Positions 1-64,000 of a DNA stretch of 64,000 nt are shown piece by piece. The position numbers and the translations under genes are program-made. The DNA is from Nanobdellota archaeon. Lineage in GTDB: Archaea > Nanobdellota > Nanobdellia > Pacearchaeales > GW2011-AR1. The stretch covers positions 36,417-100,416 of the forward strand of contig JBBSYD010000032.1 of NCBI GenBank assembly GCA_038045425.1. The letters are read 5' to 3'. The notes beneath the pieces were generated by a model that had not been told where the DNA came from, made no database searches, and saw only the letters and a list, made by a program, of their open reading frames with translations. How positions within the stretch are numbered: the stretch's first letter is position 1; every line of letters starts with the position of its first letter.

Positions 1-401
1 TTAGTTTTGTATGCTTCTTCAAGAATTTCTTTTATAAATTCATAATATTTCGTGTTTGTAACATCCTTGAATTTGACAATTTTGATAAGTTTTTTCTTTT
101 CTTCAGGCAATTTTTCTACAATTTCTTTTATTTCTTTTTCTTTTTCGTCTCCTTTTCTTAGAGCGACTTTCCATGCTCTTGTTTTGTTATATTTATCTAG
201 AACCTCTAAATTTATGGCTTGAAGTCTGTCTCCAATCACTACAATAATATCTTCTTTTGTATTTTCTAATGCCCAAAGAATATATTTTTCTATATTTTCT
301 TTTGTAAAATATTTATTTCCTAAGCTAATTCCTATCCAGATATTGAATTTTTTGGATTCGACTTCTTCCTTTGTGCAACCCAAGTAGTTTATGATTTTCA
401 T
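1..401 (-). CDS. cyclodipeptide synthase (CDPS)-like protein, N-terminal 133 aa only; the C-terminus lies beyond the window start
   Basis: Reverse-strand ORF starts at ATG 399-401 (MKIINYLGC...) and runs off position 1. The motif IWIGISLGNKYFTKEN matches the AlbC catalytic region ALIGISAGNSYFSQKN (G-x-S catalytic Ser, then N). LWA...DIIVVIGD parallels AlbC LQWA...DVVYVD. Confidence 0.55.
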   Translation of the reverse strand, partial: MKIINYLGCTKEEVESKKFNIWIGISLGNKYFTKENIEKYILWALENTKEDIIVVIGDRLQAINLEVLDKYNKTRAWKVALRKGDEKEKEIKEIVEKLPEEKKKLIKIVKFKDVTNTKYYEFIKEILEEAYKT

Positions 402-475
402 AGAGATATTATAAATTAAGAGGTTATAATATTTGCGGAGGATAAGTTTATTAGTTAATTAAAACTCTTGGAATT

Positions 476-697
476 ATGGAATTTAGTAAATGGGCAGTTG
501 TGGCTGAACTATTTTCGGGAATATGCTTTATGGTTTCGGCATTGTTTTTAAGTGGAATGACTGGGGCAGTCATTGGAACGGATTTTCAACAGAATAGAAC
601 ATATGGATTAGCGTTTTTAGTTTTGGCAGTGTCCGCGGCTTCTTTATTTATTCTCTTTAAAAGAAAGACAAGCAAAGATATTAAAACGTGGAATTAA
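476..697 (+). CDS. small membrane protein, 2 predicted TM helices
   Basis: ORF with two hydrophobic stretches. Confidence 0.4.
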   Translation: MEFSKWAVVAELFSGICFMVSALFLSGMTGAVIGTDFQQNRTYGLAFLVLAVSAASLFILFKRKTSKDIKTWN

Positions 698-707
698 TCT
701 GTTATAA

Positions 708-1613
708 ATGACTATTGGTGATTGGATATTAATATTTTTAGTTGTTGTTTGCTTGGCAGTTTCTGGATTTTTATTTTATTCTCAGATTAGTGCTAAAACT
801 ATAGAGTATAAGCAATTTGTTTCTAATGTTACTGTTAACATGACAAATAGTAGTATTCAATTTTATCCTAATATGAGATTCTCGTCTAGTGATTTAACGT
901 ATAGTCTTGATTCTGGATGTAATGAAAATAGAAAAAAGTCTGCGATTGATGCTATGAAATTATTGGAAAGTGAAATTCCAGTGACGTTTACTCTTGGGAC
1001 TGAAAATCCAGAGATTATTATTGAATGTAGTTCAGAAGAACCTGAAATTGCTGAAAAGAATCATGTAATTGCAGGAGCGGCTAAACCTAATAATATAATA
1101 AATGCAACTAAGTTTTTTGTTATAGAAAATTCTAATATTTCTTTGTATAAGGATGAAAGTTGTGATAGGCCATTGGTGGCATTGCATGAAATGTTACATG
1201 CATTTGGTTTTGACCACAATAGTAATGAAAATAGTATAATGTATCCTATAACTAGTTGTGAAGAGGAAATTGATTTGGATATTATTAATGAGTTGAAAAG
1301 ATTGTATTCGTATGCGAGTTTGCCTGATGTTGTTATTGAAAAAGTTGTTGCTAATAGTTCTGGAAGATATATTAATTTTGAGATAGAAATAGGAAATCAG
1401 GGATTGATTGATGCGAAAAATGTTCAGTTGGACATTGTGTCTTCTGGAGAGAGCGCGAAAGTTTATGAGTTAGAAGATATTGAAGTTGGAAGGAAAAAAA
1501 TACTTTCTGTTCAGAATATTAAAGTTAAAGATGCTGAAAATGTTGAATTTAGAATAATTATGAACGAAGGGGATTTGAATATGGCAGATAATACTGCTAA
1601 ATTATATTCATAA
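708..1613 (+). CDS. membrane-anchored zinc metalloprotease, metzincin-like
   Basis: N-terminal TM helix. HEMLHAFGFDH fits the extended HExxHxxGxxH zinc-binding motif and is followed by SIMYP (Met-turn). Confidence 0.7.
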   Translation: MTIGDWILIFLVVVCLAVSGFLFYSQISAKTIEYKQFVSNVTVNMTNSSIQFYPNMRFSSSDLTYSLDSGCNENRKKSAIDAMKLLESEIPVTFTLGTENPEIIIECSSEEPEIAEKNHVIAGAAKPNNIINATKFFVIENSNISLYKDESCDRPLVALHEMLHAFGFDHNSNENSIMYPITSCEEEIDLDIINELKRLYSYASLPDVVIEKVVANSSGRYINFEIEIGNQGLIDAKNVQLDIVSSGESAKVYELEDIEVGRKKILSVQNIKVKDAENVEFRIIMNEGDLNMADNTAKLYS

Positions 1614-1623
1614 GTTTATCAAA

Positions 1624-1812
1624 AGCACGATGTGCTACCTCGACTTTTAAGTCATGGTTTGTAACAAGCACTCGTGCCATCAAGGACTTCATGTCCTTGA
1701 CTGCCATCGAGAATTTCAATTCTCGAGGTTTGGATGCCAAGAAAACCTTTGGTTTTCTGGCATAGAGAAATCTAAGAAGATTTTCTATGCTCGCGAACGT
1801 TATAACGTTCGT
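1624..1812. other. array of about 7 consecutive perfect hairpins; candidate structured ncRNA or palindrome array
   Basis: gcacgatgtgc; gcactcgtgc; caaggacttcatgtccttg; tcgagaatttcaattctcga; gccaagaaaacctttggttttctggc; catagagaaatctaagaagattttctatg; cgaacgttataacgttcg. Locally raised GC. Overlapped by a minus-strand ORF that is unlikely to be coding. Confidence 0.35.
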
Positions 1813-1832
1813 GACATATAAAAGTTTAAAAA

Positions 1833-2228
1833 GTGGTTTTATTTTGGAGGTGTGTGGCAAGGGCAGATACACGATTAGCATATTATCATTCTTTAGCAGC
1901 AATTCAAAGAGGATTTAAGTCGGATGAGGACAGAAGAGAATTTGTTGCTGAATATCCGGTTATTGCAGGAGAGATATTTTATTATTTAAATGATAGAACC
2001 TTAGGTAAAATGGTTGCTAGAACTTATGCTACGCATCCACGGGCTGAAATGCGGGAGCTTGCAAAGGTTACGAAATTGGTTTTTATGGAAAGAGATAGAA
2101 TTAAGGCTATGAAAGAATCTAGCTTGAGTGTTAGTTTAAATATGAATAGTGTTCCATTGCTTTCTCTTCAAGAAGAGGGAATTGAATTGAGTGAGGAAGA
2201 GAAATTGGATCGAAGAGTTAAGTATTAA
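1833..2228 (+). CDS. hypothetical protein; start uncertain
   Basis: 131-aa ORF flanked on both sides by hairpin arrays. Confidence 0.4.
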   Translation: MVLFWRCVARADTRLAYYHSLAAIQRGFKSDEDRREFVAEYPVIAGEIFYYLNDRTLGKMVARTYATHPRAEMRELAKVTKLVFMERDRIKAMKESSLSVSLNMNSVPLLSLQEEGIELSEEEKLDRRVKY

Positions 2229-2328
2229 ATTATATTTTTTTAATGTGAATTATAACTTGGAAATTATTATTAAATAAAATAGGGATTATTATCTAAGAAG
2301 AGACATTTGTTTAATTGCAAAAGTTTTG

Positions 2329-2510
2329 AGAGAGCAAGCTTTAAACATCAAGAACAAAGTTCTTGAGTGCCTCAAGAAGTTTAATAAACTTCTTTCAGCA
2401 TCGAGGATTTTTGATCCTCGTGGCTTAAAACTTCTACAGGAAGTTTTAAACTTCAAAATCTTTTAGATTTTGAGGTCTAAAGCTTGCAGGGAGCAAGCTT
2501 TAAATATCTC
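2329..2510. other. second array of about 6 perfect hairpins, plus a 20-nt direct repeat (gagagcaagctttaaacatc / gggagcaagctttaaatatc)
   Basis: caagaacaaagttcttg; gaagtttaataaacttc; cgaggatttttgatcctcg; ggaagttttaaacttc; caaaatcttttagattttg; aaagcttgcagggagcaagcttt. Confidence 0.35.
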
Positions 2511-2535
2511 TTTAATCTTGATGATTTGAAAGAAG

Positions 2536-3039
2536 ATGCCAGAAAAAGATGTATTAATAAAAGAGAAGCTTGAGCATGTCGGTTTGTTCGACTATGGAGA
2601 GTTTTATGCTTATGCGTATAATTGGTTTAAGAATGAAAACTATAGTATAGTTGAAAATAAATATACTGAAAAAGCAGGAGGAAGTTCGAGAGATATAGAG
2701 TTTGAATGGACTGCTGGAAGTAAATTAAGTGATTACTTCAAATCTGAAATAAATTTCAAGATTGTAGTTGATGGAATGAGCGATGTAGAAGTCGAGATTG
2801 ATGGAAAGAAGAAGAAGATGAACAAGGGAAGAGTTAGAATGGAGTTCAAGGGAGTTTTGCATAGAGATATTGCTGGAAAGTATGAAAGTACTGGATTTTA
2901 CATGTTTTTAAGAGGAATTTATAATAAATATGTTATTCCTAATAGAGTTGACGTAATGGAAGACAAAGTTAAGGATGATACTCGTGACTTTAAAGAGAAA
3001 TTGAAGGCATTTCTCGAAATGAGTGGAAAGAGAAGTTAA
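2536..3039 (+). CDS. hypothetical protein
   Basis: 167-aa ORF with no recognisable motif. Confidence 0.45.
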   Translation: MPEKDVLIKEKLEHVGLFDYGEFYAYAYNWFKNENYSIVENKYTEKAGGSSRDIEFEWTAGSKLSDYFKSEINFKIVVDGMSDVEVEIDGKKKKMNKGRVRMEFKGVLHRDIAGKYESTGFYMFLRGIYNKYVIPNRVDVMEDKVKDDTRDFKEKLKAFLEMSGKRS

Positions 3040-3115
3040 TTTTTTACATAATATCTATCGTCGACAAATATCTAACCATACAAATATTTATAAAATAAAA
3101 CTATATGTGAATTGT

Positions 3116-4477
3116 ATGAAAAAGATTTTAATTTTAAGTTTAGTGTTATTACTTCTTATAAGTGGAGTTAGCGGATATACTATTTCCAAAGAAATGAAGT
3201 CGGAGGTTATTTTGGCAGAGGTTGGAAATCCAGTTGTTTTTGATTTGACTATTAATGGAGGTGCAGGAGATGATTTTGCAGAGGTTTATTCGTTATTAGG
3301 ATTAAGATTTGATCCTCAGGCAACATTTAATCTTCCTGGAAGTATTACTAAAGAAGTTAAGGCATATGCTGGAAAGGATTATTTGAATCATCCTGGAAAT
3401 TATATTGTAGATTACTATGTTAGAGGTTCTTTGGGGCAGGTAATGGATAGTTTGTCATTTAGAGTTGTTTCTTTGAAGGATGCAATTGCAATAATTCCTA
3501 GCAATTTAGGATATGATGATACTATTATAGAATTAAGCGTACAAAATACTCAAAATGCTTATATGAATGACGTAGTGTTGACTTTTGATTCTGAATTTGG
3601 TGTTTCTCAACAGAAGCTTAGTTTGGAACCATTCGGGAAAGCTAATGTAAGTATCCCTGTGGATGCAAGTAAATCTAAGAAATTATCTGCTGGAAGATAT
3701 ATTATTACTGCTTCTATTGCAATGGAAGATGCAAAAGTTAAGGTTGAAGGTGTTGTTAATTATCTTGAGAAAGAAGGAACTTCTATAGTTACTGAAAAAG
3801 ATGGATTTATCATTAGAACAACTAAGATAACTAAGAAAAATGAGGGAAATGTTCCTGTGCAAGATAAAATTGAAATAAGTAAAGACGTATTGTCTAGATT
3901 GTTTACTACTTTTTCCGATTCTTCCGATAAATCTGAAAGAAGCGGATTAGGAGTTAATTATATTTGGACTAAGCCATTGCAACCAGGAGAGTCTTGGGTT
4001 GTTTCTAGCACAACTAATTATACCTTGCCATTCTTCCTATTGCTTTTGATAGTTGTTGTAGCAGTATTGGTAAATCTCTATTCTAAGACTAATGTTGTTG
4101 TAAGTAAGCAAGTTTCATATGTTAAAACTAGAGGAGGAGAATTTGCTTTGAAAGTTAGAATTGGAGTTAAAGCAAGAAGTCATGTTGATAGAATACAGGT
4201 TATTGATAGATTGCCTGGAATGACTAAATTGTATGAGAAGTTTGGAATAAAGCCAGACAAGATTGATCCTATGACTAGAAGAATATTCTGGAATGTGTCT
4301 AGATTGCAAGCGGGAGAAGAAAGAGTGTTCTCTTATATTATTTATTCAACTGTTAATGTAGTTGGAAGATTTGAATTGCCTGCTACAACTGCAATATATG
4401 AAAAGGATGGAAAGACACATGAAGTTTTATCCAATAGAGCATTCTTTATGAGTGAGATGAGTTCGCAGGAAGAATAA
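3116..4477 (+). CDS. secreted or cell-surface protein with signal peptide and C-terminal TM anchor
   Basis: ATG at 3116 gives MKKILILSLVLLLLISGVSG (signal-like). A hydrophobic helix LPFFLLLLIVVVAVLVNLY lies near residue 330, followed by a further domain. Confidence 0.5.
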   Translation: MKKILILSLVLLLLISGVSGYTISKEMKSEVILAEVGNPVVFDLTINGGAGDDFAEVYSLLGLRFDPQATFNLPGSITKEVKAYAGKDYLNHPGNYIVDYYVRGSLGQVMDSLSFRVVSLKDAIAIIPSNLGYDDTIIELSVQNTQNAYMNDVVLTFDSEFGVSQQKLSLEPFGKANVSIPVDASKSKKLSAGRYIITASIAMEDAKVKVEGVVNYLEKEGTSIVTEKDGFIIRTTKITKKNEGNVPVQDKIEISKDVLSRLFTTFSDSSDKSERSGLGVNYIWTKPLQPGESWVVSSTTNYTLPFFLLLLIVVVAVLVNLYSKTNVVVSKQVSYVKTRGGEFALKVRIGVKARSHVDRIQVIDRLPGMTKLYEKFGIKPDKIDPMTRRIFWNVSRLQAGEERVFSYIIYSTVNVVGRFELPATTAIYEKDGKTHEVLSNRAFFMSEMSSQEE

Positions 4478-4524
4478 GATTTTTATTTCGGAATGTTTAT
4501 AAATAATATTAGTCTTTAGATTAT

Positions 4525-4728
4525 ATGCAAAATGCTGAGTCTAATTATGATTTCTATATGAGCGAGGATCTTAGTTCTTATAGTGGGGAATGGGTGGCGA
4601 TATCAAATAATAAGATAATCTCTCATGGGAAAGATGTGAGAATGGTTGCAAAAGAGGCAATGATTGTTTGCGGGAATAAGAAGTTTTTACTCTCGAAGAT
4701 TCCTTCAAATGAGACATTGATATTTTAA
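4525..4728 (+). CDS. small DUF5678-like protein, partner of the retropepsin-like protease
   Basis: 67 aa containing GEWVAISNNKIISHG. The stop is immediately followed by the protease gene. Confidence 0.45.
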   Translation: MQNAESNYDFYMSEDLSSYSGEWVAISNNKIISHGKDVRMVAKEAMIVCGNKKFLLSKIPSNETLIF

Positions 4729-4730
4729 AA

Positions 4731-5165
4731 ATGACTTTAACTTATAGGTATAAGGAAGTGTATAGAACTAATAATATTCAAACTAGGACTCCTTCCATCC
4801 CTATGACTTTGTCTGGAAAGGGGATTAAATTTGAATTTACAGTCCTTATTGATTCTGGAGCAGATATTTCGGCAATTCCAAAACAGGTGGCTGAATTATT
4901 AGGATTGGATTTATCTGGGAAAAAAGAAGAAACATTCGGAATTGGAGGTTCTGCTTCTGCAGTTTCATCTAATATTCGTATAGATTTTGGAAAAGTTCAT
5001 GAAAAATATTCTGTGGATTTACCAGTTAAAGTAATTTTATCAGATTATGATTTTCCACCATTAATTGGAAGATCTGTATTTTTTGATAAGTTTAGAATAA
5101 CTTTTGATCAAGCTAAGTTTAATATTCATTTGAAAGCTAATACTAACAATAATCTTCTTGGCTAG
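4731..5165 (+). CDS. retropepsin-like aspartic protease
   Basis: LIDSGADISAIP carries the D-S/T-G-A active-site signature and a second GIGG region. Two-gene module with the upstream small ORF. Confidence 0.65.
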   Translation: MTLTYRYKEVYRTNNIQTRTPSIPMTLSGKGIKFEFTVLIDSGADISAIPKQVAELLGLDLSGKKEETFGIGGSASAVSSNIRIDFGKVHEKYSVDLPVKVILSDYDFPPLIGRSVFFDKFRITFDQAKFNIHLKANTNNNLLG

Positions 5166-5287
5166 AATAGTTAATTATATTCGGTAAATCTATTATTTCA
5201 AACAATAACCTTTATATATATATTCCAAAATTGTGAGTTTAAACCCCGCATAGGAAAATATAAATATAGATTATTACTTGTTAATTA

Positions 5288-6094
5288 ATGCATAAAAAGA
5301 GTGAAATAATATTTAGATTAAAAGAGTTAGAAAAGGAATTAGGAAGAAGACCTGTAAAAACAGATAGTCCTTCGCTTTATACCTTGTCAAGAAAATATTT
5401 TGGTACTTGGAATAATATGATGACTGAAGCAGGATATCAATGTAAATTATTTCAAATTCCTGTAACTCCTAAAGAGATTACTTCAGATTTAAGTTATTTT
5501 TTAGGATTAATGTCTACTGATGGGCACATACAAGTAATAAAACAAAGATGGCTGTACCGTGTTATGATGTATACTAGCGAAAAAGAAGAAGTAGAAATGA
5601 TATTAAATATTATTAAAAAGTTGTTTAGTTATACTGCTTCAGTTAGAGCAAGAAAAACAGGATTTTCTAAAAGACCAAATTATGAAATATACATATCTTC
5701 TAAAAAGATTGCATTATTTTTAAATTCGTTAGGAATTCCGATAGGAGCTAAATCCTATAATCTTTTAGTTCCTAAGATGTTCTTTGAGAATAAGCAAGAA
5801 TATTTTTGGGATTATTTAAGGGGAGTCTTTGATGGAGATGGTTCAATTGTTTTTAGTAATAATAATTTTAGCTTTAAAATCTCATCTGGTTCAGTTAGAT
5901 TTCTTGAGGGAATAAATAAGATTCTTATAGAGAAAGGATTTAAGAATTTTAAGATTTCTAAACAAGATGAGTATGTTTGGATTCTAAGAACAAATATAAA
6001 GGAAAATATTAAACAACTATATTCTTGTATTTATAATAATTCTTCGTTTTTTTATCCTCGAAAACAGTTAAAATGGTCTAAGCAGTATATTTAA
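5288..6094 (+). CDS. LAGLIDADG homing endonuclease (double motif) with N-terminal HEAR-like domain
   Basis: LGLMSTDGHI and LRGVFDGDGSI are two LAGLIDADG-type motifs. N-terminal YFGTWNNMMTEAGY resembles the homing-endonuclease-associated repeat. Confidence 0.7.
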   Translation: MHKKSEIIFRLKELEKELGRRPVKTDSPSLYTLSRKYFGTWNNMMTEAGYQCKLFQIPVTPKEITSDLSYFLGLMSTDGHIQVIKQRWLYRVMMYTSEKEEVEMILNIIKKLFSYTASVRARKTGFSKRPNYEIYISSKKIALFLNSLGIPIGAKSYNLLVPKMFFENKQEYFWDYLRGVFDGDGSIVFSNNNFSFKISSGSVRFLEGINKILIEKGFKNFKISKQDEYVWILRTNIKENIKQLYSCIYNNSSFFYPRKQLKWSKQYI

Positions 6095-6111
6095 AAATGT
6101 AAGTTTTTACA

Positions 6112-6271
6112 TAATTACATACCCTCCGTAGCTCAATGGCAGAGCGCCCGGCTGTAGTTAATATAACTAGCACAGACTTTCCATATGGAAACAGGATGAA
6201 GTGCGAACAGAGCATTTTCGTTAGAAAATAGCAGAACCCGGGCTACCCAAGTTCGATTCTCGGCGGGGGGA
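6112..6271 (+). tRNA. tRNA-Tyr (anticodon GTA) with an 89-nt intron after position 37 (intron about 6148..6236)
   Basis: Acceptor ccctccg/cgggggg with C1-G72 (archaeal Tyr identity). U8A9, D-arm gctc-aatggca-gagc, anticodon arm cccgg-ctgtag[intron]c-ccggg, T-arm ccaag-ttcgatt-ctcgg (one mismatch), discriminator A. Confidence 0.7.
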
Positions 6272-6280
6272 TTTTTTACG

Positions 6281-6841
6281 ATGGTTGAAAAAATACTTAC
6301 AACTGAAAAGGAATTGGAACTTGCAGAGTATTATGCACTTAATGGAGGGTTTTCGGAAGAGTATATGAATAGATGCTTGAATAATGCTGAAGATTTGGCA
6401 AAAAAACAGGGGAAAAATATATCTCTGGAATTAAGAAGAATAAGATCTATTTGGGATGAAACTTGTCAAATTCCACAAACTCTAGATATACTGAAAAAAA
6501 TTGCAACACATAGAAAAATTGATATAAATGAAGAAATTAAAAAAGTTGAAGAAAAATTCTGGGGATATTCTTTTAATGATTTACCTGTAATTAAAATTAA
6601 TAAAAAAGAATTTCAAGTTCTTTATGCAATTGCAAGAGATGGAAGAGATAATTTAGAAAGATTAAAAGATTTGTTTGAAGGACAAGTTATTATGAAAATT
6701 CTTGATAAGTTAGAAATGTCGGGATTGATAAAAATAGAATATCGAGACAAAAAGATTTATGGGTTTATGGAAACTACAAAAGGAAATGAATTGTTAGAAA
6801 GTGAAGAATATTCTAAATGGTTTAAGGAATGTGGGGATTAA
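6281..6841 (+). CDS. hypothetical protein, possible C-terminal winged-helix domain
   Basis: 186-aa ORF ending EFQVLYAIARDGRDNLERLKDL...ILDKLEMSGLI. Confidence 0.4.
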   Translation: MVEKILTTEKELELAEYYALNGGFSEEYMNRCLNNAEDLAKKQGKNISLELRRIRSIWDETCQIPQTLDILKKIATHRKIDINEEIKKVEEKFWGYSFNDLPVIKINKKEFQVLYAIARDGRDNLERLKDLFEGQVIMKILDKLEMSGLIKIEYRDKKIYGFMETTKGNELLESEEYSKWFKECGD

Positions 6842-7660
6842 ATGAAGCTTAAAGTAATGCAGTATAATATTTTGCATGGTTTTTATAATCCTCTTCACAA
6901 TAAGGACATGTCTTTTGATTTTGAAGGTGATCGATTAATGGCTGCACAGAAAGCAGTTAAAAAAGAGAATCCTGATGTATTGGTTCTAAATGAGGCATGT
7001 TTTGCTGAAAAAAGTAGATGGAGTATTTTAATGGATTATCCGAAATTGTTTAATTATCCTCATCATTATCATGCTCCTAGCGGTTATGAATGGGGAATTT
7101 CAGTATTATCTCGTTTTCCAATAGTTGAAAGAGAGAACTATAGTCTTCCCAATTGTCCATTTGCTAGAATAACTCTTGACTTGAAAGGCTACAAGTTGGG
7201 ACTAAATGTTTTGCATCCACATCCTACTTTAACTGAAGAGGAAAAAATGAGATTTGTTCAGTCTTCATTAAGAGATATAAAACATCCTTGTTTAGTGGTT
7301 GGAGATTTTAATGCTCTATCAGATGAGGACGACTATAATTTTGATAAACTTTATAGAGGATTTTCTAACTTTGATAAGCATGCTTCAAATACTGTGAAGG
7401 AATTTAAGAAACGATTGCCTATTAGGGCTATACTTGATAAAAGACTAAGAGATACTTTTATTGTTGCTCGTAATCCATGGAATTATACAATTCCGACAGA
7501 CCATTGCTCTAAGAATAAAGATTCTGCTATGAGAATAGATTATATATTTTGTTCAAATGATATTGGAGTGAAAGATGCTTATGTAGTAAAGAATAATTTT
7601 ACTGAAAAAGCTTCGGATCATTATCCTATTGTTGCAGTATTAGATATTAAGAAGAAATAA
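6842..7660 (+). CDS. endonuclease/exonuclease/phosphatase (EEP) family protein
   Basis: Motifs VLVLNEA, VVGDFNALSDED and SDHYPIVAVLDI are characteristic of the EEP fold. Confidence 0.7.
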   Translation: MKLKVMQYNILHGFYNPLHNKDMSFDFEGDRLMAAQKAVKKENPDVLVLNEACFAEKSRWSILMDYPKLFNYPHHYHAPSGYEWGISVLSRFPIVERENYSLPNCPFARITLDLKGYKLGLNVLHPHPTLTEEEKMRFVQSSLRDIKHPCLVVGDFNALSDEDDYNFDKLYRGFSNFDKHASNTVKEFKKRLPIRAILDKRLRDTFIVARNPWNYTIPTDHCSKNKDSAMRIDYIFCSNDIGVKDAYVVKNNFTEKASDHYPIVAVLDIKKK

Positions 7661-7751
7661 AATATTCGATTTATAGATAGGGGGATTTTTTATATAAATA
7701 ATCCCTTGTTTTTTTGGCAATGTTTATTAAGTGAATTAAAGTAAATGCAAT

Positions 7752-7958
7752 ATGAAAAACGATGAATGTATAATATACCTGACAACTAAACGTGGCTCTA
7801 CTCAGATTTACCGCAGAGATAAAAAAGGTTGGACACAAAAAAGTTCAAAAGGCATAGTTCGCAGAATGACTGCAGAACAACTTTTATCTCATTTATTGCC
7901 TCCACTTGCAACTAAGAAAAAAAGTAAAGTAACTATTAAAGTAGAGAGAAAAAAGTAA
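7752..7958 (+). CDS. small basic hypothetical protein
   Basis: 68-aa K/R-rich ORF. Confidence 0.3.
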   Translation: MKNDECIIYLTTKRGSTQIYRRDKKGWTQKSSKGIVRRMTAEQLLSHLLPPLATKKKSKVTIKVERKK

Positions 7959-8267
7959 ACAATCGTTAATTAATTAAAATACAGATTTTAGCAAAATTAA
8001 TCTCCTCTTGGCAAAAGTATTTTTTAGGGTAGTTTTAAATATCCGAGTGTGTTTGAAATAGTATGAAGGACATACCTGGATTGAGTGAAGATGAGCTTTT
8101 GGGAAGAGGAATTAAAGGTAAACCCAAGAAGAAAAGGATTAAGATTATAAAAGACGATGAAGAAATTGTTGTGAGGAAATAATATTTCTAGGAGGGGAAT
8201 TTTAGAAGTAGCGAGTAATACAGCTCTGCTATATATAGCATAATTGCTTGGAAATTATGGACTTAAA

Positions 8268-9695
8268 ATGAACAAATCTAAACTTAATGTTTTTATATTT
8301 TTATTTGCACTAATGGGTATTGCAATTGTGTTATCTATGCAATTTGCTGTTGCGTATAATTCGCCTGCAACTGTAAATCTTGGAACTGCAGGTAATTTTG
8401 TTATATTATCAAAGGCAGGAATAACAACTACTGGAACTACGGCTATTGTTGGAAATTTGGGAGTGAGCCCAATTGATAGTACTGCAATGACTGGATTTGG
8501 TTTGATAGCAGATTCTTCTAATAAATTTTCTACCTCTTCTTTGGTAACTGGAAAGATATATGCATCAGATTATACTTCTCCAACTCCATCTGTTATGACT
8601 AGTGCTGTGAGTGATATGGAAACTGCATACACTAATTCTGCTGGAAGAACTTTACCAGATGCTACTGAATTGGGTGCTGGAGATATTAGTGGAATGACTA
8701 TTGCTCCTGGATTGTATAAGTGGGGAACTGGAGTTCATATTGATAATAGAGGCGTTACTCTTTCTGGAAACTCGAATGATGTTTGGATATTCCAAATATC
8801 CCAGGATTTAACGGTGGATAGTGCTGCAATTATAACTCTAACTGGCGGGGCACAGGCAAGGAATGTATTCTGGCAAGTCGGTGGAGGCACAGGAGTTATT
8901 CTTGGAACAACGTCTGTATTTAATGGTAATATCTTAGCAATAGCTGGAATAGTAATGAATACTGGAGCAACATTAAATGGGAGAGCATTGGCACAAACGG
9001 CAGTCACATTGGATGCCAATATGGTTAGAGTACCTTCAAATTTAGTAGAGGTAATAGTTTCTGATGAGAGAAATAACTCTGAAATAAATAATTCTTCAAA
9101 TTCTACTTCTCGTGAAAATTCGAGTTTAGTTAATGATTCTGTAGTTGTAAATAATCAGGAAAGTAATGGTGGTTCATCTTTAAATGATAATGGAATAGGA
9201 CAAGAATTAAGTCAAAGAATAGAAGAGCTAAGAACTGAATTTAGATATGGAAACTTTACAACTTCTCTGGGAGAGTATTTGAATGTTAGAGAAATTGGCG
9301 CGGGGATAAGAGAGTTAAGGGAAAATAATATTTCTGTTAGGACTAGATTAAATTTAACTAAAGTTGGGAATAATGACTCTAAACTAGAAGTTGAATTAAG
9401 CAATGGAAGAAATGCTGAGATAAAAGTAATGCCTTCTGCTGCATCGGAAATTGCGTTAGCAAGACTTAAATTGAAGGTATGTAATGAAACAAATAATTGT
9501 ACAATTGAATTGAAGGAAGTTGGCAAGGGAAATGATACTAGAGTTGCCTATGAAACTCAGGTTGAAAGACATTATAGGATTTTAGGAATATTTTCAGCAA
9601 AAGCGCAGAACAAGATTCAGATTGATGCAGAAACAGGAGATGTTATTAGCGAGAATAAGCCTTGGTGGGCATTTATAAGTTCAAAGCAAGATTAA
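8268..9695 (+). CDS. secreted DUF3494 (ice-binding-like) family protein with Asn/Ser-rich linker and C-terminal domain
   Basis: Signal/TM at the N-terminus. NLGTAGNFVILSKAGITTTGTTAIVGNLGVSPIDSTAMTGFG matches the DUF3494 consensus (LGTAANFAVLAGS...GDLGVSPG..ITGF). Confidence 0.6.
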   Translation: MNKSKLNVFIFLFALMGIAIVLSMQFAVAYNSPATVNLGTAGNFVILSKAGITTTGTTAIVGNLGVSPIDSTAMTGFGLIADSSNKFSTSSLVTGKIYASDYTSPTPSVMTSAVSDMETAYTNSAGRTLPDATELGAGDISGMTIAPGLYKWGTGVHIDNRGVTLSGNSNDVWIFQISQDLTVDSAAIITLTGGAQARNVFWQVGGGTGVILGTTSVFNGNILAIAGIVMNTGATLNGRALAQTAVTLDANMVRVPSNLVEVIVSDERNNSEINNSSNSTSRENSSLVNDSVVVNNQESNGGSSLNDNGIGQELSQRIEELRTEFRYGNFTTSLGEYLNVREIGAGIRELRENNISVRTRLNLTKVGNNDSKLEVELSNGRNAEIKVMPSAASEIALARLKLKVCNETNNCTIELKEVGKGNDTRVAYETQVERHYRILGIFSAKAQNKIQIDAETGDVISENKPWWAFISSKQD

Positions 9696-10097
9696 AATCT
9701 TAAACCACATTCTAATTCCAACTTTTCCATTTGTTCTGAGGAATTTGCAAATAGGCGAATCATGGGAAATCCTTCTTGATTATCTGAAGTTACGGCTGTG
9801 CCAGCTTGAGCAAGACCATTATCTAAGAAAACGTTGCTTCCAGAAAAAGTATAGTATTTTGTTTCGTCGATTACAGAACCTAAACCTCTTGAAATCGTAG
9901 GAGTTGCAAATAAGTTAATTCTTTGAACCATTGTCTGATATCTTTCAGCAGGTAATTCTTTCAGAACGCCTGAAAGATTTCTAGTATTCGTGATTCCTGT
10001 TGGAGTATAATGCCTTTCTACTAATCCAAGAGCCATGCTCTTTTATCTTTATTTGAGGTTTTTAAATAAATCGGTGAACTAGTTAAGTTTAAGAGAG

Positions 10098-11297
10098 ATG
10101 TGCTTGAATAATATCATGGTAGTATTTGATAAGGGAAGGGCAGTGTTTAAGCATGGGCCTGAAGATTTTATCGTTGAAGAAGTACAATTGGATGGAAAAA
10201 TATCTGAGATTTCTAGTTTGATGTCTGCGTTCGAGAACGCAGTTGTTGATTTTGGTAATTTGAATGTTAATGATAGAAGAGATTTCATTATGTTTGATCT
10301 TGAGAAAATAAATATTGATCATCTTAGCGCGATGAGTGAATTGTCTGAGAAGATTAAAAAACATCCTCATGAGATAGGCTACGGAGGAAGTAAGGATAAG
10401 GTTGCATGGACGTGTCAGAGGATTTCTGTGTTTAATCCTGATATGGAAAAGATAAAAGTATTTTCTCATCCTGGAATAATTCTTAAGAATTTTAGATGGG
10501 GGAAACATAAAATAAAGATTGGAGACTTGAAAGGAAATAGGTTTAGAGTAACTTTAAGAAATTTAGATGGGGCTGCGCTTAAGGTGTTAAGTAGAATAAG
10601 AAATACAGAATATATTCCTAATTTATTTGGAATGCAGAGATTTGGTTCTGTTAGAAATAATAATTTTCAAATAGGAAAATTAATTTTAAAGGGCAAATAT
10701 AAAGAAGCTATTTTTGCCTATCTAACTGGATATGGAGATAAAGAGGGCAAGGAAGTAAGAGATGCAAAGAGAAAATTAAAAGAAGAAAAGAATATTATTT
10801 CTGCAAAGGGTTATTTTCCAAAGGAACTTCATATGGAGCATAGGATAATAGAATATTTAGGTAATAATAAAAATTATTTTCTTGGGGCAATTGGAATGAT
10901 CGGAGAAAAAGTTCTTCTGATTATGTGCCAATCCGTTCAGAGTAGAATATTTAATGAGATTATTGAGAGAGCAATGGAAAGGGGAGTTGCTTCCAATACT
11001 GACTCTCTGGTTATTCCAGGATATGACGTTGGTAATTCGAAGAATAAGTTTGCAGAGATTGAGGAGGAAATTTTGAAAGAAAATGATTTAACTTGGGAGG
11101 ACTTTAGGAATTCGGACATACCTTTTCTAAGCCTAAAGGGGGCGGAGAGAAAAGCATTCCTTAGAGTTAGAGATTTGGAAATAGTTACTGAAGAAGATGA
11201 GATATTTGGGCCTGCAAAGAAAATAGTAATGTCCTTTGTTCTTGATTCTGGAAGCTATGCTACGACTTTCTTGGAATATTTTTTTGAATTGGAATAG
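10098..11297 (+). CDS. truD: tRNA pseudouridine(13) synthase TruD/Pus7
   Basis: PEDFIVEE at the N-terminus and GYGGSKDKVAWTCQRISV (GxKD catalytic Asp motif) are typical of TruD. Confidence 0.7.
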   Translation: MCLNNIMVVFDKGRAVFKHGPEDFIVEEVQLDGKISEISSLMSAFENAVVDFGNLNVNDRRDFIMFDLEKINIDHLSAMSELSEKIKKHPHEIGYGGSKDKVAWTCQRISVFNPDMEKIKVFSHPGIILKNFRWGKHKIKIGDLKGNRFRVTLRNLDGAALKVLSRIRNTEYIPNLFGMQRFGSVRNNNFQIGKLILKGKYKEAIFAYLTGYGDKEGKEVRDAKRKLKEEKNIISAKGYFPKELHMEHRIIEYLGNNKNYFLGAIGMIGEKVLLIMCQSVQSRIFNEIIERAMERGVASNTDSLVIPGYDVGNSKNKFAEIEEEILKENDLTWEDFRNSDIPFLSLKGAERKAFLRVRDLEIVTEEDEIFGPAKKIVMSFVLDSGSYATTFLEYFFELE

Positions 11298-11612
11298 GAA
11301 AAATCTTGATAGGTTACATCAAGTTCATTGATAGATAATCTTAACCTAATAACATATCTTCAACATCAAATCCTTATTCAAATCAAACATTAGATAATAA
11401 TTTTCCAATTGTATTCAAACAGATTATAGAGGATTTGGAAAAACCCTCAAATCCTCTAAGAAGTCCTTTGAAAACCCCATAAAATGTTTTGAAATAGGGG
11501 GTTATTCAAAGTCCTCTATACTATGTATACTAAAATCTAGGTTATTTTTTCATCAAAACCCAAAAATAAGCAAAAGGTAAACACTTAAAAGTCATCTTTC
11601 CCTAGGGGCAAA

Positions 11613-13463
11613 ATGGCGAAGAACGAAAAAAACCCTGTTTTAAAGGAAAATGAAGAAAATCGTCGTGAAAAAGTTTATTTTGATAAAATTCTTAAGATAG
11701 TTGAATCGATTTCGGAAGATGACTTAGCGATTATAAATAAAGTAAAAAATAAAGAATTTGAACCGATAATGGTGCTTAATCTTAAGTTAAAAGCTGAGGA
11801 AGCTGCAAAGCAATCAGAGATAAAAGAATTGATTTCATATCCTATGATTAAAAAGAATTTAGAGTATAACTTGCCGCATCAACAGGAAGGAGCACTTAAG
11901 ATTTTAAGAGATTTGGATGGAAGAGCATTGTTAGCAGATGAAGTAGGTTTAGGAAAAACGATAACTGCGGGAATGGTGTTGAAAGAATGCATTGTTCGAG
12001 GATTTATAAGACGAGCATTGATCCTTACTCCTCCTTCTTTAGTTAATCAGTGGAAGGAAGAGTTGAGTACTAAATTTGAGCTAAATTTTAAAGAAGTAAA
12101 TAATGAAAGGGAATGGGAAAATAGTGAACTCGCGATTGCGTCTATTGATAAAGTTAAAAATTTTAATAACCAAACAAACAAGTTCAAACATTCTGACGCC
12201 CATAATATCTATTGGGATATAATAATAATTGATGAAGCACATAAATTAAAAAATAAAAATACTTTTAGATGGAAATTTGTAGATAAACTTCAAAAGAAAA
12301 GATTACTACTACTTACAGCAACTCCGTTTCAAAATGACTTAATTGAATTGTATAATCTTTTATCTCTTTTAAGAAGAGGACATCTTGGGACTATCAGTGA
12401 GTTTAGAGGAAACTTTTTAGTGAATGGAAATGAAAGACAGCCATTAAATCCTGCGGAATTGAAAAGAAAGCTTTCAGAAGTTATGATAAGGAGAAGACGA
12501 GATGAAGCTAAAGGGATAAGATATATGAAAAGAATTCCAAAGATTCAATCTGTAGAGCTAAGTTGGGCTGAAAAAAGAGCATATGAGGAAGTTTCAGATA
12601 TGTTACTAGTTCATTATCTAGATTTTAATGGAAATCCGATAAATACTTCTTTAGCTATGCATTCTATATTACCTAAGATAACGAGTTCATCTAAGTCTTC
12701 AATTGAATTCTTAGAAAATGTAGGAGCAAATCCAAAGTATCATGAGACTACTAGAAATATTGCTAAAAAAATTGTTGAGCAATTCAAAGGGATGGATAAA
12801 GATACCAAAATAGATAGATTGATAGAATTGGTTAATGAAATAAATAAAAATGAACCTGGGACTAAAATGCTTATCTATACTAAACATCCTATAACTTTGA
12901 AATATATCTCGGAAATATTGAGAAAACAGAAATTTATAATTACTGAATTTAAAGGAGGACTGACTAATAATGAAAAATCTAAGAAAGTTAAGGAATTTAA
13001 GGAGAAAAGTCAAATACTTGTGAGTACTGAAACTGGCGCAGAGGGATTAAACTTTCAATTTTGTCACAACTTGATTAATTACGATCTTCCTTGGAATCCT
13101 ATGGCTGTTGAACAAAGAATAGGTAGACTTGATAGAATAGGACAAAAAAAAGATATCTTTGTGTACAATCTTGCTACCAAGGGAACAATGGAAGAACATG
13201 TTGTTGATTTAATAATAAATAAAATGTGTTGTATTGGGCTGGTTATGGGAGAATTGCCAATTATATTATTTAATATGGGATTAGATTCTAATGGAAAGTA
13301 TGGTTCTAGTAAGTTTGAAGAAAAGATTATGAATGCTTTTCTGAATTCTAAGAATAACTTGGGTAAGTTTGCAGATGAAATTAGTAATGTTGGAAATGAA
13401 ATAAACAAGGGAATAAAAGATTATGAAAAAACTAAGAAATATACTTCGGAGTTGTTGGACTAA
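11613..13463 (+). CDS. SNF2/Swi2 family DNA-dependent ATPase/helicase
   Basis: LPHQQEG, DEVGLGKTI (Walker A), DEAHKLKN, LLLTATPFQNDL and a helicase C-terminal domain (LVSTETGAEGLNFQ, WNPMAVEQRIGRLDRIGQ). Confidence 0.85.
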   Translation: MAKNEKNPVLKENEENRREKVYFDKILKIVESISEDDLAIINKVKNKEFEPIMVLNLKLKAEEAAKQSEIKELISYPMIKKNLEYNLPHQQEGALKILRDLDGRALLADEVGLGKTITAGMVLKECIVRGFIRRALILTPPSLVNQWKEELSTKFELNFKEVNNEREWENSELAIASIDKVKNFNNQTNKFKHSDAHNIYWDIIIIDEAHKLKNKNTFRWKFVDKLQKKRLLLLTATPFQNDLIELYNLLSLLRRGHLGTISEFRGNFLVNGNERQPLNPAELKRKLSEVMIRRRRDEAKGIRYMKRIPKIQSVELSWAEKRAYEEVSDMLLVHYLDFNGNPINTSLAMHSILPKITSSSKSSIEFLENVGANPKYHETTRNIAKKIVEQFKGMDKDTKIDRLIELVNEINKNEPGTKMLIYTKHPITLKYISEILRKQKFIITEFKGGLTNNEKSKKVKEFKEKSQILVSTETGAEGLNFQFCHNLINYDLPWNPMAVEQRIGRLDRIGQKKDIFVYNLATKGTMEEHVVDLIINKMCCIGLVMGELPIILFNMGLDSNGKYGSSKFEEKIMNAFLNSKNNLGKFADEISNVGNEINKGIKDYEKTKKYTSELLD

Positions 13464-14445
13464 AATGAAAGAGTATAATTCTAAAGAGTTTATATTGGAG
13501 TTCTTTAAAGATTGTAAAATTAGTGATAGAAATGGAGTTTTAACTATTGAGGAAGCGCCGAAGGAATTTGAAGAATTTATTGGAAAGAAAGCACCTTATA
13601 GGTTAGTGTTTGATTTTAAGTTACATTCCAAATTTAAAAACTCAGAACTTGTTACTCAAGGAAGTTACTTTTTGATTTCAATAAAAGATTATCTTAGAAA
13701 TAGAGGGCAAACTAGTTTATTAAAGATAAATATTGAACCAGATTTAGAAGAAATTAAATTGAAAGACTTTAAAATTATTGAGATTAATCCTGAAGGATAT
13801 GGATTTTTGTCTGAATTTTCATTTTTGTCTGTTTATCAGTATCTTAATGAGAAGAAACAAGTTATGCATAAATTATTAATTACTGATAATGAATTTTCAG
13901 AATTAGATATGACGAAGTTTAAAATTAACAATGGAAATCCCGAAGAAATTCCTTCCATCGCTTTAGGAAAATCTTATTTTTCAGCTAAAAAAAGATTACA
14001 TTTACAAACAAATAAAGAAATTAAAACAATTAAAAGAGCTTTGAAATTGAAGCTAGAGAAAGAAATTCATAGAGTTAAAGATCATTACTTTAAACAAATT
14101 AAAGAAAAAGATGACGAATTAGAAAGATGCCAGGAGAAAATAAAAATTCTTGAAAGTAAACTTAAGCACACATTTTATGATAGAGATATTCGTATTCTGA
14201 ATAGACTAATTAGGGAATCTGAAGTTAGATTAGAAATGTTAAAGAAAAGAAGTTATAAAGAAAGACTACGTAGTGAGGAGGCGTTTCATATTAATGATGA
14301 AATTGAAAAACATGTTTTGTCTATTAAAAATGTTCTAATTAATACTACCTTGTATTACTATCCTATTTATAGAATATTTGGTGCTAGTAAGGGTAAAAAT
14401 ATTTCGAAAAGATATGATCCTGTGTTTAAGAAATTTATTATCTGA
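13423..14445 (+). CDS. hypothetical coiled-coil protein, overlaps the 3' end of the SNF2 gene
   Basis: 340-aa ORF with a charged coiled-coil C-terminal half. Confidence 0.45.
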   Translation: MKKLRNILRSCWTKMKEYNSKEFILEFFKDCKISDRNGVLTIEEAPKEFEEFIGKKAPYRLVFDFKLHSKFKNSELVTQGSYFLISIKDYLRNRGQTSLLKINIEPDLEEIKLKDFKIIEINPEGYGFLSEFSFLSVYQYLNEKKQVMHKLLITDNEFSELDMTKFKINNGNPEEIPSIALGKSYFSAKKRLHLQTNKEIKTIKRALKLKLEKEIHRVKDHYFKQIKEKDDELERCQEKIKILESKLKHTFYDRDIRILNRLIRESEVRLEMLKKRSYKERLRSEEAFHINDEIEKHVLSIKNVLINTTLYYYPIYRIFGASKGKNISKRYDPVFKKFII

Positions 14446-14540
14446 TAATTATATTGTTATTAATTGCATTTTGAAAATATTATATCTTATTTCTGCTGAA
14501 GATTTCACCCTATAGCAAGACCGCAGGGTATAATGATTAA

Positions 14541-15344
14541 TTACATATTTCTTCTGCGTTCCACTTCTCGCATACAAGCTTGCTTTTTGCTATTGAACAT
14601 ATCATCTATTTTTCCTATTGGATAATTTCCAATGTCCATTCCAAATGAAAGGATTGTATCTGCGATTGCATGTAATTCTTTTTCAAATTCTTCTATTTCT
14701 TCTAGACAAAACATATAATCTGTTGAAACTCCTAATTTTAGATAATGAAAACTTGTTTTATTAGGAAGAATATTTTTCTTTTTATGAAGAAGAAAGTTGT
14801 AGAAAAGGGCTTGACGTTCAAAGCTTTTGTCTTTACTCACACTATTACTTGTTTTGTAATCTAGAATAACGTGGTGTTTGTGAATTTTATCCGTTGCCTG
14901 AAGGTCTATTATTCCTTTTATTCCTATCTTTATATTTTCATTTTCCTTAAGAGGAAAAGTTATTGTTTCTTCAGTTATATGATTTTCGTGTTGGTCAATT
15001 ATGTCTATTCCTTTAATCATAGCATGAATATATTCCATAGGATTTAGGAGATTGCCGTAAATGTCTCCGTGAATATGCAGATTTTGTTTTTCCCATTTTT
15101 TTAGTAAGTGAGAGTATGCTTCGTCTCTATCTAATTCTTTTTTTGCATATTTTTCTAGACATTCGTGAACTATTCCTCCTGAAAGCCCATAGCAAACTGG
15201 AACTGGAGTGTCATCTGGAACTTTGGCAATATATTTTAGATAGAATAACAGAGGACTTTGATAATAGATGTTTAGACTGGAGGGAGATAAATTTAAGGAA
15301 ATTTTACTTTCTCTCTTGGAGGCACCCTCTTTTTCTAATTCCAT
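14541..15344 (-). CDS. PD-(D/E)xK nuclease superfamily protein (RecB/Cas4-like, DUF83-type)
   Basis: N-terminal SPSSLNIYYQSPLLFYLKYI is RecB/Cas4-like. GIIDLQATDK....HHVILDYKTS fits a D...D/ExK core. No clean Cys cluster. Confidence 0.5.
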   Translation of the reverse strand: MELEKEGASKRESKISLNLSPSSLNIYYQSPLLFYLKYIAKVPDDTPVPVCYGLSGGIVHECLEKYAKKELDRDEAYSHLLKKWEKQNLHIHGDIYGNLLNPMEYIHAMIKGIDIIDQHENHITEETITFPLKENENIKIGIKGIIDLQATDKIHKHHVILDYKTSNSVSKDKSFERQALFYNFLLHKKKNILPNKTSFHYLKLGVSTDYMFCLEEIEEFEKELHAIADTILSFGMDIGNYPIGKIDDMFNSKKQACMREVERRRNM

Positions 15345-15595
15345 AGGATTTTGAATAAAATGGGGGTTAAATAGATTTAGATTTATGTCTAGAGGTTAAA
15401 ATAATTTTTGTTGCTTGGTGTTTTTATTTATTTCTTCTTGAGTTTTATTTTCAAGGTCATTTGTTTTTCTTTTAGCTTCAGTGTTTATCTTCTTTAAATG
15501 TTGTGCACTGTCTCTCATGGAATATTTGAGAATAACTAGATTATAAATATGTGTCTTAATATTTCGTGACATGAAAATTATGCTTTGAAATAGAT

Positions 15596-15901
15596 ATGTT
15601 TTTATACAGTAAAATGGGCGGTTTTAGTATGAATAACCGAATAAATTACCTGTCTTCGCTATTACTTGTAGGAGTGAGTAGCTTGATGTTAAGTGGATGT
15701 GTTATCTATAAAATGAGTCCTAAGGAGCAACAGGCAGAATACCAAAGAAAATTAGATGAAACTGATAGTCGTGCAGCTCATAGAAGGGCACAAGATGAAC
15801 AGATGCGAAAACTAGGTATTGTTCCGTATCCAATGAACCCTAATTTTTTGAAAGACATGGAAAGACGAATAAACTTACCTCCTGTTGAGGGAAGTAGATA
15901 A
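15596..15901 (+). CDS. putative lipoprotein
   Basis: LLVGVSSLMLSGCVIYK resembles a lipobox. Confidence 0.35.
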   Translation: MFLYSKMGGFSMNNRINYLSSLLLVGVSSLMLSGCVIYKMSPKEQQAEYQRKLDETDSRAAHRRAQDEQMRKLGIVPYPMNPNFLKDMERRINLPPVEGSR

Positions 15902-15937
15902 AACTCTCTTCTTGAAAAGAATATTTAAATAATATAA

Positions 15938-16195
15938 ATGAGTTATAATTATATGAAAAAGAACGAGGGAATTTGGTTTAAAGCGAAGAATTATGGTTGG
16001 GGATGGTATCCGTGTACTTGGGAAGGATGGTTCGTTATATTGATTTGGGCTATGTTCTTTATTCCAGCAGTTAAAATGATGGATCATGAATGGTTGAAGA
16101 ATTTGATTTTTATATTTATTGCGACAGGAATTCTAATTTTAGTTTGTTGGAAGAAAGGCGAAAAGCCAAGATGGCGTTGGGGAAAATATAGTTAG
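15938..16195 (+). CDS. small membrane protein
   Basis: 85 aa with two hydrophobic helices. Confidence 0.35.
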   Translation: MSYNYMKKNEGIWFKAKNYGWGWYPCTWEGWFVILIWAMFFIPAVKMMDHEWLKNLIFIFIATGILILVCWKKGEKPRWRWGKYS

Positions 16196-16225
16196 ATTTA
16201 AAAATTAAAGTTTTCCTGATTTTTC

Positions 16226-16792
16226 ATGGCAAGTACTGGAATAAGGAAAAATGCAAAGCAAAATCCTAATTGGATGCTCAAGGGGGCAAGAGAGTCTTTA
16301 GGTTTATCTAGGAGCCAAGTTCAGAGAGCAACTGGAGTTAAAATAAAGAATTTACATAATTATGAGTCTCGAGGAGTTGTTCCTTCTCTTGAAACTCAAA
16401 GGAAATTGTGTGCTTTTTATACTGAGCGAGGACAGGTATTATTGCAAGAAGAAGTTTTTCCAGATAGAAATATTTTAGAGGACAGAATTCCTGAAGAAAG
16501 TTTAGTTCCTTTGGAAAAAGTAAATGAAGCTCATCCTGCATTTCAGGTTGAAACTGATCATGTATATGAACATGCAATGTGGGTAGTTGACAGTTTATTG
16601 CCTATGCTAGATGAAAGAAGAAGAAAAGTTATAAGACTAGCATATGGTTTGGAAGATGGAAATGATTATGGTACTGAAGAGATAGCGAGAACTTATTTTG
16701 GTGGAGAAATTACTAGAAGTAGGGTTGGTCAAATTAGAGATAGAGCAATAAAAATTCTGAGTATAAGTGTTACTCCCGATATGCGTTACTAA
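16226..16792 (+). CDS. HTH protein with a sigma-70 region-4-like C-terminal domain
   Basis: RRKVIRLAYGLEDGNDYGTEEIARTYFGGEITRSRVGQIRDRAIKIL matches the sigma-70 r4 pattern. The N-terminus has an XRE-like HTH (LGLSRSQVQRATGV). Confidence 0.5.
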   Translation: MASTGIRKNAKQNPNWMLKGARESLGLSRSQVQRATGVKIKNLHNYESRGVVPSLETQRKLCAFYTERGQVLLQEEVFPDRNILEDRIPEESLVPLEKVNEAHPAFQVETDHVYEHAMWVVDSLLPMLDERRRKVIRLAYGLEDGNDYGTEEIARTYFGGEITRSRVGQIRDRAIKILSISVTPDMRY

Positions 16793-16997
16793 TTCATCCA
16801 AGGCGATTTTTCTTTTATAGTTTCTAGATAAATTGGATTTGGGTTTATGTTTATTGCAAAGAGTGATGAATTCTTTTGGGCGTGTGCTGGAAAAAGGGAT
16901 AAAAACCTGAGTGGAGATGGGGAAAGAAATAAAATTAAGTGGATTATATTCATTTATTTATACAAATGCTTAAAAGTAGAGAATCTGATTAAAGGTT

Positions 16998-17270
16998 ATG
17001 AGTGGAAGAAAATTTCTGGACAAGGAAGCATTTCAAAGATTAGAAACTCAGATTGGTGAGATTCATGATGATATTCTTTTGGGAAGTGGAATGAGTTCTC
17101 CTGCAAGAAAAGAAGTATTGACTGAAGAATTGAGAGGAATTTTTAATAGATATATGTTTATTTCTGGCGAGCATAGCTCTGAAATTTCTCGAGATCAGGT
17201 GGAAGCAGTTAGAGCTAAGTTTTATGAAGCGACTGGTGAAGAGAGACTTCCTTTGTATTCTGGAAATTAG
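16998..17270 (+). CDS. hypothetical protein
   Basis: 90-aa ORF. Confidence 0.3.
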   Translation: MSGRKFLDKEAFQRLETQIGEIHDDILLGSGMSSPARKEVLTEELRGIFNRYMFISGEHSSEISRDQVEAVRAKFYEATGEERLPLYSGN

Positions 17271-17345
17271 GGTAGCAACCTAGTGCAGTAACCACTATGC
17301 CTCTAGAGTTTAGAATACAGTCTGAAACTCTGGGGTTTTAAAAAT

Positions 17346-18110
17346 CTAATTTTCTGCCTTTTCCCATAAATTTTCAAAAATTTCCTTGAAAGTAATTGCA
17401 AAGATTTTATCATTTATAATAAATCCTCTTGGAATGCCAGTAGTTTTAGATGTATGCTGCAAAATTACAAAATTCTTACTAACTGCAAATTCACCCTCAC
17501 TCTCCTTGTTATAATATTTTATTTCAACTCTCCCTGTTTTTTTACGAAGTTTCCCTTCATTCATTGCTCCCTTTGGGAGAATTATTCTTGTATTCACTTT
17601 TTTTGCTACTCTTCTTTTATGTATCTCAGTTATATAAAAATCAGTTAACTGTTCAAAGCTATTTTTAGTTCCGGTTAAAACATCTATACAGTCATTCTTA
17701 TCAATCATAGCCATAGCTTCAAACCAAAGAGATTTTATTCCGTTAATTCCTTCAAAATATTTGTAATTTGTTAAAGCAATATTTTGTTTAGGTAATTTTT
17801 CTAGAGTTTTAATGCTATTATTTATTTTTGATTCTACTAACTCTAGTTCCTCTTTCTTCTTTAAAAACAAAGTACGAACAGTTGAAGGATTATTTGCAAA
17901 ATAAACTCGCGACCCTTTAAAATCTTTGAAACCTATTAAACCCTTAATAAAAAGACTGTTTAAAATATAATAAATCTTGGAGCTAGGAATTTTTAAATTA
18001 TCACATAAGAAACCTGTTTTTGCTTCACCTAATTCAATAAGTTTGACATAAGCTCTAGCTTCATTTTTAGTAAATCCTACTGTTTGCAAGTCGATTAATA
18101 TATCATTCAT
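17346..18110 (-). CDS. TrmB family transcriptional regulator
   Basis: N-terminal LQTVGFTKNEARAYVKLIELGEAKTGFLCDNLKIPSSKIYYILNSLFIKGLI is a TrmB-type wHTH. Confidence 0.65.
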   Translation of the reverse strand: MNDILIDLQTVGFTKNEARAYVKLIELGEAKTGFLCDNLKIPSSKIYYILNSLFIKGLIGFKDFKGSRVYFANNPSTVRTLFLKKKEELELVESKINNSIKTLEKLPKQNIALTNYKYFEGINGIKSLWFEAMAMIDKNDCIDVLTGTKNSFEQLTDFYITEIHKRRVAKKVNTRIILPKGAMNEGKLRKKTGRVEIKYYNKESEGEFAVSKNFVILQHTSKTTGIPRGFIINDKIFAITFKEIFENLWEKAEN

Positions 18111-18166
18111 ACTACTTCTAAGGAGGAGTAGTTAATATTTAAATTTATGTTTTATGGCAGAAAATA

Positions 18167-19232
18167 ATGGAGAACACAAATAAACCGAGTAAGATTGTAG
18201 ATATAATCTGGAATATGAGTCTTGTGTGCCCATGGGATTGCAGTAACTGTTGCGTTGATGCGGTAAATGTAGTTTTTAATCAAAATAGAATAGTTTTAAG
18301 ATCGAATAATCTACAAGAAACTGAACATATATCTCAAAAAAAAAGGACAATCTCCCTTTGATCAGGTAACGAACCTCAGACAGTCGCGTGGAGAAGAACT
18401 CTCTTTTGAAGATAAATTACGAATATTGGAAAATTTAGAGGGTTTTGATGTTCGAATAAATTTTTCAGGAGGAGACCCCCTGGTAGTAAAAGAGAATATG
18501 AGGATAATCCGAAGGGCAACACAATATTTTGGAAAGGATAATCTTTCAATAAGCACAACTGGATATGGGCTATCATTTTATGATCCTAGTTCTATTATTC
18601 CTTTTGTTGGAAGAGTAAAAACTACTTTTGATGCTCCTTCAGATGTTGAAGTACCATATAGACCTAATGGATATAATAAATCTAATTTGGTACAGGGAAA
18701 AAGGTATGCACGAGCAGGAGCATATGTTGTTGTAGAAATTCCAATATCTAGATTTAATCATAATCCGAATTTGATTGAAAATATGTATTCTGAATTACAT
18801 GAAGCCGGTATCAGTGAAGCATATATTATGAAATCATTTCCAGTAGGAAGATGGGTTAAAGGATCTAATCAAATACTGGCTGATAATGAGTATACCAAAG
18901 CAATTGAGATATATAGAAGGCTAGAAAAGAAGTTTGTGAGTCCTAAATTATCCATTCAATATGCGTTGCAAGACGAATTAGTAAGTACATCGTTAGAAAA
19001 ATATATTTATAGAGGTTCTTTCGGAATAACCCCTAAAGGTCTTTTACTTACGAATGCTTGGGCCTTGAAAAATTGTGGTGATCCTTTAGGCGATGAGTTT
19101 GTCTTAGGAGATATGAGGTCAAATCGATTAGAAGAAATTCTCAAATCTCAAAGAGCAAGGGATAGTCTAACAGAACAACGAATTAGGCTAGGTCAAAATC
19201 AAGTAATAAAAAGAGAATTCTTAATAGTCTAA
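18167..19232 (+). pseudogene. radical SAM protein split by a frameshift in an A9 homopolymer (18336..18344)
   Basis: Frame 2 encodes CPWDCSNCC (CxxxCxxC) and ends at 18361. Frame 0 is open from 18300 and continues ...FSGGDPLVV (GGE/DP motif) to 19232. A 1-nt indel in the A9 run would fuse the two frames. Confidence 0.6.
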
Positions 19233-19342
19233 TTTAGTGCATAAATCACAATTATTTTTCAAGTTTTAATTCTCTCTGCTTTTTTATTTATTCGCAATAT
19301 TTTAATAGAAATTTATTAAATGCAATAGTTTTGTCACAGAGA

Positions 19343-20212
19343 TTAATTTGCCCAGGGAGATTTTTCTTTTATAGTTTCTAGATAAATTGAATTTGGAGGA
19401 TGTTGATTGCAAAGCTGAGTAAATTGTGATTTGATTTCTTGATTGGAATGAACTGAAGATTTTGCATTGGTAAATTGAATGAAACAATCAGGATTCTTTA
19501 GAGCTTGCCTGCCGAGCATTATTCCTTTTATGTTCTTTCTGTTTTCTGGAGAGATAAATTGGATTAGCTTATTTAGGTCTTGAGGTGAAGTTATGCCTCC
19601 GTTAAGGACTAGAGGGAGGTTGTATGAGGCAATTTCATTGAGAAGAGAATAATTGTATTCGCTTCTTGAGGATTCTTGGGCGTGTTTGAAATGAATTGTT
19701 ATATTTGTTAGATTGGGATGAATTTGATGAAGATTTTCTAATTCGCTTAGAATCGTAAAGATTTTTCTCTGTTTTACTTCTAGAGCATTTAATCCTAATC
19801 TTAGTTTTATTCCTATTTTGAATTTGTTTTGTTTGAGAAGAGTTGTAAGCAAAGAGATTACTTTTGTTGAACGTTTGATTAGAGCTGGGCCTTGGCCTAT
19901 GTTTATTAAATTATTTGATGGACAGGAACAATTTAATTGAATTCCGTAGATATTATCTTTTTCAGGATGCTCTTTTAATTCTTGTTCTAGTTTTTCTAGA
20001 AATTTTGAACACTCTGTCTCTTTGGAAGTGGCTATTTGAATCCATTGTCTTTGATTTGGAATAGGATAAGTATCAACTTCGTTCCAGGTATTTTTCCGTT
20101 TTATTAAATTTGTTAGACTTAACATTCCTGTGTATGAATCAGTGGCATTTTGACAGAGAGCACGAAATGCCCAGCAAGTTACATTTTCCATTGATGCGAG
20201 GTGGAGTTCCAT
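19343..20212 (-). CDS. dus: tRNA-dihydrouridine synthase (Dus family)
   Basis: LASMENVTCWAFRALC...TGML, GIQLNCSCPSNNL...GPALI and LNGGITSPQD align with Dus motifs (MAGVTD, GxDxNxGCP, NGGI). Confidence 0.8.
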   Translation of the reverse strand: MELHLASMENVTCWAFRALCQNATDSYTGMLSLTNLIKRKNTWNEVDTYPIPNQRQWIQIATSKETECSKFLEKLEQELKEHPEKDNIYGIQLNCSCPSNNLINIGQGPALIKRSTKVISLLTTLLKQNKFKIGIKLRLGLNALEVKQRKIFTILSELENLHQIHPNLTNITIHFKHAQESSRSEYNYSLLNEIASYNLPLVLNGGITSPQDLNKLIQFISPENRKNIKGIMLGRQALKNPDCFIQFTNAKSSVHSNQEIKSQFTQLCNQHPPNSIYLETIKEKSPWAN

Positions 20213-20317
20213 AAGAATAGAAATTAATTAGTGTATATATCCCTTTCTAGATAAGTAATAAATTCAAAGGAAATGTTTAAATAGTATATTAATCAATAGT
20301 TAATATATGTTAACTAA

Positions 20318-20917
20318 ATGGAAATATACCTATATAAGATGAAATCAGAATTAAGTGAAGCACAGAAAATTATCCTTAGACTATTCAGAGAACCGTTGAT
20401 TAGATATAATAGTAGAAATATAAGTCAAGAAGTGGGAATAAGTCATGCTGGAGCATTTAAGATATTAAAGAAATTAGCAGATAAGGATATTGTTAATCCT
20501 GAAAGAATAGGAAGAGCTGTTGTTTATACATTGAATAAGGAAAATCCTCTTTCTTTTAGGGAAGTTGAGATGGCATTGACCATTGAAGCTCAAGAACATA
20601 GAATCTGGCTTGAAGAATTTAAAAGTCTTGAAAATAAATCAGAATTTATTATTTTATTTGGTTCTATATTAGTAAATGAAAAAAATGCAAGAGATATAGA
20701 TTTGTTGGTTGTTGCAAATGAAGATAAGTTTAAGGAAATAAAGGATATTCTTAATGAGAGGAATAAAATACTTAACAAAAAAATACATCTTATTCTTCAA
20801 GAGCAGAAAGATTTTATGTTGGACTTAAACAATAAAAAAGGAGTTATTTGGGGTGCTATTAAGAAAGGCATTGTTTTATTTGGACAAGAGAAAATAAGTA
20901 AGATGGTGATAAAATGA
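20318..20917 (+). CDS. HTH plus nucleotidyltransferase-domain protein
   Basis: N-terminal wHTH. ILFGSILVNEKNARDIDLLVV is a nucleotidyltransferase (G[SG]...D.D) motif. Confidence 0.5.
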   Translation: MEIYLYKMKSELSEAQKIILRLFREPLIRYNSRNISQEVGISHAGAFKILKKLADKDIVNPERIGRAVVYTLNKENPLSFREVEMALTIEAQEHRIWLEEFKSLENKSEFIILFGSILVNEKNARDIDLLVVANEDKFKEIKDILNERNKILNKKIHLILQEQKDFMLDLNNKKGVIWGAIKKGIVLFGQEKISKMVIK

Positions 20918-20937
20918 GTCATTGCAAAAATTAAATC

Positions 20938-20977
20938 TGTCCAGTTTGAGCGAATTTTACCATTGCCTTTTCTAGGA
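20938..20977. repeat. 40-bp perfect direct repeat, copy 1 (tgtccagtttgagcgaattttaccattgccttttctagga)
   Basis: Identical to 21428..21467. Contains the TTG start of ORF 20963. Confidence 0.8.
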
Positions 20978-21373
20978 GTAGTTATAGAGAATTTTGATAA
21001 TCGTTTTATCCTTCCGCAAAATTACCTGCAAAAAGATTTAAATATTCTTGGGAAGCAAAGAATTATGGCAAAGTTATTTTTAACACATGTAGTTTTATCT
21101 GCTCCTGCTGGAACATACTGGACTGATGTTAAGTTTTTAACCCAAGAAGAAGGAAAACCAGGATATCATGTTGGAAGAGAATTAAATGAAACAATTCCTG
21201 AAGAGGAAGTTAGAAAGACTGAAGGAGGAAGAGTTTGGAGATTAGTGGCACCAGTAGAATTAGGTGATAATCAGAATGTATGGTTAGCTCCTAATGAAGA
21301 TAGATATTATGTTTCTGAAAAGGCACCTACTCTTAGATTTGGAGATGAAAAACCTATTCTTGCATTAAGTTAA
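20963..21373 (+). CDS. hypothetical protein, bracketed by the 40-bp direct repeats
   Basis: 136-aa ORF starting at TTG inside repeat copy 1. Confidence 0.4.
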   Translation: MPFLGVVIENFDNRFILPQNYLQKDLNILGKQRIMAKLFLTHVVLSAPAGTYWTDVKFLTQEEGKPGYHVGRELNETIPEEEVRKTEGGRVWRLVAPVELGDNQNVWLAPNEDRYYVSEKAPTLRFGDEKPILALS

Positions 21374-21427
21374 TAACCTTCCAATCGTATTTAATTCATT
21401 TATATTTTAGAAACAAATAATTAAACT

Positions 21428-21467
21428 TGTCCAGTTTGAGCGAATTTTACCATTGCCTTTTCTAGGA
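21428..21467. repeat. 40-bp perfect direct repeat, copy 2
   Basis: Identical to 20938..20977. Overlaps the 3' end of a 53-aa minus-strand ORF (about 21431..21592, MASTAPGAKKKRIDYNVDGAIFDNF...). Confidence 0.8.
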
Positions 21468-21704
21468 CAACTTGAGGGGCGTAGCCCATATTACTACATT
21501 TTTTCATGAAGTTATCAAATATTGCTCCATCGACATTGTAGTCAATTCTTTTTTTCTTTGCGCCAGGTGCTGTTGATGCCATAGATGATTGAGTTAAATT
21601 GGGTATTTAAATATGAGGTTATCTCCTTGAATTAAGTAATTTGAATATGATGCCCTTGAAAAGTTGTAGCTTAATTTTAAATATTTTAGGATATAATCTA
21701 ATTA

Positions 21705-21995
21705 ATGACATTAAATAAAAAAGATAGAAGGCATAGTGGACGAGTGACTCCATTATTAAATAAGGGAATTAAAAAGGAACTTTTGATTGAAGAAGGATTG
21801 GAACCGCAGGATTATTGGGATGACTGGAAAGATTATCGTGATGGTTTTAGAGGAGATAAAGACAGAAAGATGATTAGAAATGAAAATGCTCGTTGGACGA
21901 AATATTTTGACGTTAAAAGATGGAATAAAAAATTGAAAGGATTAATCTCTCGAAGAAGAGTAAGAAAGTTGAAAATAAAGTTTCAAAACCCTTAA
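21705..21995 (+). CDS. hypothetical basic protein
   Basis: 96-aa ORF. Confidence 0.35.
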   Translation: MTLNKKDRRHSGRVTPLLNKGIKKELLIEEGLEPQDYWDDWKDYRDGFRGDKDRKMIRNENARWTKYFDVKRWNKKLKGLISRRRVRKLKIKFQNP

Positions 21996-22019
21996 AAACT
22001 AGGAGAATATAGTAAAAAT

Positions 22020-22310
22020 ATGAGTGAAGAGATAAATAAAATAAAGCAAAAGATAGTTCCAGTGCTTAGAGCACACAAAGTTAGCAAGGCAGGGATTTTT
22101 GGTAGCTATGCAAGAGGAGAACAAAAAAAGAAGAGTGATGTAGATATTTTAGTTGAGATACCTGATGATAGAAGTCTTTTTGGAGTGATTGAATTAAAAA
22201 TCGCACTTGAAAAAGCGTTAAGAAGAAAAGTAGATTTAGTTGAATATGAATTAATAAGAAAAGAGCTCCGAAAAAATATACTCCATGATGAGATACCTGT
22301 GGAACTATGA
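22020..22310 (+). CDS. nucleotidyltransferase (MNT-type antitoxin)
   Basis: GIFGSYARGEQKKKSDVDILVE. A 4-bp overlap with the downstream HepT gene indicates an operon. Confidence 0.7.
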   Translation: MSEEINKIKQKIVPVLRAHKVSKAGIFGSYARGEQKKKSDVDILVEIPDDRSLFGVIELKIALEKALRRKVDLVEYELIRKELRKNILHDEIPVEL

Positions 22311-22642
22311 AAAGAGATTATAGATTATATGTTGATGACATTAGGGCTTGCATTTTGACTATTGAAGATTATTTAAAAGATATTTCAGAAAATGATTTTA
22401 AAAACAATATTGAAAAGCAAGATGCTGTAATTAGAAGAATTGAAATAATTGGAGAAGCAAGTAGAAATATTCCTCGTGCATTAAAGGAAGTAAATCGAGA
22501 TATTCCTTGGGAGATACTTGCTAATTTTAGAAATTATATTGCACATTCGTACTTTGAAACAAGTTTAGATAGGATATGGAAAATTGCAAAGTATGATATT
22601 CCTAAGTTAAAATTGCTATTTAGAAAAATAAGATTAGTCTAG
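22307..22642 (+). CDS. HepT/DUF86 family toxin (HEPN)
   Basis: FRNYIAHSY carries the R-x4-HxY HEPN motif. Confidence 0.7.
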   Translation: MKRDYRLYVDDIRACILTIEDYLKDISENDFKNNIEKQDAVIRRIEIIGEASRNIPRALKEVNRDIPWEILANFRNYIAHSYFETSLDRIWKIAKYDIPKLKLLFRKIRLV

Positions 22643-22687
22643 TCTCCTAATAAATAGTTATTTATACTCTAAATAATATCTGTAATT

Positions 22688-22825
22688 ATGAGTAAGCCAA
22701 AAAATAAGTGTATACAATGTGGAAAGACTATCGAAGGAGATATTAGGTGCAATTCTTGCAAGACAAGGAATAAGCATGCTTCGCCTAATCAGATGAGAAG
22801 GACTTTTAAAGGGAAGAAGATTTAG
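22688..22825 (+). CDS. small zinc-ribbon protein (45 aa)
   Basis: MSKPKNKCIQCGKTIEGDIRCNSCKTRNKH has CxxC...CxxC. Below the ORF-track cutoff. Confidence 0.3.
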   Translation: MSKPKNKCIQCGKTIEGDIRCNSCKTRNKHASPNQMRRTFKGKKI

Positions 22826-22835
22826 AGAATATTTC

Positions 22836-23873
22836 TTATTTCTTTCTTATATTTATATCTAAATGAGGATAGGGTATTTCTATCTTATTCTTATTGAGTG
22901 CATTGTAAATCTTAGTGTTTGCTTCGTCTATTGAGGGCCATCTGTCATCGTAATGACTTACAAAGAAATATAATTTAAAGTTGAGTGAAGATTCTGCCAT
23001 TTCTATAAATCTAACAACTGGTTCTGGAGATTTACAGACTTTAGAAATTGAGGAAACTTCTCTAAGAATTAGTTTCTTTACTTTTTCTATATTTGAACCA
23101 TAGGCTACTGAAAATGGAATTACTACTCTAGATTTTGGTTCTGGAAGAGAAACGTTTTGAATCTTACTTTCTGCAAGTTTAGTGTTTGGAATTATTATTA
23201 ATTCGTTATCGAATGTTCTGATTTTAGTGCTACGAAAACCTACGGATTCTATGACTCCTTTTGTATCTGCATCTATGTATACTAGGTCTCCTACCCTGAC
23301 TGTTTTATCTAGAATCATAGATACTCCTGAAAAGATATTACTGAGAATTGGTTGAAGAGCTAGTGCAATTGCTAAACCTGCGATGCCTAACCCGGCTAAG
23401 AACGGACCTACTTGAACTCCCCAGAAGTCTAAAATATATAGAATTGAGATAACAATTAAAGCTATTTTGAGAGTATTTTGGATTATGGAAACTAATCCGT
23501 CATCTATCTGAGTCTTTGTTTTAGTTATGAATTTTTTAGTTGCGTTGAATATAATTATGTCAAGTACTAAGAATAGTACATAAGCTAAGTTTAGTATTAT
23601 TAATGTTGAAATAGATTTTGACAATATTAAAGATAAAGGGTCTGAGAGAACAAGTTGTTCTAGAGAGATTCTAAGACTTATGAAAAATAACCAAAAGGTA
23701 AGGGGCCAACGAGATTTATTTATTAATAAATCGTCAAGATTAGTTTTTGTTTTTGATGCTGCTTTTTGGGCTATTAAAAAGAAGATAAATAGGGCAAATC
23801 TGAATATTAATAATGTTCCAACTAAAACTGCTAACGCCCGGAGATATTGATTTGAAATAAATTCTTCTAACAT
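22836..23873 (-). CDS. mechanosensitive ion channel, MscS family
   Basis: TM helices followed by GDLVYIDADTKGVIESVGFRSTKIRTFDNELIIIPN (MscS beta domain). Start set to the internal Met (MLEEF...) to avoid overlap with the plus-strand gene. Confidence 0.7.
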   Translation of the reverse strand: MLEEFISNQYLRALAVLVGTLLIFRFALFIFFLIAQKAASKTKTNLDDLLINKSRWPLTFWLFFISLRISLEQLVLSDPLSLILSKSISTLIILNLAYVLFLVLDIIIFNATKKFITKTKTQIDDGLVSIIQNTLKIALIVISILYILDFWGVQVGPFLAGLGIAGLAIALALQPILSNIFSGVSMILDKTVRVGDLVYIDADTKGVIESVGFRSTKIRTFDNELIIIPNTKLAESKIQNVSLPEPKSRVVIPFSVAYGSNIEKVKKLILREVSSISKVCKSPEPVVRFIEMAESSLNFKLYFFVSHYDDRWPSIDEANTKIYNALNKNKIEIPYPHLDINIRKK

Positions 23874-23948
23874 GAAGTTATATGTCTTTAGTGAGCTTAA
23901 AAGCTTTTTGAAAGTAAAGTCTAAAAAGGGGGGTTTACTGATAACTGG

Positions 23949-24260
23949 ATGATAACTGTAACCACTATGGATATACCTGGAAAGAAGATTACTAAGACTT
24001 TGGGAATTGTAAAAGGGAATACTGTAAGAACTAGGTGGATAGGAAGTAATATTGTTGCTGGATTGAGAACTCTTATTGGAGGAGAAATACCTGAATATTC
24101 TGATTTGCTTATTCACGCAAGAGAACAGGCACAGGAAAGGATGGAAGCTGAAGCAAAGAAGATGGGTGCTGATGCAGTTGTGAATGTTAGATTTACTATA
24201 TCTGAAGTTCTGGCAAGTGTTATAGAGATTTTGGCGTATGGGACTGCGGTTAAGTTCTAG
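23949..24260 (+). CDS. YbjQ/DUF74 (UPF0145) family protein
   Basis: MITVTTMDIPGKKITKTLGIVKGNTV...GADAVVNVRF is the typical YbjQ pattern. Confidence 0.6.
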   Translation: MITVTTMDIPGKKITKTLGIVKGNTVRTRWIGSNIVAGLRTLIGGEIPEYSDLLIHAREQAQERMEAEAKKMGADAVVNVRFTISEVLASVIEILAYGTAVKF

Positions 24261-24299
24261 GATATAAATATTTAAGAATATAAGTTTATCAAGAATTTT

Positions 24300-24689
24300 A
24301 TGAAAGTTTTGTTGGCAGTAAATTATAGTCCTGCAACTGGGGCTTTAAGGGATATGATTAATTTAAATAAAGATACTCCAATTATTTATCCTGCGAGAGA
24401 ATATGATTCTAAATTAATGTATAGAGTTTTGAGAGAACATTCTCCATCAAGAGTTTTAATGGATATTAATTATGGATTACCTGGAAAGGTTAATATTTTT
24501 CCTGTAAGAAACACGGCTAAATTGATGAAACTAATTGGATTAGATATACAAACACAATTACTTGGAATAGGCGAAACAGTTGAGCTTGTTAATTTAGTTA
24601 ATGGAATAGGGATTCCTACAATAAGCAAAAGTATAGAATCCGCTAAAAAAATGTCTGCTTTTTTGAAAGGCGTGATGTTGGTTGTTTAA
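24300..24689 (+). CDS. hypothetical protein
   Basis: 129-aa ORF. Confidence 0.4.
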   Translation: MKVLLAVNYSPATGALRDMINLNKDTPIIYPAREYDSKLMYRVLREHSPSRVLMDINYGLPGKVNIFPVRNTAKLMKLIGLDIQTQLLGIGETVELVNLVNGIGIPTISKSIESAKKMSAFLKGVMLVV

Positions 24690-24694
24690 AGTCC

Positions 24695-25165
24695 TTAATC
24701 CAAATTAACAAATTCTGATTTCATTTGTTTTAATGAAGTTAGAGATGTGGTTTTTGAGAATTTGAATCTTTGAATCCAACCTTTTACGACTGCATAATAT
24801 TCATCTATATCTTTCGTTCTTAATTTCACGAGGAGTTCATAGTCTCCAGTGCAAACATCAATACTTTCAACTTTTGGATCTTTTGCAAGTTCCTTGGCTA
24901 CTGTTTCAGGATTTCCATAGCTGTCTATTGAAACGTTAATGAAAACATATGTGCAGTGTCCTTCTCCAATTTTTTTGTAATCGAAAACTGCCTTATAGGT
25001 TTTTATGGCTCCTTCATTTTCCATTCTCTTAATGTTGTAATGAATTGTGGTTGAAGGTTCTTTGAGCTTCTTAGCGACTTGAGAAATTAATGGAGTACAA
25101 TATCCTTCTTTGAATAGTTCTATCAGTCTTGGTTCAATATCTTTCATAATTCGTATAATATTCAA
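24695..25165 (-). CDS. Lrp/AsnC family transcriptional regulator
   Basis: N-terminal HTH_AsnC (RLIELFKEGYCTPLISQVAKKLKEPSTTIHYNIKRMENEG) followed by a RAM domain. Confidence 0.7.
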   Translation of the reverse strand: MNIIRIMKDIEPRLIELFKEGYCTPLISQVAKKLKEPSTTIHYNIKRMENEGAIKTYKAVFDYKKIGEGHCTYVFINVSIDSYGNPETVAKELAKDPKVESIDVCTGDYELLVKLRTKDIDEYYAVVKGWIQRFKFSKTTSLTSLKQMKSEFVNLD

Positions 25166-25240
25166 CTATTTATATACTTTTTGGTGTTTATTCGTATATT
25201 CTACGATTATAACTATATAGGTAATTTTACTTGGAAATGT

Positions 25241-26266
25241 ATGGAAAATGAAATTAATGACTTGAGAATAAAGATAGATAGCATTGACTCTAAGCTTGTT
25301 AATCTTTTGGATGAAAGATTAGAGATCGCTGTTGCCATCGGAGAAATAAAGAAGAAGATGAAACTTGGAGTGGAACAAAATGGTAGAGAGGATAGAGTAC
25401 TTGAAAGAGCAATGACTGCCAAGCATCCTGAATCAATGGTTTCTATTTTTCAAAATATAATGGATTCATCTAAAGTTGAGCAGGCAAAAATGGCAAAGGC
25501 TGAAAATTTTGATATGAATTTGAATGTTGGCGTAATGGGTTTTGGAATGTTTGGGCAATTTCTTGCTAGAAATATAAAATCAAGATGTAACGTTGAAGTT
25601 TGGGATATTGTTGACAAATCTAGAGAAGCTAAAGAATTGGGTGTTAAATTTGTATCATTTGAAAAGATTGCTAAAAATAAAATTGTAATTCTTGCCATGC
25701 CTATGGAATCTGTTGAGGAAATTTTGGATAAACTAAAGAATAAGCTAGAAAAAGGTACATTGGTTATGGATATTTGTTCTTTGAAGGGGTTTGTTTGTAA
25801 ATTAATGAAAGAAAAATTACCTTCTTCTGTGGATGTTTTGGGTACACATCCCCTATTCGGACCTCAGTCTGCTAAATTTGGGATAAGCGGAGCAAAAATT
25901 GTTCTTTGCCCTGTGAAAATTGGAGAGGAAAGACTTTCAAAAGTTAAAGAATTTTGTGAATCTCTCGGGCTTAATGTATTTTTGGCTTCTCCTGAAGAAC
26001 ATGATAAACAAATGGCTGCATCACAAGCGTTGACTCACTTTGTTGGCCAGGCAATAAATCAGAGTGGAATTAAAAGAGTAGAATGGTCTACAAAAACATT
26101 TGATAGTCTTATGAATATTGCAGATATAATTAGGAAGGATTCTCCAGAAATGGTTCGGAATATTCAAACATTGAATCCATTTGCAAAAGATATGAGAAGA
26201 AAATTCATTGATGAAGTTAAAAAAATTGAGACAGAATTAAATTGTTTAGAAGAAAAACATGAGTAA
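25241..26266 (+). CDS. tyrA: bifunctional chorismate mutase / prephenate dehydrogenase (TyrA)
   Basis: AroQ-type CM (LRIKIDSIDSKLVNLLDERLEIAVAIGEIK) followed by an NAD-binding VGVMGFGMFGQ and LGTHPLFGP (prephenate dehydrogenase). Confidence 0.75.
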   Translation: MENEINDLRIKIDSIDSKLVNLLDERLEIAVAIGEIKKKMKLGVEQNGREDRVLERAMTAKHPESMVSIFQNIMDSSKVEQAKMAKAENFDMNLNVGVMGFGMFGQFLARNIKSRCNVEVWDIVDKSREAKELGVKFVSFEKIAKNKIVILAMPMESVEEILDKLKNKLEKGTLVMDICSLKGFVCKLMKEKLPSSVDVLGTHPLFGPQSAKFGISGAKIVLCPVKIGEERLSKVKEFCESLGLNVFLASPEEHDKQMAASQALTHFVGQAINQSGIKRVEWSTKTFDSLMNIADIIRKDSPEMVRNIQTLNPFAKDMRRKFIDEVKKIETELNCLEEKHE

Positions 26267-26739
26267 AAGATTGACAAAAATAGTATATTTGAAAATAATT
26301 GATGAGCCTGAAGTTAGTAAAATAGAAGGAGATAAACGAGGATATTCTGATGGAAAAGGATTGGAAAATCAAGTTGTGAAAGGTAATATCTGCAAACATA
26401 TTGAAATTCTTCCCTATGTTCATGGATTTTGCCCGTTCTGTGATTTGAGAGTAGAATAATAGAAATTACTCAAACAAAAGGTTTAAAAACAATTTATAGC
26501 TTCGAGAAATAACTAAATAACCTTTTAAAAAGATGGCAAAAGACACCAAAAAAAGGAAAGAAGAAGCAGAAGAGTCTGAAGAAGACTTAGATGTATCTTC
26601 CGACAGCTTTAAGGACCTTGAAGAAGACCTCGAAGAAGAAGAGTCTGAAGACGAAGGCTGGTAACGCCTAGTTAAATTTTTATTTTTTAATTAGTTTAGT
26701 AGTTTTAACTTTAGTTTGGAGTTGTTAAAATTATATTAG

Positions 26740-27048
26740 TTAGATGTTTGGATAGTTAGTTATAATTTTAGTTATTTCTGATTGTGGAAGAAGTGCTATT
26801 TCTAATCCTTCAACGCTCCAACCATTGGGAGCGGATTCTCTACTTAGAACTTCTTGAGGATTTACTTTATTTCCAGTTGTTGCATCAAATAGTTGCCTAT
26901 CCGTTCCAATTACTAATAATCGTTCATTGCCTGAAAAATTTTCGTAGTTATAAACTCTAATTGCTCTTCCCGGCCTACATAAACGTTCATTAGCTAAAAC
27001 TTCGCTAAATCCTTCAGGTCCTTTATAAAATGGAGGAGGTTCATACAT
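26740..27048 (-). CDS. hypothetical protein
   Basis: 102-aa ORF. Confidence 0.4.
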   Translation of the reverse strand: MYEPPPFYKGPEGFSEVLANERLCRPGRAIRVYNYENFSGNERLLVIGTDRQLFDATTGNKVNPQEVLSRESAPNGWSVEGLEIALLPQSEITKIITNYPNI

Positions 27049-27353
27049 GGAGAATTTATTTAATATAGGTATTTAAGAACTTATATTGCGATTCTTAGTA
27101 TAAAAAACATAAAGAGCGAGATATAATTGGAAGTTATTATCTGATGTTTGATTGAGATAGTTTAATGTGTTAATAATATTTTATTGCGGGAGCATAGGTA
27201 TTATTGAGTTGGATTTTGTATTGAATTGTTATAATTGTGTTAACTTGGATTTATTGTTTAATTTGATTAAATCTAATTATACTCAATTAGGTAATTATGT
27301 TCTGGATAGTTTAGTATAATTATGTTTAAAAGTTGAAATGCAAGAAGAAATGA

Positions 27354-28940
27354 ATGGTTGGAGAGACTGGACTTTCGGATAATGTGAATAGAACTTTGGG
27401 AAAAGATGCACAGAGAAATAATATCGCGGCTGCGAGAATTGTAGCAGATATTGTAAAGACAACACTTGGACCAAAGGGAATGGATAAAATGCTTGTTGAT
27501 GGTAATGGAAATATAATTGTAACTAATGATGGAGTTACTATATTAGAAGAATTGGATATTGAACATCCTGCCGCAAAAATGATGGTTGATATTGCAAAGA
27601 CTCAAGAGCTTGAAGTTGGAGATGGGACTACTACTGCGGCATTATTGGCTGGAAAATTGCTTGAAAATGCAGAATATTTGTTGGATAAGAAGGTTCACCC
27701 TACAATTATTGTTAAAGGATATAAGAAAGCAAGTGAACAAGCAATTAATTTTCTTAAACAATTGGCAAGTAAAGTGGATGATGATAATATTTTGAGACAA
27801 ATTGCTATGACTGCTATGACTGGAAAGGGAGCAGAAGGACATAAGGAAATTCTTGCAGATATTATTGTAAATGCTGTTAAAACTGTATCAAACGGAAATG
27901 AAGTTTATATTGGTGATATTAATATAGAAAAGAGAAAGGGAGAAAGTATAAGTGAAACTGAATTAATTAGAGGAATTGTTATAGGGAAGGAGAGAGCGAA
28001 TATAGAAATGCCTTTAAGAGTTGATAATGCTAAGGTGTTATTGGTTGATTTTCCAATTGAATTGAAGAATCCTGAAACTGAAGCTAAGATTTCTGTTTCA
28101 AGTCCTGAACAACTTGAGATGTTTATTAGAGCAGAGGAAAATTATATTAGAGATTTAGTGGATAAGATTGTTTTGTCTGGGGCGAGTGTAGTATTTTGTC
28201 AAAAGGGGATTGATGATGTTGCTCAGTATTATCTTGCTCAGGCAGGAATATTTGCTTGCAGAAGAGTAACAAGAACTCAGATGGAAAGATTGGCAAGGGC
28301 TACTTCGGCAAAGATAATCTCGAATGTAAATGACGTTAATTTAACTATTTTAGGAGGAGCAGAGAAAGTTGAAGAGATAAAACAAGGAGATGAGTCTTTT
28401 ATTTATATTAAGGGATGTAAAAATCCTAAGGCAGTTACTATTGTTGTTAGAGCAGGAAGTAATCATGTTATGGATGAATTGGAAAGAGCATTGAATGATG
28501 GAATTGGAGATGTGGTGTCTGCGGTTAAATCTGATGCGGTTGTTGCAGGTGGGGGAGCAATTGAAATGGAATTGTCTAGGGCGTTACAAATATATGCCAA
28601 AAGTATTGGAGGAAAAGAGCAATTGGCAATTGAAGCATTTGCGAAATCTCTTGAAAGCATTCCTGAAACCTTAGCAGAGAATGCTGGGCTTGACCCTTTG
28701 GAAATTTTATCATATATGAGAAAACAACATGAAGCTGGAAATGCAAGAGCTGGATTGAATTTGTTTACTGAAAAAGTTGAAGATACTTTTATAGCTGGAA
28801 TTATTGAACCAGTTAAGGTAAAGAGCCAGGCAATAATGTCTGCGAGCGAAGTTGCTACAATGATTTTGAGAATTGATGACGTTCTTGTTAGAAAACCTGA
28901 ACATGCTAAGCAATTGAAAGAATATGATGAAGATGATTAA
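27354..28940 (+). CDS. ths: thermosome subunit (group II chaperonin)
   Basis: [31 protein letters not shown]...[22 protein letters not shown] and a GGGA nucleotide-binding region. Confidence 0.9.
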
Positions 28941-29017
28941 ATTTAGGGTGTGTATGACAAAAGTATTATTTCTAAGTACACAATAAACCATATAAACACG
29001 CAACACATTCAAAATCC

Positions 29018-30802
29018 ATGGAAAATAAGGAAAGGAGGTATGAGGAACTCATTCAAGAAGCAAAGAACTTTCTCAAATCCAATAGAAAGCATATAGGAGA
29101 ATCAATTCGTACTGGAGAAAGAGTAGTAGTAATCAAGTTCACAACTATCTCAGAATACTCCCCAGATTTAGCAGAAGCAATACTAGAAACCCCAGAACCA
29201 GTAATAATTCTTCTTGAACAAGCAATGGACGAACTTGGATTCATCAAAGACCTAAGAGTAAGATTCTCAGAACTTCCAAAAACTGCTAAAACTAAAGTCA
29301 GAGAAATAAGAGCAAAACATCTTGACCAATTGATAGAGGTAGAAGGAATTGTTCGTCAGATATCTGAAGTTAGACCACAAGTAATTAATGCTAGGTTTGA
29401 GTGCCCAACTTGTGGAGCAATTCTTTCAGTTCGCCAAAGGGATAGAAAATTCGTAAAACCTTCTAAATGTAGTTGTGGTTGTAAATATGATTTTAAATTA
29501 CTATCGAAAGAAATGGTAGATACTCAATATATTGTAGTTGAAGAATCGCCAGATTTGTTAGAATCTGAAAAACAATCTACTGAAATTAATGTTTTACTAA
29601 AAGAGGATTTGGTAGACCCAAAAATGCAGAAATATATAATTCCTGGTAACAAAATTAAAATAATAGGGATAATAAAAGATATTCAGACTCCATTAAAAGT
29701 TGGTTCGAAAACAATCTCCAAAAAGAAGTTTATGATAGAGGCAAATAATATTTTTTCTCTGGAAGAAACGTTTGAATGTCTTCCTCTCAGTGAAGAAGAT
29801 ACTAAGGAAATAAAAGAATTATCCACTGATCCTAACTTATTCAAAAAGCTTGTCGAAAGTATATCTCCCAGCGTATATGGAAAAGAAGAAATAAAAGAAA
29901 CTATTCTTTTGCAGTTATTCGGAGGTGTTGAAAATAAAAAATCTGGTTTAGAATTAGTAAGGGGTGAAATTAATGTTTTACTTGCTGGAGCTTCGGGAGT
30001 TGCAAAAACAACAATTCTTAAATTTGCTTCTTCAATAGCTCCTAAAGGGAAATATTTTCAATGTAGAAGATCTAATGGAAACATTTCTGCAAAAACGATA
30101 AAATATTTTGGTGAATCAAGTTTAGAACCAGGAATAATTGTTCTTTCAAATAATGGAATACTTTGTTTGGATGAAATAGAGGATATTAGTAAGAAGGATC
30201 AAGAATCAATTTATAATATACTGAAGGATCAATCTGTTGAGATACCTAAGGTAGGAACTAAAATTGATTTAAAAATAAATATTGGATTACTTGTAGCAAT
30301 AAGCCCGAAAAAAAGATTTTATAACTGCGTGCCATTTACGGATCAAATTAATATTTCTAAAGATTTACTAAATATGTTTGATATAGTTTTTATAATCCAT
30401 GATGAACCTAATGAACATAATGATGGAGAAATTGCATCTCGTGTTCTTCAAGAGCATAAACAAGAAGTAAATGCTGAGTCTATACCTCAAAAACTATTAA
30501 GAAAATATATATTTTATGCTAGACAAAAGATTAAACCTGTACGAACGGACATTGCAATTAAAGAAATTACCAAATTTTATTCTGAATTAAGACAGAGTAA
30601 CTCTAAATTTTCAGATGTGTATATTAATGTTAGAAATCCAGAGAGTATAATGAGATTAGCTGAGGCACACGCAAGAATGCGACTTTCCAATCAGGTAGAT
30701 TTAGTTGACGCCAGAAAAGCAATAGAATTGTTTACCGCATCTTTAAAAAGTCAAGGTGGGTTAGATCCTGATTCTGCGCTTGAAAAATATCCTGAAAATT
30801 AA
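29018..30802 (+). CDS. mcm: MCM-like AAA+ replicative helicase homolog (divergent, 594 aa)
   Basis: N-terminal C4 zinc finger (CPTCG...CSCGC) and OB region. Walker A GASGVAKTT, Walker B CLDEIED. NMFDIVFII sits where MCM has SRFDLIF, so the arginine-finger R is absent. Confidence 0.65.
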   Translation: MENKERRYEELIQEAKNFLKSNRKHIGESIRTGERVVVIKFTTISEYSPDLAEAILETPEPVIILLEQAMDELGFIKDLRVRFSELPKTAKTKVREIRAKHLDQLIEVEGIVRQISEVRPQVINARFECPTCGAILSVRQRDRKFVKPSKCSCGCKYDFKLLSKEMVDTQYIVVEESPDLLESEKQSTEINVLLKEDLVDPKMQKYIIPGNKIKIIGIIKDIQTPLKVGSKTISKKKFMIEANNIFSLEETFECLPLSEEDTKEIKELSTDPNLFKKLVESISPSVYGKEEIKETILLQLFGGVENKKSGLELVRGEINVLLAGASGVAKTTILKFASSIAPKGKYFQCRRSNGNISAKTIKYFGESSLEPGIIVLSNNGILCLDEIEDISKKDQESIYNILKDQSVEIPKVGTKIDLKINIGLLVAISPKKRFYNCVPFTDQINISKDLLNMFDIVFIIHDEPNEHNDGEIASRVLQEHKQEVNAESIPQKLLRKYIFYARQKIKPVRTDIAIKEITKFYSELRQSNSKFSDVYINVRNPESIMRLAEAHARMRLSNQVDLVDARKAIELFTASLKSQGGLDPDSALEKYPEN

Positions 30803-32208
30803 AATCTTCGTCCGCCGCCTCTAGAACCACCAAAGCTTCTGTTTCCACCAAAACTTCTGCCTCTTGATGAACTTTCTCCACCTCTACTTGAATATCCTCT
30901 GCCTCCACCTCTGCTATCTCTACCGAAACTTTTTCCTCCTGAACTTCCACCTGAACGTCTTTCTCCTCCGCCATATCCTCCGCTTCGAGGTCTGTCGCCT
31001 CCGAATCTTCTTCCTCCTGAACTTGGACGGCCGAATCTTCTCCCATATCCTCCATGCCCGCTGGATTCTTGATCGTCTCTTCTAAAATTAACAAATATCT
31101 TCTCCATGTCTGTTGGCATCTCTACTTTATCGATTTTTATTTCTGGGTCTCTTAGAACATCTCTGAAATTATCATAGTCTCTTACTGAAACGATGTTAAT
31201 AGCAATTCCATCTTCTCCTGCTCTTGCAGTTCTTCCTATTCTGTGAATGTAATCTTTACTGGATGAAGGTAAGTCATAATTGTATACGTGAGAGACGTTT
31301 TTAATGTCTAATCCTCTGGCTGCAACATCGGTACAAACTAAAACTGAGATTCTTTCTGCTTTGAATTTTTCCATAACATAGTTTCTCTTTGATTGACTTA
31401 ACCCGCCGTGAATTGGAATAGCATCAATTCCTTGTTTTTGTAAATTATTTGCTACAAAGTCCGTATTTCTTTGGGTGTTACAGAAAATCATAATCAATCC
31501 GGGATGTTCTTTCTTTAATAGATGAACTAAAAGAGAAAATTTCTCATCTTGAGGAACATCGTAATAGACTTGCTTTAATTTAGTAGGATCTACATATTGC
31601 TCGATTGCTATATATGTTGGAGAGTTCATATATTTCTTTACAAGATGTTCAATGTCTGGAGAAATTGTTGCAGAGAATAACATTGTTTGTCTTTGTTCTG
31701 GACATAATTTGATAATTTTTGTTACGTCATATATGAATCCCATATCGAGCATTCTGTCTGCTTCATCGAGAACAAGAGTTTTTACATGTCTTAAATCTAA
31801 AGTTCTTCTTTCTAGATGGTCAAGAATTCTTCCAGGAGTGCCAACAACTATGTCTGCATCCTGTAGATCATTAATTTGAGGATTTATTCCTGCTCCACCA
31901 TAAATTGCAACTACAAATAATTTTTTATGCTTTGCGAACTTGTGAATTGAATCTGCTACCTGTTCTGCTAATTCTCTTGTTGGGGTGAGAACAAGTGCTT
32001 GAATTCCTTTTCCTCTTTCGGCTTTATCAATTATACTTGCTCCGAATGCTAATGTCTTTCCAGAACCTGTTGCTGAACCTGCAATTATGTCTTTACCCTG
32101 CATCGCTAGTGGAATTGCTTTCTCTTGAATTTCTCGTGGGCCTTCAAAACCTTGATTTTTCAAAGTCAGAGAGAGCTCATCGCTTAGTCCTAATTTCTTA
32201 AATACCAT
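30799..32208 (-). CDS. DEAD-box ATP-dependent RNA helicase with C-terminal RG/G-rich tail
   Basis: Q motif (EIQEKAIP), AGSATGSGKT, DEAD, SAT, HRIGRTAR. C-terminal roughly 90 aa are Gly/Arg-rich. Confidence 0.85.
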   Translation of the reverse strand: MVFKKLGLSDELSLTLKNQGFEGPREIQEKAIPLAMQGKDIIAGSATGSGKTLAFGASIIDKAERGKGIQALVLTPTRELAEQVADSIHKFAKHKKLFVVAIYGGAGINPQINDLQDADIVVGTPGRILDHLERRTLDLRHVKTLVLDEADRMLDMGFIYDVTKIIKLCPEQRQTMLFSATISPDIEHLVKKYMNSPTYIAIEQYVDPTKLKQVYYDVPQDEKFSLLVHLLKKEHPGLIMIFCNTQRNTDFVANNLQKQGIDAIPIHGGLSQSKRNYVMEKFKAERISVLVCTDVAARGLDIKNVSHVYNYDLPSSSKDYIHRIGRTARAGEDGIAINIVSVRDYDNFRDVLRDPEIKIDKVEMPTDMEKIFVNFRRDDQESSGHGGYGRRFGRPSSGGRRFGGDRPRSGGYGGGERRSGGSSGGKSFGRDSRGGGRGYSSRGGESSSRGRSFGGNRSFGGSRGGGRRF

Positions 32209-32381
32209 TGTACTTGTTTTATACGCTATACTTTATTACGAAGAAATAGTGCAATTAAATTGCCTGTTCTTCAAACACATTATATGTATTAATATTATAT
32301 AGATAAAAAGGAGGCTTTTAAAGCTATGCCTTTGAAAATTTAAAAAGTTAGATTTATAATCTTAGTCAAAAAGATATTTTT

Positions 32382-32864
32382 ATGAGTCTGAAAGAAAATA
32401 AGATTAAAAAAGGAAAAGAAAGTTTAGTAGATACTCTCGGAAATATAACTTATCCCCTGATAGTTGGAGGGATTATAGATTATGCTTCAGGTTTAAGAGG
32501 GTTTGGAATTCTTGCTTCTAGGTCTTATGCTACACTGATTAACGTCCCCGCTGGCGCCCCGTATGGAAAATGGAGAAATTTAATATTTAAAGTTACTAAA
32601 ACAACTGATGAAAGTAGCAGAATAAGACAATCTTTAACAGATTTACTTGCGTTTAACAGCTTTCAAGTTCCATTGTATTCAACAGTAATTGCTGTAGGTA
32701 GTTTGATATCTGAAGGAAGTATAAATTGGGAAAAAGTTAAACATGGTGCAGAATATTTAGCAATTACCTCTCCAGTTATTGCTCCGACTATGGGTTTGTA
32801 TATGGATTGGTTAAGAAAAACCTTTAAATTAAAATCTGCACCAGAAAAGGCTAATGTAAGTTAG
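32382..32864 (+). CDS. hypothetical membrane protein
   Basis: 160-aa ORF with hydrophobic segments. Confidence 0.4.
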   Translation: MSLKENKIKKGKESLVDTLGNITYPLIVGGIIDYASGLRGFGILASRSYATLINVPAGAPYGKWRNLIFKVTKTTDESSRIRQSLTDLLAFNSFQVPLYSTVIAVGSLISEGSINWEKVKHGAEYLAITSPVIAPTMGLYMDWLRKTFKLKSAPEKANVS

Positions 32865-32989
32865 ATAAACTTTTATTGAAACTGGCTTTGTCCGATAAGT
32901 AGGTTCTGTCCGAATAGTCAATAAAACTACCCTAGAGGACACAAGGGCGATTAAACCCTTATGAACCCGACTAGGCTACCCGAATATGA

Positions 32990-33193
32990 TTATTTTAGGC
33001 TCTGTAACAGATTTTTAAGATAAGTATATCTCTCAGAACGAGTATTCTTAATAGCTTCATATATACTTTTTGTGTAAGTCTTTCCTTCCAAATTATTATA
33101 GACATAAGTTTCTAATTTCTTCAATAATCTTATTTCTTTTTGTACACTTCTAGCTATTTTCATTATTTTCTTTTTAGCTTCCTTAGTCATCAT
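32990..33193 (-). CDS. small hypothetical protein (transposon cargo)
   Basis: 67-aa basic ORF. Confidence 0.3.
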   Translation of the reverse strand: MMTKEAKKKIMKIARSVQKEIRLLKKLETYVYNNLEGKTYTKSIYEAIKNTRSERYTYLKNLLQSLK

Positions 33194-33420
33194 ATAAAAT
33201 CAATTAGATTTAACTTTAAATTACCTTCCAACCTCTAGGAAGTGGTTAAATTAAAAAGTATATTTCTTACTCTAATAATGTTTATATAATTAGTATACTA
33301 ATTAACATAGGCAGTATGGTATGATGGGCGATATGCTTAATGCCCCCGAAAGGGATTCAACCGCCGAGGTTGCTGAAAGCTCAGACCCCATTAGAGCTGC
33401 CAAATTAGGATTTTTATAAT

Positions 33421-34965
33421 GTGGCAAGTTCAACATTAGGATTTAAGGTGGATGAAGAGAGATTAATAGTTTCTAACTTAAAAAAGTCATTTACTATTAT
33501 TTCAGAATATTCTAACCCAAAACAAAGAATTTTATCTAGACTGGAAATTAAAAAAGAAAGCAAAAAAGTTATTGTAAACTTCTACGCTACGGGCAAATGC
33601 TTGATTCAAGGTAGTGACGGAGAATTATTTGATTCCATTAAGAAGAGTATATTAGATGGTGGATTGGTCGAAATAAAAAATGAAAAACAACAAAAGTTTA
33701 TAGCAGAATTGAATGAAAATGATTTTTATAAAGAAAAAGAATTTATTGTTGGTTTTGACGAAGCAGGCATAGGAGAAACTATTGGTTCTGCAGTTTTCGC
33801 AGCAGTTATACTGCCTAGAGAAATTTTACATATATTTTCAGATTTAAGAAAAGATATTAAGTCTCTTTCTCCTTCTGAATTAAATTATTATTGTGAATTA
33901 ATAAAAAAGAAAGGCATTCGCTATGAGTATATAACTACTTCACCATATGAAGTCTGTAATTCAGGAATTACTAAAAATAGATTAATGGACAGAAAATATG
34001 TTGAATTAATAAGGAAGCTTGCACCGAATCTTAATAAAAATTATATTTTAATGTTAGATGATTATGGTGTAAGGGAAGATATAAGGGAATATTTGAAAAA
34101 CTTAGATAAACAAGGTATTACGTCTATATGCCGAGATAAACTAGACGAATATATAACTGCTTGTAAATTAGCTTCAATTATTGCAAGACATGTAAGATAT
34201 TCTGAAGTTCAAATGCTAGAGAAAAATAATCGTATTTTAATTGAAGGAAAAGAGATAAGTTTTGGAAAAGGAGGAAATGGAGAAGAAACCACTAACTGGC
34301 TTAAACAATTTAGGACTTTGTACCCGACACAAGACTTCCCAGATTTCATTAAAAAAGCATGGAGCAATGTGGTAGAAATAGAAAAGTCCATGCCTAGACA
34401 GGTAATTCCATTATCATTTACTTGCGATGGTTGTAAAAAGTCTTTAAAACGTATATTTGCATATCACACAAAAGATGAAGATAGCCTAAGATTCTATTGC
34501 TCTTTGTGTTATAAGCTATTAGAGAAAAACCTACTAAAAACAAGGGGGTTTCCATATATATTAGCTGATACAAATTCTCTAATAATCGGTACAATAAGCC
34601 ATGACCTTCGATGTTTAACATCTATTTTTGAAGGTTCGAAATTACTTATTCCCTATAAGATTATAGACGAAATCGATACAATAGGAAAAGGCAAGAAATT
34701 AGGAGCACATAAAGAATTGGAAAGATTGAAAGTTCTTGAAACAGAAGGAAAGATAAAACTTCATCATTGTGACTTTGAAGTCACCCACCCATTTGATGCA
34801 GATAAAAAGCTTTACGATTTAATAGCCAAAAATAATAGTTGTGCTCTTATTACTGCTGATAAAAATCTAGCTATTGCAGCTCAAACCAATGATTCTTTTG
34901 TTTTTCATCTTATAAATTATATCCCTGAATCTAAAATAGAATCTGATTCTACGAAATTGAATTAA
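33421..34965 (+). CDS. RNase HIII-like (TBP-like N-domain plus RNase H catalytic domain) fused to a zinc ribbon and a C-terminal PIN domain
   Basis: VIVNFYATGKCLIQGSD resembles the RNase HIII N-domain (ITAYKSGKVLFQG). GFDEAGIGETIGSAVFAAVIL, DIKSLS and CKLASIIARHVR parallel the RNase HII/HIII motifs (DEVG/DEAG, DSK, AASIIAR). CDGCKK...CSLC forms a zinc ribbon. The C-terminal PIN has acidic residues in LADTNSLI, IIDEID and ITADKNLA. Confidence 0.6.
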   Translation: MASSTLGFKVDEERLIVSNLKKSFTIISEYSNPKQRILSRLEIKKESKKVIVNFYATGKCLIQGSDGELFDSIKKSILDGGLVEIKNEKQQKFIAELNENDFYKEKEFIVGFDEAGIGETIGSAVFAAVILPREILHIFSDLRKDIKSLSPSELNYYCELIKKKGIRYEYITTSPYEVCNSGITKNRLMDRKYVELIRKLAPNLNKNYILMLDDYGVREDIREYLKNLDKQGITSICRDKLDEYITACKLASIIARHVRYSEVQMLEKNNRILIEGKEISFGKGGNGEETTNWLKQFRTLYPTQDFPDFIKKAWSNVVEIEKSMPRQVIPLSFTCDGCKKSLKRIFAYHTKDEDSLRFYCSLCYKLLEKNLLKTRGFPYILADTNSLIIGTISHDLRCLTSIFEGSKLLIPYKIIDEIDTIGKGKKLGAHKELERLKVLETEGKIKLHHCDFEVTHPFDADKKLYDLIAKNNSCALITADKNLAIAAQTNDSFVFHLINYIPESKIESDSTKLN

Positions 34966-34967
34966 TG

Positions 34968-37631
34968 TTATAAATTTGAGCTATAAGGTAAAGATTTTAT
35001 ATAATTCTCCATAAATTCCCAATCTGGATTACCTTTTTTGTCTTTTGGTAGTTTAATCTTCATTTTTTTCAGTTGAGAATTAACTATTGCTCTGCCATAG
35101 GAGAATTTATCTTTCATTTCAAAGTTGAATATTGTAATTAGGAACATAGCCACATCTTTTGTAATCTTATTGTCTTTTGTTCTTATAATATTAATCTTAT
35201 TTCCTGTGAAAAATGGTTCTTCTTGGTAAAATGCTCTAACTCCCTCTGCTCCGATTGTTATGCAATCCCCAATTTCAGGTATTTCCTCATCATGTAAAAT
35301 CTTACCAGCATAACCATTATTAAATGCACTACGAGTAATGTAATTAACTCCTCCCATAGAAAACTCTACGTTTACTTTATGAACAGGTGTTCCCAAAGTA
35401 ACATCAAAAATATCATTTACATTAAACTCTTTCCAGTTGTCGGTATTTATCTTTTTGTTTTCGTTCTTTTCAGAATAAATCTTATTCTCATTCAGAATCT
35501 CCATAAAAGTTAATTCGTCAATATTTTTGTCTAAGATATCAAGTTTTAATTTTATCTTGAATATAATGTAGTCTTTTATACTCTTTGTAAAAAGATTAGA
35601 TTCAAGATATGTATAATCTGTCTTGCTGTGTGCCTGAATAATCCACTCATCTCTTTGATTTATTTTAGTTTTAACGAGATGAAAACCATCACTAAATTTA
35701 TCTGGATTATTTAATTCCTCTAAAAGTTTCTTCCTTATATTTGCCCATTTATCCAAGGCGTCAGTTCTACCTCTATTTTTAGATAAAACCAAACCATCAT
35801 CTTCTAAATTATAAAAGACTATTTCTTTATTATTGTGCGGTTTATTTGTTTCAAAAACAGCTATTGCAGTGTGAGTTGTGGCGTTTGGTCTAAACAAGTC
35901 TTTTGGCATATTAATAACACATTTTAAGGTATGCTTTGATAAAATTCTCTCTCTGGTGTCCTCGTCTTGCATATAAGTTGAAAGAGGAGCAATAATCACA
36001 CCAAACCTACTAACTTTGTCTAATAAATTTTCTAAGAATTGGATTTCTTTTTTAGTTGGATTATCTTTATTATCTTCTCCCCCATAAGGCGGATTTATGA
36101 AACCTATTGTCGGAGATATTCCATCTTTTTTAAGATTACCTAAGATTTCATTTGCTTCTTTTGAAAATGAATCTACGTTGAATATCATGGATTTACCATC
36201 TCCTCTAAAAAGCATATTAGATATTGAAAGAGCATACATGGTAGAGCTTTTCTCAAATCCGATTAACTGGTGTTGTTTTATATTTTTAATTAATTCCGCT
36301 TTGTTTCTTATGTTTGATTGATTAATTTCTAAGATTATTTTATTCATAGCAGATATTAAAAATGCTCCAGTTCCACAGCACGTATCAAGTATTACATCAT
36401 TATTCTTTATTTCCACTAGTTCTGTAAATAGTTTAGTTATATGACTTGGTGTTAAAACTATTCCATTTTTCACATTGCTTATTCCTGCATATCTCAAAAA
36501 TTCTTCATAAAATTTACCTAAGATATCATAATTTGTTTCTTTAGAGAATAAGGGAATAACATTTTTATCCAATTCTTCTAAAATTTCTTTTAAGATGTCT
36601 GTATTGTTTAGGTCTTGGTCTGTCTTGATAAAGGATAGTTCATTTGTTAAAACTTCTATTTTGTCCTTTGGTATCTTCTCATCTTTTAATATTTGAGTTA
36701 TTGTAGTTGGAATATTATTTATTATAGTCTTAGGATTCCAACCAATATATCCATCTTTAAAGTCGTTCTTATCTCCTCTGGTAAATAAACAAATCATTAA
36801 ACCGCTAAGTAAAACAGGTCTTTTTTGAGAATCTAAAGAACGAAGTTTATTGTTTATCTTCTTTGAAGATTCAGATACTTCTCTAATCAATCTTTCCATA
36901 TCTACATTTTCAAAAAATGAGAGGTATTCTTCTTCGTTCAATATTTCTTTAGTTTCTATATCTTTTATCTCGTTCTTATTTATAATAAAAGTAGAAATAA
37001 GATGGCTATACAAATCAAGGATATTACCAGATACGGCTATCCCAACAATCTTCCAATTCTTCAAATACTTTCTAGTTGTTTCAGGTAAGCTACTAACATA
37101 AGTATCTGTAAAGAAAGACAGATAATGTTTTATTCCATCTATTGCATAATTTTCAGGGTCGTTTCCTTCTTTAGACTGATGTTGCTTAATTGTATCTTTA
37201 TTTTCAAGCAAAATTATTAATTTGTTTGCTTCATTGATATATAACAAATCTGGCTCTCCACGATTTCCAGTTTTTCTTTTACTTGCTTTATCTAAAATAG
37301 ATTGAATGACTTTATTATCTGTTTTTTTAATATCCCAAGAGTTCTTATATTTTTTATTATCTTTTATAAAATTATATAAAAATATATCTTTCTTCGCTTC
37401 ATTTTTTCTTTCGTTACTCATGTCTTTTCCTCCAAGAATTTCTCTATAAGCTTTTCCACTTTGTCCGATTTGTTTATTGAGTTTTCTTCGCAGAAGTCGT
37501 TGAATCTTTTGAGAGTTTCTGGAGCTAGAGTTACACTTAAATGCCCCTTTTTCACCTCTCCTCTCCTCATAGCTTAATGATAAGTTATTACTTTTTATAT
37601 CTTGCGTATCCATATTATTAATGTTACTCAT
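34968..37631 (-). CDS. Type IIG restriction-modification enzyme (single chain: PD-(D/E)xK endonuclease, gamma-class N6-adenine methyltransferase and target-recognition domain)
   Basis: N-terminal GEPDLLYI...LIILLENKD is a PD-ExK motif. VLDTCCGTGAFLISA is MTase motif I and GFINPPYGG is motif IV (NPPY). The C-terminal roughly 230 aa are HsdS-like TRD. Size and domain order resemble MmeI. Confidence 0.7.
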   Translation of the reverse strand: MSNINNMDTQDIKSNNLSLSYEERRGEKGAFKCNSSSRNSQKIQRLLRRKLNKQIGQSGKAYREILGGKDMSNERKNEAKKDIFLYNFIKDNKKYKNSWDIKKTDNKVIQSILDKASKRKTGNRGEPDLLYINEANKLIILLENKDTIKQHQSKEGNDPENYAIDGIKHYLSFFTDTYVSSLPETTRKYLKNWKIVGIAVSGNILDLYSHLISTFIINKNEIKDIETKEILNEEEYLSFFENVDMERLIREVSESSKKINNKLRSLDSQKRPVLLSGLMICLFTRGDKNDFKDGYIGWNPKTIINNIPTTITQILKDEKIPKDKIEVLTNELSFIKTDQDLNNTDILKEILEELDKNVIPLFSKETNYDILGKFYEEFLRYAGISNVKNGIVLTPSHITKLFTELVEIKNNDVILDTCCGTGAFLISAMNKIILEINQSNIRNKAELIKNIKQHQLIGFEKSSTMYALSISNMLFRGDGKSMIFNVDSFSKEANEILGNLKKDGISPTIGFINPPYGGEDNKDNPTKKEIQFLENLLDKVSRFGVIIAPLSTYMQDEDTRERILSKHTLKCVINMPKDLFRPNATTHTAIAVFETNKPHNNKEIVFYNLEDDGLVLSKNRGRTDALDKWANIRKKLLEELNNPDKFSDGFHLVKTKINQRDEWIIQAHSKTDYTYLESNLFTKSIKDYIIFKIKLKLDILDKNIDELTFMEILNENKIYSEKNENKKINTDNWKEFNVNDIFDVTLGTPVHKVNVEFSMGGVNYITRSAFNNGYAGKILHDEEIPEIGDCITIGAEGVRAFYQEEPFFTGNKINIIRTKDNKITKDVAMFLITIFNFEMKDKFSYGRAIVNSQLKKMKIKLPKDKKGNPDWEFMENYIKSLPYSSNL

Positions 37632-37654
37632 GTTATTTATAGTATTAATATTAT

Positions 37655-38887
37655 TTATATCTTTGCTTCCATCTCAACAATAAAGTCAGGTTTAATTCCT
37701 CTACAAAACATTTCCATAATTACACAGCAGATATTATGGCAAATTACTTTACATAAAACCTCATTTACTTGAGCGTTCCATTTCTTAGAACGAACAGAAT
37801 CGCCAAACTTAGATTTTATCATATACACCGAGGTCTCCGCGTTTGACCTCTGGTGATATGATTGTAAAAATTCCTCATTGTGTAAAGCAAAATAATGATA
37901 AAGTCTTTTCCAGATTCCACCTTTTCGACTTGGAGTAGAATTTATCTTAAATGGAATAAATGCCTTAGTTCCACTATTTTCTATTAACTCTAAATTATCC
38001 CTTGATAAGTAGGCTTTATCCGCACTTAATTCTTGCATATCAAAGAACTCTTTAGCTGTTTGATATAATTGTTTAAGCTGTGGGCAGTCATTATCAAATT
38101 CAGAAGTTATCTTAACGCTGGTAATTCCATTTGTAATTGTTCCAGTAATGAAATGACATTTAACCCATTTTCTTGAACTTATGGCTTTTCCATGCTTGAA
38201 TGAATACCATCTTTGAAAATTAGAAGTTCCAAATCCCGTGCTGTCTATGGCAAATTTCCTATCAATCTCTTTTAGAGGCAAGGCAGTGATTGTTACTAAT
38301 TGGCTAAGTAAATCGGTTAATTCTTCTTTATTGAAATAATCTGACATAGAACTTCTTGGTGTGATACTTTCTATGAAGTTACTTGATTTTGCCTGTTCCA
38401 TATCTGACGTGAATCTTCTACTTGAAAAAGTGGAATAAACTTTGAAAATCATAGAATAAATAGTATCTCTCAAAGAATTTTTAGGTTTACCAAAAGTATA
38501 AGGTCTCTCTTGTATTTTGCTTGTTAAGTCTGCTAGGAGCTTCATAAACAACTCTTTCTCTTTCGTTTGAGCTAGATTATAGTTATGCCAATCTTGAGCG
38601 TAGGTGACCTTCTTAGTAGCGGTTATAGTCACATTACCTTGCTTGTCTACTTCGTGAGTTACTATAAACTCAACTGCCCAAATATGTTTACACTTACATC
38701 CTCTCTCTTTATGGTCTTTGCAATTACATGAAGTATTATCTCCTCTGCTCTTAACAAAGTAAAATCCTGCTCCAGACTGGCTTGGAACTTTCCATCTACC
38801 TTTTTCATCTTGAACTATTCTTGAAGTCTGAGCTATTACTAAGCCTCTTTGTTTTCTTACTTCGATTGGATTATATTGTGTTTCCAT
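37655..38887 (-). CDS. DDE transposase (IS4/IS5-like DDE_Tnp_1) with N-terminal SWIM zinc finger
   Basis: CNCKDHKERGCKCKHIW is a SWIM finger (CxCx(n)CxH). The DDE candidates are AIDSTGF, LSADKAY and RSNAETSVYMIKSKFG. Confidence 0.7.
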   Translation of the reverse strand: METQYNPIEVRKQRGLVIAQTSRIVQDEKGRWKVPSQSGAGFYFVKSRGDNTSCNCKDHKERGCKCKHIWAVEFIVTHEVDKQGNVTITATKKVTYAQDWHNYNLAQTKEKELFMKLLADLTSKIQERPYTFGKPKNSLRDTIYSMIFKVYSTFSSRRFTSDMEQAKSSNFIESITPRSSMSDYFNKEELTDLLSQLVTITALPLKEIDRKFAIDSTGFGTSNFQRWYSFKHGKAISSRKWVKCHFITGTITNGITSVKITSEFDNDCPQLKQLYQTAKEFFDMQELSADKAYLSRDNLELIENSGTKAFIPFKINSTPSRKGGIWKRLYHYFALHNEEFLQSYHQRSNAETSVYMIKSKFGDSVRSKKWNAQVNEVLCKVICHNICCVIMEMFCRGIKPDFIVEMEAKI

Positions 38888-38999
38888 GTTATATTTAGAT
38901 ACCTAATCTATATAAATCTTTCGGTATCTAAAATCTTACTTGGAAGTAGATAAATTAGACACCTAAAAGTTTATAAATCGTAGATACCTAAAATAATTA

Positions 39000-39167
39000 A
39001 TGAAGTTGCAAAAGCAGGTGAGTCGAGTATACAAAGGAGAAGAATACGAGAAATTTTGGATAGTTATACCTTCTAAGCTTGTAAAACTACTTGAATGGAA
39101 GACTGGACAAGATTTAGAGGGCGATGTGAAAGATGGGAAGCTCATAGTTGAAAAGAAGAAAAAATAA
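39000..39167 (+). CDS. AbrB/MazE-like swapped-hairpin small protein (55 aa)
   Basis: VYKGEEYEKFWIVIPSKLVKLLEWKTGQDLEGDVKDGKLIVEK has an SpoVT/AbrB-like pattern. Below the ORF-track cutoff. Confidence 0.4.
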   Translation: MKLQKQVSRVYKGEEYEKFWIVIPSKLVKLLEWKTGQDLEGDVKDGKLIVEKKKK

Positions 39168-39257
39168 GGAGATAAAAATTTAGGTGATGAAAAATAAATA
39201 TTTATTCGGTTAATTCTTAATAAAAATATATTTAAACTGCTGTATCAATCAAATTAA

Positions 39258-39599
39258 ATGAAAGAAGTTGAATTAAGACAAATTATAAAAAATAGAATAA
39301 ATTTTAGAGAAGTAAATGCTAATGTAATGTATAATGGATTTGATATGTCTGGATATAATAATAGTGGTTTTTCTAATTTAGAGATATTAGCTAAGTTTCA
39401 AGATTTAATGAATTTAAATTGTGGAACTGAAAATAGGACTCCAAATCTTCACTTACCTATATTTTGGAAAGGTAGCGGACAGATTATCAAATTAGATAAT
39501 TCTGGAAAATTTGAAGTAATAGAAGAGCTTAATGGAGAAACAACGGAAGACATTATATTCAAAATACTTAAACTGCAAAATACTGCACTTCTTGATTAA
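39258..39599 (+). CDS. hypothetical protein; last gene inside the transposon
   Basis: 113-aa ORF ending 2 bp before the right subterminal repeat. Confidence 0.4.
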   Translation: MKEVELRQIIKNRINFREVNANVMYNGFDMSGYNNSGFSNLEILAKFQDLMNLNCGTENRTPNLHLPIFWKGSGQIIKLDNSGKFEVIEELNGETTEDIIFKILKLQNTALLD

Positions 39600-39720
39600 A
39601 TTTCTGTCCGATAAGTCTTACTTTTTAGCTACTATTCGGACAAAGCCATTGAAACTGCTAGATTTAAAAACCCTGAAAACAATAAGTAAATGTATAAATA
39701 ATTAGGTTTAACTTTTTATT

Positions 39721-41358
39721 ATGATGAATAAATTTAACAAAGGCAAAAGAGGATTTGAACATAAACGAGAGAGACGCGAGTTTAGTATGGATGACTCTCC
39801 TAGACAGGCTAGTGGTAAAGTTACAATAAAAGAGCTTGTTGAAAATCCAGCTATGGCTAAAAGTACAAATCAGATTACTGCTGTGATTAATAGTGTTACT
39901 CAAACTACTGGGCCTTCATTGTTCTCGGTAAGTGATGGAACTGGAACTTTAGTTGTGAAAGCATTTGAAGGAGCAGGAGTTAGAGCATATCCTAATATTG
40001 AAGAAGATGATTGTGTTGAGATTCTATTGACTGTTAAGGAATATCAGGGAATGTTGGAAGGGGATGCAATGAGAATGACTAAGTTAAGTCCTGAAGTTTC
40101 TGAAAAAGTTAAGAAAGCGATTTCCGATATGCAAAGGGCACAGGCACAGGCAAAAGAAATTCCATTTTTAATTAAGAGTAAGGTATTGGATAAATTGAAA
40201 GAAAGTTTTATGAAAGCTGCTACTGAAATTAGATTAGCCATATTTACCAATAGACCAATAATTGTTAGACATCATAATGATGCGGATGGATATTCTTCTG
40301 GATATTCAGTTGAAAGTGCAATATTGCCTTTGTTGATGAAGCAACATGGTGGTTCTACTAAAGCATTGAGAACACACTATAATAGAGCACCAAGTAATAC
40401 TCCATTTTATGACATTGAAGATTCAATTAAAGATTCTAGTCATTCTTTAACTGGACAGGCTAATTTTTCTGAGAAGATTCCATTGGTAGTAATCGTGGAT
40501 ACTGGAAGTTCAGAAGAAAGTTTATTGGGAATTCAACAGGGAAAGATTCATGGAACTGATTTTATTGTTGTTGACCATCACTTTTCTGAGAAAGATGTAA
40601 TAAGTAAAGAAGTACTTGTTCATATTAATCCATTTTTAGTTGGGGAAGATGGAGGAAAGTATTCTGCAGGAATGTTGTGTTCTGAACTTGCTAGATTCAT
40701 TAATCCTGAGGCTTCTGTTGATCATATTCCTGCACTTGCTGGACTTGCAGATATGATTGATAATCCTGAAATTCTTGAGCAGTATATGAAGATTGCTGAA
40801 AATAAGGGGTATAGCAAGCAGTTGATGCATGATATTTCTGCGGTTATTGATTTTGTTTCCACTAAGTTAAGATTTATGGAAGCAAGAGAATATGTGGGAG
40901 TTATGTTTGGAAATCCTATTGCACAGCAGAAGAAATTAGTTAGTTTGCTTGGACCGTATGTTAGAAATTTGGAAAATAAATCGTTGGAAATTGCTAAATC
41001 GGTAGTTAGAAAGGAAGATATTGGGGGAAAGGTTGTTCAGTTCTTGTATATTGAAGAATCATTCTCAAGAGGAGTTTATCCTAAACCTGGAAGAGCTAAT
41101 GGAATGTTGCATGATTTTACATGCAAGGAAGGAAATAAGAAAGTTATTAGCCTAGGAATATTGGGAGATGCAATAACTATGAGAGCAAGTGAAGAATCTA
41201 AGTTTTCAGTTCATGATTTAATTAAGCATTTGCATAAAAGTTTACCTGGAGCATTTGTAGAAGGTGGGGGACATCATCTTGCTGGAGCAATAAGATTTGT
41301 TCCGTCGCAGAGAGAGAATGTTTTGAATGCTATTAGAACTTTTGTTAAAGCTAATTAG
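39721..41358 (+). CDS. RecJ/GAN(Cdc45)-like DHH phosphoesterase with N-terminal OB fold
   Basis: OB-like N-terminus, then DHH motifs IIVRHHNDADGYSSG, VIVDTGSS and IVVDHH, and the DHHA1 GGGH motif. Confidence 0.7.
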   Translation: MMNKFNKGKRGFEHKRERREFSMDDSPRQASGKVTIKELVENPAMAKSTNQITAVINSVTQTTGPSLFSVSDGTGTLVVKAFEGAGVRAYPNIEEDDCVEILLTVKEYQGMLEGDAMRMTKLSPEVSEKVKKAISDMQRAQAQAKEIPFLIKSKVLDKLKESFMKAATEIRLAIFTNRPIIVRHHNDADGYSSGYSVESAILPLLMKQHGGSTKALRTHYNRAPSNTPFYDIEDSIKDSSHSLTGQANFSEKIPLVVIVDTGSSEESLLGIQQGKIHGTDFIVVDHHFSEKDVISKEVLVHINPFLVGEDGGKYSAGMLCSELARFINPEASVDHIPALAGLADMIDNPEILEQYMKIAENKGYSKQLMHDISAVIDFVSTKLRFMEAREYVGVMFGNPIAQQKKLVSLLGPYVRNLENKSLEIAKSVVRKEDIGGKVVQFLYIEESFSRGVYPKPGRANGMLHDFTCKEGNKKVISLGILGDAITMRASEESKFSVHDLIKHLHKSLPGAFVEGGGHHLAGAIRFVPSQRENVLNAIRTFVKAN

Positions 41359-41540
41359 GGGAATTAAACCTAAGGTTTAGGATACATACTTTCCTGTCTT
41401 CGTGAATGTCGGAAGAAAATTGTGAAAACTTTTGCTAAAAAATAATTTAAATCAGAATTTTAGGTAAATCTATATTTATTATATATGTCCAATAATTGGA
41501 TAACCATAATCATTAAATAATCTTTTTTTGAGTAATTTTC

Positions 41541-41957
41541 ATGAATAATATAGAGTTAGTATTACTTCGACATGAAGATGAATATTTGATAAATATTTTT
41601 GTTTTGAGGGTTATTGGAGAGGGAGATAAAATAAAACAAAAGGTTCTTTATGTTGAGTCTAATCCAGTTGGAGCACCTCAAATTTTTCCAATTTGTTGGA
41701 TGAATATGAATTTTGATTCTTCTTGGAATCATTTTTATCAAAAAGATGGAAAAGTGGTCGATTATAAAATGACTCGTGAAGATGCAGTCACTCATGCAGA
41801 AAAAATGATTAGAGATAGTGCTGCTAATTATATCCAAAAAAGGTCAGGAGAATTTGGAAAGATTACATTAGTTGACAATTTATCTCATCCTTCTGGTGGA
41901 GAAACCAATTTCAATCATAGATTCTGGTATACACCTGTTTGGTTCCCTGAAATTTAA
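41541..41957 (+). CDS. hypothetical protein
   Basis: 138-aa ORF. Confidence 0.4.
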   Translation: MNNIELVLLRHEDEYLINIFVLRVIGEGDKIKQKVLYVESNPVGAPQIFPICWMNMNFDSSWNHFYQKDGKVVDYKMTREDAVTHAEKMIRDSAANYIQKRSGEFGKITLVDNLSHPSGGETNFNHRFWYTPVWFPEI

Positions 41958-42233
41958 AGGCTTTAAACTCCATAGTTCACTGCCTCTTTTTTGAACTTAA
42001 AACGCCATAAACCTAAAATGGAGTTGATAGTAGAGGAGCTAAATAATTCTTACTGATAATCTAGTGATTAGATTTAATTTATTTTTACATTTAAATCAAA
42101 ATCCATTTAGAGCATTCAATGAATATTAATTAAATATTCTATTGATGAATTATATAATTAGGGAGGATTCATATAAATTAAATATATCCTTATTTATAAT
42201 CTTATTTTTAAACTGCAGGAGATTTAATTTTCA

Positions 42234-42584
42234 ATGATAAAAAAATTATTAGATTATTTGAGTGGACTTTTAGTTTTGGGAGAAGGATTTAGAGCGCCGG
42301 AGATATCAGGCATTCCTCTCGAAGAAATAAGGAAATATGATTTAAGTCAGTTAAATTTAGTTTTACCAAATTTGATTAATGATTTTAGAGGACAACCATT
42401 TATTGAGAGCGAATTGATGTATCCTAAGTTAGCTTTGGCATTGAGTCGATATGAAGATCTTACTTCTGGAATGTATGTTCAAATAAATAGCAAAACTAGA
42501 AAGATAGAATGGCCCACTCCAGAAGAATTAACGATTCTGGATAGACTGAAAAGTAAACTTGAAGATAAACTGAATGGTAACTAA
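42234..42584 (+). CDS. hypothetical protein
   Basis: 116-aa ORF. Confidence 0.4.
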   Translation: MIKKLLDYLSGLLVLGEGFRAPEISGIPLEEIRKYDLSQLNLVLPNLINDFRGQPFIESELMYPKLALALSRYEDLTSGMYVQINSKTRKIEWPTPEELTILDRLKSKLEDKLNGN

Positions 42585-42633
42585 AACTGCGAGGAAGGAA
42601 GTTTTAAATAGACTTTTTAATCTTGAAAGTTAA

Positions 42634-42748
42634 GCGCTAGTAGTTTAGTGGTAAAACGGCTCGTTGCCAACTCTAGGAGTCTAAAGAACTACAATTGTTT
42701 AGACTAGGTAAAAACGAGCAGTCTCGAGTCCGATTCTCGACTTGCGCA
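42634..42748 (+). tRNA. tRNA-Gly (anticodon GCC) with an intron of about 44 nt at or next to the anticodon loop
   Basis: Acceptor gcgctag/cttgcgc (one U-U mismatch), D-arm gttt-agtggta-aaac, anticodon stem gctcg/cgagc separated by about 44 nt, loop ttgccaa, T-arm tcgag-tccgatt-ctcga, discriminator A. Confidence 0.6.
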
Positions 42749-43290
42749 TAAAATTAATTATTGATTTATTAACAATAGAGATTCTATAAATTCAAAACAT
42801 TTTTCTACTGCTACAATACTAAGTGCGATAAATAATCCAAAGGATAAATTTTTGTCTAATCCTCTTATGCCTACTAGATAAGTTAAACCAAAGATTAGTA
42901 TTAATGAAATTAAAAATACCCATAATTTAGCCTCAACTTTAGTTATCTTCATTAAAGGTTAAATAATTTGATTATTATAAGCTTTTGTTTACTAGAATAA
43001 AAAATTATAAATCGCTAAGATTATTATAATTATCATCATTAAAATTCCTAGTTTTTTAAGAAATTGAACAAACTCTCTATCTTCTAGTATAATCCCTTCT
43101 TTATATGAATAAGAACGTTCATATCTCTCTTTTTCTTTGCGTCTTATTTTTTCTGATTTTTTTTGTTTTCTTTTATCTATCTTGATCATTCGCATATAAT
43201 CATTAGCTCCGTAATCGTTGCCCATATATTTCTGAATCCCATTATTTATTTAAATCTGTCTTTTTATAAATAAATTAAGCTAGAGAATAC

Positions 43291-43533
43291 TTATTCTATA
43301 TTCACACGAATTTTAATACCTTCTGCTGATTTTACATAATAGGTTCCTTTATTATGCTTCTTTCCAGTTGATTTTTCTATTTCTTTTTTTGTCCATTTAA
43401 TACTCGGGCTTTCTTCAGGATAAAACATAACTAAAAGTCGGTCTATAAAATCTATGTTTGTAATTCTTTTAACTTTCATTCCTAGATGAATTAAACCATC
43501 TTCGCCAACAAAGCAACCATTATACTCAGCCAT
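43291..43533 (-). CDS. hypothetical protein
   Basis: 80-aa ORF. Confidence 0.3.
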   Translation of the reverse strand: MAEYNGCFVGEDGLIHLGMKVKRITNIDFIDRLLVMFYPEESPSIKWTKKEIEKSTGKKHNKGTYYVKSAEGIKIRVNIE

Positions 43534-44299
43534 AATAATGTACTTTTTAGTAACTTATATTACTTTCTATATTTATAAAAAGATAGTAGGAATAATTAAA
43601 AACAATGCATTCTCTTAAGATATGTGACTTTTCAGTTTTTTATTAATAAAATTCAAAGAACCATTGAAATTCTGTGTATCATTAAAGATAATCGCTCTCA
43701 TTTTTAAAGGAGGGAGAGATATCCAGTAAAGGAACACCTCTCCCTGTTATTCTATTAAGATTTATAGGATAAACTTATATATAAATATTTGTTTGGAAAG
43801 ATAATGTGCACTAATCTTGTTACTAATACTACTGCTATTTGACATTTTTGTTAAATTGATTTGCAATCATTAAAACCATAAAACAGGTATAAAAAATGAT
43901 TAAATCCTATTTGTTGCTCTTAAATACTTTCTTGCATTTTCCTCAAAATTGTCTCCAAATAGTTTTCTGAATATTTCATTAGTCGCTTTCAATTGAGATT
44001 CTATTAGTATCCTTTGTTGTTCAAACAAGGACTTATCTAAAAGAAGTTTTTCGGCATAAAGTTTCACAAACTCTGAATCTGATATCTCTAAAGTCATGAT
44101 TTATCTAAGAGGAGTTTGTATTTATAACTTTCTAACAAGTCGGGGAGAATGTTTATTAATATGATAAATTATTTGGATACTTAGGAAGATAGTTGCGTAT
44201 TTCTTCTAAGATAAAGAGAATTTGAGCCACAGTAAGCTGAGGAATATTTACTCAAAATGTAATGAATGGGTTTATAAACCGCCTAAAAAGAAAAATTAT

Positions 44300-44668
44300 A
44301 TGACTAAAGCATTACTTGGATTGCATACGAAAGCTATTGCGGTACTTACGGAGGCGTGTCTGCAAAGGAAGGGATATGAAACAGAACAGGTTAAAACTCC
44401 TGTGGAAATGTCAGCGAGAGCAAGAACTGGAGAATATAGTTTGCATATTATGGATTTGAACTTGGGAGTTTCTGGTGCCACAGATATAACTCCTGGAAGA
44501 GAAGTTTATGATTTAGTTAGAGATAGAGTTGGAAGAGGAGAAGCATTATTTTTGGGAATTTCTGGAAGCGTTGAAACTGTAGAATTAGCAGAAAGAGAAA
44601 GAATTCCGGCAATATTAAATACTAACTTATTTAGATGGATAGCTCAATTGCCAATTGTTAAAGCTTAA
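44300..44668 (+). CDS. possible receiver-like (CheY-like) domain protein
   Basis: An Asp in HIMDLNL sits where the receiver phospho-acceptor would be. Weak call. Confidence 0.3.
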   Translation: MTKALLGLHTKAIAVLTEACLQRKGYETEQVKTPVEMSARARTGEYSLHIMDLNLGVSGATDITPGREVYDLVRDRVGRGEALFLGISGSVETVELAERERIPAILNTNLFRWIAQLPIVKA

Positions 44669-44689
44669 AAACTTAAATTTCTGTTTGAA

Positions 44690-44938
44690 TTGATGGGAAG
44701 AAGAAAAACGTTTTTGAAAATACCTGAAGTGGCTGTTATTAAATGCCCTAGTTGTGGAGCTAAGAGTAAAAGAAAAGTGCCTTTGGATGCTTCGCCACAA
44801 TATTTTGATTGTGATAAATGTTCTGCTCACATTCGGACGCCAATTACGGGATGTTGTATAATTTGTGCTTTTACGAATAAAAAATGTGTGCCTAGTTTGA
44901 AAATGGAAGCAATGGCTAAGGGTTTAGAATTAAGGTGA
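44690..44938 (+). CDS. small Cys-rich zinc-finger protein
   Basis: CPSCG...CDKC...GCCIICAF. Confidence 0.4.
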   Translation: MMGRRKTFLKIPEVAVIKCPSCGAKSKRKVPLDASPQYFDCDKCSAHIRTPITGCCIICAFTNKKCVPSLKMEAMAKGLELR

Positions 44939-45514
44939 TGGACCTACTCCTCTGAGTCCTTTGAAATAGAGAGATGCTTCTGGAGTATCAATACCTAGGT
45001 GTGCTAACATCGCATCGAAATCTAATTTTCCGTTTTCAAATAATATAATTTCGGCTTTTCTTTTTAGTTTTTCGTCTAATCTGCCATAATTTTCCTCTAA
45101 ATTCGATAGAGAAAATCTAATAATTCTATGTGCTAGAGAAATGTATTCTTTTGCTCTCATAAAATATGAACCTGGAACGGGTTTAGATAATTCTTCTGTT
45201 ATAGTCCCTACGGTTGCAAGAGTTTCTATACCTTGAACTCTGGAATCTAGAAATCTCTCAGCTATTTCTACTTGTCTTATGGAATTGACTTTTCTAGGGA
45301 AATTATTTCTTAAAATATTAAGATAATAGCGAGTGTTATCCAGTCTTTCTTCTTCAGTAGATAAGGTTTCTAGTTCTCGGCCCAAGATTCTAGCATTTGA
45401 TAGCCAGGAAGAATAATCTTGTTTGCTTGACAAGGGATTTAATTTACTTGCAAGCCTTGCTCTGGTGTTCAATACTATTTGAAAAAAATGTGAATGGGGG
45501 GTGGAGGTTGCCAT
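44930..45514 (-). CDS. hypothetical protein
   Basis: 194-aa ORF. Confidence 0.4.
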   Translation of the reverse strand: MATSTPHSHFFQIVLNTRARLASKLNPLSSKQDYSSWLSNARILGRELETLSTEEERLDNTRYYLNILRNNFPRKVNSIRQVEIAERFLDSRVQGIETLATVGTITEELSKPVPGSYFMRAKEYISLAHRIIRFSLSNLEENYGRLDEKLKRKAEIILFENGKLDFDAMLAHLGIDTPEASLYFKGLRGVGPSP

Positions 45515-45565
45515 GTGTTTTTAGAAAAGGGCAAGGTTTAAAAGATTATTGTTTCAAGAGATTTT

Positions 45566-45796
45566 ATGGGTTTAATTAAGGTTGCTTTTAATTTTGATGA
45601 ACAATCTTTAGCAGAATTAGAAAAAATTAGACTAAGATATGGTTTGAAAACAGTGGAAGAAGCAATAATTACTTCTTTGAGCGTATATCGTCGAGTTATT
45701 AAAGAATATTTACAAGGATATGAAGAATTAGCTGTGAGAAATCCAAAAACGGGTGAAGAAAGAACATTTACGCCTGAGGCTATACTTTGGGGATAA
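45566..45796 (+). CDS. small hypothetical protein, possibly ribbon-helix-helix
   Basis: 76 aa, MGLIKVAFNFDEQSLAELEKIRLRYGL. Confidence 0.4.
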   Translation: MGLIKVAFNFDEQSLAELEKIRLRYGLKTVEEAIITSLSVYRRVIKEYLQGYEELAVRNPKTGEERTFTPEAILWG

Positions 45797-45864
45797 ATTA
45801 GAGCAATAGTTTCTAGAGATCTGGGCAGAAATGTTTATAAGACTAAAAATAAGCAGATAATTAT

Positions 45865-45935
45865 GGCCCATTAGGCTAATGGTAGACCGGTTCGTTTACA
45901 CCGAACATGCGGAGGTCCGATTCCTCCATGGGCCA
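45865..45935 (+). tRNA. tRNA-Val (anticodon TAC)
   Basis: Acceptor ggcccat/atgggcc (perfect), anticodon arm gttcg-tttacac-cgaac, T-arm ggagg-tccgatt-cctcc, discriminator A. The D-stem is imperfect. Confidence 0.65.
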
Positions 45936-45938
45936 CTT

Positions 45939-46517
45939 TTATTTTTTATAATTGCCTGGAAATATAAAATAGGCTGCAGTTCCATCATTTTTTAGGAAAG
46001 GAACTTTATATCCTTCTGCGTCTCTTTCAACTCTATCCTTTAATGGGAAAGGGAATTCAAAAGGTCTCCTGGGTAAATTACTTTCTGCAAGAGAATCAAG
46101 ATTAAATATTTGACCTACTCCAGTTTTAATAGTTTTCATCCTGAATAAATCTCCTTGTTTTTCATATTTGAATTCTACAAACAAATGAGATTCTGGTGAA
46201 ATGTCTATACCTAACCAATAAACTTGCCCTCGCTTATCCGGTCTTTTTATATCCATAGATAATTCCATTCCAGAAACAATGCCTCGATCATAATCAACTA
46301 CCAAGCAAGTCTTATTTGTTAATATTGGTTGGGCATTTCTTTCTTCAGACTGTCTTTTTAGAAAATTATGAGTAAAGATCCATCTATGTTCAACATCGCT
46401 AAATAGAAGAATGTCTAAACGCGCTTCTCCCTGTGGAAGACTTATCTTGTATTCTCTTGGAATTTTTCTTCTCATGTTATTTTCAGAATTAGGCTTCTGA
46501 GGTTGCCATCGCCTCAA
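45939..46517 (-). CDS. hypothetical protein, sole ORF between tRNA-Val and its partial downstream duplicate
   Basis: 192-aa ORF with no recognisable integrase motifs. Confidence 0.45.
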   Translation of the reverse strand: MRRWQPQKPNSENNMRRKIPREYKISLPQGEARLDILLFSDVEHRWIFTHNFLKRQSEERNAQPILTNKTCLVVDYDRGIVSGMELSMDIKRPDKRGQVYWLGIDISPESHLFVEFKYEKQGDLFRMKTIKTGVGQIFNLDSLAESNLPRRPFEFPFPLKDRVERDAEGYKVPFLKNDGTAAYFIFPGNYKK

Positions 46518-46604
46518 AAATCTATAAATTAGTTCATTTTAAAACCTTTCGAATTTTATCCTCTTGTAGATTACAGAACAAGTATACCCTTTTAGTTAGA
46601 GTCA

Positions 46605-46655
46605 TTTACACCGAATGGTCGGGAGTTCGATTCCTCCATGGGCCACTTTTATTTT
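46605..46655 (+). repeat. att-like partial duplicate of the tRNA-Val(TAC) 3' half plus 3' flank
   Basis: tttacaccgaa and cgattcctccatgggccacttttatttt are identical to 45895..45905 and 45918..45945. The middle 12 nt differ. Confidence 0.65.
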
Positions 46656-46696
46656 GTTTTAGTTCAATTTATAAATTGCCAAAGGAAGGTAGTATT

Positions 46697-47584
46697 ATGA
46701 AATTAAATAAAATTATTTCGATATTAGATGAAGAATTTGATGTTGATGAAGTTAATGATGATTGGCATTGGCTTTTTGATGAGATGTTTCTCGAGAAATC
46801 TCTTGGGACGTTTAGAAAGCCTGGGAAAAATACTGGGCTGATGATTGCTAATTCTGACGAGGTTAATAAAATATATACTGCGTTCTCTCCGAGCAGATTT
46901 GTTCTTGAAGAAATAAGAATGCGCGGAATTGTAAATGTTCTTCTTGTGGTAAAACATCCATTTGATTGGGATGGAAGAAGGAATGGGCCGGGATTCTTAT
47001 TTTTTAAGGATGTGGATTATAAATTAATGGAAGGAATGGGAATATCAATATATTCTTTGCATACTCCTCTGGATAAAGATAGAAATGATAAGGTTGTGTC
47101 TACGGCTTATGGATTTGCAAAGAAAATAAAGCTAAAGGTTGAAGAAGAATTTGGAGTTGATGCGAGTAATCCTGATTTGAAAATAGGTTTAATTGGAAAA
47201 GTGCCTGAAAAGAATATTCTTGACTTTGTAGAGAGAATAAATGGAATTTTGGATTATAAAGTTAAATTGAATAAAGTAAATAATGAAGTTGGAAAAGTTG
47301 CAATTGTAACTGGGGGAGGATTTGTTCCAGAAATTGTGGAGCAAGCTAAGGAGAGAGGAGTTAATACTTATATTACTGGGGTAATTACTCCGAATGCTTC
47401 TGAATATGACAAACAAACTTACAAAGAAAAATTTTCTAAGATAAAAAAGCTAGGATTAAACATAATTGGATGTTCTCATTATTTGACTGAAAAATGGGCG
47501 ATGGAATATTCGATACCTTACTTTTCAGATATCTGTAAATCCGAATTTATTGAGGATAAAGAAGCCTGGAACCTTCTTGAATAA
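46697..47584 (+). CDS. Nif3-like dinuclear metal centre protein (DUF34)
   Basis: VAIVTGGGFVPEIVEQAKERGVNTYITGV and LGLNIIGCSHYLTEKWAMEY match the Nif3 C-terminal pattern. Confidence 0.65.
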   Translation: MKLNKIISILDEEFDVDEVNDDWHWLFDEMFLEKSLGTFRKPGKNTGLMIANSDEVNKIYTAFSPSRFVLEEIRMRGIVNVLLVVKHPFDWDGRRNGPGFLFFKDVDYKLMEGMGISIYSLHTPLDKDRNDKVVSTAYGFAKKIKLKVEEEFGVDASNPDLKIGLIGKVPEKNILDFVERINGILDYKVKLNKVNNEVGKVAIVTGGGFVPEIVEQAKERGVNTYITGVITPNASEYDKQTYKEKFSKIKKLGLNIIGCSHYLTEKWAMEYSIPYFSDICKSEFIEDKEAWNLLE

Positions 47585-47893
47585 ATTGTGGACGGAATTA
47601 GTATAAGGAAATCTAGCTTAATAGCTTCAATGCATATCTTCAATATTGAATGAATATTCCTAACCTGTGTTGCCTGGAAGCACATGGTAAATTATATTCA
47701 ATTGTGACAAGGAATAAAAGATTTCGTTAATATCTTTAATTATGAATAAACAGACTTTAAGTCTAAGTGAAGGGAGTACTATTTGTTCTGAAGCCATTAA
47801 CATTGAAAGAGGTGTTGATGGGTTTATTCCGATGGGTTGGTTTTAATAACAAATAACTATTTCCTAGGTGACTACGCTTTCAAAATTATGTAG

Positions 47894-48829
47894 TCACCCA
47901 ATAATCTTTTTGAGGGCTTTATATTCTCGGATAAATAATTTTATTGTTGGTTTAAGATCTTGCCTTTTTTGATATGCTTGTAAGGATTCATAATATTCAC
48001 TTCTATTTTTTAAATCAATGTTCATTGGAGGCAGATTGTGTTTAATTAGAATGTTATTTAGAAGAATTCTTCCGACTCGTCCATTTCCATCTACAAATGG
48101 GTGAATATTCTCAAATTGGTCATGAACTACTGCTGCCAAAATTAGTGCAGGATAGCTATTTCTATTCTTTTCATACCATACAACTAGCTCTTTTAATAAA
48201 AACACAACTCTAAACTGCGGGGCTCCCTCGTGTAATATTTCCCCTAAACTATTTGCAACTACTACTTCCTCTCCAGGTTTTCTAAATTGCCCAGCAAACT
48301 TTTTAGAATTCTTAAAAACAGTTCTATGAATTTCTTTAATTAATTCAAGTGAAATATGCTCTTTAGTTTTTCTAATATGTTTTATAGCTTCATTTACTCC
48401 ATATGCTTCGGCAATGTCATTTTTTGGTTTGTCGGGCCATTTATCATGTTCAAGAACTCCCTTAACTTCAACGCTATTTAGTTCACTTCCTTCAATAGCA
48501 TTAGTATTGTATGTAAACAACTCGGAAAAAGTCTGCCATTGCTCTTCCGATAGATGATTTATGCTAATAGGTATACTTTTCTCAATTTTTTTTACAAAAT
48601 CGATATCTTTGATAGACAGTTCAAATTTTAAGGGATCTTTGATGATATTATACTTTCTAATATCTTCAATAATTAGAACTTCTGCTTTAGCTTTTCTTTC
48701 TTCCAATAATTTTTCATCTAAGTCAGCTCCAAGAAACTTTCTTATTTTATGGACTTTGCTTCCTTCTCTAAATGAATGAGATAAATAATATTTTATCTTC
48801 TTTCCCAATTTTCTTTTCTCTAAATGCAT
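47894..48829 (-). CDS. Fic/DOC family protein
   Basis: HPFVDGNGRVGR is the canonical Fic motif HPFx[DE]GNGR. Confidence 0.8.
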   Translation of the reverse strand: MHLEKRKLGKKIKYYLSHSFREGSKVHKIRKFLGADLDEKLLEERKAKAEVLIIEDIRKYNIIKDPLKFELSIKDIDFVKKIEKSIPISINHLSEEQWQTFSELFTYNTNAIEGSELNSVEVKGVLEHDKWPDKPKNDIAEAYGVNEAIKHIRKTKEHISLELIKEIHRTVFKNSKKFAGQFRKPGEEVVVANSLGEILHEGAPQFRVVFLLKELVVWYEKNRNSYPALILAAVVHDQFENIHPFVDGNGRVGRILLNNILIKHNLPPMNIDLKNRSEYYESLQAYQKRQDLKPTIKLFIREYKALKKIIG

Positions 48830-48985
48830 ACTAATATAATGGGTGACTACATATATAAATGCTTCTAATTAAATGTCTACAAAGAGGATTATGCCTGGGG
48901 AAAAGGGTATTATGCCTCGACCGAGCACACTACTTGTTTTTGCCTAAAGGATAGCTTTAAAGAGTGATTTTTTGTACCTTATTGG

Positions 48986-50287
48986 ATGATGACTAAGTTC
49001 AAAGCGTTGGGATTATCGGATGGAATGATTGAGGCTATTCGGGGAGCTCATTTTACAGAGCCGAGCGAGATACAGGAGAAAACTATTCCTCTTGTTCTTT
49101 CTGGGAAAGATGTTATTGGTAAATCTGCTACTGGCTCGGGGAAAACTCTTGCATTTGGTGCTGGAATTATTGAGAAAGTGCAGAGATATCATGGAATTCA
49201 GGCATTGATATTAACTCCTACTAGAGAATTGGCTGAGCAGATTACTCAAACATTAAAAAAGTTTTCAGGATATAAGGGATTGAATATTGATGAGGTTTAT
49301 GGAGGAGTTTCCATGGGTCCACAAATATCTAAGTTGAGATATGCTGAAATTGTTGTGGGAACGCCAGGAAGAATTCTAGACCATCTGGAAAGAAGAACGC
49401 TGAGATTGAATCAAGTGAAGTATTTAGTATTAGATGAAGCAGATAGAATGTTAGACATGGGATTCATAAAAGATGTTGAAAAAATTATTCAAATGTGCCC
49501 TGTTGAAAGACAGACTTTACTTTTTTCTGCAACTATTTCTGATGATATTGAGCATATCTCTAAAAAGTATATGATTAATCCGGTTAAGATAACTGTTGGA
49601 GACCAGGTCGATCCTGCTCAGTTATATCAAAAGTATTATGATGTTCCTCAGGAAATGAAGTTTTCTCTTCTTGCTTATTTATTGAGATTGGAAAGAAAGG
49701 GAGTAGTAATGGTATTTTGTAATACCAGAAGAAATGTAGACCATGTGACTAGAGCGTTATATCAGAATGGAATTAATGCCCTTGCAATTCACGGAGGATT
49801 AAGCCAAAATAGAAGAAATGAAACTATGGAAGCATTTCATTCTAGAAAAGCATTGATTCTTGTTTGTACTGATGTGGCTGCAAGAGGATTGGATATAAAA
49901 GATGTTTCACATGTTTATAATTTTGATTTGCCGAATAGTGGGACAGATTATATTCACAGAATAGGAAGAACTGCAAGAGCGGGAAAGAATGGAATTGCAA
50001 TAAGTTTTGTAGGAAGTGGAGAACATGGGGAATTTAGAAATATTTCAAGAGATAAGAATTTAGAAATTGAAAAAGTTATGGTTCCTGAAAATATTCATGT
50101 TCTTCCTCATGTGATAAGTGCACCTTCAAGAGGAACAATGGGAAGAGGAAGAAGGGGAGGAGGAAGACCAGTGAGAGGGCATTATGGGGGAAATAGAAAC
50201 TTCCAAAGTGAAGCACAAAAGTATGGACGAGCGAAGAAAAGAACGGATGGGCCGCATAGACGTAAGAAGAATAAGAGAAGATATTGA
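48986..50287 (+). CDS. DEAD-box ATP-dependent RNA helicase with C-terminal RG-rich tail (paralog of 30799..32208)
   Basis: Q motif, GKSATGSGKT, DEAD, SAT, HRIGRTAR. Strong overall similarity to the other DEAD-box gene. Confidence 0.85.
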   Translation: MMTKFKALGLSDGMIEAIRGAHFTEPSEIQEKTIPLVLSGKDVIGKSATGSGKTLAFGAGIIEKVQRYHGIQALILTPTRELAEQITQTLKKFSGYKGLNIDEVYGGVSMGPQISKLRYAEIVVGTPGRILDHLERRTLRLNQVKYLVLDEADRMLDMGFIKDVEKIIQMCPVERQTLLFSATISDDIEHISKKYMINPVKITVGDQVDPAQLYQKYYDVPQEMKFSLLAYLLRLERKGVVMVFCNTRRNVDHVTRALYQNGINALAIHGGLSQNRRNETMEAFHSRKALILVCTDVAARGLDIKDVSHVYNFDLPNSGTDYIHRIGRTARAGKNGIAISFVGSGEHGEFRNISRDKNLEIEKVMVPENIHVLPHVISAPSRGTMGRGRRGGGRPVRGHYGGNRNFQSEAQKYGRAKKRTDGPHRRKKNKRRY

Positions 50288-50291
50288 TTTG
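50236..50291. repeat. 56-bp direct repeat, copy 1 (3' end of the DEAD-box helicase gene plus 4 bp)
   Basis: gaaaagaacggatgggccgcatagacgtaagaagaataagagaagatattgatttg recurs at 53724..53779 with 2 mismatches. Confidence 0.8.
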
Positions 50292-50351
50292 ATGCTACTT
50301 AAGAATACAATCTACCAAAGGGAAATATTAATTTAATAAGGATTTCTAAAT

Positions 50352-50876
50352 TTAGGATTTTCGTGCTCGCTGAACATAAAGAGAATATATTTTATTCTCA
50401 ATTGTTGCAAGTTCCTCGACTCTTTTTAAAAATTCACCAGGATTACAATTAAATCCTACTCGAAGACAAGGAGGTTTTATATCAAATTGTGCCGCTTCAT
50501 CGTATAATCCCGCATTCATCTGCCTTGAATTATGCCAAGATAAAGGAATCGATGTTCTAAAACCGCTTCTGTGGGCGTTATCGATAATCTTCATTAATTT
50601 AGAATCCTTAGCAACCCCTAACAATTCATCAGGAAGAGGATTTAATATATCTGCAATTATTATTCCTTGATTCCCAACAAATGAAAAATAACTTCCTCCA
50701 GATAGTAGCTTGCCTCTCAATTTTAATTGATAATTATCAGATGTGGCCGCGCTTAAAAGAAGGGGTTTACATAATTTAGTGAATCTTTTTGTTCCATCAT
50801 ATACTTCTTGGTCTAAACTATCAAGTTTTTCTCTATCGATTAATGCTAGGAATTTTTGAGGGGTAATATTTCTCAT
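50352..50876 (-). CDS. hypothetical protein
   Basis: 174-aa ORF. Confidence 0.4.
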   Translation of the reverse strand: MRNITPQKFLALIDREKLDSLDQEVYDGTKRFTKLCKPLLLSAATSDNYQLKLRGKLLSGGSYFSFVGNQGIIIADILNPLPDELLGVAKDSKLMKIIDNAHRSGFRTSIPLSWHNSRQMNAGLYDEAAQFDIKPPCLRVGFNCNPGEFLKRVEELATIENKIYSLYVQRARKS

Positions 50877-50970
50877 TGTTTATTTTAAAATAGGGACTAT
50901 AAAAAGATATATGCATTTATATTCTAATTAGATAATTAGTAGTTCTTGTGTCCACATCGAAAGACTTGTG

Positions 50971-51032
50971 AAGCTCCCCACAGCAAGCTTTTGCCTGAGG
51001 GCAAATCCGTCTGCAGACGGAGTGGGGCATCA
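50971..51032. other. GC-rich multi-hairpin element; a second copy of the 14-nt core ccccacagcaagct lies at 51141..51154
   Basis: Outer stem cccca/tgggg. Inner hairpins ttgcc-tgag-ggcaa and ccgtc-tgca-gacgg. The second site also forms a cccca...tgggg stem-loop. Confidence 0.35.
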
Positions 51033-51175
51033 AAAGAATAAAACCTTGTTAGCTTATGCAACAACTTAACTTCATCATACATCAGATAATTATTTCTCTT
51101 AAATTATTTTATTTCTAAATTCTATCCCTGCTTTGCTTTATCCCCACAGCAAGCTATGGGGTATTACGGATAATA

Positions 51176-51541
51176 ATGTCATTACAAATCAAAAGCATTG
51201 AAGATTTAAAAGAAAGATTAAAAACAGATTCTGGAAAAGTTTTACTAAGAGCAATAAATGATGCTGAATTAGAATATTTATTAACGAGTGGTTCGGAAAA
51301 TTTCACTTTTAACAAAGGTACAAATTATGAGATAGGTTATGAGAATTTTATAGGAAATATGGTTGCTAGAGAGGTTAGAAGAAGAAGAAGTGGAACTATA
51401 ATATTAATCCCATTAACTGAATATTCTTCCCATTTTGAAGAAAGAACTTGGCCAGTTTGTAAAGAAACTTTTAGAGGCCAAGTAGAGGTGTTTAATTTAG
51501 AAGACAGAGGGGAAATAGAGCTTAAAGAGTATTTAGGTTAG
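51176..51541 (+). CDS. hypothetical protein
   Basis: 121-aa ORF. Confidence 0.4.
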   Translation: MSLQIKSIEDLKERLKTDSGKVLLRAINDAELEYLLTSGSENFTFNKGTNYEIGYENFIGNMVAREVRRRRSGTIILIPLTEYSSHFEERTWPVCKETFRGQVEVFNLEDRGEIELKEYLG

Positions 51542-51573
51542 GATGTATAGATGAAGTTCATAAAATGTAGATT

Positions 51574-51954
51574 TTATTTTTTAAGAATTTTATATTTAAC
51601 TCCAAAGGGTTTCTTACTATCTATCTGAAATAGGTTAAGCTGAGCGTCACATAATAATTTTCTAGGGTTATGGGAAAAATCTTCAAAAAAACCCATAGGT
51701 TCTTTTTTAACCCACTGCTCTATAATTCCATAATAAACTACCTCAAATTTCTTTCCAAATTTTTCATCAGGTAATCCATCCTTATCTTCATCAATAATTT
51801 CAAATAGTTCTACTTCGAAGAATTCAGAGTCAGTTGTTCCTCGGTCTTTTCCTATTAAATCAATATTTACTTTGTCTAGAAAATCTTTTGTTTTAGGCAA
51901 AACTCTAAAATTTACAGAATACCCTTTATATTTTATAATTTTTTCTTCATTCAT
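51574..51954 (-). CDS. hypothetical protein
   Basis: 126-aa ORF. Confidence 0.4.
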   Translation of the reverse strand: MNEEKIIKYKGYSVNFRVLPKTKDFLDKVNIDLIGKDRGTTDSEFFEVELFEIIDEDKDGLPDEKFGKKFEVVYYGIIEQWVKKEPMGFFEDFSHNPRKLLCDAQLNLFQIDSKKPFGVKYKILKK

Positions 51955-52357
51955 TAAATAAACAATAGTTATAGGTTAATATATTTACCTCTTAAATCAT
52001 AGAAAATATGAACTGACCTGTTCGTAAATATTCTATCATTTTTTTCTATTGGGCTGAATTTGGTCTGAGCGTTTAACACTTTTGACCAAAACAAAATCGT
52101 GATTTATTGTGGCGTTTATACAAGGTACTTAAATAGTTAAGAGTAGTTTAAGATCGTGAGAATCGACCTATATAATCACAAAGAAAGATATCTAAATTGG
52201 AAGAATAATGTTAAATCTATAGAGAATGCAACAAAATAAAATGGTGGAGTGACGTCCTAAAGTGATATAAAATAATAAAGACCTACCTTTTGAATTCTCT
52301 ACCTTGCGATGGAAGTTTAAGTTAAAAAGCCCAATTTATAATTGAGGTTGTTCTTAT

Positions 52358-52423
52358 AAAGTGCTACAAAAAATGTATCACTTAGAAAGTAAAGTGCTAC
52401 AAAAAATGTATCACTTAGAAAGG
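52358..52423. repeat. tandem duplication, 2 x 33 bp (aaagtgctacaaaaaatgtatcacttagaaagt)
   Basis: Two adjacent near-identical units immediately upstream of the likely ATG (52433) of the AAA+ gene. Confidence 0.75.
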
Positions 52424-52432
52424 TTTAAAAAC

Positions 52433-53719
52433 ATGAAAGATTACCCTAAAAATATGAAAAAAGAAGAATTAGACTTTGTCTTATTTGAGCAACAGAAAGA
52501 TTTTGAGGAAGAAGAACCACTTGTAGAAAGAGAACTCACGAAAAAAGCATTGGAATTAATCAATTTGAAACTACCTATAATTGTAACTGGAGTAAGAAGA
52601 TGTGGTAAGTCTTCCTTATTGAAGATAATTAAGAATAAATTATCTCTGAAAAATAAGGAATATTTATATATAAATTTTAACGATGAACGATTTATAGGAT
52701 TTTCTACAGAAAACTTTCAGATAATAACTGACTTTATAGTTGAACAAAAATATAAAGAAAAGTGTTTTCTATTCTTAGATGAGATTCAAGAAGTATCTGG
52801 ATGGGAAAAGTGGATTGACCGAATAAAATCAAAATATCCTATTTTTATTACTGGTTCAAATTCTAGATTATTGAGTAAAGAAATATCTACTATTTTGACT
52901 GGTAGATCGCTAAGCATTGGTCTTACTCCATTTAATTTTACGGAGTTCTTATTATCGAAAAATTTTAACCTAAAAGATTGGAAAATTGATAAGCAAAAGC
53001 AAATTTCTATTCTAACAGAATTTAAAGAGTACTTTGAGATTGGAGGATTCCCAAAAAGAATTTTATCTGGACAAAATATAATCTTGAAAGAGTTATATGA
53101 CCAAATTATTTATAGAGATATTATAAATCGATTTCCAAAAAGCAATGCTAAATCTATAAAAGAAATTTCAGTATACTTATTGTCAAATCCTTCTTCTTTG
53201 ATAAGTGTAAGAAATATGTCTAAAATAACAGGCGTAAAGAACCTCTTAACAGCGAAAGCAATTATAGATTCTTTTGAGAATGCATTTTTATTCTTCTTTA
53301 TCAATAAATTTGATTATTCGGTAAAAAAACAAACACAAAATCCTCGAAAAGCTTACTGTGTTGATAATGGATTTATCGCCTCGCTAGGATTTAGAATGTC
53401 TGATGATAAAGGTAAACTTCTTGAAAATTTAGTAGCTATAGAACTTAAAAGAAGAGAGAAAGAGATATTTTACTATTCAGATAAAAATGAATGTGACTTC
53501 TTAATACGAGAAAATAATAAGATAACTCAAGCAATTCAGGTTTGTTATGATGTAAACGAACAAAACAAAGAAAGAGAATTTAAAGGGTTGGTTGATGCAA
53601 TGAACAAATTTGATTTAAAAGAAGGAATAATTCTAACATACACTCAACAAGAAGAATTAGACTTTGAAGGTAAAAAAATTAAAATGATTCCTGTCTGGAA
53701 GTGGTTACTTATAAAATGA
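52433..53719 (+). CDS. AAA+ superfamily ATPase with C-terminal DUF4143-type domain
   Basis: GVRRCGKSSL (Walker A) and LFLDEIQEV (Walker B), with the usual archaeal ATPase/DUF4143 architecture. Confidence 0.65.
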   Translation: MKDYPKNMKKEELDFVLFEQQKDFEEEEPLVERELTKKALELINLKLPIIVTGVRRCGKSSLLKIIKNKLSLKNKEYLYINFNDERFIGFSTENFQIITDFIVEQKYKEKCFLFLDEIQEVSGWEKWIDRIKSKYPIFITGSNSRLLSKEISTILTGRSLSIGLTPFNFTEFLLSKNFNLKDWKIDKQKQISILTEFKEYFEIGGFPKRILSGQNIILKELYDQIIYRDIINRFPKSNAKSIKEISVYLLSNPSSLISVRNMSKITGVKNLLTAKAIIDSFENAFLFFFINKFDYSVKKQTQNPRKAYCVDNGFIASLGFRMSDDKGKLLENLVAIELKRREKEIFYYSDKNECDFLIRENNKITQAIQVCYDVNEQNKEREFKGLVDAMNKFDLKEGIILTYTQQEELDFEGKKIKMIPVWKWLLIK

Positions 53720-53723
53720 CTAG

Positions 53724-53779
53724 GAAAAGAACGGATGGACCACATAGACGTAAGAAGAATAAGAGAAGATATTGATTTG
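53724..53779. repeat. 56-bp direct repeat, copy 2
   Basis: 54 of 56 identical to 50236..50291. Would encode MTRKRTDGPHRRKKNKRRY if translated. Confidence 0.8.
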
Positions 53780-53979
53780 TTCTTGGTCTGAGCGTTTTCT
53801 TATTTCACGATGACAAAGTTTTTTAGAATTCGGGCGTTGAACTTTCAAGTATCTTAATTCTAACTTTAACAATCGTTCCAGGTTTAAGACTTTTTTCTAT
53901 TAACTTGGATATGACTATAATTGCCTGATTTCCGTGTTTCGCTATTTTCTTAATTAAATTGAATTGTTTATTATTCATT

Positions 53980-54951
53980 TTATGTATTTCCAATTACTTG
54001 TAAAATTATATCTCTTTCTCTTGGTCCACTAGTCTCTATGACAAATACGCTCTGATATTTTCCTAGTTGAAGAAATCCGTTAACTATTGGAATTGCTTGC
54101 GAAGATTCTGAAAATAGACAAATAATGTGCCCTCTTGCATTTTTTGGTTCATCTTTTGGACATTCTGGCCTCAATTCAATATGATCATGTAAGTAATCTT
54201 CTTTATAATTTGCTAATATATCGGCAAACTCGGTAAAATCTTTAATGAGAAGAGGTTCAAATTCATTAATTTTGATTGCTAGAGTGGTATGTTTACTAAA
54301 GATGTTAATCACTCCATTGTTAACTCTATGACTTTCTAAAAAAGAGGCTACTTCTCTAGTTATGTCAATTAATTCAAATTCTTTTTGAGTTTTTATTTTT
54401 AAGATTGTTGAAAATATTCTAAACTCTTCTTTCTTATTATTCTGATCTAAATATTTTTGTAATATTATTTTAAACCAATAGGTGTACTCTTCAGGAGATT
54501 GAGAGATATCTTTTTCAACCTCATCTAAGGAAATCCATTTGTAATCCTCTGCTTCTATTGGATTTAATGAAGGATTACAGTCTGAATATCCGATAAATAC
54601 ATGATCAATCTCATTTTCAGTTAAGCCGTTAGAAAAGTTATGATAATATCTAAAATTAAATATCTCATTTAATTTACAATTTAATCCCATTTCTTCAAAT
54701 AATCTCTTTTCAGCGGCCTCTTTTAAGACTTGTTCTTGTTTGGGATGTCCGCAACAAGCATTAGTCCATAAAGATCCAGAATGATACTTACTTCTATTTC
54801 TCTTTTGTAAGAGCATTTCATTTTTTAAATTGAAAATTAATACAGAGAATGCTCTATGAAGCAGACCATTTTTGTGAACCTTCATCTTTTGCTCATATCC
54901 AATTACTTCGTCTAAGTCGTTAACTAAGACTATTTCATTTTCCCCAGACAT
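53980..54951 (-). CDS. idi: fusion of isopentenyl-diphosphate delta-isomerase type 1 (Nudix) and a YjbQ/UPF0047 domain
   Basis: N-terminal half: HRAFSVLIFN...LLQKRNRSKYHSGSLWTNACCGHP, where WTNxCCxHP is the IDI-1 signature. C-terminal 150 aa: HTTLAIKINEFEPL...HIELRPE...NARGHI...IPIVNGFLQLGKYQSVFVIE follows the YjbQ pattern. Confidence 0.65.
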   Translation of the reverse strand: MSGENEIVLVNDLDEVIGYEQKMKVHKNGLLHRAFSVLIFNLKNEMLLQKRNRSKYHSGSLWTNACCGHPKQEQVLKEAAEKRLFEEMGLNCKLNEIFNFRYYHNFSNGLTENEIDHVFIGYSDCNPSLNPIEAEDYKWISLDEVEKDISQSPEEYTYWFKIILQKYLDQNNKKEEFRIFSTILKIKTQKEFELIDITREVASFLESHRVNNGVINIFSKHTTLAIKINEFEPLLIKDFTEFADILANYKEDYLHDHIELRPECPKDEPKNARGHIICLFSESSQAIPIVNGFLQLGKYQSVFVIETSGPRERDIILQVIGNT

Positions 54952-56011
54952 ATCCGTATTCCTCCCTTAGGTTTACATAAAATTTATTACTATTGAAAAA
55001 TGTCTTTATCATAAACTCCAGTATTGCTCTCTCTGCGCTTGGTCGTATGTTAGATAATAGTTTAATCATCTTATTTCTAAGAAAATTAGAATTTTGTCTT
55101 GCACTATCAAAGCATCTATTCTTGATCATTACTCCCAAGAGCATTTCTTTTTCTTCATTTGAAATCTTCCTATTAGTATATTTTTCTAATGCTATAAATC
55201 TAGAAAGTTCTAGTATTGGAAGTGTTATTGTCCCTTTCTCCAAGTCTCTAAATTGGTCCTTGTAATCTTTGTCCGGATGTTTGGCTATTTCTTTATTCAA
55301 GCAAAAGTCTCCAGCATCATTTATTATTTGTGCACCAGTACCAAAATTCTCGCCTATCTCTCTAAATAATTTAACTTCTTCAACTCCTGCTTCCGCCATT
55401 ATGGCACCCATTGCAAAAGAAGATCCGTAAAACTTACCAGTAATAAGAAGAGTTCTTCTGAAATAATTTTCTATTGCTTTCTGCTTACCATTAATTATAT
55501 CATTATTTTCTATGTTCAATTCATTCAATTCGAAAGCCTGACCTATCTGAATGGCCATATTTGAATCACTAATTTCCTTTAATAGACTTAATTTGATATT
55601 TTCACTAAAGTTTGTTTCAATTATAAGTCTATGAGCTATTTCTCTGGCTACGTGACTAGCTATATGACAAAGTTTTGCTTGCTTTTCGTTTTCAACTTCT
55701 TTCTTATTGTCTAAATGCCAATTTTGATAATAAGAAGCAATATTATAGAACTCTCCTGCAGCGATTGCTTTAAGATGATCTAAAGATATCTCTTTTGTTC
55801 CGCATATTTTAAGAATTGTCAGCACAACTATGTCTCTAAGTCTTCCCCCATTTTGAGCTCTTTTTCTTCTAGCCCCATATAGTTTTTGCATAAACTCTAC
55901 TGTTTCATTGTCTAGTTCTCCGAATATCGGATTTATCGCTAAATCCATTACTTGAGATACTCTCTTTGTAATATCAAGCTTTTCTTCTTCGTATTTTTTT
56001 CTTTGTTCCAT
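54935..56011 (-). CDS. polyprenyl synthetase (trans-isoprenyl diphosphate synthase)-like protein, divergent
   Basis: Helical fold with a second Asp-rich region IINDAGDF. The first DDxxD is degenerate. Start set at MEQRKK (56011) to avoid overlap with the tRNA. Confidence 0.45.
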   Translation of the reverse strand: MEQRKKYEEEKLDITKRVSQVMDLAINPIFGELDNETVEFMQKLYGARRKRAQNGGRLRDIVVLTILKICGTKEISLDHLKAIAAGEFYNIASYYQNWHLDNKKEVENEKQAKLCHIASHVAREIAHRLIIETNFSENIKLSLLKEISDSNMAIQIGQAFELNELNIENNDIINGKQKAIENYFRRTLLITGKFYGSSFAMGAIMAEAGVEEVKLFREIGENFGTGAQIINDAGDFCLNKEIAKHPDKDYKDQFRDLEKGTITLPILELSRFIALEKYTNRKISNEEKEMLLGVMIKNRCFDSARQNSNFLRNKMIKLLSNIRPSAERAILEFMIKTFFNSNKFYVNLREEYGYVWGK

Positions 56012-56023
56012 TTTGATTATTGG

Positions 56024-56096
56024 TAGCAGGTGTTGGAATTGAACCAAACATTTCCAGGATGTAATCCTGGCGGGCTAACCATTACCCCAACCTGCC
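56024..56096 (-). tRNA. tRNA, predicted Val (anticodon TAC), with encoded CCA at 56021..56023
   Basis: Reverse complement reads ggcaggt-tg-gggt-aatggtta-gccc-g-ccagg-attacat-cctgg-aaatg-tttgg-ttcaatt-ccaac-acctgct-a-cca. This gives G1-U72 wobble and one T-stem mismatch. Confidence 0.55.
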
Positions 56097-56196
56097 TATT
56101 TTGATACTATTATATAGTGATAATTATATATAATATGTTTGATTGATATTTGTTATAAAACGCAAGATTTATAAGTATTATTGCTTATAATTCTGT

Positions 56197-57141
56197 ATGC
56201 TAGACTTAAAAGATAAGAAACTGCTATACGAACTAGGGTTAAATGCTAGAATGACTAATAAGGCCCTTGCGAAGAAGATAGCCCTTAGTGAATCTTCTAC
56301 ATTAGGCAGAATAAATAATCTTATCAGACAAGAAATCCTTCTCGGAACACAAACTATAATTGATAACTCTAAACTAGGGTATGAGGGATATAGGATTTAT
56401 TTCAAGTTTTCTTCAACAACTACTCAAGAGGAAGCTAAAATTTTCAATTGGCTGAAGATAAATAAAACTGTATCAGTACTGGCAAAATGTTCTGGTGCAA
56501 TTGATGGAGCTATAATATGCTGGACAAAAGAGAAGGGGGAATTTGAAGAGTTTGTTAATAATTTCAAAGGACATTTTAGGTCTAACTTGGAAGATTTAGA
56601 TATTTCAGTATATTGCGGAACATATCATTTCAGTAGAGATTACCTTTTAGACAGTAAGGCAAAGACTAGAGAAATAATTAAGATTGGTAACAATGGGGTT
56701 GCTAAATATGATGAATTAGATGAAAAAATATTAAGATCCATTTTTGCAGATGCCAGAAAGAGTGTTTTGGAAATCTCTGAAGAGTTAAAACAACCTCCAA
56801 GAACTGTAGCTTTTAGAATAAAACAATTGGAAAAGAAGAAAGTAATTGCAGGATACACTATAAATCTCAATGCTGAAGGAATAGGTTATGAATATTACAA
56901 GCTAAATATTGTTCTTAGTAAAAATATAATTAATAGTGATCTATTAGAATTTGCCATTCATCATAAGAATACAATTTATCTAGACAAAACAATTGGAAAG
57001 TATGATCTAGAGTTAAATGTAGAATTAAAAAGTAAATTAGAACTAAATAATCTAATAAATGAGATAAAGGATAAATTTGGTGGAGTTAAGGAAATGTCTT
57101 GGTTTCAAGTCGAACGATATTTGAAAATAAACTATCTATAA
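56197..57141 (+). CDS. Lrp/AsnC-type regulator with two tandem HTH_AsnC modules
   Basis: Two HTH_AsnC-like segments (KKLLYELGLNARMTNKALAKKIALSESST and DEKILRSIFADARKSVLEISEELKQPPRTVAFRIKQLEKK), each followed by a RAM-like region. Confidence 0.55.
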   Translation: MLDLKDKKLLYELGLNARMTNKALAKKIALSESSTLGRINNLIRQEILLGTQTIIDNSKLGYEGYRIYFKFSSTTTQEEAKIFNWLKINKTVSVLAKCSGAIDGAIICWTKEKGEFEEFVNNFKGHFRSNLEDLDISVYCGTYHFSRDYLLDSKAKTREIIKIGNNGVAKYDELDEKILRSIFADARKSVLEISEELKQPPRTVAFRIKQLEKKKVIAGYTINLNAEGIGYEYYKLNIVLSKNIINSDLLEFAIHHKNTIYLDKTIGKYDLELNVELKSKLELNNLINEIKDKFGGVKEMSWFQVERYLKINYL

Positions 57142-57260
57142 CTAAAAACCAATCTCCTTAAACTATACAAATCCCTCAAAAACACGCTATTTTTCACCCC
57201 TAACTGTATCACTTTTGATATGTTCTTGGTTCGGGCATTTAAACCTAAACCATTTTTAAT

Positions 57261-57794
57261 TTACATCAACTCTTTCTTTAGAACTTTATGTGCGGCATTT
57301 ATCCTTTGAAAACATTCGTGATCGCCATTGGGCATGTCGGGATGATATTTCTTGGCTAGGAGTTTGTAATTCTTGGTGATTACTTCGAAGTCCATTTCAT
57401 CTGGCTTGACACAAAGAGTTACTCTTGCTTCTTTTCTTTGTTCATGGAGATCATCATCTTCGGTGAATTCGCGTACAAAATCGTCTGTAAGTATTTCTTT
57501 AGAAATAAGTCGTTCAACTTCAATTCTTAGAACTTTTTCAATTATTGAAAGGTTTTCAACAAATTTAGACCTGAGTCCATAGCTATATTTTAGATTTCTG
57601 CCTTCGAAATACCAAGAGACTGTAGCAGGATGCTTTTTTTGTGCAACTATTTGCCTAGGAATATCTATGCTATGCCTTTCAACTCCCAATTTTTTTAATA
57701 TTCCTACAATGCTATTCTCAATCTGAGTAGCTCGTCTATTGAATGAATCTCTTATAGTTGGGGGCGCAATTTCATGACCTTTAATCAATACCAT
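57261..57794 (-). CDS. J-domain protein (C-terminal J domain, no zinc-finger or G/F region)
   Basis: DFEVITKNYKLLAKKYHPDMPNGDHECFQRINAAHKVL contains the HPD motif. Confidence 0.6.
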   Translation of the reverse strand: MVLIKGHEIAPPTIRDSFNRRATQIENSIVGILKKLGVERHSIDIPRQIVAQKKHPATVSWYFEGRNLKYSYGLRSKFVENLSIIEKVLRIEVERLISKEILTDDFVREFTEDDDLHEQRKEARVTLCVKPDEMDFEVITKNYKLLAKKYHPDMPNGDHECFQRINAAHKVLKKELM

Positions 57795-57897
57795 ATTAAG
57801 GTAAGTAAAAAAGTCATTTATAAAGCTAAGTCTTGGTAAAAAATGATTTGAATTATCAATGCAATTGTTTATAAGGCATCTTTTAAAAACAATTATT

Positions 57898-58323
57898 ATG
57901 GAAGAAGTAAAAAAAATTACTGAACAAGAATATATTGAACAATTGCAGAGATTGCAAGCAGAATTTGAGAATTTTAGAAAGAGAACTGAATCAGAAAAAA
58001 GAGAATCTTCAAATAATTCAAATGCAAATTTGATACTACAATTATTGGAAGTCCTTGATAATTTTGACCTTGCAGTTAAGCATTCTGCTGACCCTGGAGT
58101 AAAATTAGTGTATGCACAATTTTACAAGATATTAGAAAGACAGGGAGTGAAGCCAGTTGTTGCAGTAGGGAAGTTTAATCCTAAATTCCATGAAGCAATA
58201 ATCAAGGAAGAAGGAGATACCTATGGAACTATTCTACAAGAAATAAAGAAAGGATATATGCTAAATGATAAGCTTATAAGAGCTTCAAAGGTGAAGATTA
58301 CAGTATTAAAGGAGAACAAATAA
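57898..58323 (+). CDS. grpE: GrpE nucleotide exchange factor
   Basis: LQAEFENFRKRTESEK plus a C-terminal beta domain. Its stop overlaps the dnaK start. Confidence 0.8.
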   Translation: MEEVKKITEQEYIEQLQRLQAEFENFRKRTESEKRESSNNSNANLILQLLEVLDNFDLAVKHSADPGVKLVYAQFYKILERQGVKPVVAVGKFNPKFHEAIIKEEGDTYGTILQEIKKGYMLNDKLIRASKVKITVLKENK

Positions 58324-60083
58324 TGAGCAAAATAATTGGAATTGATTTGGGCACGACGTTTTCAGCGGTTAGTGTCATGGAGGGCGGAAAGCCAAAAATA
58401 ATTCCAGATGCAGAGGGAAAGAATACTATGCCTAGCGTAGTTTCAATAAATGGAAATGAGATTGTAGTTGGAGAGTTGGCTAAAAGAGGAGCAGTAGCAA
58501 ATCCGAAAAGTACTATCAGAAGTATTAAAAGAAAAATGGGGACTAAAGATAAAGTCAGTGTTGGACACAAAGAGTTCTCTCCAGAAGAAATATCCGCTAT
58601 GATTCTACAAAAACTGAAGAGAGATGCTGAAGTTTATTTAGGTCAAGAAATAAAAGATGCTGTAATAACAGTCCCTGCTTATTTTGGAGATGCACAGAGA
58701 AATGCGACAAAAGATGCAGGAGTCATTGCAGGACTTAATGTAAAAAGAATTATCAATGAACCTACTGCTGCGGCACTTGCTTATGGTTTAGACAGAGAAG
58801 ATGATCAAACTATATTAGTATTTGATTTCGGAGGAGGAACTTTTGACGTTTCTATTCTAGAACTTGGTGGAGGAGTATTTGAGGTAAAGTCAACAAGTGG
58901 AGATAATTATCTTGGCGGAGATGATATAGATGATTTAATAATTGAATATTTGGCTTCAGAATTCCAAAAGACTAATAATATTGATTTGAGAACTGATTTA
59001 GTTGCTATGCAAGTTCTTAGAAATGCGGCAGAAGTGGCAAAGATTGAACTTAGTAGTTCTCAAGAAACTAAAATAACTCTTCCTTATATTTGCACAGATG
59101 CTTCAGGACCAAAGCATTTAGATTTATCAATGACTAGAGCAACTCTTGAAACTATTTGTGAGCCAATATTTGAAAGACTTAAGGGACCAACAAAACAAGC
59201 ACTTAAAGATTCAAAGCTTGCTAAGATTGACAAAGTTATTTTAGTTGGAGGAAGTACAAGAATACCTAAAGTTAGAAGTATTGTTCAAGAAATTACGGGT
59301 TTAGTACCTGACACATCAATTAATCCTGATGAAGCTGTTTCTTTGGGTGCGGCTATTCAAGGAGGAATTATAAGCGGAGATATAAAAGATATATTATTAC
59401 TGGACGTTACTCCACTTACTTTGGGAATTGAAGTTATGGGAGGATTGCGTGCATCTTTGATTGAAAGAAATACTACTATTCCTACTAAGAAGAGTCAGGT
59501 ATTTACCACAACTATGGACAATCAGCAATCGGTTAATATTCATGTATTGCAAGGTGAAAGAGAAATGGCTGATGATAATATTTCATTGGGTATGTTTGAT
59601 TTACATGGAATTTTACCTGCACCTAGAAGTGTTCCTCAGATAGAAGTTTCATTTGATATTGACACTAATGGTATTGTAAAAGTTTCTGCAAAAGACCTTG
59701 GAACAGGTATAGAACAAAAAATAATTGTTACTGGTGGCTCTTTGACTGAAATGGAAATAAAGAAAATGGTTAAAGATTCTGAGAAATATAGAGAAGAAGA
59801 CCAAAGAAAAAGAGAGAATATAGAAACTAGACAGGAAGGGGAAGCTATAATTCATGCAACTGAAAAAATGATTGCTATGTATAAAGATAAAGTAGATGCT
59901 GACACTATAAACACAATCACAAGAGAAATTGAAGAACTAAAGGTATTGGTTAGGGATAATAATTCAAAAGCAATTAGAATAAAGATACAAAGTCTAGAAA
60001 AAGTTTCGCAAGAAATAGGAATAAAAATATATCAACAGAATGCTGCTGAAGCTGCGAAAAATAAGAAAGTTATTAGTCTTTAG
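58323..60083 (+). CDS. dnaK: molecular chaperone DnaK (Hsp70)
   Basis: [49 protein letters not shown] and [13 protein letters not shown]. Confidence 0.95.
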
Positions 60084-60144
60084 TTAGATTTTCTTGTTTG
60101 AGTGTACAACTTTTTCTGAAATTCGTTGGCTCATGACATAATTA

Positions 60145-60188
60145 CAGAGAATTCTGATAATCGTATCATCCTTTCGCAGAATTCTCTG
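60145..60188. terminator. 12-bp perfect inverted repeat (cagagaattctg ... cagaattctctg) with a 20-nt spacer, downstream of dnaK
   Basis: Perfect reverse-complement pair; candidate terminator or regulatory hairpin. Confidence 0.3.
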
Positions 60189-60328
60189 GACAGGGAACTC
60201 TGTACAAAACATGATACAACCAACAGAATTCCATGTATCTCTATATATTAATTATTTTTTATTGGTTTAAATAAATTTATATTCTAATTAGATAATAATT
60301 ATAAACTGACTGGATTTGCATTTAATGG

Positions 60329-60400
60329 GGCTTCATAGTCTAGTGGTAGGACAAATCTTTCACGTGGATTGGGCAGGGGTTCAATTCCCCTTGGGGCCAT
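60329..60400 (+). tRNA. tRNA-Val (anticodon CAC)
   Basis: Acceptor ggcttca/tggggcc (two G-U pairs), anticodon arm aatct-ttcacgt-ggatt, T-arm agggg-ttcaatt-cccct, discriminator A. The D-stem is short. Confidence 0.55.
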
Positions 60401-60470
60401 TTTAGATTAAAACTGGACGTATCAGGAAAAGAGATAATTGATAAGTTTATAGAATTAGTTTATTCAATTT

Positions 60471-60938
60471 TCAAAAAAGAGATCTTAGATTTCCTAAATA
60501 TACCTTATTTTCTTTAGGATTTCTTAAGTCTTCTGTAGGCGCCCAAGTAGCAAATTCTTTCTGATTTAAATTAAATGGTCCTGGAGAAATATTACAGAAA
60601 ATTGAATCTGGTTCTAATGCAAAACATGAATGCCAAATTCCTCCATTAACTAAGTGATAGTTTGTTCTTTCCCTACTTAATATAAATTTTTCATGAAGCT
60701 TTCCTTGTTTATCAAATGTGACTAGTGCAATACTTCCCCTTATGGGCATCCAAACTTCTTCAGCTTGATGTCTGTGTGGTTGTACATAACTTGCTGGTTG
60801 AATAGCATTATATAGTATCTGAAATCCTTTATAATTTTTATCTGTTAGAGGCATCGCAACTCTTCCTCTTTGTGCGGTTCTTGATTTTTCAACTAATGCA
60901 TCTAAATCATTGTTACTTATGTCTAACTGGTTTTTCAT
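60471..60938 (-). CDS. cupin-fold protein (WbuC-like)
   Basis: HRHQAEEVWMPIRGSIALVTFDKQGK is a cupin metal-site pattern. Sole ORF between tRNA-Val(CAC) and its partial duplicate. Confidence 0.45.
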   Translation of the reverse strand: MKNQLDISNNDLDALVEKSRTAQRGRVAMPLTDKNYKGFQILYNAIQPASYVQPHRHQAEEVWMPIRGSIALVTFDKQGKLHEKFILSRERTNYHLVNGGIWHSCFALEPDSIFCNISPGPFNLNQKEFATWAPTEDLRNPKENKVYLGNLRSLF

Positions 60939-61080
60939 ATAAATTGCTACTAAGAGGGGTTTTTAAATTCTTGCTTTTGTTACTTCTTAATAGTTATAAA
61001 GATAAGTTGTATAAAAATTAGATAAATGCAAGTTAGGAAACAATAAAGAGTATAAAAAAAGATTGAAAACTAATTCATAC

Positions 61081-61120
61081 TTTCACGTGAGGAAGGCAAG
61101 TATCTCCCTTGGGGCCATTT
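61081..61120 (+). repeat. att-like partial duplicate of the tRNA-Val(CAC) 3' half plus flank
   Basis: tttcacgtg (same as 60358..60366) and cccttggggccattt (same as 60388..60402) separated by a divergent 16-nt middle. Confidence 0.6.
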
Positions 61121-61364
61121 ATTCTCTTTTTGACCTTAGAGGTCCAAGGTTAGGAATTATAATTTCTCCAGTTATATGGCTCCTATCTTTTCCAACATAA
61201 ATTCTATTGCCCTCTGCAGATTGAGATACTAAAGCAGAATAATTTTCTAGTGCTCTTCGAATTACTTCCGTTCTAGAAGCCGCGCCAGTTGCTTCCAAGA
61301 GTTCAGCTAAACGGGATTCATCAACGCCAGGTAACTCTAAATTAAATCGATATTTTTTGGGCAT
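61119..61364 (-). CDS. ribbon-helix-helix (CopG/Arc-like) DNA-binding protein
   Basis: RFNLELPGVDESRLAELLEATGAASRTEVIRRALENY has the RHH pattern. The stop abuts the att-like repeat. Confidence 0.5.
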   Translation of the reverse strand: MPKKYRFNLELPGVDESRLAELLEATGAASRTEVIRRALENYSALVSQSAEGNRIYVGKDRSHITGEIIIPNLGPLRSKRE

Positions 61365-61444
61365 AAAAATTCAATTAGGAAGGTGTTTTTAAATGTTCCG
61401 AGTTAAAAGGGAAGATTTATTTAGTATTATCTGAAAGATGAATT

Positions 61445-62086
61445 ATGGATGAAGTATTTTTTCAGGAATTGCGAAAGAAAGTAAAACCTTATTTTATCGA
61501 GGGAGGAAGTCATGCGTTTGATCATGTTGAGAGAGTTTACAATCTTGCATTGAAGTTAGCTAATACTGAGAAAAATGTGGATTTAGATGTGCTTAAGGCG
61601 GCAGTTTTACTTCATGATGTTGCTAGACAAAAAGAAGATAAAAAAGAATGCGAATGCCATGCGGAAGAAGGTGCGAAGATGGCTGAAAAAATTTTGAATG
61701 AGATGAATTTTCAAGAAGATAAAATAAAAAAAGCTTCTTATGCCATTTATGTGCATAGACATAGTAAAGGAATGAAGGCAGAAACGAAGGAAGCTGAAAT
61801 TCTTCAGGATGCAGATAGACTTGATGCACTTGGAGCGATTACAATTGGAAGAATGTTTTCTAGTGGAGGAGAATTAAATCGTCCGTTGTATAATCCTAGT
61901 GTTCCTCTTGGAGATAAATCTGCTAAGTTTGAGACTTCTACTCTTCATGGATTTTATACTAAGATATTCAAGATAAAACCTGAGTGTTTTAATACTGATG
62001 AGGCAAAGAAAATTGCTAAGGGGAGATATAAGTTTGTTGAGGAATTTGTGGATAGATTTTTGAAAGAGTGGAATGGAGAATTATAA
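61445..62086 (+). CDS. HD-domain phosphohydrolase
   Basis: HAFDHVERV...LLHDVAR...DADRLDALG carries the H..HD..D metal-binding residues. Confidence 0.7.
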   Translation: MDEVFFQELRKKVKPYFIEGGSHAFDHVERVYNLALKLANTEKNVDLDVLKAAVLLHDVARQKEDKKECECHAEEGAKMAEKILNEMNFQEDKIKKASYAIYVHRHSKGMKAETKEAEILQDADRLDALGAITIGRMFSSGGELNRPLYNPSVPLGDKSAKFETSTLHGFYTKIFKIKPECFNTDEAKKIAKGRYKFVEEFVDRFLKEWNGEL

Positions 62087-62129
62087 TTAATATTTTTCTA
62101 AAAAATGCGGGCTTCGAAAGGTTTAAAAA

Positions 62130-62540
62130 TTGTTTCAGATGAAGATTTTTAAATGGAAGTCGCTCAGAGCGAGTTCTAAGAAGATTAAAATGACTACCAC
62201 TTCACATATAATTTCAAGCGAAAGAGAATTATTAGCTCTTAAAGGAGATTTTACAGAGTCTGTTAAGGTTACATTTCCTGATGAATCTAGTCCTCCTTTT
62301 TTGAGTGGATGGTATGTTTTTGAGAGATTGCCTGATAATAATTTATTTGTTAGAAAACGCCAAGATAATGGACTAATAGAAATAATAAGTTGTAGAACAA
62401 GATATTTACAATTTGATAGAAATCTGGGAATATTGCCTAATAATCTTTATTATGCCTATAGTCCTATGGGATTAAGAAGCGAGACAGAATATGCCTTAAT
62501 GAAAAAAAGATTAGAAACAATTGGTGAGTGGCGAGAATAA
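62130..62540 (+). CDS. hypothetical protein
   Basis: 136-aa ORF; start uncertain. Confidence 0.35.
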   Translation: MFQMKIFKWKSLRASSKKIKMTTTSHIISSERELLALKGDFTESVKVTFPDESSPPFLSGWYVFERLPDNNLFVRKRQDNGLIEIISCRTRYLQFDRNLGILPNNLYYAYSPMGLRSETEYALMKKRLETIGEWRE

Positions 62541-62878
62541 TATTTTTAATTGAGAATTATGATATTTAAAAAATGTGATATTTCTGATTTGGATGTTTAA
62601 CTGAAAAGTTATCAAACTAGAACTGGAAGATATTGGGCTAAAGAATTAAACTCGTAGGGAACTAAAGATTCTAGTCCTTTGAAAACGAGTTTTTTGTTTA
62701 GATTAGAAATGCCTTCTCTTACTCCTACTCCTGCGATAGACAAAGGGACAACGATTAATGAAGGGGAATAAATAAGAAAGTCTTTGACTTCTTGGAGAAG
62801 GTTAGATTTTTGAGAGTAGGAAATATCTGTATCCATGGATGTTTGATTGATTTTGATTTTTTAAGTTTTATTATGCTG

Positions 62879-63424
62879 TTAAATAGCTAATCCTCTAAGG
62901 AGATAACCGACTCCGAATGCTAAACTTGCTGCAATTCCTCCAATTATTAGCGTTTCCAATGCTGAATGAATTGGATGTTTCTTTACAACTTCTCCTCTAA
63001 TCCACCCTACAAATAAAAATGCAAAAACAGTTAAGATTATCGAATACTTAAATTGATTTGGAAGCAAAGAGGGATAAATTAACGCAAGAAGAAAAGAGAT
63101 AAGCGGAATTAAGCCTATTAACATAAATGAAATAAATGTTGCTAATCCTGTTTTTAGGGGATGTTTGAATTCTGGTTCGTTAGTATCAACTTTATGTAAT
63201 TCGATATGAGACTTATTGGATAAATAATTTGAGACAGCCATAGAAAATCCATCTCCAAAAAGATTTGCAAAACCTAAGATTATAACTATTCCTGGATTGA
63301 GGGATGCTCCGATTGCTCCCGCAACAACTGCAAAGGTAGTAACTGAACCATCAACTCCTCCGTAGACAAATTCTGGAAGATATTTTCTATAGACTCCTGC
63401 GTTTATTCCCCCTTCTGAAGACAT
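62879..63424 (-). CDS. VIT1/CCC1 family (vacuolar iron transporter-like) membrane protein
   Basis: VYGGVDGSVTTFAVVAGAIGA plus multiple TM helices. Confidence 0.65.
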   Translation of the reverse strand: MSSEGGINAGVYRKYLPEFVYGGVDGSVTTFAVVAGAIGASLNPGIVIILGFANLFGDGFSMAVSNYLSNKSHIELHKVDTNEPEFKHPLKTGLATFISFMLIGLIPLISFLLALIYPSLLPNQFKYSIILTVFAFLFVGWIRGEVVKKHPIHSALETLIIGGIAASLAFGVGYLLRGLAI

Positions 63425-63506
63425 AGAAAGAGTAAGGTGATTTGGTATATAAATCTTGCATCAAGTTCCTGGGCATAGTCATATTTAAAAATGAAGATTT
63501 CTGAAA

Positions 63507-63902
63507 ATGAAAATGAGTAGATTTGATGAACTTAAAAAAGACCTTGCTTATTGTTTGATACTTGGAGGAGTTGTTGGTTTGGCTGGATTAACTCGGAAAG
63601 ATTCTCATGCATTTAGTTATAATGGATGTTTGGACAGTATGCCTGGATATGAATGTAGTGTAATAGTTGATAAGAATGGAAGAAAAGTTGAAAGAAAGAT
63701 GATTGCGTTACATAAACTTGAAGATGGAAGAGAGGTTGCTTATGTAACTGCTAATTGGAATTTAGATTCTGGAGCGTGGAATATTCAAACTAATAGAACT
63801 GAGAGAGAAGGAGCAGTAGATAGATGTATTACCCCCGATCTTTGTGATAGAATTTATAGGGAAGCAGTTAGAGCAAAAGAAAAAGCGAATAATATAAAGT
63901 AA
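63507..63902 (+). CDS. hypothetical protein
   Basis: 131-aa ORF with an N-terminal hydrophobic segment. Confidence 0.4.
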   Translation: MKMSRFDELKKDLAYCLILGGVVGLAGLTRKDSHAFSYNGCLDSMPGYECSVIVDKNGRKVERKMIALHKLEDGREVAYVTANWNLDSGAWNIQTNRTEREGAVDRCITPDLCDRIYREAVRAKEKANNIK

Positions 63903-64000
63903 TCTTGATTAAAATTTTAAGGAGGTTAACATGGAAAATATAGGAATATTTGCTTTGATAGTATTGGTTTTTGCTTCGATTAAAATTATTACGATTTTAA

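Follow-up and report, generated by a model that had tools for sequence, protein, structure and literature searches.

The window, by which we mean the whole analysed stretch of 64,000 nucleotides, opens with the 5' part of a gene for a cyclodipeptide synthase (CDPS) on its minus strand (positions 1 to 401). Translation of positions 3 to 401 on this strand gives 133 residues without a stop codon, starting from an ATG at 401 to 399 and containing IGISLGNKYFTKEN as residues 23 to 36. The ORF exits at the window start, where the two spare bases (reverse complement 'aa') are compatible with Asn134 of the full protein. The first-pass annotation had proposed a CDPS homolog cut by the window edge, with the rest of the gene beyond position 1, and this was borne out: the reverse complement of window positions 1 to 10401 matches positions 1 to 10401 of locus L001 (ENA assembly ERZ1292626) with 0 mismatches, and in L001 the ORF carries on past the edge to give a product of 230 amino acids. 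The window (401 to 1) covers the 5' 58% of the gene, namely codons 1 to 133 at 401 to 3 and two bases of codon 134, and includes Ser26 of the GISLGN loop, Asn29, Asp58 of the Ser/Asp dyad, and the pocket residues W22, G24, V55, G57, and F111. The last 97 codons, with Y167, E171, I174, T188, Y190, and P191, lie at positions 10402 to 10693 of L001. The full protein (P0001), obtained from public assemblies of this contig, is 100% identical to the fragment across its length and corresponds to GenBank MEK6927283.1, titled 'tRNA-dependent cyclodipeptide synthase [Nanoarchaeota archaeon]'. The GC content of the gene is 0.28 compared to 0.317 for the window.

An AT-rich spacer of 74 bp (402 to 475) separates the CDPS gene from a divergent ORF for a 73-amino-acid membrane protein (476 to 697, plus strand), and is presumed to be the promoter region of both genes. 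Reading the CDPS strand, we found AAATATTATAA at -33 to -23 from the ATG, while inspection of 402 to 475 revealed no evident Shine-Dalgarno-like sequence ahead of this start codon. An archaeal TATA box combined with a leaderless mRNA would fit such a spacer; the element is a candidate only, and AT-rich strings like AAATATTATAA are expected by chance in DNA of 31% GC.

Profile searches, fold, and catalytic residues agree on the family. Already the fragment scored 39.6 bits against the Pfam CDPS profile PF16715 (gathering cutoff 27) and 53 bits against TIGR04539 (cutoff 45), and the full-length protein reached 57.5 and 77.1 bits, respectively. Compared with the crystal-structure sequences of ParcuCDPS, the fragment gave an E-value of 1.4e-21, so that even this part of the protein matches the family well above chance level. 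The AF2 model of the 230-residue protein (pLDDT 95.3, pTM 0.90) shows a single Rossmann-fold domain of the class-I aminoacyl-tRNA synthetase type that can be superposed on solved CDPSs: the best 50 Foldseek matches in the PDB are all CDPS structures, with ParcuCDPS at the top (TM 0.80) and YvmC, BtCDPS, Rv2275, and AlbC among the further matches. True class-I aminoacyl-tRNA synthetases are marked by the ATP-binding motifs HIGH and KMSKS. A motif scan of the 230 residues found neither HxGH nor KM[ST]K[ST] strings, and no aminoacyl-tRNA synthetase family appeared in the Pfam or NCBIfam results for the protein. The possibility raised beforehand of a synthetase-like protein lacking the CDPS signature is thus ruled out by the profiles, the fold, the catalytic residues, and the missing HIGH and KMSKS motifs.

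The catalytic residues S26, D58, Y167, E171, Y190, and P191 align to S26, D58, Y167, E171, Y191, and P192 of ParcuCDPS, in which their roles were tested by mutagenesis (PMC7613923). The nucleophile Ser26 lies in GISLGN, a G-x-S-x-G-N loop, opposite S26 of ParcuCDPS and Ser37 of AlbC, so that the catalytic Ser and the Asn (Asn29) expected in the N-terminal 133 residues are in place, as are the C-terminal Tyr and Glu residues (Y167, E171, Y190) that were to be looked for beyond the window. D58 of the Ser/Asp dyad, Y167, E171, and Y190 are invariant across 123 relatives, and S26 is likewise kept save in one subgroup with a Cys variant. The triad reads N29, Y190, P191, with the proline directly after the catalytic tyrosine. 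The XYP subfamily is defined by X40, Y202, and P203 in AlbC numbering, as opposed to N40, Y202, and H203 (PMC7613923, PMC11610984). Since P191 follows Y190 like P192 follows Y191 in ParcuCDPS, we assign the protein to the XYP subfamily.

The first-pass annotation had taken AlbC of Streptomyces noursei, which acts in albonoursin biosynthesis, as its reference. AlbC shares the fold (Foldseek E 4e-8), and HMMER aligned query residues 16 to 176 to residues 27 to 187 of the AlbC chain (3oqv), with S37, Y178, and E182 corresponding to S26, Y167, and E171 at a constant offset of 11. However, the two proteins are only about 17% identical in the structural alignment, the phmmer E-value is only 2.8e-4, and AlbC belongs to the NYH type (Y202-H203) in contrast to Y190-P191 here. 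Its partner, the cyclodipeptide oxidase AlbA/AlbB, also has no genes at the window locus. The closest characterised relative is instead ParcuCDPS (CDPS 90) of the candidate phyla radiation (CPR) bacterium Parcubacteria bacterium RAAC4_OD1_1, which was crystallised together with mutants (PDB 7QB8) and produces cyclo(His-Pro) and cyclo(His-Glu) (PMC7613923, PMC5816076). Both enzymes have 230 residues, belong to the XYP subfamily, are 37.9% identical across 206 aligned residues, and agree in all catalytic residues, among them the Ser26/Asp58 dyad, which is unusual, as well as Y167, E171, and the adjoining Tyr and Pro. Their hosts likewise resemble each other in being ultra-small organisms with reduced genomes from groundwater-type habitats, although one is bacterial and the other archaeal, and the acetyltransferase partner described below is a feature of the window gene.

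By analogy with the ping-pong acyl-enzyme chemistry of AlbC and with the family in general, the protein is predicted to act on two aminoacyl-tRNAs. The aminoacyl group of the first would enter pocket P1 and be transferred to Ser26, polarised by Asp58. A second aminoacyl-tRNA would then supply its residue via pocket P2, yielding a dipeptidyl-enzyme, and Tyr167, Glu171, and Tyr190 would aid acyl transfer and the intramolecular cyclisation to a 2,5-diketopiperazine. The whole reaction would proceed without ATP or aminoacyl-tRNA synthetase activity.

With respect to substrates, the protein departs from its closest relative. Its P1 motif is WGVGFIYT (W22, G24, V55, G57, F111, I174, Y175, T188) and its P2 motif INNAGGL, compared to GAYAWELY and FEWKYTR in ParcuCDPS; our position mapping reproduced these published ParcuCDPS motifs exactly. 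Because the pocket motifs differ, a different product is expected. The triad Y55/E174/Y189, by which ParcuCDPS selects histidine, is V55/I174/T188 in the window protein, and the YEY pattern is restricted to the ParcuCDPS clade. In the absence of these residues the protein is not to be filed as a His-cyclodipeptide synthase, and a cyclo(His-Pro) synthase, as its best PDB match would suggest, is ruled out. V55/I174/T188 rather resembles the engineered Y55V/E174L/Y189L variants of ParcuCDPS, which switched to Leu/Phe (PMC7613923).

Among published P1 motifs, the best match is FGLGC[IV]F[FM] of the XYP group producing cyclo(Leu-Ile) and cyclo(Leu-Leu), with a BLOSUM sum of 17 compared to at most 13 for all 30 other motifs, even though only 3 of the 8 pocket positions are identical. 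This group includes the BcmA-type CDPS 85 and 86 (Gondry et al. 2018), to which the window protein is likened by the P1 motif alone: both have Gly at positions 2 and 4, aliphatic residues at 3 and 6, and aromatic residues at 1 and 7, whereas the P2 motifs FRYRGFS and FSYRGFG are unrelated to INNAGGL, which has no match among published P2 motifs. The authors of the motif scheme describe it as unreliable outside characterised groups. Since the P1 pocket is hydrophobic, the first substrate is most likely an aliphatic, Leu- or Ile-like residue and not histidine, and a hydrophobic cyclodipeptide other than cyclo(His-Pro) is the probable product. The second substrate is not predictable from P2. XYP enzymes making cyclo(Leu-Ile) or cyclo(Leu-Leu) come from Actinobacteria and Gammaproteobacteria, where some are clustered with oxygenases, as in bicyclomycin biosynthesis.

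The CDPS gene sits 36 kb inside a contig of 108 kb. Archease, RtcB, and AsnC-HTH regulators are encoded on one side of it and TruD, MCM, thermosome, and L35Ae on the other, and TrmB is found on the same contig. Two tRNA matches contain long inserts and probably carry introns. The metagenome-assembled genome (MAG) is labelled Nanoarchaeota at NCBI and derives from Hainich groundwater. The locus was recovered from seven samples or runs, and the CDPS protein is encoded on 11 contigs; six recovered loci, from six samples or runs, encode the identical protein with the same junctions. CPR bacteria of a shared habitat do supply the closest characterised relative and also many of the homologues, which could suggest a CPR fragment misassembled onto an archaeal contig, or a misbinned contig. 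Such an artefact is extremely improbable given the archaeal genes on both sides, the identical junctions in all six loci, the uniform composition, and a 60% identical relative (P0008) that lies between genes for TFIIB, S8e, and LSM proteins; we regard misassembly and contamination as ruled out. The CDPS is a chromosomal gene of a DPANN archaeon, as had been supposed for the window on the basis of its sequence, and MCM, thermosome, L35Ae, and the intron-type tRNA matches underline this host assignment.

Neighbouring tailoring genes such as those for P450s, oxidases, or methyltransferases were to be looked for beyond position 1. Within 10 kb on either side of the CDPS gene, however, we found no cyclodipeptide oxidase, P450, methyltransferase, prenyltransferase, or 2OG oxygenase, and the sole tailoring candidate in this range is a conserved gene for a GNAT acetyltransferase. 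In L001 this gene encodes about 143 amino acids with the Pfam Acetyltransf_1 signature of the acetyl-CoA type, and runs towards the CDPS gene, so that the two share 13 nt at their 3' ends. The other neighbours within this distance are an M10 peptidase, archease, AsnC-type regulators, an MBL-fold protein, RtcB, and hypothetical proteins, as well as a radical SAM protein 9.5 kb from the CDPS; the upstream hypotheticals (142, 94, 91, 200, 75, 116, and 218 amino acids) have no Pfam match. The divergent neighbours in the window, the 73-residue membrane protein and the M10 peptidase with its CARDB-like domain, do not recur beside CDPSs elsewhere and were dropped as parts of the system.

In contrast, the association of CDPS and GNAT is conserved. 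Orthologous GNAT genes lie at most 100 nt from the CDPS gene in L001, L079, L025, L027, L032, and L054, and further orthologues adjoin the CDPS genes of P0005, P0006, and P0007. Within the window's clade, each of the five members checked has the CDPS-adjacent GNAT, as do four more distant loci. The pairs occur in three orientations, in L084 with a 4-nt ATGA overlap, and the flanking genes of the window contig and L079 are unlike each other. A scan of the 10 longest proteins out of the 150 best CDPS representatives did not reveal a fusion of CDPS and GNAT, and neither did the GNAT homologues, of which the search gave only four. Together, CDPS and GNAT form a conserved two-gene module. Gene neighbourhoods of this kind have been described: a GNAT-fold gene adjoins the CDPS gene in surveyed clusters, including that of Rickettsiella grylli, an association likewise established by context (Skinnider et al. 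2018, PMC5767969; Iyer/Aravind 2010, PMC2922099). These surveys left out CPR and DPANN genomes, and the partner in Rickettsiella was reported to be a peptide ligase of GNAT fold, unlike the acetyl-CoA-type enzyme of the window.

The GNAT itself gives few hints on its substrate. NCBIfam, a PDB sequence search, the AF2 model (pLDDT only 71), and Foldseek yielded only generic small GNATs. The best named model is rimI (43 bits compared to a cutoff of 86), and the fold matches comprise RimI, PAT, polyamine acetyltransferases, YpeA, and N-terminal acetyltransferases. The GNAT could accordingly be a housekeeping N-terminal acetylase of the RimI/Nat type, its position being incidental and the CDPS working alone like most XYP enzymes. 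The rimI model and the fold matches to RimI and N-terminal acetyltransferases would agree with this, as would the absence of the GNAT from about 60 of 69 related loci and the copy in P0007, an ORF of only 104 amino acids that is missing the N-terminal part and may be dispensable there. Yet throughout approximately 70 loci (each with at most 6 to 10 kb of flank) every copy of the subfamily lies within 100 nt of a CDPS gene, with one exception, a marginal match (E 3e-4) at 725 nt, and the GNAT stays with its CDPS in archaea and bacteria alike and across three orientations, whereas other flanks change. The subfamily is also rare, with four proteins at E ≤ 1e-10 in a word-indexed search of 5.8 billion proteins that has limited sensitivity, which is unlike a housekeeping gene. 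We consider an incidental neighbour unlikely, if still worth keeping in mind, and favour the dedicated module.

In order to place the module in a wider context, we compared related CDPS loci. Species-representative genomes contain 69 of them, about 17 titled as DPANN archaea and most others as CPR bacteria, although these domain labels are mostly MAG record titles, some of which are clearly unreliable ('Gammaproteobacteria', 'Victivallales'). Gene context confirms an archaeal host for P0008 and P0024 and a bacterial host for P0011 and P0034, and CDPS identity across domains is 49 to 53% among the context-checked loci. This small CDPS radiation is mainly confined to bacteria of the CPR and archaea of the DPANN group. 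In a tree built by neighbour joining, the only method used, and not rooted with an outgroup, sequences of the two domains are interleaved, the clade of the window protein has a bootstrap of 189/200 (95%), and ParcuCDPS falls into a separate, all-bacterial clade (200/200). The interleaving points to inter-domain transfer, in support of the horizontal acquisition that had been suggested for the window gene. The module appears to have crossed the domain boundary more than once, with only a putative direction of transfer.

DPANN genomes contain many bacterial-type genes, and with no recognisable canonical tailoring genes nearby, the CDPS might be a silent or decaying remnant acquired from a CPR bacterium. 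We consider this very unlikely: the ORF is intact and its protein identical in the six recovered loci, the catalytic residues are all conserved, and the GC content of 0.28 matches the host. Moreover, in the window's clade, where the single member with informative flanks is archaeal, the gene and its partner persist at only about 60% identity, which argues for long purifying selection.

The GNAT would most likely act on the product or on a precursor, or give self-protection. A finished diketopiperazine has no free alpha-amine for acetylation. One may envisage that CDPS and GNAT make something other than a plain diketopiperazine. Either a linear N-acetyl-dipeptide would be released because an aminoacyl-tRNA or the dipeptidyl intermediate is N-acetylated by the GNAT, or the cyclodipeptide would be acetylated by it on a side chain that bears an amine (Lys/Orn-type). 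The strict, orientation-independent adjacency in archaeal and bacterial hosts is in line with this, as is the habitual coupling of the radiation to group-transfer enzymes, other members lying beside SET-domain and class-I methyltransferases or being fused to them, as in the CDPS-SET fusion P0101. Weak sequence affinities to RimI and to phosphinothricin and arsinothricin acetyltransferases point to enzymes that acetylate alpha-amino groups, and a previous survey counted N-acetyltransferases as the most frequent biosynthetic domain in the vicinity of CDPSs, with no characterised example (PMC5767969). On the other hand, the invariance of the cyclisation tyrosine Y190 and the other catalytic residues suggests normal cyclisation, the GNAT searches identified no substrate, P2 of the window protein has Asn where most relatives have Glu or Asp, and lysine is not among the CDPS-incorporated residues in the accessible part of the 2018 overview. 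GNAT-linked CDPSs also vary in their P1 motif, so that no single GNAT substrate is obvious. Overall, a non-plain product seems unlikely.

Taken together, we give a probability of roughly 80% to the reading that the locus encodes an intact XYP-subfamily CDPS of 230 codons with a Leu/Ile-like P1 pocket, which forms a module with a GNAT and belongs to a CPR/DPANN radiation shaped by inter-domain transfer. The CDPS family, its mechanism, and its CPR members are already known, and the protein is correctly annotated in GenBank by automated means; our finding extends this picture without changing it, and the window CDPS is an ordinary member of its family, found in a setting that has been little studied. 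The expectation of few archaeal examples holds for the searchable literature, in which we found no characterised archaeal CDPS and no report linking CDPSs to DPANN, Woesearchaeota, or Nanoarchaeota (the top matches lacked CDPS terms), and the 2018 CDPS family overview does not mention archaea. It does not hold for databases, given the approximately 17 DPANN species-representative genomes and the annotated entry MEK6927283.1. A more speculative possibility, to which we assign only a small chance, is that CDPS and GNAT constitute a self-contained two-gene pathway of ultra-small symbionts, mobile between domains and leading to an acetylated cyclodipeptide or N-acetyl-dipeptide, as one arm of a CPR/DPANN-specific radiation that also recruits SET-domain and class-I methyltransferases, both as neighbouring genes and in natural fusions. 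If true, this would reveal a tailoring chemistry of CDPS products so far uncharacterised, possibly on a residue with an amine that is not incorporated by any known CDPS, and would imply small-molecule roles for SET domains as well as metabolites in symbiont-host interaction.

The genomes of DPANN archaea and CPR bacteria are very small and encode little biosynthetic capacity, and any secondary-metabolite gene that they retain is therefore a candidate mediator of their obligate host interactions. Here, a complete and apparently selected CDPS gene resides on the chromosome of a DPANN archaeon and travels with a dedicated GNAT, and the same CDPS clade moves between archaea and bacteria. If characterised, the window CDPS would be the first archaeal one in the searchable literature and may reveal a tailoring step.

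We found 133 stop-free codons on the minus strand at 3..401 of the window (ATG at 401..399), with IGISLGNKYFTKEN as residues 23-36 of the encoded fragment and the reading frame running past the window edge at position 1. In profile searches, the fragment scored 39.6 bits against PF16715 (threshold 27) and 53 bits against TIGR04539 (threshold 45), and PDB entries titled 'Cyclodipeptide synthase' matched it with an E value of 1.4e-21; the cyclodipeptide synthase (CDPS)-like fragment is genuine and well above chance. Searching about 5.8 billion proteins, we recovered the full-length product of 230 aa (P0001, MEK6927283.1), which is 100% identical to the fragment over the stretch they share. Its NCBI title is 'MAG: tRNA-dependent cyclodipeptide synthase [Nanoarchaeota archaeon]', and its GenBank auto-annotation is already correct. 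By exact look-up, it is present on 11 contigs, and the six loci examined from these represent six ENA/Logan samples or runs from Hainich groundwater wells. The reverse complement of window 1..10401 equals positions 1..10401 of L001, the same contig in an ENA assembly, with 0 mismatches, and differs from locus L002 at four positions. Since the window covers about 36.3-100.3 kb of the 108,108-bp contig ERZ1292629 (Hain_H43_01um_R1_63), the CDPS gene is interior to a long contig and its truncation is due to the window alone.

The full-length protein scored 57.5 bits against PF16715 and 77.1 bits against TIGR04539. Its AlphaFold2 model, built with 31 homologues as input, had a mean pLDDT of 95.3 and a pTM of 0.90, and all of the best 50 Foldseek matches in the PDB were CDPS structures. 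The top match (TM 0.80) was ParcuCDPS, the cyclo(His-Pro)/cyclo(His-Glu) synthase of Parcubacteria bacterium RAAC4_OD1_1 (7QAX/7QB8), followed by the P. gingivalis and Streptomyces enzymes, YvmC, BtCDPS, Rv2275, and AlbC. ParcuCDPS residues S26, D58, Y167, E171, Y191, and P192 correspond to S26, D58, Y167, E171, Y190, and P191 of the window protein, both in a HMMER alignment and in a MAFFT alignment of 123 sequences. Mutagenesis showed that S26, D58, Y167, and E171 are required for ParcuCDPS activity, and Y191 is listed among its conserved active-site residues (Sutherland et al., PMC7613923). D58, Y167, E171, and Y190 are unchanged in 123/123 relatives, as is S26 outside a small Cys-variant group. 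The first-pass annotation had likened the fragment to AlbC; S37, Y178, and E182 of AlbC indeed align with S26, Y167, and E171 at a constant offset of 11, but the nearest characterised relative is ParcuCDPS. The C-terminal Tyr and Glu residues named there as a check (Y167, E171, and Y190) are present in the full-length protein. The alternative of a class-I aaRS-like protein lacking the CDPS signature is rejected by the two CDPS profiles, and neither an HxGH nor a KMSKS motif occurs in the full-length sequence. Every aspect of sequence and predicted fold considered here identifies the window protein as a CDPS with predicted enzymatic activity and, because of its Tyr-Pro pair, as a member of the XYP subfamily.

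Pocket positions were taken from Gondry et al. 2018, with P1 as AlbC 33-35-65-67-119-185-186-200 and P2 as AlbC 152-155-156-159-204-206-207. The mapping returned the published ParcuCDPS motifs (GAYAWELY and FEWKYTR) exactly and is thereby validated. In the window protein, the motifs read WGVGFIYT (P1) and INNAGGL (P2). The histidine-selecting residues Y55, E174, and Y189 of ParcuCDPS are replaced by V55, I174, and T188, which rules out a histidine enzyme of the ParcuCDPS type. In ParcuCDPS, engineered combinations of Y55V, E174L, and Y189L shifted substrate use to Leu and Phe (PMC7613923). Compared with 32 published motifs, P1 was closest to the XYP cLI/cLL enzymes FGLGC[IV]F[FM] (BLOSUM sum 17, second 13), and P2 matched none of them. 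These residues point weakly to a hydrophobic first substrate, probably of the Leu/Ile type, and Gondry et al. 2018 advise against such motif predictions beyond characterised groups. In the reaction we propose, Ser26, activated by Asp58, would be acylated by the first aminoacyl-tRNA, the second aminoacyl-tRNA would yield a dipeptidyl-enzyme, and cyclisation aided by Tyr would release the diketopiperazine. This ping-pong scheme combines the established mechanism of the family (PMC7613923; Gondry et al. 2018) with the residues conserved here, and from gene context we infer a GNAT (acetyltransferase) step in the pathway. Upstream of the gene, AAATATTATAA (-33..-23 relative to the ATG) would be compatible with a candidate archaeal TATA box and a leaderless mRNA, a match that is statistically not meaningful at 31% GC.

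Tailoring enzymes had been anticipated beyond position 1; no P450, cyclodipeptide oxidase, or methyltransferase gene was found there as far as a radical SAM gene at a distance of 9.5 kb, and the partner is instead a GNAT gene. Its 143-aa product (Pfam Acetyltransf_1, 36.5 bits) is encoded first past the CDPS gene, convergently, and the two genes share 13 nt at their 3' ends. Next come a 142-aa hypothetical protein and then archease, small hypotheticals, an AsnC-HTH regulator, an MBL-fold protein, RtcB, and the radical SAM gene. On the window side, a 74-bp spacer separates the CDPS gene from a divergent gene for a 73-aa membrane protein, followed by an M10 metallopeptidase. Searching all ORFs of about 70 loci with phmmer, we found GNAT orthologues in L079, L025, L027, L032, and L054 (E 1e-23 to 1e-44), each less than 100 nt from the CDPS gene; the sole further match was marginal (E 3e-4, 725 nt away). 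Three further members of the window clade show the pairing as well. The GNAT gene is convergent to the CDPS gene at the P0005 locus, where it is cut at the contig end, and at the P0007 locus, where its ORF is N-terminally short; at the P0006 locus, the two genes are codirectional, with the GNAT gene upstream and a 4-nt overlap (ATGA). In L082 858-1360 (the P0007 locus, Hainich well H51), the short gene was called as a 104-aa ORF without about 45 N-terminal residues, and the preceding 63-aa ORF is unrelated; either the partner may be truncated or degraded, or the contig, of 2x coverage, may contain a sequencing error. Altogether, GNAT is present in 5/5 members of the window clade with flanking DNA, in three orientations, and the remaining flanking genes of the window contig and L079 are dissimilar. 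Constant pairing amid changing orientations and flanks supports a putative conserved CDPS-GNAT module. The acetyltransferase itself is predicted to be a generic small GNAT: it scored 43 bits against NCBIfam rimI (cutoff 86), matched phosphinothricin acetyltransferase among PDB sequences (E 6e-5), and gave a mediocre AF2 model (pLDDT 71) for which Foldseek returned RimI, PAT, polyamine acetyltransferases, and YpeA. Surveys record N-acetyltransferase/GNAT genes near CDPSs, with no characterised case (PMC5767969; PMC2922099).

The host is an archaeon, in agreement with the NCBI DPANN label; the same contig encodes MCM, a thermosome subunit, TruD, TrmB, archease, RtcB, L35Ae, and AsnC-type regulators. 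GC content is even along the window (about 0.29-0.35), and the CDPS gene is no outlier (0.28 versus 0.317 for the window). Rfam identified five tRNAs, two of which, at 6122-6271 (+) and 42634-42748 (+), are absent from the ARAGORN calls. Their spans of 150 and 115 nt imply introns, and both are presumably intron-containing archaeal tRNAs. A free-standing 268-aa ORF (5288-6094), which matches HNH_repeat and, faintly, LAGLIDADG, ends 28 nt before the first of them, and RtcB and archease (tRNA splicing ligase and cofactor) are encoded just past the window edge. The three tRNAs called by ARAGORN, at 45865-45936 (+), 56021-56096 (-), and 60329-60399 (+), are all tRNA-Val (anticodons TAC twice and CAC once); the TAC copies are markedly dissimilar, so the anticodon call at 56021-56096 may be wrong. 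Elsewhere in the window, an 887-aa N6_Mtase-domain protein (34968-37631, -), possibly a fused restriction-modification enzyme, adjoins a 410-aa DDE_Tnp_1 transposase (37655-38887, -), and a MazE-like antitoxin ORF follows the pair. HepT-like (HEPN) and nucleotidyltransferase (MNT) genes overlapping by 4 nt at about 22020-22642 (-) (L007 7571-8193) form a toxin-antitoxin arrangement, with two further Polbeta/NTP_transf_2 ORFs nearby, one at about 20318-20917 and one of 618 aa just past the window's 3' end. The Ice_binding (PF11999) protein of about 475 aa at 8244-9695 (+) was called as 475 or 460 aa in different assemblies, and ORF 3023-4477 as 484 or 453 aa, which suggests population-level length variation of surface-type proteins.

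An exhaustive phmmer search of 1.84 billion 50%-identity representatives gave merely 361 matches at E <= 1e-3 (53 at E <= 1e-30), indicating a small family. Archaeal examples had been described as few, but of 69 related loci in GTDB species-representative genomes, about 17 have record titles naming Woesearchaeota, Pacearchaeota, Nanoarchaeota, or an 'archaeon', and the remainder are by title mostly Patescibacteria/CPR, a few with doubtful MAG labels; CDPSs are thus not rare in DPANN/CPR database entries. Adjoining genes confirmed the domain of four relatives as archaeal for P0008 (TFIIB, S8e, LSM) and P0024 (L15e, ATP-dependent DNA ligase, TrmB), and as bacterial for P0011 (L9, L27, LytR) and P0034 (L9, Era-type GTPase, MurA). 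Over the full length, P0001 is 59.6% identical to P0008 and, across domains, 49.1% identical to P0011, and P0024 and P0034 share 52.8%. In the neighbour-joining tree, the window protein groups with P0002, P0004, P0005, P0007, and P0008 (bootstraps 189/200), and ParcuCDPS falls in a distinct, wholly bacterial clade (200/200). Bacterial and archaeal sequences are interleaved in several places, which together with the cross-domain identities supports horizontal exchange between the domains. No paper on DPANN CDPSs emerged from a literature search, and archaea go unmentioned in the 2018 overview of the CDPS family.

In a subgroup of homologues, Cys replaces the nucleophilic Ser within the motif I[PA]IC[LV]GN[KR]FF (L064 6001-6702, L067 1984-2685, L069 20-685, L071 272-976, and L073 1622-2947). 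Four members group together (180/200 bootstraps), and D58, Y167, E171, Y190, and P191 are retained in the four checked. A class-I SAM methyltransferase is encoded immediately downstream in three archaeal members, and in L073, the CDPS homologue and such a methyltransferase appear to be fused into one protein of 441 aa. S26C was the highest-yielding active-site mutant of ParcuCDPS (PMC7613923). SET-domain proteins directly adjoin CDPS genes in eight CPR/DPANN loci and fall into two ORF families, that of L019 (L019 2664-3140, L023 7066-7584, L033 6702-7154, L034 6668-7132, L048 4718-5215, and L057 6695-7168) and that of L011 (L011 3813-4250, L023 4982-5377, and L037 6675-7067); one representative per family, from L019 and L011, exceeds the PF00856 threshold. 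The classical activity of SET domains is protein-lysine methylation. P0101, P0104, and P0153 (374-389 aa) are natural CDPS-SET fusions, and our literature search found no description of a SET-domain partner of a CDPS. Further natural fusions in this CDPS clade carry a C-terminal class-I SAM methyltransferase (P0196, P0203, and P0220) or an N-terminal phosphoribosyltransferase domain (P0187), and P0183 (624 aa), P0199 (716 aa), and P0087 (321 aa) have additional regions without a Pfam match.

Overall, our results confirm the initial observation of a CDPS homologue and support its interpretation, with corrections on rarity, nearest relative, and partner gene. That the CDPS and GNAT form an acetylating pathway mobile between CPR and DPANN is a tentative proposal, to which we assign a probability of roughly 15%. 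If true, this pathway would belong to a radiation in which CDPSs are coupled to SET-domain and class-I methyltransferases as well.

Follow-up and report, generated by a model that had tools for sequence, protein, structure and literature searches.

The closest described counterparts of the sequences reported here are the REP and BIME palindromic repeats. Published accounts of REP give stems of 5–13 bp, loops of 2–20 nt and units of 20–40 nt, found both singly and in clusters in extragenic DNA (PMC3733652). REP units number tens to thousands per genome, carry GTAG or CGTC tags and flank genes for RAYTs, HUH/Y1 transposases that recognise them. Perfect arms may also arise in another way, since template switching both creates and homogenises inverted repeats (PMC8794818, PMC8604942). 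A non-exhaustive search of the literature turned up no account of palindromic repeats of the REP kind in archaea or, specifically, in the DPANN group. Here we describe a family of hairpin repeats in DPANN genomes and its link to a family of small proteins, both of which appear to be previously undescribed.

The genomes of DPANN archaea are tiny and streamlined and leave very short gaps between genes, so that stretches of 190 nt consisting solely of hairpins are unexpected. Two arrays of this kind, at 1624–1814 (array 1) and 2348–2502 (array 2), each of seven adjoining and almost perfect stem-loops, lie on either side of a small gene near the start of the window, as we call the whole 64-kb stretch of DNA analysed. 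Their components are listed in Table 1. The host is a groundwater archaeon with a tiny genome.

Table 1. Arrays, gene and neighbouring signals, in window positions (R1, covariance model built from aligned type-1 units; lower case, loops or bulged bases).
Feature	Position	Strand	Details
Predicted lineage-specific insert	1614..2487	.	~874 bp; stop codon of Peptidase_M10-like gene to ancestral promoter of 167-aa gene
Composite hairpin	1624..1677	.	Outer helix GCACGA(T)GTGCT / AGCACTCGTGC, 11 bp, one bulge; encloses 3-bp helix ACC/GGT, then inner stem GACTT tt AAGTC
Type-1 hairpin unit	1680..1700	.	TCAAGGAC ttcat GTCCTTGA; R1 20.4 bits
Type-1 hairpin unit	1703..1728	.	(CC a) TCGAGAATT tc AATTCTCGA (GG); core 1707-1726; R1 29.6 bits
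Hairpin	1734..1763	.	ATGCCA(a)GAAAACC ttt GGTTTTCTGGCAT; 13 bp, one bulged A
Hairpin	1760..1790	.	GCATAGA(g)AAATCT aaga AGATTTTCTATGC; 13 bp, one bulged G; 4 nt (GCAT) in common with preceding hairpin
Palindrome	1791..1814	.	TCGCGAACGTTA / TAACGTTCGTGA; 12 bp including one G-T; ends 10 nt before ORF TATA box
TATA box of ORF	1825..1832	+	TTTAAAAA; 29 nt before GTG 1854
'MARLD' family gene	1854..2228	+	124 aa, predicted all-helical; NCBI AABX11_02535; start GTG 1854, not 1833
Run of seven T	2235..2241	+	6 nt after ORF stop codon
30-nt direct repeat, upstream copy	2320..2349	.	Degenerate copy of promoter-proximal hairpin, with TATA-like TTTAAAC
Three overlapping hairpins	2348..2394	.	TCAAGAAC aaa GTTCTTGA (type 1), TTCTTGAG tgc CTCAAGAA, AAGAAGTTT aat AAACTTCTT; stems 2348-2366, 2360-2378, 2374-2394; 30 bits
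Type-1-like hairpin	2402..2420	.	CGAGGAT ttttg ATCCTCG; R1 24.3 bits
Hairpin	2425..2449	.	TTAAAACTTC tacag GAAGTTTTAA; 10 bp
Type-1 hairpin	2451..2475	.	(CT)TCAAAATCT ttt AGATTTTGA(GG); perfect stem 2453-2473; R1 31 bits
Hairpin	2478..2502	.	TAAAGCTTGC aggga GCAAGCTTTA; compared with L087
TATA box of 167-aa gene (2536-3039)	2499..2506	+	TTTAAATA; conserved in L087 and L088
Hairpin unit			CATCAAGAACAAAGTTCTTGAG

The abundance of hairpins was assessed by counting perfect stems of at least 7 bp. The window holds 58, of which 11 fall within 1680–2502, and no comparable cluster was found in the remaining 63 kb. Against those 11, 1000 dinucleotide shuffles of the whole insert gave an expectation of 0.65 and a maximum of 5; taken separately, array 1 has 4 (0.12 expected), array 2 has 7 (0.35 expected) and the intervening ORF none. 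The unusual palindrome density reported by the first-pass annotation, which was made from the letters of the sequence, is thus borne out. Its seven back-to-back perfect stem-loops upstream are a real array, although two bulges and one G-T pair mean that not all are strictly perfect. For its six further hairpins downstream we find seven perfect stems of 7–10 bp, the first three of which overlap and are mutually exclusive, so that six can form simultaneously. The 20-nt direct repeat that it noted (2329–2348 and 2488–2507) is likewise real, with 17 of 20 positions identical, and extends to 30 nt at 83% identity (2320–2349 and 2479–2508). The raised GC claimed for both arrays is clear for array 1 (0.415) and only modest for array 2 (0.352), the gene average being 0.315 and the value for the spacer at 2229–2328 being 0.18.

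Other direct repeats flank sub-blocks of the arrays, such as the 15-nt pair at 1614–1628 and 1657–1671 on either side of the composite hairpin. The copy of GCAAGCTTTA at 2334–2343 is able to pair with 2478–2487, which would close array 2 as a 154-nt multi-branch structure. The closing helices differ by locus, being GCAAGCTTTA in the window, ATAGCAGACGACA in L093 (GCA_964502865.1) and TTGAAACATC in L007, and such variation of sequence in an outer helix is what selection on structure would yield.

Comparison with related genomes indicates that the block of array, ORF and array is a lineage-specific insertion in this Nanoarchaeota/Pacearchaeota-like DPANN genome, as the two closest relatives lack it at the corresponding site, where their spacers measure 47 nt (L087) and 77 nt (L088). 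At the junction, 'TGAAGGGTAACCTTTAAATAT' of L087 aligns to 'TGCAGGGAGCAAGCTTTAAATAT' of the window. No target duplication is seen when the outer junctions are compared with L087; the direct repeats present in the block are imperfect ones of 15–30 nt. The last hairpin of array 2 straddles the border: its left arm belongs to the insert while its loop and right arm are the ancestral BRE/TATA of the downstream 167-aa gene. Adjacency of the peptidase and 167-aa genes is kept in 54 of 82 loci, typically with a gap of about 80 nt, and 15 of those 54 carry unrelated lineage-specific inserts at the same junction. The junction into which the block was inserted, with a conserved DPANN gene on each side, is a known hotspot for insertions. 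A scan for hairpin clusters at 80 DPANN loci around the 167-aa gene revealed no array comparable to those of the window. The block is present as a single copy in the population. The sequence from 1551 to 2560 is identical across six independently assembled contigs, so the arrays are not an assembly artefact; equally, since the six ORF-carrying contigs are 100% identical, they yield no covariation information.

The ORF between the arrays, which had been used as a landmark with a start at 1833, is a real gene beginning at the later GTG, and belongs to a small, unannotated all-helical DPANN protein family associated with the hairpins. Twenty remote homologues were retrieved with E-values from 3e-10 to 8e-4. 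Their alignment shows a common N-terminus, MAR(L/A)D, and conserved Y11, H12, P35, Y43, D47, G51, Y58, R67 and R80. The AF2 model has a pLDDT of 85, rising to 98 for residues 10–80, and the protein is a predicted helical bundle of about 95 residues with an acidic tail. The protein matches nothing in Pfam, NCBIfam, PHROG, PADLOC, PDB or BFVD, and lacks HUH or tyrosine-transposase features, a known fold and a recognisable DNA-binding fold. Neither a protein-pattern scan of IMG/VR nor blastn and tblastn searches of phage and plasmid collections gave a homologue or match, and the Rep-Arvir rolling-circle protein (>400 aa) is unrelated. Third-position GC is 0.248, inside the host range (0.223 ± 0.031), so composition carries no sign of a recent foreign origin. 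TATA-like 8-mers in the window peak 29 or 30 nt before start codons; the TATA box of the ORF has this modal spacing, implying a leaderless mRNA. Termination at oligo-T is established in archaea, and the run of seven T after the stop codon resembles a terminator of that kind; array 2 is therefore probably outside the ORF mRNA.

Five of the window hairpins share a stem base, and they define what we call type 1: a conserved (C)A-TCRAGRA...TYCTYGA foot, a variable upper stem that covaries and a free loop. The remaining window hairpins do not match the type-1 model. Some 670 kb contain 16 matches to the strict palindrome TCRAGRA-N2-25-TYCTYGA, where about 0.35 would be expected. In an alignment of 17 type-1 units, 95% of cells are paired and double compensatory changes affect 6 of 9 pairs, a count that is partly circular because units were chosen as perfect palindromes. 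G-U pairs are absent from the eight conserved stem pairs, and neither the length nor the sequence of the loop is conserved. The derived R1 model detects units on which it was not trained, in L007 (2376–2473), L010 (4514–4561) and L230 (597–652). A second conserved hairpin type, CCRCAGCAAGCTGYGG-GTATT, was also seen. Outside the arrays the R1 model matches nothing in the 64-kb window, so the hairpin units that the first-pass annotation proposed to look for elsewhere in the genome have no type-1 copy in the rest of this stretch; some other DPANN genomes carry them.

Where it can be measured, the copy number of type 1 is low, with about six intergenic sites in some 600 kb of other DPANN loci. Dispersed units, often single, are intergenic at L007, L009, L010, L033 and L058; motif matches within coding DNA (L018 and L075) look like chance. 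In L009, L010 and L058 the hairpin follows the 167-aa gene, and the nearest relatives of these have no model match there at E ≤ 1; presence at this orthologous spacer is thus patchy. A scan of IMG/VR for CATCAAGAA...TTCTTGA gave 120 non-specific matches, and the one apparent hairpin cluster there (L125) was rejected as coding sequence. Conservation of the stem-base motif extends over genomes of 32–49% GC and over ORFs only 30–40% identical, and argues for a function, as a recognition site, rather than for DNA that is purely selfish or neutral.

Of the 12 distinct MARLD-family loci, three have type-1 hairpins no more than 400 nt away, namely the window, L093 (on both sides of the gene) and L230 (upstream), which sit on non-sister branches; the other nine have none. 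In L230 the hairpins replace the region that would encode the first 45 or so residues of the family. Array 2 matches the upstream array of L093 in reverse (z = 10.6): the hairpin at 2451–2475 lies in a 34-nt match to the reverse complement, with a compensatory change from A-T to G-C, and the block at 2348–2394 is homologous to this array and to L009 4556–4608. The order, number and orientation of units differ between loci, and no multi-hairpin architecture is common to the window and L093.

We favour, without great confidence, the view that the arrays are clusters of a REP/BIME-like family of palindromic DNA repeats that came with, or grew around, the inserted gene. Of the options raised by the first-pass annotation (structured ncRNA, palindrome-array regulatory element or degenerate mobile element), the last, if broadened to a mobile or repeat element, is the best supported, given the insertion, the dispersed repeat family and the variable unit order. 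The units, of 20–35 nt with stems of 7–13 bp and variable loops of 2–12 nt, fit the REP description: they are extragenic, follow gene ends, and occur singly or, frequently, in mosaic clusters in both orientations. The single-copy gene flanked by repeats, as an inverted pair in L093, recalls the REP-flanked RAYT genes. There are differences too. The host is archaeal; no GTAG or CGTC tag is present, the flanks being weakly (C)A on the 5' side and variable on the 3' side, while it is the TCRAGRA foot of the stem that is conserved; the flanked protein is not an HUH/Y1 transposase and has no conserved HUH motif; and repeats accompany only a quarter of the MARLD-family loci. The low copy number counts against the REP/BIME reading, as do the absence of a transposase or other mobilising enzyme among our results and the lack of a clean target-site duplication and conserved termini.

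Under the REP/BIME-like reading, the units would be maintained and multiplied at the DNA level, with local tandem or inverted duplication and intrastrand template switching as likely routes; mobilisation in trans may be another. Template switching copies one arm from the other, so that stems stay perfectly Watson–Crick. Accordant features are the perfect arms without wobble intermediates, the overlapping alternative hairpins, and the left arm at 2478–2502, which mirrors ancestral promoter DNA. Template switching is, however, a mutational mechanism and not an element family, and leaves unexplained the conservation of the stem foot in distant genomes. The clusters would have travelled with the MARLD gene or accreted around it, and its protein may recognise the hairpin foot as RAYT does REP. 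If transcribed, the units would form stable hairpins in the space that separates a gene's end from the next promoter, with possible BIME-like side effects: a barrier or insulation at the 3' end, and a last hairpin that occludes the 167-aa gene's BRE/TATA. A bolder and rather unlikely version is an undescribed, DPANN-confined repeat–protein system, in which the TCRAGRA-foot hairpins, and perhaps CCRCAGCAAGCTGYGG-GTATT, would be recognition sites in single-stranded DNA or RNA that the MARLD protein binds, processes or mobilises; this would be an analogue of REP/RAYT or of a hairpin RNP built from unrelated parts.

The arrays might instead be structured RNA, each transcribed as a small RNA of its own or as a 3' UTR belonging to the gene before it, with stem bases that bind a protein, possibly MARLD, as an RNP, sponge or stability element. 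Such a role would account for the compensatory changes in the stems, for the co-occurrence with one protein family and for the TATA-like TTTAAAC directly upstream of array 2. Array 2 and the downstream array of L093 are also closed by unrelated long outer helices, which enclose 154 and 155 nt. The RNA fold z-scores are very strong on the two strands (−9.1 and −8.7 for array 1, −6.1 and −8.4 for array 2), but those obtained with DNA parameters (−11.0 and −9.05) are stronger still. Fold energies are equal for both strands, the minimum free energy folds of either contain only 3–6 G-U per 75 or so pairs, and a test of G-U asymmetry gave no strand signal. The Rfam scan that the first-pass annotation had proposed returned no family for the arrays: in the window only tRNAs pass the gathering threshold, permissive thresholds (E ≤ 10) add only noise, and the best score within 1500–2700, 22.6 bits, falls short of the threshold of 54. 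The unconserved loops and the hairpin order and number that differ between the window and L093 also weaken the ncRNA option, as do several stems that are palindromic through their centres, with 'loops' of 0–2 nt that an RNA structure does not need. Finally, the run of seven T after the ORF and the TATA box between array 1 and the ORF would place both arrays outside the ORF mRNA. We therefore regard a structured RNA as improbable, if not markedly so.

Alternatively, the arrays could be the ends of a small non-autonomous cassette, of the MITE or mobile-insertion-cassette type, with hairpin modules recognised by a transposase encoded elsewhere and the ORF as passenger cargo. The likeness is in a small intergenic insertion with strong fold-back, an ORF between repeat-bearing ends and imperfect direct repeats at one boundary, those that bracket array 2. 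In L093 the ORF is flanked on both sides by a 70-nt module of two hairpins, the copies being inverted relative to each other (z = 12.6), and MARLD genes also occur in compact host contexts that lack arrays, as captured cargo would. In MITEs, however, the termini are conserved, whereas here the internal hairpins are, and the outer inverted repeats vary by locus. The window arrays are not an inverted pair (z about 3.6), the block is not multi-copy in the sampled DNA, and a cassette would have to explain how one gene family was captured on three branches that are not sisters. The window yielded no parent IS: the only transposase gene found there (DDE_Tnp_1, 37655–38887) lacks clear inverted ends and shares no similarity with the hairpins. 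IS200/IS605 and PATE elements offer subterminal hairpins recognised as single-stranded DNA, Watson–Crick-only stems and insertion without target duplication, but have one imperfect hairpin per end instead of arrays of 6–7; no TnpA or TnpB was present among the window ORFs tested, and the flanked ORF matches nothing in Pfam. Integron cassettes similarly combine insertion at a hotspot with a small ORF that has hairpin-forming sequences of a recombination-like kind at its borders. An attC site, however, is a single imperfect hairpin of 57–141 nt with R''/L''–L'/R' boxes (RYYYAAC/GTTRRRY) and extrahelical bases, none of which we see by inspection; moreover, our ORF has its own promoter, and no Phage_integrase match was obtained among 30 window ORFs scanned against Pfam. 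Overall, we regard the reading of the arrays as ends of a small mobile cassette as unlikely.

Still less likely is that the arrays are binding sites for a protein on double-stranded DNA, operators or a centromere-like site through which an autoregulating MARLD or another dimeric factor would control the promoters that follow. This corresponds to the regulatory option of the first-pass annotation, and in its favour are the conserved TCRAGRA half-site, the position of the arrays around the MARLD protein's own gene and the contact of both terminal hairpins with a BRE/TATA, that of array 1 (1791–1814) ending just before TATA 1825 and that of array 2 (2478–2502) overlapping TATA 2499. The single units of L009, L010 and L058 likewise lie 3–18 nt upstream of the next gene's TATA, but in compact genomes all intergenic DNA is near a promoter. 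The distance between half-sites ranges from 19 to at least 29 nt, and reaches 46 nt in L010, a spread that a rigid dimer on B-DNA could not accommodate. A covarying upper stem would matter only for an extruded hairpin, and the MARLD protein has no recognisable DNA-binding fold.

Chance, assembly artefact and minus-strand coding sequence can be dismissed: ORFs of 101 aa (1597–1902, minus strand) and 55 aa do overlap the arrays but have no family match, the hairpin count was reached in no shuffle, six independent assemblies agree and unrelated genomes contain hairpins of the same type. Several known structures were also rejected: a replication origin (neither a cdc6/orc1 gene nor ORB repeats lie close by), intrinsic terminators (the hairpins are not followed by a T-run), a CRISPR array (units differ from one another and abut without spacers, and there are no identical direct repeats), a ToxIN-like type III toxin–antitoxin system (no tandem direct repeats, and no PADLOC or Pfam match for the ORF) and, on anatomy, retrons and group I or II introns.

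In practical terms, three markers come from the locus: a hairpin family ready for covariance modelling, a second motif that is conserved, and a hotspot of insertion. If the MARLD protein recognises the hairpins, it would represent a new nucleic-acid-binding fold and a system open to biochemical testing. If the units are mobile or self-expanding, DPANN symbionts would have in them a new source of plasticity for genomes and of remodelling for promoters, one hairpin here having been built onto the BRE/TATA of a conserved gene.

The hairpin feature is real and statistically striking. With perfect stems of at least 7 bp and loops of 2-8 nt as the criteria, the AT-rich window (64 kb, 31.7% GC) holds 58 hairpins, 11 of them in 1680-2502 and the remainder mostly A/T-only chance matches. 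Dinucleotide shuffles of 1614-2510 give an expectation of 0.65 (maximum five in 1000 trials), and the ORF between the arrays contains none. Array 1 consists of a composite hairpin (1624-1677) and five more stems of 8-13 bp; array 2 has seven stems, all perfect and 7-10 bp long, of which the first three overlap and are mutually exclusive. Fold z-scores run from -6.1 to -9.1 for RNA of either strand and are -11.0 and -9.05 for DNA. The dense perfect-hairpin arrays of the first-pass annotation are thus borne out, and the direct repeat that it placed at array 2 is confirmed and reaches 30 nt. The sequence of the region is identical across six independent assemblies.

Features of the window and of DPANN comparison loci (L-numbers); genes around the arrays are in gene order
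Feature	Locus	Position (strand)	Remark
Cyclodipeptide-synthase (CDPS) gene	window	3-401 (-)	CDPS gene in a DPANN genome; first in order
CDPS gene	L001	2856-3548	full length
73-aa membrane protein	window		second in order
Peptidase_M10-like gene	window	708-1613	before array 1
Array 1	window	1624-1814	
ORF	window	1854-2228 (+)	
Array 2	window	2348-2502	
167-aa gene	window	2536-3039	after array 2
453-aa gene	window		after 167-aa gene
Junction with insert	window	1613 to 2536	
Junctions with inserts	L012, L013, L014, L017, L030, L037, L042, L047, L071, L073, L077 and others		
Hairpin entering TATA box of 167-aa gene	window; L051; L063	2478-2502; 3885-3967; 3902-3976	
ORF homologue P0118	L092	41-424	
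Second element	window	51144-51165; 44227-44248	
Second element	L093	2815-2836; 2930-2951	
Second element	L007; L029; L034; L074	7148-7169 (-); 3664-3685 (-); 22-43 (-); 3015-3036 (-)	
Perfect palindromes or hairpin pairs	L064; L082; L069	7232-7307; 6301-6378; 2244-2319	
Perfect palindromes or hairpin pairs	L033; L007; L011	6246-6263; 6416-6436; 8036-8164	
LAGLIDADG/HNH-repeat ORF	window	5288-6094	free-standing; just upstream of tRNA gene 6122-6271
tRNA genes with long introns	window	6122-6271; 42634-42748	150 and 115 nt in total; detected by Rfam, missed by ARAGORN
483-aa ORF	window	8244-9695	strong Ice_binding match (E 3e-74)
DDE_Tnp_1 transposase gene	window	37655-38887 (-)	without clear terminal inverted repeats
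tRNA-Val(TAC), two genes	window	45865-45936; 56021-56096	opposite strands
tRNA-Val(CAC)	window	60329-60399	all three tRNA-Val genes within 15 kb

The arrays and the ORF lie in a block (~1614-2487) that is an insertion, and we infer by parsimony that it was gained rather than lost. In the closest relatives (protein identity 75% and 60%) the gene order archease / 73-aa / peptidase / 167-aa is preserved, with only 47 and 77 nt between the last two genes, an adjacency kept in 54 of 82 related loci at a typical gap of ~80 nt. The spacer is an insertion hotspot, since in 15 of these 54 syntenic DPANN loci the junction contains inserts of 0.2-2.8 kb that are lineage-specific and unrelated, with ORFs on either strand. 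Alignment with L087, one of the two closest relatives, places the right boundary of the insert at ~2487/2488: in the last hairpin of array 2 the left arm (TAAAGCTTGC) is part of the insert, the loop (AGGGA) and right arm (GCAAGCTTTA) are ancestral promoter DNA, and the TATA box, TTTAAATA at 2499, is conserved. Hairpins of 8-11 bp whose 3' arm enters the TATA box of the 167-aa gene are found in three lineages (for example GCAAGATTTAT followed by ATA, and GAACTTTT followed by AAATAG), which suggests recurrent palindrome formation there. The family of the 167-aa protein is well conserved throughout DPANN (>100 clusters, 40-75% identity); the protein itself has no match in Pfam, NCBIfam or PHROG. 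The syntenic region of L087 is without the CDPS gene and its accompanying acetyltransferase.

The ORF (NCBI protein AABX11_02535, from a 'Nanoarchaeota archaeon' MAG of Hainich groundwater) is a genuine gene of what is here called the MARLD family. With its protein as query, a word-index search found only itself; scanning the full set of 1.84 billion representatives with HMMER retrieved 20 remote homologues of 99-157 aa (E 3e-10 to 8e-4), with conserved Y, H, P, D, G and R residues and a common N-terminus, MAR(L/A)D, which sets the start at GTG 1854. A TATA box lies 29 nt upstream, the modal spacing in this genome, implying a leaderless mRNA. AlphaFold predicts a confident five-helix domain (pLDDT 98, residues 10-80), then an acidic tail that is disordered and, at the C-terminus, a short helix; family and structure libraries gave the protein neither a name nor a structural neighbour. 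Homologues lie directly downstream of a PIN-domain gene (P0118), after an SNase gene (L223) and, in L226, with Mre11/Rad50 on one side and a proteasome subunit on the other, with no conserved partner gene across these three loci.

Five units of the window, here called type-1, have in common the stem foot TCRAGRA...TYCTYGA. The same architecture, with arrays on both sides of the ORF, is seen in the distant genome L093 (46% GC; homologue P0104), where 330 nt upstream and 155 nt downstream are made up mostly of type-1-like units. Against ~0.35 expected, ~670 kb of DPANN DNA contains 16 copies of the strict palindrome TCRAGRA-N2-25-TYCTYGA: nine in the window and L093 loci, five intergenic in other genomes and two in coding DNA, these last probably by chance. 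Seventeen type-1 units align cleanly, with 95% of cells paired, both-side changes in six of nine pairs and a one-sided (G-U) state in none of the eight conserved stem pairs, a covariation count that is partly circular since the units were picked as perfect palindromes; the ninth, innermost pair, the sole one wholly beyond the palindrome lengths used for selection, is paired in only 11 of the 17. A covariance model of these units found untrained copies in L007 and L010, and two more (scores 32.9 and 22.3 bits) in L230 (contig 49% GC), immediately upstream of P0120, a third ORF homologue, where the missing N-terminal coding region of P0120 would be. Type-1 hairpins thus lie within 400 nt of three of 12 distinct ORF-family loci, on non-sister branches of a star-like family (P ~0.008 by a rough binomial, with a background of ~6 sites per 600 kb and the index case left out); the remaining nine are compact and without hairpins. 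Single units in L009, L010 and L058, which are not mutual nearest relatives, sit after the stop codon of the 167-aa gene and ahead of the next gene's TATA box; their nearest relatives have no model match in that spacer at E<=1, a patchiness that points to more than one gain or loss in a single spacer. Type-1 units are, then, a family of repeats in which the stem foot is conserved and the upper stem covaries; they are clustered, extragenic, within an insert and recurrent beside one protein family.

L093 has a two-hairpin module of 70 nt in two copies that flank the ORF as an inverted pair (z = 12.6). Its upstream array is matched by array 2 read in reverse (z = 10.6), and two units occur in both array 1 and L093, TCAAGRAC first and TCGAGAAT second. 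As an explanation of such arrays, a structured RNA or RNP would be unlikely. Perfect outer helices of 10-13 bp, unrelated in sequence, close both array 2 (154 nt) and the downstream array of L093, and this does look like selection on structure. However, apart from the matched modules, the window and L093 arrays differ in unit number, order and orientation, and the loops of the 17 aligned units are not conserved. Both strands fold equally well, with few G-U pairs and no asymmetry between the strands in these; several stems are palindromes right through the centre, and the Rfam scan that had been proposed for both arrays returned no family. The T7 run after the ORF stop codon and the TATA box between array 1 and the ORF make it likely that neither array is in the ORF mRNA. 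This organisation argues for repeat clusters rather than a single folded RNA. That the arrays, on either side of the ORF within the inserted block, are the ends of a mobile cassette seems quite unlikely, and that they are operators acting on duplex DNA decidedly improbable.

The reading we tentatively favour is that the arrays are REP/BIME-like palindromic DNA repeats. Their units resemble REPs in size, position and clustering (PMC3733652) but are without the GTAG/CGTC tag and without a HUH RAYT. As to the high copy number typical of REPs, the covariance model, run over the 64-kb window, found no additional type-1 copy outside the arrays there. Since the defining tag and RAYT are missing, the arrays would work like REP/BIME clusters and not be members of that family. 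Among other classes, the arrays do not fit MITEs (no conserved termini and no parent IS in the window; as candidate target-site duplications only imperfect direct repeats of 15-30 nt, and no duplication at the outer junctions by comparison with L087), and they fail the tests for attC sites of integron cassettes, IS200/IS605, CRISPR arrays and ToxIN.

A second conserved element, CC(A/G)CAGCAAGCTG(T/C)GG(G/A)GTATT, consists of a 6-7-bp inner hairpin and a GTATT tail within outer stems of unrelated sequence (TTATCC/GGATAA, TTTGAG/CTCAAA, CATTCTGAG/CTCAGAATG, TTTCAAACTGG/CCAGTTTGAAA). Its eight copies in ~700 kb of DPANN DNA, two of them within the L093 array, have no Rfam match and no downstream gene in common. 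Perfect palindromes and hairpin pairs are also found in other DPANN loci, some with 2-nt centres (for example ACCACACACT aa AGTGTGTGGT); most lie within ~60 nt of an intron-containing tRNA gene, and the L064 pair is ~800 nt from the nearest one.

As REP/BIME-like repeats, type-1 units would increase in number through local duplication and through template switching, in which one arm serves as the template for the other; such arm copying (PMC8794818, PMC8604942) would account for the wobble-free stems. The stem foot may be a recognition site, the MARLD protein might act on the hairpins, transcribed copies of the units may form hairpin barriers, and the last hairpin of array 2 could occlude the promoter of the 167-aa gene. 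With this mechanism as a proposal, the best interpretation of the arrays is that they represent palindromic repeat clusters in a new, archaeal version, linked to an inserted gene whose protein family is uncharacterised.

Follow-up and report, generated by a model that had tools for sequence, protein, structure and literature searches.

The bacterial insertion sequence IS903 is about 1.06 kb long, holds a single gene for a 307-aa transposase, duplicates 9 bp at its target and prefers palindromic targets of the form WTTYA-N9-TRAAW (PMC2577343). Elements in which passenger genes are enclosed, together with one transposase gene, by one pair of terminal inverted repeats (TIRs) and flanked as a whole by a short target-site duplication (TSD) have been described as transporter IS (tIS) or unit transposons, mainly in bacteria and with resistance or regulatory cargo (ISfinder/TnCentral, 10.1101/2021.05.26.445724). 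Defence-rich, variable cargo is found in Tn7-like transposons, which are far larger, use the heteromeric TnsABC(D/E) machinery, insert at controlled target sites (attachment sites, for example glmS or tRNA genes) and leave a 5-bp TSD (Benler et al. 2021, PMC8649781). Finally, single cases are on record in bacteria of restriction-modification (RM) genes enclosed by inverted repeats that match imperfectly, with a short duplication of the target outside them, 8 bp in the Xanthomonas oryzae example; for most of them no cognate transposase has been identified (Furuta, Abe and Kobayashi 2010, PMC2853133).

We analysed a 64-kb stretch, referred to here as the window, of a DPANN (Nanoarchaeota) genome from Hainich groundwater. 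Positions 32884-39647 contain an element of 6,764 bp with a transposase gene and at least five other genes, which rules out a simple IS (~1-1.5 kb, transposase only). The element is very probably a non-composite unit transposon, made up of a backbone and a cargo slot occupied by RM genes, and belongs to a defence-carrying, promoter-adjacent family. The features of the locus are the following:

32875..32883, no strand: left TSD copy ATTGAAACT, 10 bp past the stop codon of an AlaE-like host gene
32884..32920, plus strand: End B, with the terminal repeat ggctttgtccgataagtagg (32884-32903) followed by a second direct copy, ttctgtccgaatagtc
32990..33193, minus strand: 67-aa ORF, annotated as a gene on the source contigs
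33421..34965, plus strand: cargo gene for a 514-aa nuclease fusion (RNase HIII-type N-terminal domain, RNase HII/HIII catalytic domain, 4-Cys zinc ribbon, PIN domain)
34968..37421, minus strand: cargo gene for a predicted single-chain Type IIG RM enzyme of ~817 aa; the ORF extends to 37631
37418..37570, minus strand: ribbon-helix-helix-like ORF of 50 aa, pattern GHLSVTLAPETLKRFNDFCEE..., with its TGA stop codon sharing bases with the start codon of the RM gene (ATGA)
37655..38887, minus strand: 410-aa transposase with an N-terminal SWIM-type CxCx9CxH motif and an IS4/IS5-type DDE domain
39000..39167, plus strand: AbrB/MazE-fold DNA-binding protein of 55 aa, divergent from the transposase gene
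39258..39599, plus strand: 113-aa ORF without assigned function, downstream of the AbrB-like gene
39602..39647, minus strand: End A, with the terminal repeat gctactattcggacaaagcc (39628-39647) and an inverted inner copy (39602-39617), together an imperfect palindrome
39648..39656, no strand: right TSD copy ATTGAAACT, identical to the left one
39657..39723, plus strand: host promoter region gctagaTTTAAAaaccct, left intact by the insertion, with a BRE/TATA-like box that begins 6 nt past the TSD

The TIR arms agree at 17 of 20 positions. The 19-mer TIR pattern GGCTTTGTCCGAWWAGTAG, with up to three mismatches allowed, has two matches in the 64 kb, both at the outer ends, against 0.02 expected, and none of 100 shuffles reached two or more. 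The 9-mer ATTGAAACT is itself not rare (three copies vs 2.1 expected), yet the probability of finding the same nine bases next to both TIRs is ~1.2e-5 at the base composition of the window; chance is an unlikely explanation for the pairing of TIRs and duplication. The subterminal word TGTCCGAWWAGT matches five times, against 0.73 expected. The inner copy of the left end (32907-32918) is direct relative to its terminal copy, and that of the right end (39605-39616) is inverted, giving the imperfect palindrome (z = -2.6).

A preliminary description of this DNA had read it as a cargo-carrying transposon with 20-bp imperfect TIRs at 32884-32903 and 39628-39647 and direct 9-bp repeats immediately outside both, while allowing that the 9-bp motif might be a common local word. 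Both pairs of repeats lie exactly where it had placed them, and the TIRs at the outer ends only, the one transposase gene and the TSD around the whole element agree with its reading. The subterminal repeats that it had noted are likewise real, with their orientation now corrected to direct on the left and inverted on the right. Its gene calls (a SWIM-finger IS4/IS5-like transposase, a single-chain Type IIG RM enzyme, an RNase HIII-PIN fusion and an AbrB-like 55-aa protein) were borne out by the profile and structure matches given below, the transposase being placed as IS5-family and IS903-like.

The transposase matches Pfam DDE_Tnp_1 (PF01609) at 6.7e-16 and has the catalytic residues D215, D290 and E351, the last within a Y-x2-R-x3-E-x6-K signature. 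Across 34 transposase sequences, D215, D290, Y344, R347, E351 and K358 are invariant, as are C54, C56, C66 and H68 of the SWIM-type motif. The window protein scores below significance against the Pfam SWIM model, and its predicted SWIM-type region is assigned from the motif and from relatives; several of its >2,500 homologs have a precomputed SWIM match (PF04434). Residues 202-386 match NCBIfam NF033579 (IS5_2) at 1.3e-34 and 120 bits, under the cutoff of 140. The closest relative of the protein is 75% identical, while IS903-type transposases on plasmids are ~25% identical.

Like IS903, the element combines a DDE_Tnp_1 transposase bearing Y-x2-R-x3-E-x6-K with a 9-bp target duplication, a T-rich/A-rich palindromic flank preference and termini that start with GGCTTTGT. 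The IS903 inverted repeat (IR) reads GGCTTTGTTGAATAAATC and the window TIR GGCTTTGTCCGATAAGTAG; the repeats are of one type, with ggctttgttgaataaatc for the IS903 IR (L046), ggctttgtccgataagtag for the window TIR and GGCTTTGTTTAAATAA for a variant in L033. Since the IS903 TSD is 9 bp, the duplication in the window fits the nearest characterised relative of its transposase. The differences are as follows: the window transposase has an added N-terminal SWIM-type region and falls below the NCBIfam IS5 cutoff, its family has several asymmetric subterminal repeats and a small DNA-binding backbone gene, and the hosts are archaea.

Eukaryotic Mutator and Mutator-like elements (MULEs) also combine a 9-bp TSD with a SWIM zinc finger, capture host genes (Pack-MULEs) and insert preferentially near promoters and 5' ends of genes. 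Their transposases are of the IS256/Transposase_mut lineage, with the SWIM domain C-terminal to the catalytic core, whereas the present transposase is IS5-type with the SWIM-type motif N-terminal. As profile searches gave only DDE_Tnp_1 and IS5-type matches, membership in the MULE/IS256 superfamily is ruled out, and the resemblance is convergent.

The AbrB-like protein (Pfam MazE_antitoxin, 1e-5) is 82% identical to its counterpart in the related element L010, and its gene lies inside the block conserved with L010; it is conserved backbone rather than cargo. The window element has only End A, the AbrB and transposase genes and End B in common with L010, L051 and L053. The first ~50 bp of End A are 83-87% identical to those three, and the outermost ~40 bp of End B 83-89%. 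The 113-aa ORF between End A and the AbrB-like gene had no match in family-profile searches and is not conserved among relatives. Near End B, the 67-aa ORF had no family match in profile searches and no homolog in other elements, and may be either cargo or spurious.

The Type IIG enzyme is predicted from its domain layout. Enzymes of this class join a nuclease and a gamma-class N6-adenine methyltransferase in one polypeptide, with the specificity part in it or in a separate S subunit; here the chain has a PD...ExK-like nuclease region at its N terminus, a methyltransferase of that class (Pfam N6_Mtase, 3e-27) and one C-terminal specificity domain (Specificity_II, 7e-19, residues 733-880). PADLOC REase_MTase_IIG matches residues 83-695 at 2.4e-51. 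The enzyme is 33% identical over 841 columns to an RM-S fusion at locus L043, with which the PD...ExK-like motif (EPD...ENK) is conserved. This alignment begins at M71, at 37421, which is probably the true start. The overlapping 50-aa ORF, a possible controller protein, had no support from HMM or PDB searches.

The nuclease fusion matches Pfam RNase_HII at 1.8e-14 and, below the respective cutoffs, TIGR00716 rnhC (3.8e-12) and PIN_4 (5.6e-4). The best PDB match of its AF2 model (pLDDT 83) is Bst RNase HIII (352 columns, 2.7e-13), with archaeal RNase HII also matched, and the PIN part matches 3i8o (5.5e-5), 3ix7 and 1o4w. Residues D113, E114, D213, C335, C338, C360, C363, D383, E417 and D480 are invariant. 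An RNase HII-type fold thus follows a TBP-like N-terminal substrate-binding domain, as in RNase HIII, with the acidic catalytic residues conserved, and the PIN fold retains its acidic D383, E417 and D480. The fusion was found beside RM genes in four contexts and is a candidate accessory defence nuclease.

To place the element among its relatives, we compiled 115 transposase-centred loci from genome and metagenome contigs. The same TIR word and a perfect 9-bp TSD were found at 31 of them, and a de novo TIR and TSD search added elements with variant terminal words; 63 loci did not yield a complete element, many of them being interrupted by contig ends. Complete relatives, in which the termini read (G/A)GCTTTG and the 9-bp duplication is perfect, occupy 46 distinct sites, 47 with the window, although the presence of 9 bp in 47/47 is partly by construction, complete elements having been chosen by requiring a 9-bp TSD. 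One lies in the finished chromosome of the cultured Methanimicrococcus hongohii Hf6. The preliminary description had allowed that the pairing of TIRs and TSD might be coincidental, or that this transposase family might never generate 9-bp duplications; the pairing recurs at 46 other sites, and every complete relative has such a duplication. It had also not recognized the combination of genes as a described element. The element is real but no one-off: it belongs to a large family that is found mostly in DPANN archaea and is apparently undescribed.

The 47 complete elements range from 2.2 to 8.2 kb (median 5.0 kb, smallest 2,203 bp). None is a bare IS, and every one carries cargo, unlike IS903. 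The asymmetry of the ends is conserved throughout the family, the transposase-proximal end having the inverted inner copy and the other end two to three direct copies. A DNA methyltransferase or RM system is carried by 32 of the 47, of types IIG, IIG+S, II and III; ten cargo calls (the third set) are based on local phmmer matches to previously annotated cargo. Two pairs of elements define the boundaries: L064 and L073 match at 87% identity over the full TIR-to-TIR length, while their flanks are unrelated and their TSDs differ, and L032 and L115 behave in the same way. Cargo varies on closely related backbones, as in L025 and L026, which are 95% identical in the backbone and carry an ABC transporter and a Type III RM system, respectively; L066 and L064 likewise combine near-identical backbones with unrelated cargo.

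This family differs from described tIS and unit transposons in its mostly RM or other defence cargo, its promoter-adjacent insertion and the apparent lack of a cargo-free form. It differs from Tn7-like transposons in having one IS5-type transposase; the absence of TnsA, TnsB and TnsC domains from profile searches of every element ORF, together with the 9-bp TSD, rules out a Tn7-like identity. Unlike the isolated transposon-like RM units, it has a coherent transposase family, conserved ends and repeatedly varied RM types.

We looked for an empty site of this insertion and found none; all contigs with identical flanking proteins hold the insert, and the nearest orthologous regions, at 66-71% protein identity, are not syntenic. 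The TIR-to-TIR homology between related elements at different sites was therefore used as substitute evidence. Nor was a second copy of the element found, and it is single-copy in the 64-kb window. Taken with the presence of the insert on every contig from several Hainich samples, a closest transposase relative of just 75% identity and TIR arms mismatched at 3/20 positions, this would suit a genuine but immobile relic, an old insertion that became fixed in the population and is now an ordinary chromosomal RM locus. We regard this as somewhat unlikely, given that the TSD is still perfect, the backbone ORFs are all intact and the transposase retains all family-invariant residues, including D215, D290, E351 and the CxC...CxH motif; across the family, moreover, TIRs are normally imperfect, with the two ends differing by the same TA/AT.

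AbrB/MazE-fold antitoxins often partner PIN toxins, and both kinds of protein are encoded here, so that a VapBC-type toxin-antitoxin pair, instead of the RM enzyme, could be the stabilising module. The two genes are, however, separated by 4 kb, one near each end of the element, and belong to different transcription units, L010 keeps the AbrB gene with the transposase but without the PIN fusion, and homologs of the fusion occur elsewhere without a neighbouring AbrB gene, which together make such a pair highly improbable. Alternatively, the 6.8 kb might not be one mobile unit at all, but an IS next to a resident RM locus, or a chance juxtaposition, with outer repeats from different events, as RM genes are frequently neighbours of transposase genes with which they form no unit (Furuta et al. 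2010, PMC2853133). This extremely improbable arrangement is already contradicted by the observations: the single transposase gene has no TIR-like word adjoining it, TIR matches in the 64 kb are confined to the two outer ends, a perfect TSD encloses the whole 6.8 kb, and the backbone-plus-cargo layout recurs at 46 other sites, with homology between copies ending exactly at the outer TIRs.

The insertion lies just upstream of a RecJ/DHH-like host gene with its ATG at 39721. The box TTTAAAAACCCT is also present upstream of the orthologous gene in L047, at equal distance. Across the family, 25 of 47 elements (53%) have a strict TTTAWA at a distance of 5-7 nt from one of the two TSD copies, on its outer side, compared with 1.6% of random host positions and 3.0% of positions outside ORFs (p = 5e-26), and 34 of 47 (72%) have a looser TATA-like box vs 8.2% of intergenic controls. 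Of 38 flanks with the motif, 27 have an ORF in the right direction starting downstream, most often at 35-56 nt. From their sequence and spacing, the boxes are putative BRE/TATA elements.

As the pattern is drawn from surviving insertions in compact genomes, selection may contribute to it. The transposase could have only an IS903-like TTY-N9-RAA preference, other insertions having been lost from gene-dense genomes: IS903 has its palindromic flank preference WTTYA-N9-TRAAW (PMC2577343), the family flanks show a symmetric T-rich/GAAA component, DPANN genomes are compact, and in 32 of 47 elements no part of the duplication falls in an ORF of at least 80 aa. Survival of this kind is an unlikely full account, because the enrichment stands against the intergenic-only controls and after conditioning on an RAAA flank (14/29, 48%, vs 2.4%; p = 1e-15), and because the spacing to the TATA-like box is constant within 3 nt, whereas selection alone would permit any site upstream of a core promoter or downstream of convergent genes. 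Our inference is that the transposase selects such targets and that survival is not the whole explanation.

The element, very probably a unit transposon, would move by cut-and-paste DDE transposition with target cuts staggered by 9 bp. Its two unlike ends are built from repeats of a ~13-nt word, the putative transposase-binding sites, and form the backbone together with the gene for a small DNA-binding protein (AbrB-like here) and that for the IS903-like transposase with its extra N-terminal SWIM-type zinc-finger region. The cargo slot, between the transposase gene and End B, holds in the window the predicted Type IIG RM enzyme, probably with a small controller-like protein ahead of it, and the RNase HIII-like/PIN nuclease, and usually RM or other defence genes elsewhere; near-identical backbones exchange such cargo. 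An RM cargo may both protect the host and stabilise the element through post-segregational killing. Members insert preferentially just upstream of a putative BRE/TATA core promoter, leaving gene and promoter intact. Beyond this, we tentatively propose, as a possibility that falls somewhat short of probable, that these elements define an undescribed archaeal family, with an IS903-like DDE transposase fused to a SWIM-type zinc finger, that is a major vehicle for RM genes and defence genes of other kinds, both in DPANN archaea and in some methanogens, and that targets the upstream edge of BRE/TATA elements. The transposase might read the target directly or dock onto TBP/TFB-bound, bent DNA; in both cases the promoter edge would be a 'safe harbour' in very compact genomes.

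The LTR retroelement Ty3, which has an integrase, targets Pol III promoters through TFIIIB, a tethering that is experimentally proven. The present family resembles it in inserting at a fixed short distance from a promoter element bound by the TBP/TFB family and in leaving the gene functional; unlike in Ty3, the TBP/TFB link is here a hypothesis drawn from insertion-site sequences. The insertion pattern offers a handle on transposase contacts with the archaeal basal transcription apparatus, and if the docking version is true, archaea would have in this family a DNA-transposon equivalent of the transcription-factor-guided targeting of the Ty3 type. The complete copy in cultured M. hongohii makes experiments feasible, and a compact, cargo-tolerant, promoter-seeking archaeal transposase could serve as a genetic tool.

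DPANN archaea have tiny genomes and, according to surveys, few defence systems (PMC12988326, PMC12259885). A single-transposase element with a swappable cargo slot is a concrete vehicle by which they may gain and exchange defence genes: two thirds of the sampled copies carry an RM system, of varying type and specificity. Insertion adjacent to promoters would give such elements a testable means of staying in a gene-dense genome while sparing its genes.

The element at positions 32884-39647 of the window is closed by 20-bp imperfect terminal inverted repeats (TIRs), whose arms are identical at 17 of 20 positions, and by a perfect 9-bp target-site duplication (TSD), as the preliminary description had proposed. 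Its ends and the main genes between them are listed here.

Features of the window element
32875-32883: left TSD copy, ATTGAAACT (direct sequence reading)
32884-32903: left TIR, ggctttgtccgataagtagg (direct sequence reading)
33421-34965, plus strand: nuclease fusion, 514 aa (HMM matches and AlphaFold model)
34968-37631, minus strand: Type IIG restriction-modification (RM) enzyme, 887-aa ORF (PADLOC 2.4e-51; own specificity domain 7e-19)
37418-37570, minus strand: 50-aa RHH-like ORF (sequence pattern; ATGA overlap with the RM start at 37421-37418)
37655-38887, minus strand: transposase, 410 aa (Pfam DDE_Tnp_1 6.7e-16; NCBIfam IS5_2)
39000-39167: AbrB/MazE-fold protein, 55 aa (HMM match)
39628-39647: right TIR, gctactattcggacaaagcc (direct sequence reading)
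39648-39656: right TSD copy, ATTGAAACT (direct sequence reading)

Two further ORFs in the element, of 67 aa and 113 aa, have no database matches. Allowing up to 3 mismatches, the TIR pattern GGCTTTGTCCGAWWAGTAG matched only the two element termini in the 64-kb window, with 0.02 matches expected. The duplicated 9-mer is not a rare word in the window (3 copies versus 2.1 expected), yet the chance of finding equal nine bases beside both TIRs is ~1.2e-5 at local base composition, and chance is no explanation for the pairing. The additional subterminal repeat copies noted earlier are real as well, the word TGTCCGAWWAGT having 5 matches versus 0.73 expected. The inner copy at the left end is direct with respect to the terminal one; that at the right end proved to be inverted, forming an imperfect palindrome. 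A composite transposon was considered separately and excluded by the absence of internal TIRs.

The gene content read from the sequence, namely a SWIM-finger IS4/IS5-like transposase, a single-chain Type IIG RM enzyme, an RNase HIII-like/PIN fusion and an AbrB-like protein, was borne out by the profile searches and, for the SWIM finger, by its motif and by relatives. The IS5_2 score of the transposase was 120 bits, under the cutoff of 140. Residues D215, D290 and E351 are present, inside a Y-x2-R-x3-E-x6-K signature, and together with an N-terminal C54-x-C56...C66-x-H68 motif they are invariant across 34 relatives, several of which carry a precomputed Pfam SWIM match. The AF2 model of the transposase (pLDDT 62, falling below 50 in the SWIM region and in some of the catalytic core) was too poor for a fold search. 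Alignment of the RM enzyme with the RM-S fusion of a related element begins at M71, so that the true start is probably at 37421 and the 887-aa ORF probably includes ~70 excess N-terminal residues. The RHH-like ORF, which had no Pfam, NCBIfam or PDB sequence match, may encode a controller protein.

More than 2,500 homologs of the transposase were found, nearly all in DPANN metagenome bins. Using tblastn against plasmids, we obtained ~25% identity to Klebsiella 'IS5 family' transposases; one such locus, read directly, is IS903-like with the inverted repeat ggctttgttgaataaatc, the first eight bases of which are the same as those of the window TIR. IS903 generates 9-bp duplications and favours the target WTTYA-N9-TRAAW (table in PMC2577343), and a 9-bp duplication is therefore compatible with this transposase family. 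IS903 is the closest characterised relative, to which the window element corresponds in its catalytic residues, TIR and TSD; unlike IS903, it is not a simple IS. Its transposase scores below the curated threshold. The window element is classed as a unit transposon or transporter IS.

The window belongs to a 108-kb contig from the 0.1-µm filter fraction of Hainich groundwater, labeled 'Nanoarchaeota archaeon' in its NCBI protein records. Archaeal core genes surround the element (thermosome, MCM, DEAD-box helicase and a RecJ/DHH-like protein). It occupies an intergenic spacer that would measure 83 bp without it: an AlaE-like gene has its stop codon 10 bp before the insertion, and the RecJ/DHH-like ATG follows 64 bp after it; the reconstructed empty site reads GTTAGATAAACTTTTATTGAAACTGCTAGATTTAAAAACC. 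A search of related genomes for such an empty site, as suggested previously, found none: looking up the exact transposase and AlaE-like flank proteins returned only occupied sites, from Hainich samples. The closest RecJ/DHH-like orthologs (66-71% identical) lie in neighborhoods without synteny to the window, and no empty site was found there; the 145-aa gene upstream of the ortholog in L047, another Nanoarchaeota contig, is no AlaE homolog. Comparison with the orthologous region yielded only a conserved promoter box directly after the TSD. An IMG/VR scan for virus-borne copies revealed no relative of the transposase. The element contained no Rfam matches, tRNAs or terminator-like sites, and its sigma-70-type promoter matches were at shuffle level, under a model inapplicable to an archaeon. 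Elsewhere in the window, two Rfam tRNA matches at 6122-6271 (150 nt) and 42634-42748 (115 nt), absent from the ARAGORN calls, are probably intron-containing archaeal tRNA genes.

From genome and metagenome contigs, 115 transposase-centred loci were taken. A first screen, which required the TIR word to flank the transposase gene with an adjoining 9-bp repeat and permitted one TSD mismatch, gave 31 complete elements, every one with zero TSD mismatches. A second, de novo screen for any inverted 16-mer pair bordered by an exact 9-bp repeat added elements with variant TIR words, in which (G/A)GCTTTG is followed by TGTAAAAAG, CACAAATAG, CCTCAAAAC or TTTAAATAA. After removal of same-site duplicates, 46 distinct elements remained besides that of the window. 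As the 9-bp TSD was a detection criterion, its universality is partly by construction, with the chance expectation per pair still negligible. Lengths ranged from 2,203 to 8,209 bp (median 4,993) over these 47 elements; none was a bare IS of 1.3-1.5 kb, and even the smallest still carried a winged-helix gene.

One complete element of 8.1 kb (L042, 4569-12691) resides in the closed chromosome of a cultured methanogen, Methanimicrococcus hongohii Hf6 (NZ_CP131059.1, chromosome positions ~889,824-897,946), which makes it a tractable experimental system. Its cargo is an AAA ATPase with a subtilase, and its ends carry inverted subterminal repeats in addition to three direct ones, with the TSD CCAAAATCT and a TATA-like box past it. 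At another locus, L021, a pair of family-type TIRs (GGCTTTGTCCGAATAGTG... / GGCTTGGTCCGATAAGTG...) with near-identical flanking repeats spans only 86 bp (11168-11253) and looks like a MITE-style non-autonomous derivative. The metagenome contigs of five loci (L010, L022, L036, L052 and L118) start 55-60 bp outside a TIR, about one assembler k-mer, which suggests that the assembly graph branched exactly at the element ends, as expected with insertion polymorphism or repeated ends.

The ends share a 13-nt repeat word, CTGTCCGAWWAGT, in an arrangement conserved across the family. At the transposase-proximal end (End A), the terminal repeat is followed by an inverted copy ~13 nt inward, while the far end (End B) carries two or three direct copies. 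The window element fits this asymmetry exactly (End A, 39602-39647; End B, 32884-32920). We take the repeat copies at both ends to be putative transposase-binding sites, and their asymmetry may let the ends be told apart at synapsis.

Comparisons between members showed both movement of the whole unit and exchange of its contents. Two elements, L064 (5383-11956) and L073 (4535-10947), are 87% identical from the first TIR base through the last base of the other TIR, including a NurA-HerA-DruA cargo, with unrelated flanks and different TSDs; L032 and L115 behave in the same way. The NurA-HerA-DruA set is a defence-type module other than RM, present here at two different sites. In L025 and L026, a 1.6-kb backbone at 95% identity is joined to different cargo: an ABC transporter and an O-methyltransferase in one, a Type III RM system plus a DUF2779 protein in the other. 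L066 likewise has 85% of its backbone and 98% of its far end in common with L064, next to unrelated cargo. With its closest relatives (L010, L051 and L053), the window element has only three blocks in common: ~50 bp of the right end, the AbrB and transposase genes (73-76% over 1.2-1.5 kb) and ~40 bp of the left end. Since only these blocks are conserved, we assigned the AbrB-like gene to the backbone and the stretch from the transposase to the left end to the cargo. In L010 and L053, the ATGA at the Type IIG start overlaps the transposase stop (element positions 1793-1796 and 1542-1545, respectively) and is preceded by GAGGTGA, which suggests translational coupling of the two genes within one operon.

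A DNA methyltransferase or full RM system is present in 32 of the 47 elements, ten cargo calls in the last set being based on local phmmer matches to previously annotated cargo. Type IIG enzymes predominate among the RM carriers, some of them accompanied by a separate S subunit; one carrier has a Type III system, and several have Type II pairs, in which C5, N4/N6 or Dam-like methyltransferases accompany BglII-like, HNH or unassigned partners. Among the remaining cargo are NurA-HerA-DruA, GmrSD-HNH with an EcoRI-type methylase, PIN with DUF5680, AAA/STAND-like ATPases, a ClpP-like protease, the AAA ATPase with subtilase and one ABC transporter. A small DNA-binding gene adjoins the transposase gene in the checked elements, encoding an AbrB, zinc-ribbon, RHH or winged-helix protein depending on the member, and leads the cargo operon in several.

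In the nuclease fusion of the window cargo, the RNase HII/HIII catalytic domain is preceded by an RNase HIII-type N-terminal domain and followed by a four-cysteine zinc ribbon and a PIN domain. Its AlphaFold model (pLDDT 83) resembles Bst RNase HIII, archaeal RNase HII and several PIN domains. The fusion is rare, a word-indexed search having returned just ten homologs; among these few, no catalytic residue of either nuclease domain varies. Three other contexts were examined. The homolog in L130 (8001-9578) neighbors a DpnI-like endonuclease; that in L131 (5578-7170) a DUF559 (Vsr-like) endonuclease and a tyrosine integrase; and that in L133 (8001-9605) lies directly past a Type I hsdMSR operon and DUF2779, ahead of an RNase HI gene. 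As all four contexts, including the window, are tied to RM or mobile elements, guilt by association suggests that the fusion is a candidate accessory defence nuclease. A toxin-antitoxin pairing of AbrB with PIN was rejected in view of gene arrangement and conservation pattern.

We then aligned the reconstructed empty sites, oriented by the transposase strand alone. Past the TSD they show G-A-A-A, two variable bases and T-T-T-A-W-A, a sequence pattern with the form of an archaeal BRE and TATA box facing away from the element. A strict TTTAWA lies 5-7 nt past the TSD on one side, never both, in 25 of 47 elements, compared to 1.6% of random host positions (p 1.5e-32) and 3.0% of positions outside ORFs of at least 80 aa (p 5e-26); for a looser TATA-like pattern, the latter comparison gave 34/47 versus 8.2% (p 6e-27). 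An ORF of at least 60 aa follows within 200 nt in the correct direction at 27 of 38 motif-bearing flanks, with a mode of 35-56 nt past the duplication, a spacing in keeping with archaeal transcripts that are leaderless or have short leaders. The window insertion obeys this rule, ATTGAAACT being followed by gctagaTTTAAAaaccct, and the same box precedes the ortholog in L047. The box TTTAAAAACCCT occurs at 39663-39674 in the window and at 7947-7958 in L047, about equally far upstream of RecJ/DHH-like genes whose products are 66% identical between the two lineages, and is likely the native promoter of this gene.

The target sites also display a symmetric T-rich/GAAA component reminiscent of the IS903 preference. 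This does not explain the TATA signal, because the enrichment persists among sites conditioned on an RAAA flank (strict TATA in 14/29 versus 2.4%, p 1e-15). Alternatively, the promoter bias could reflect survival, only insertions at such positions having persisted. As the phasing to the TATA-like box is so tight, we favour selection of the position by the transposase, which would pick the promoter-adjacent site either by sequence or by recognising DNA bent by TBP/TFB.

Defence-rich cargo is already known from Tn7-like elements (PMC8649781), and Furuta et al. (PMC2853133) described isolated RM units bounded by TIRs and short TSDs. In the literature covered, which is incomplete and excludes ISfinder, we found the family, its RM cargo bias and its promoter-adjacent insertion undescribed, including in surveys of archaeal IS, defence and RM; the family is not mentioned in an archaeal IS survey (PMC13343696), a thaumarchaeal mobile-element survey (PMC6563490) or archaeal and aquifer defence-system surveys (PMC12988326, PMC12259885). 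The finding is real, with the interpretation as a cargo-carrying transposon supported and the current mobility of the window copy unproven. The main value of the window element lies in the family to which it leads, which has four features: an IS903-like transposase with an added SWIM-type region, multi-repeat ends that differ from each other, an exchangeable cargo slot holding mostly RM and defence genes, and insertion directly upstream of core promoters.
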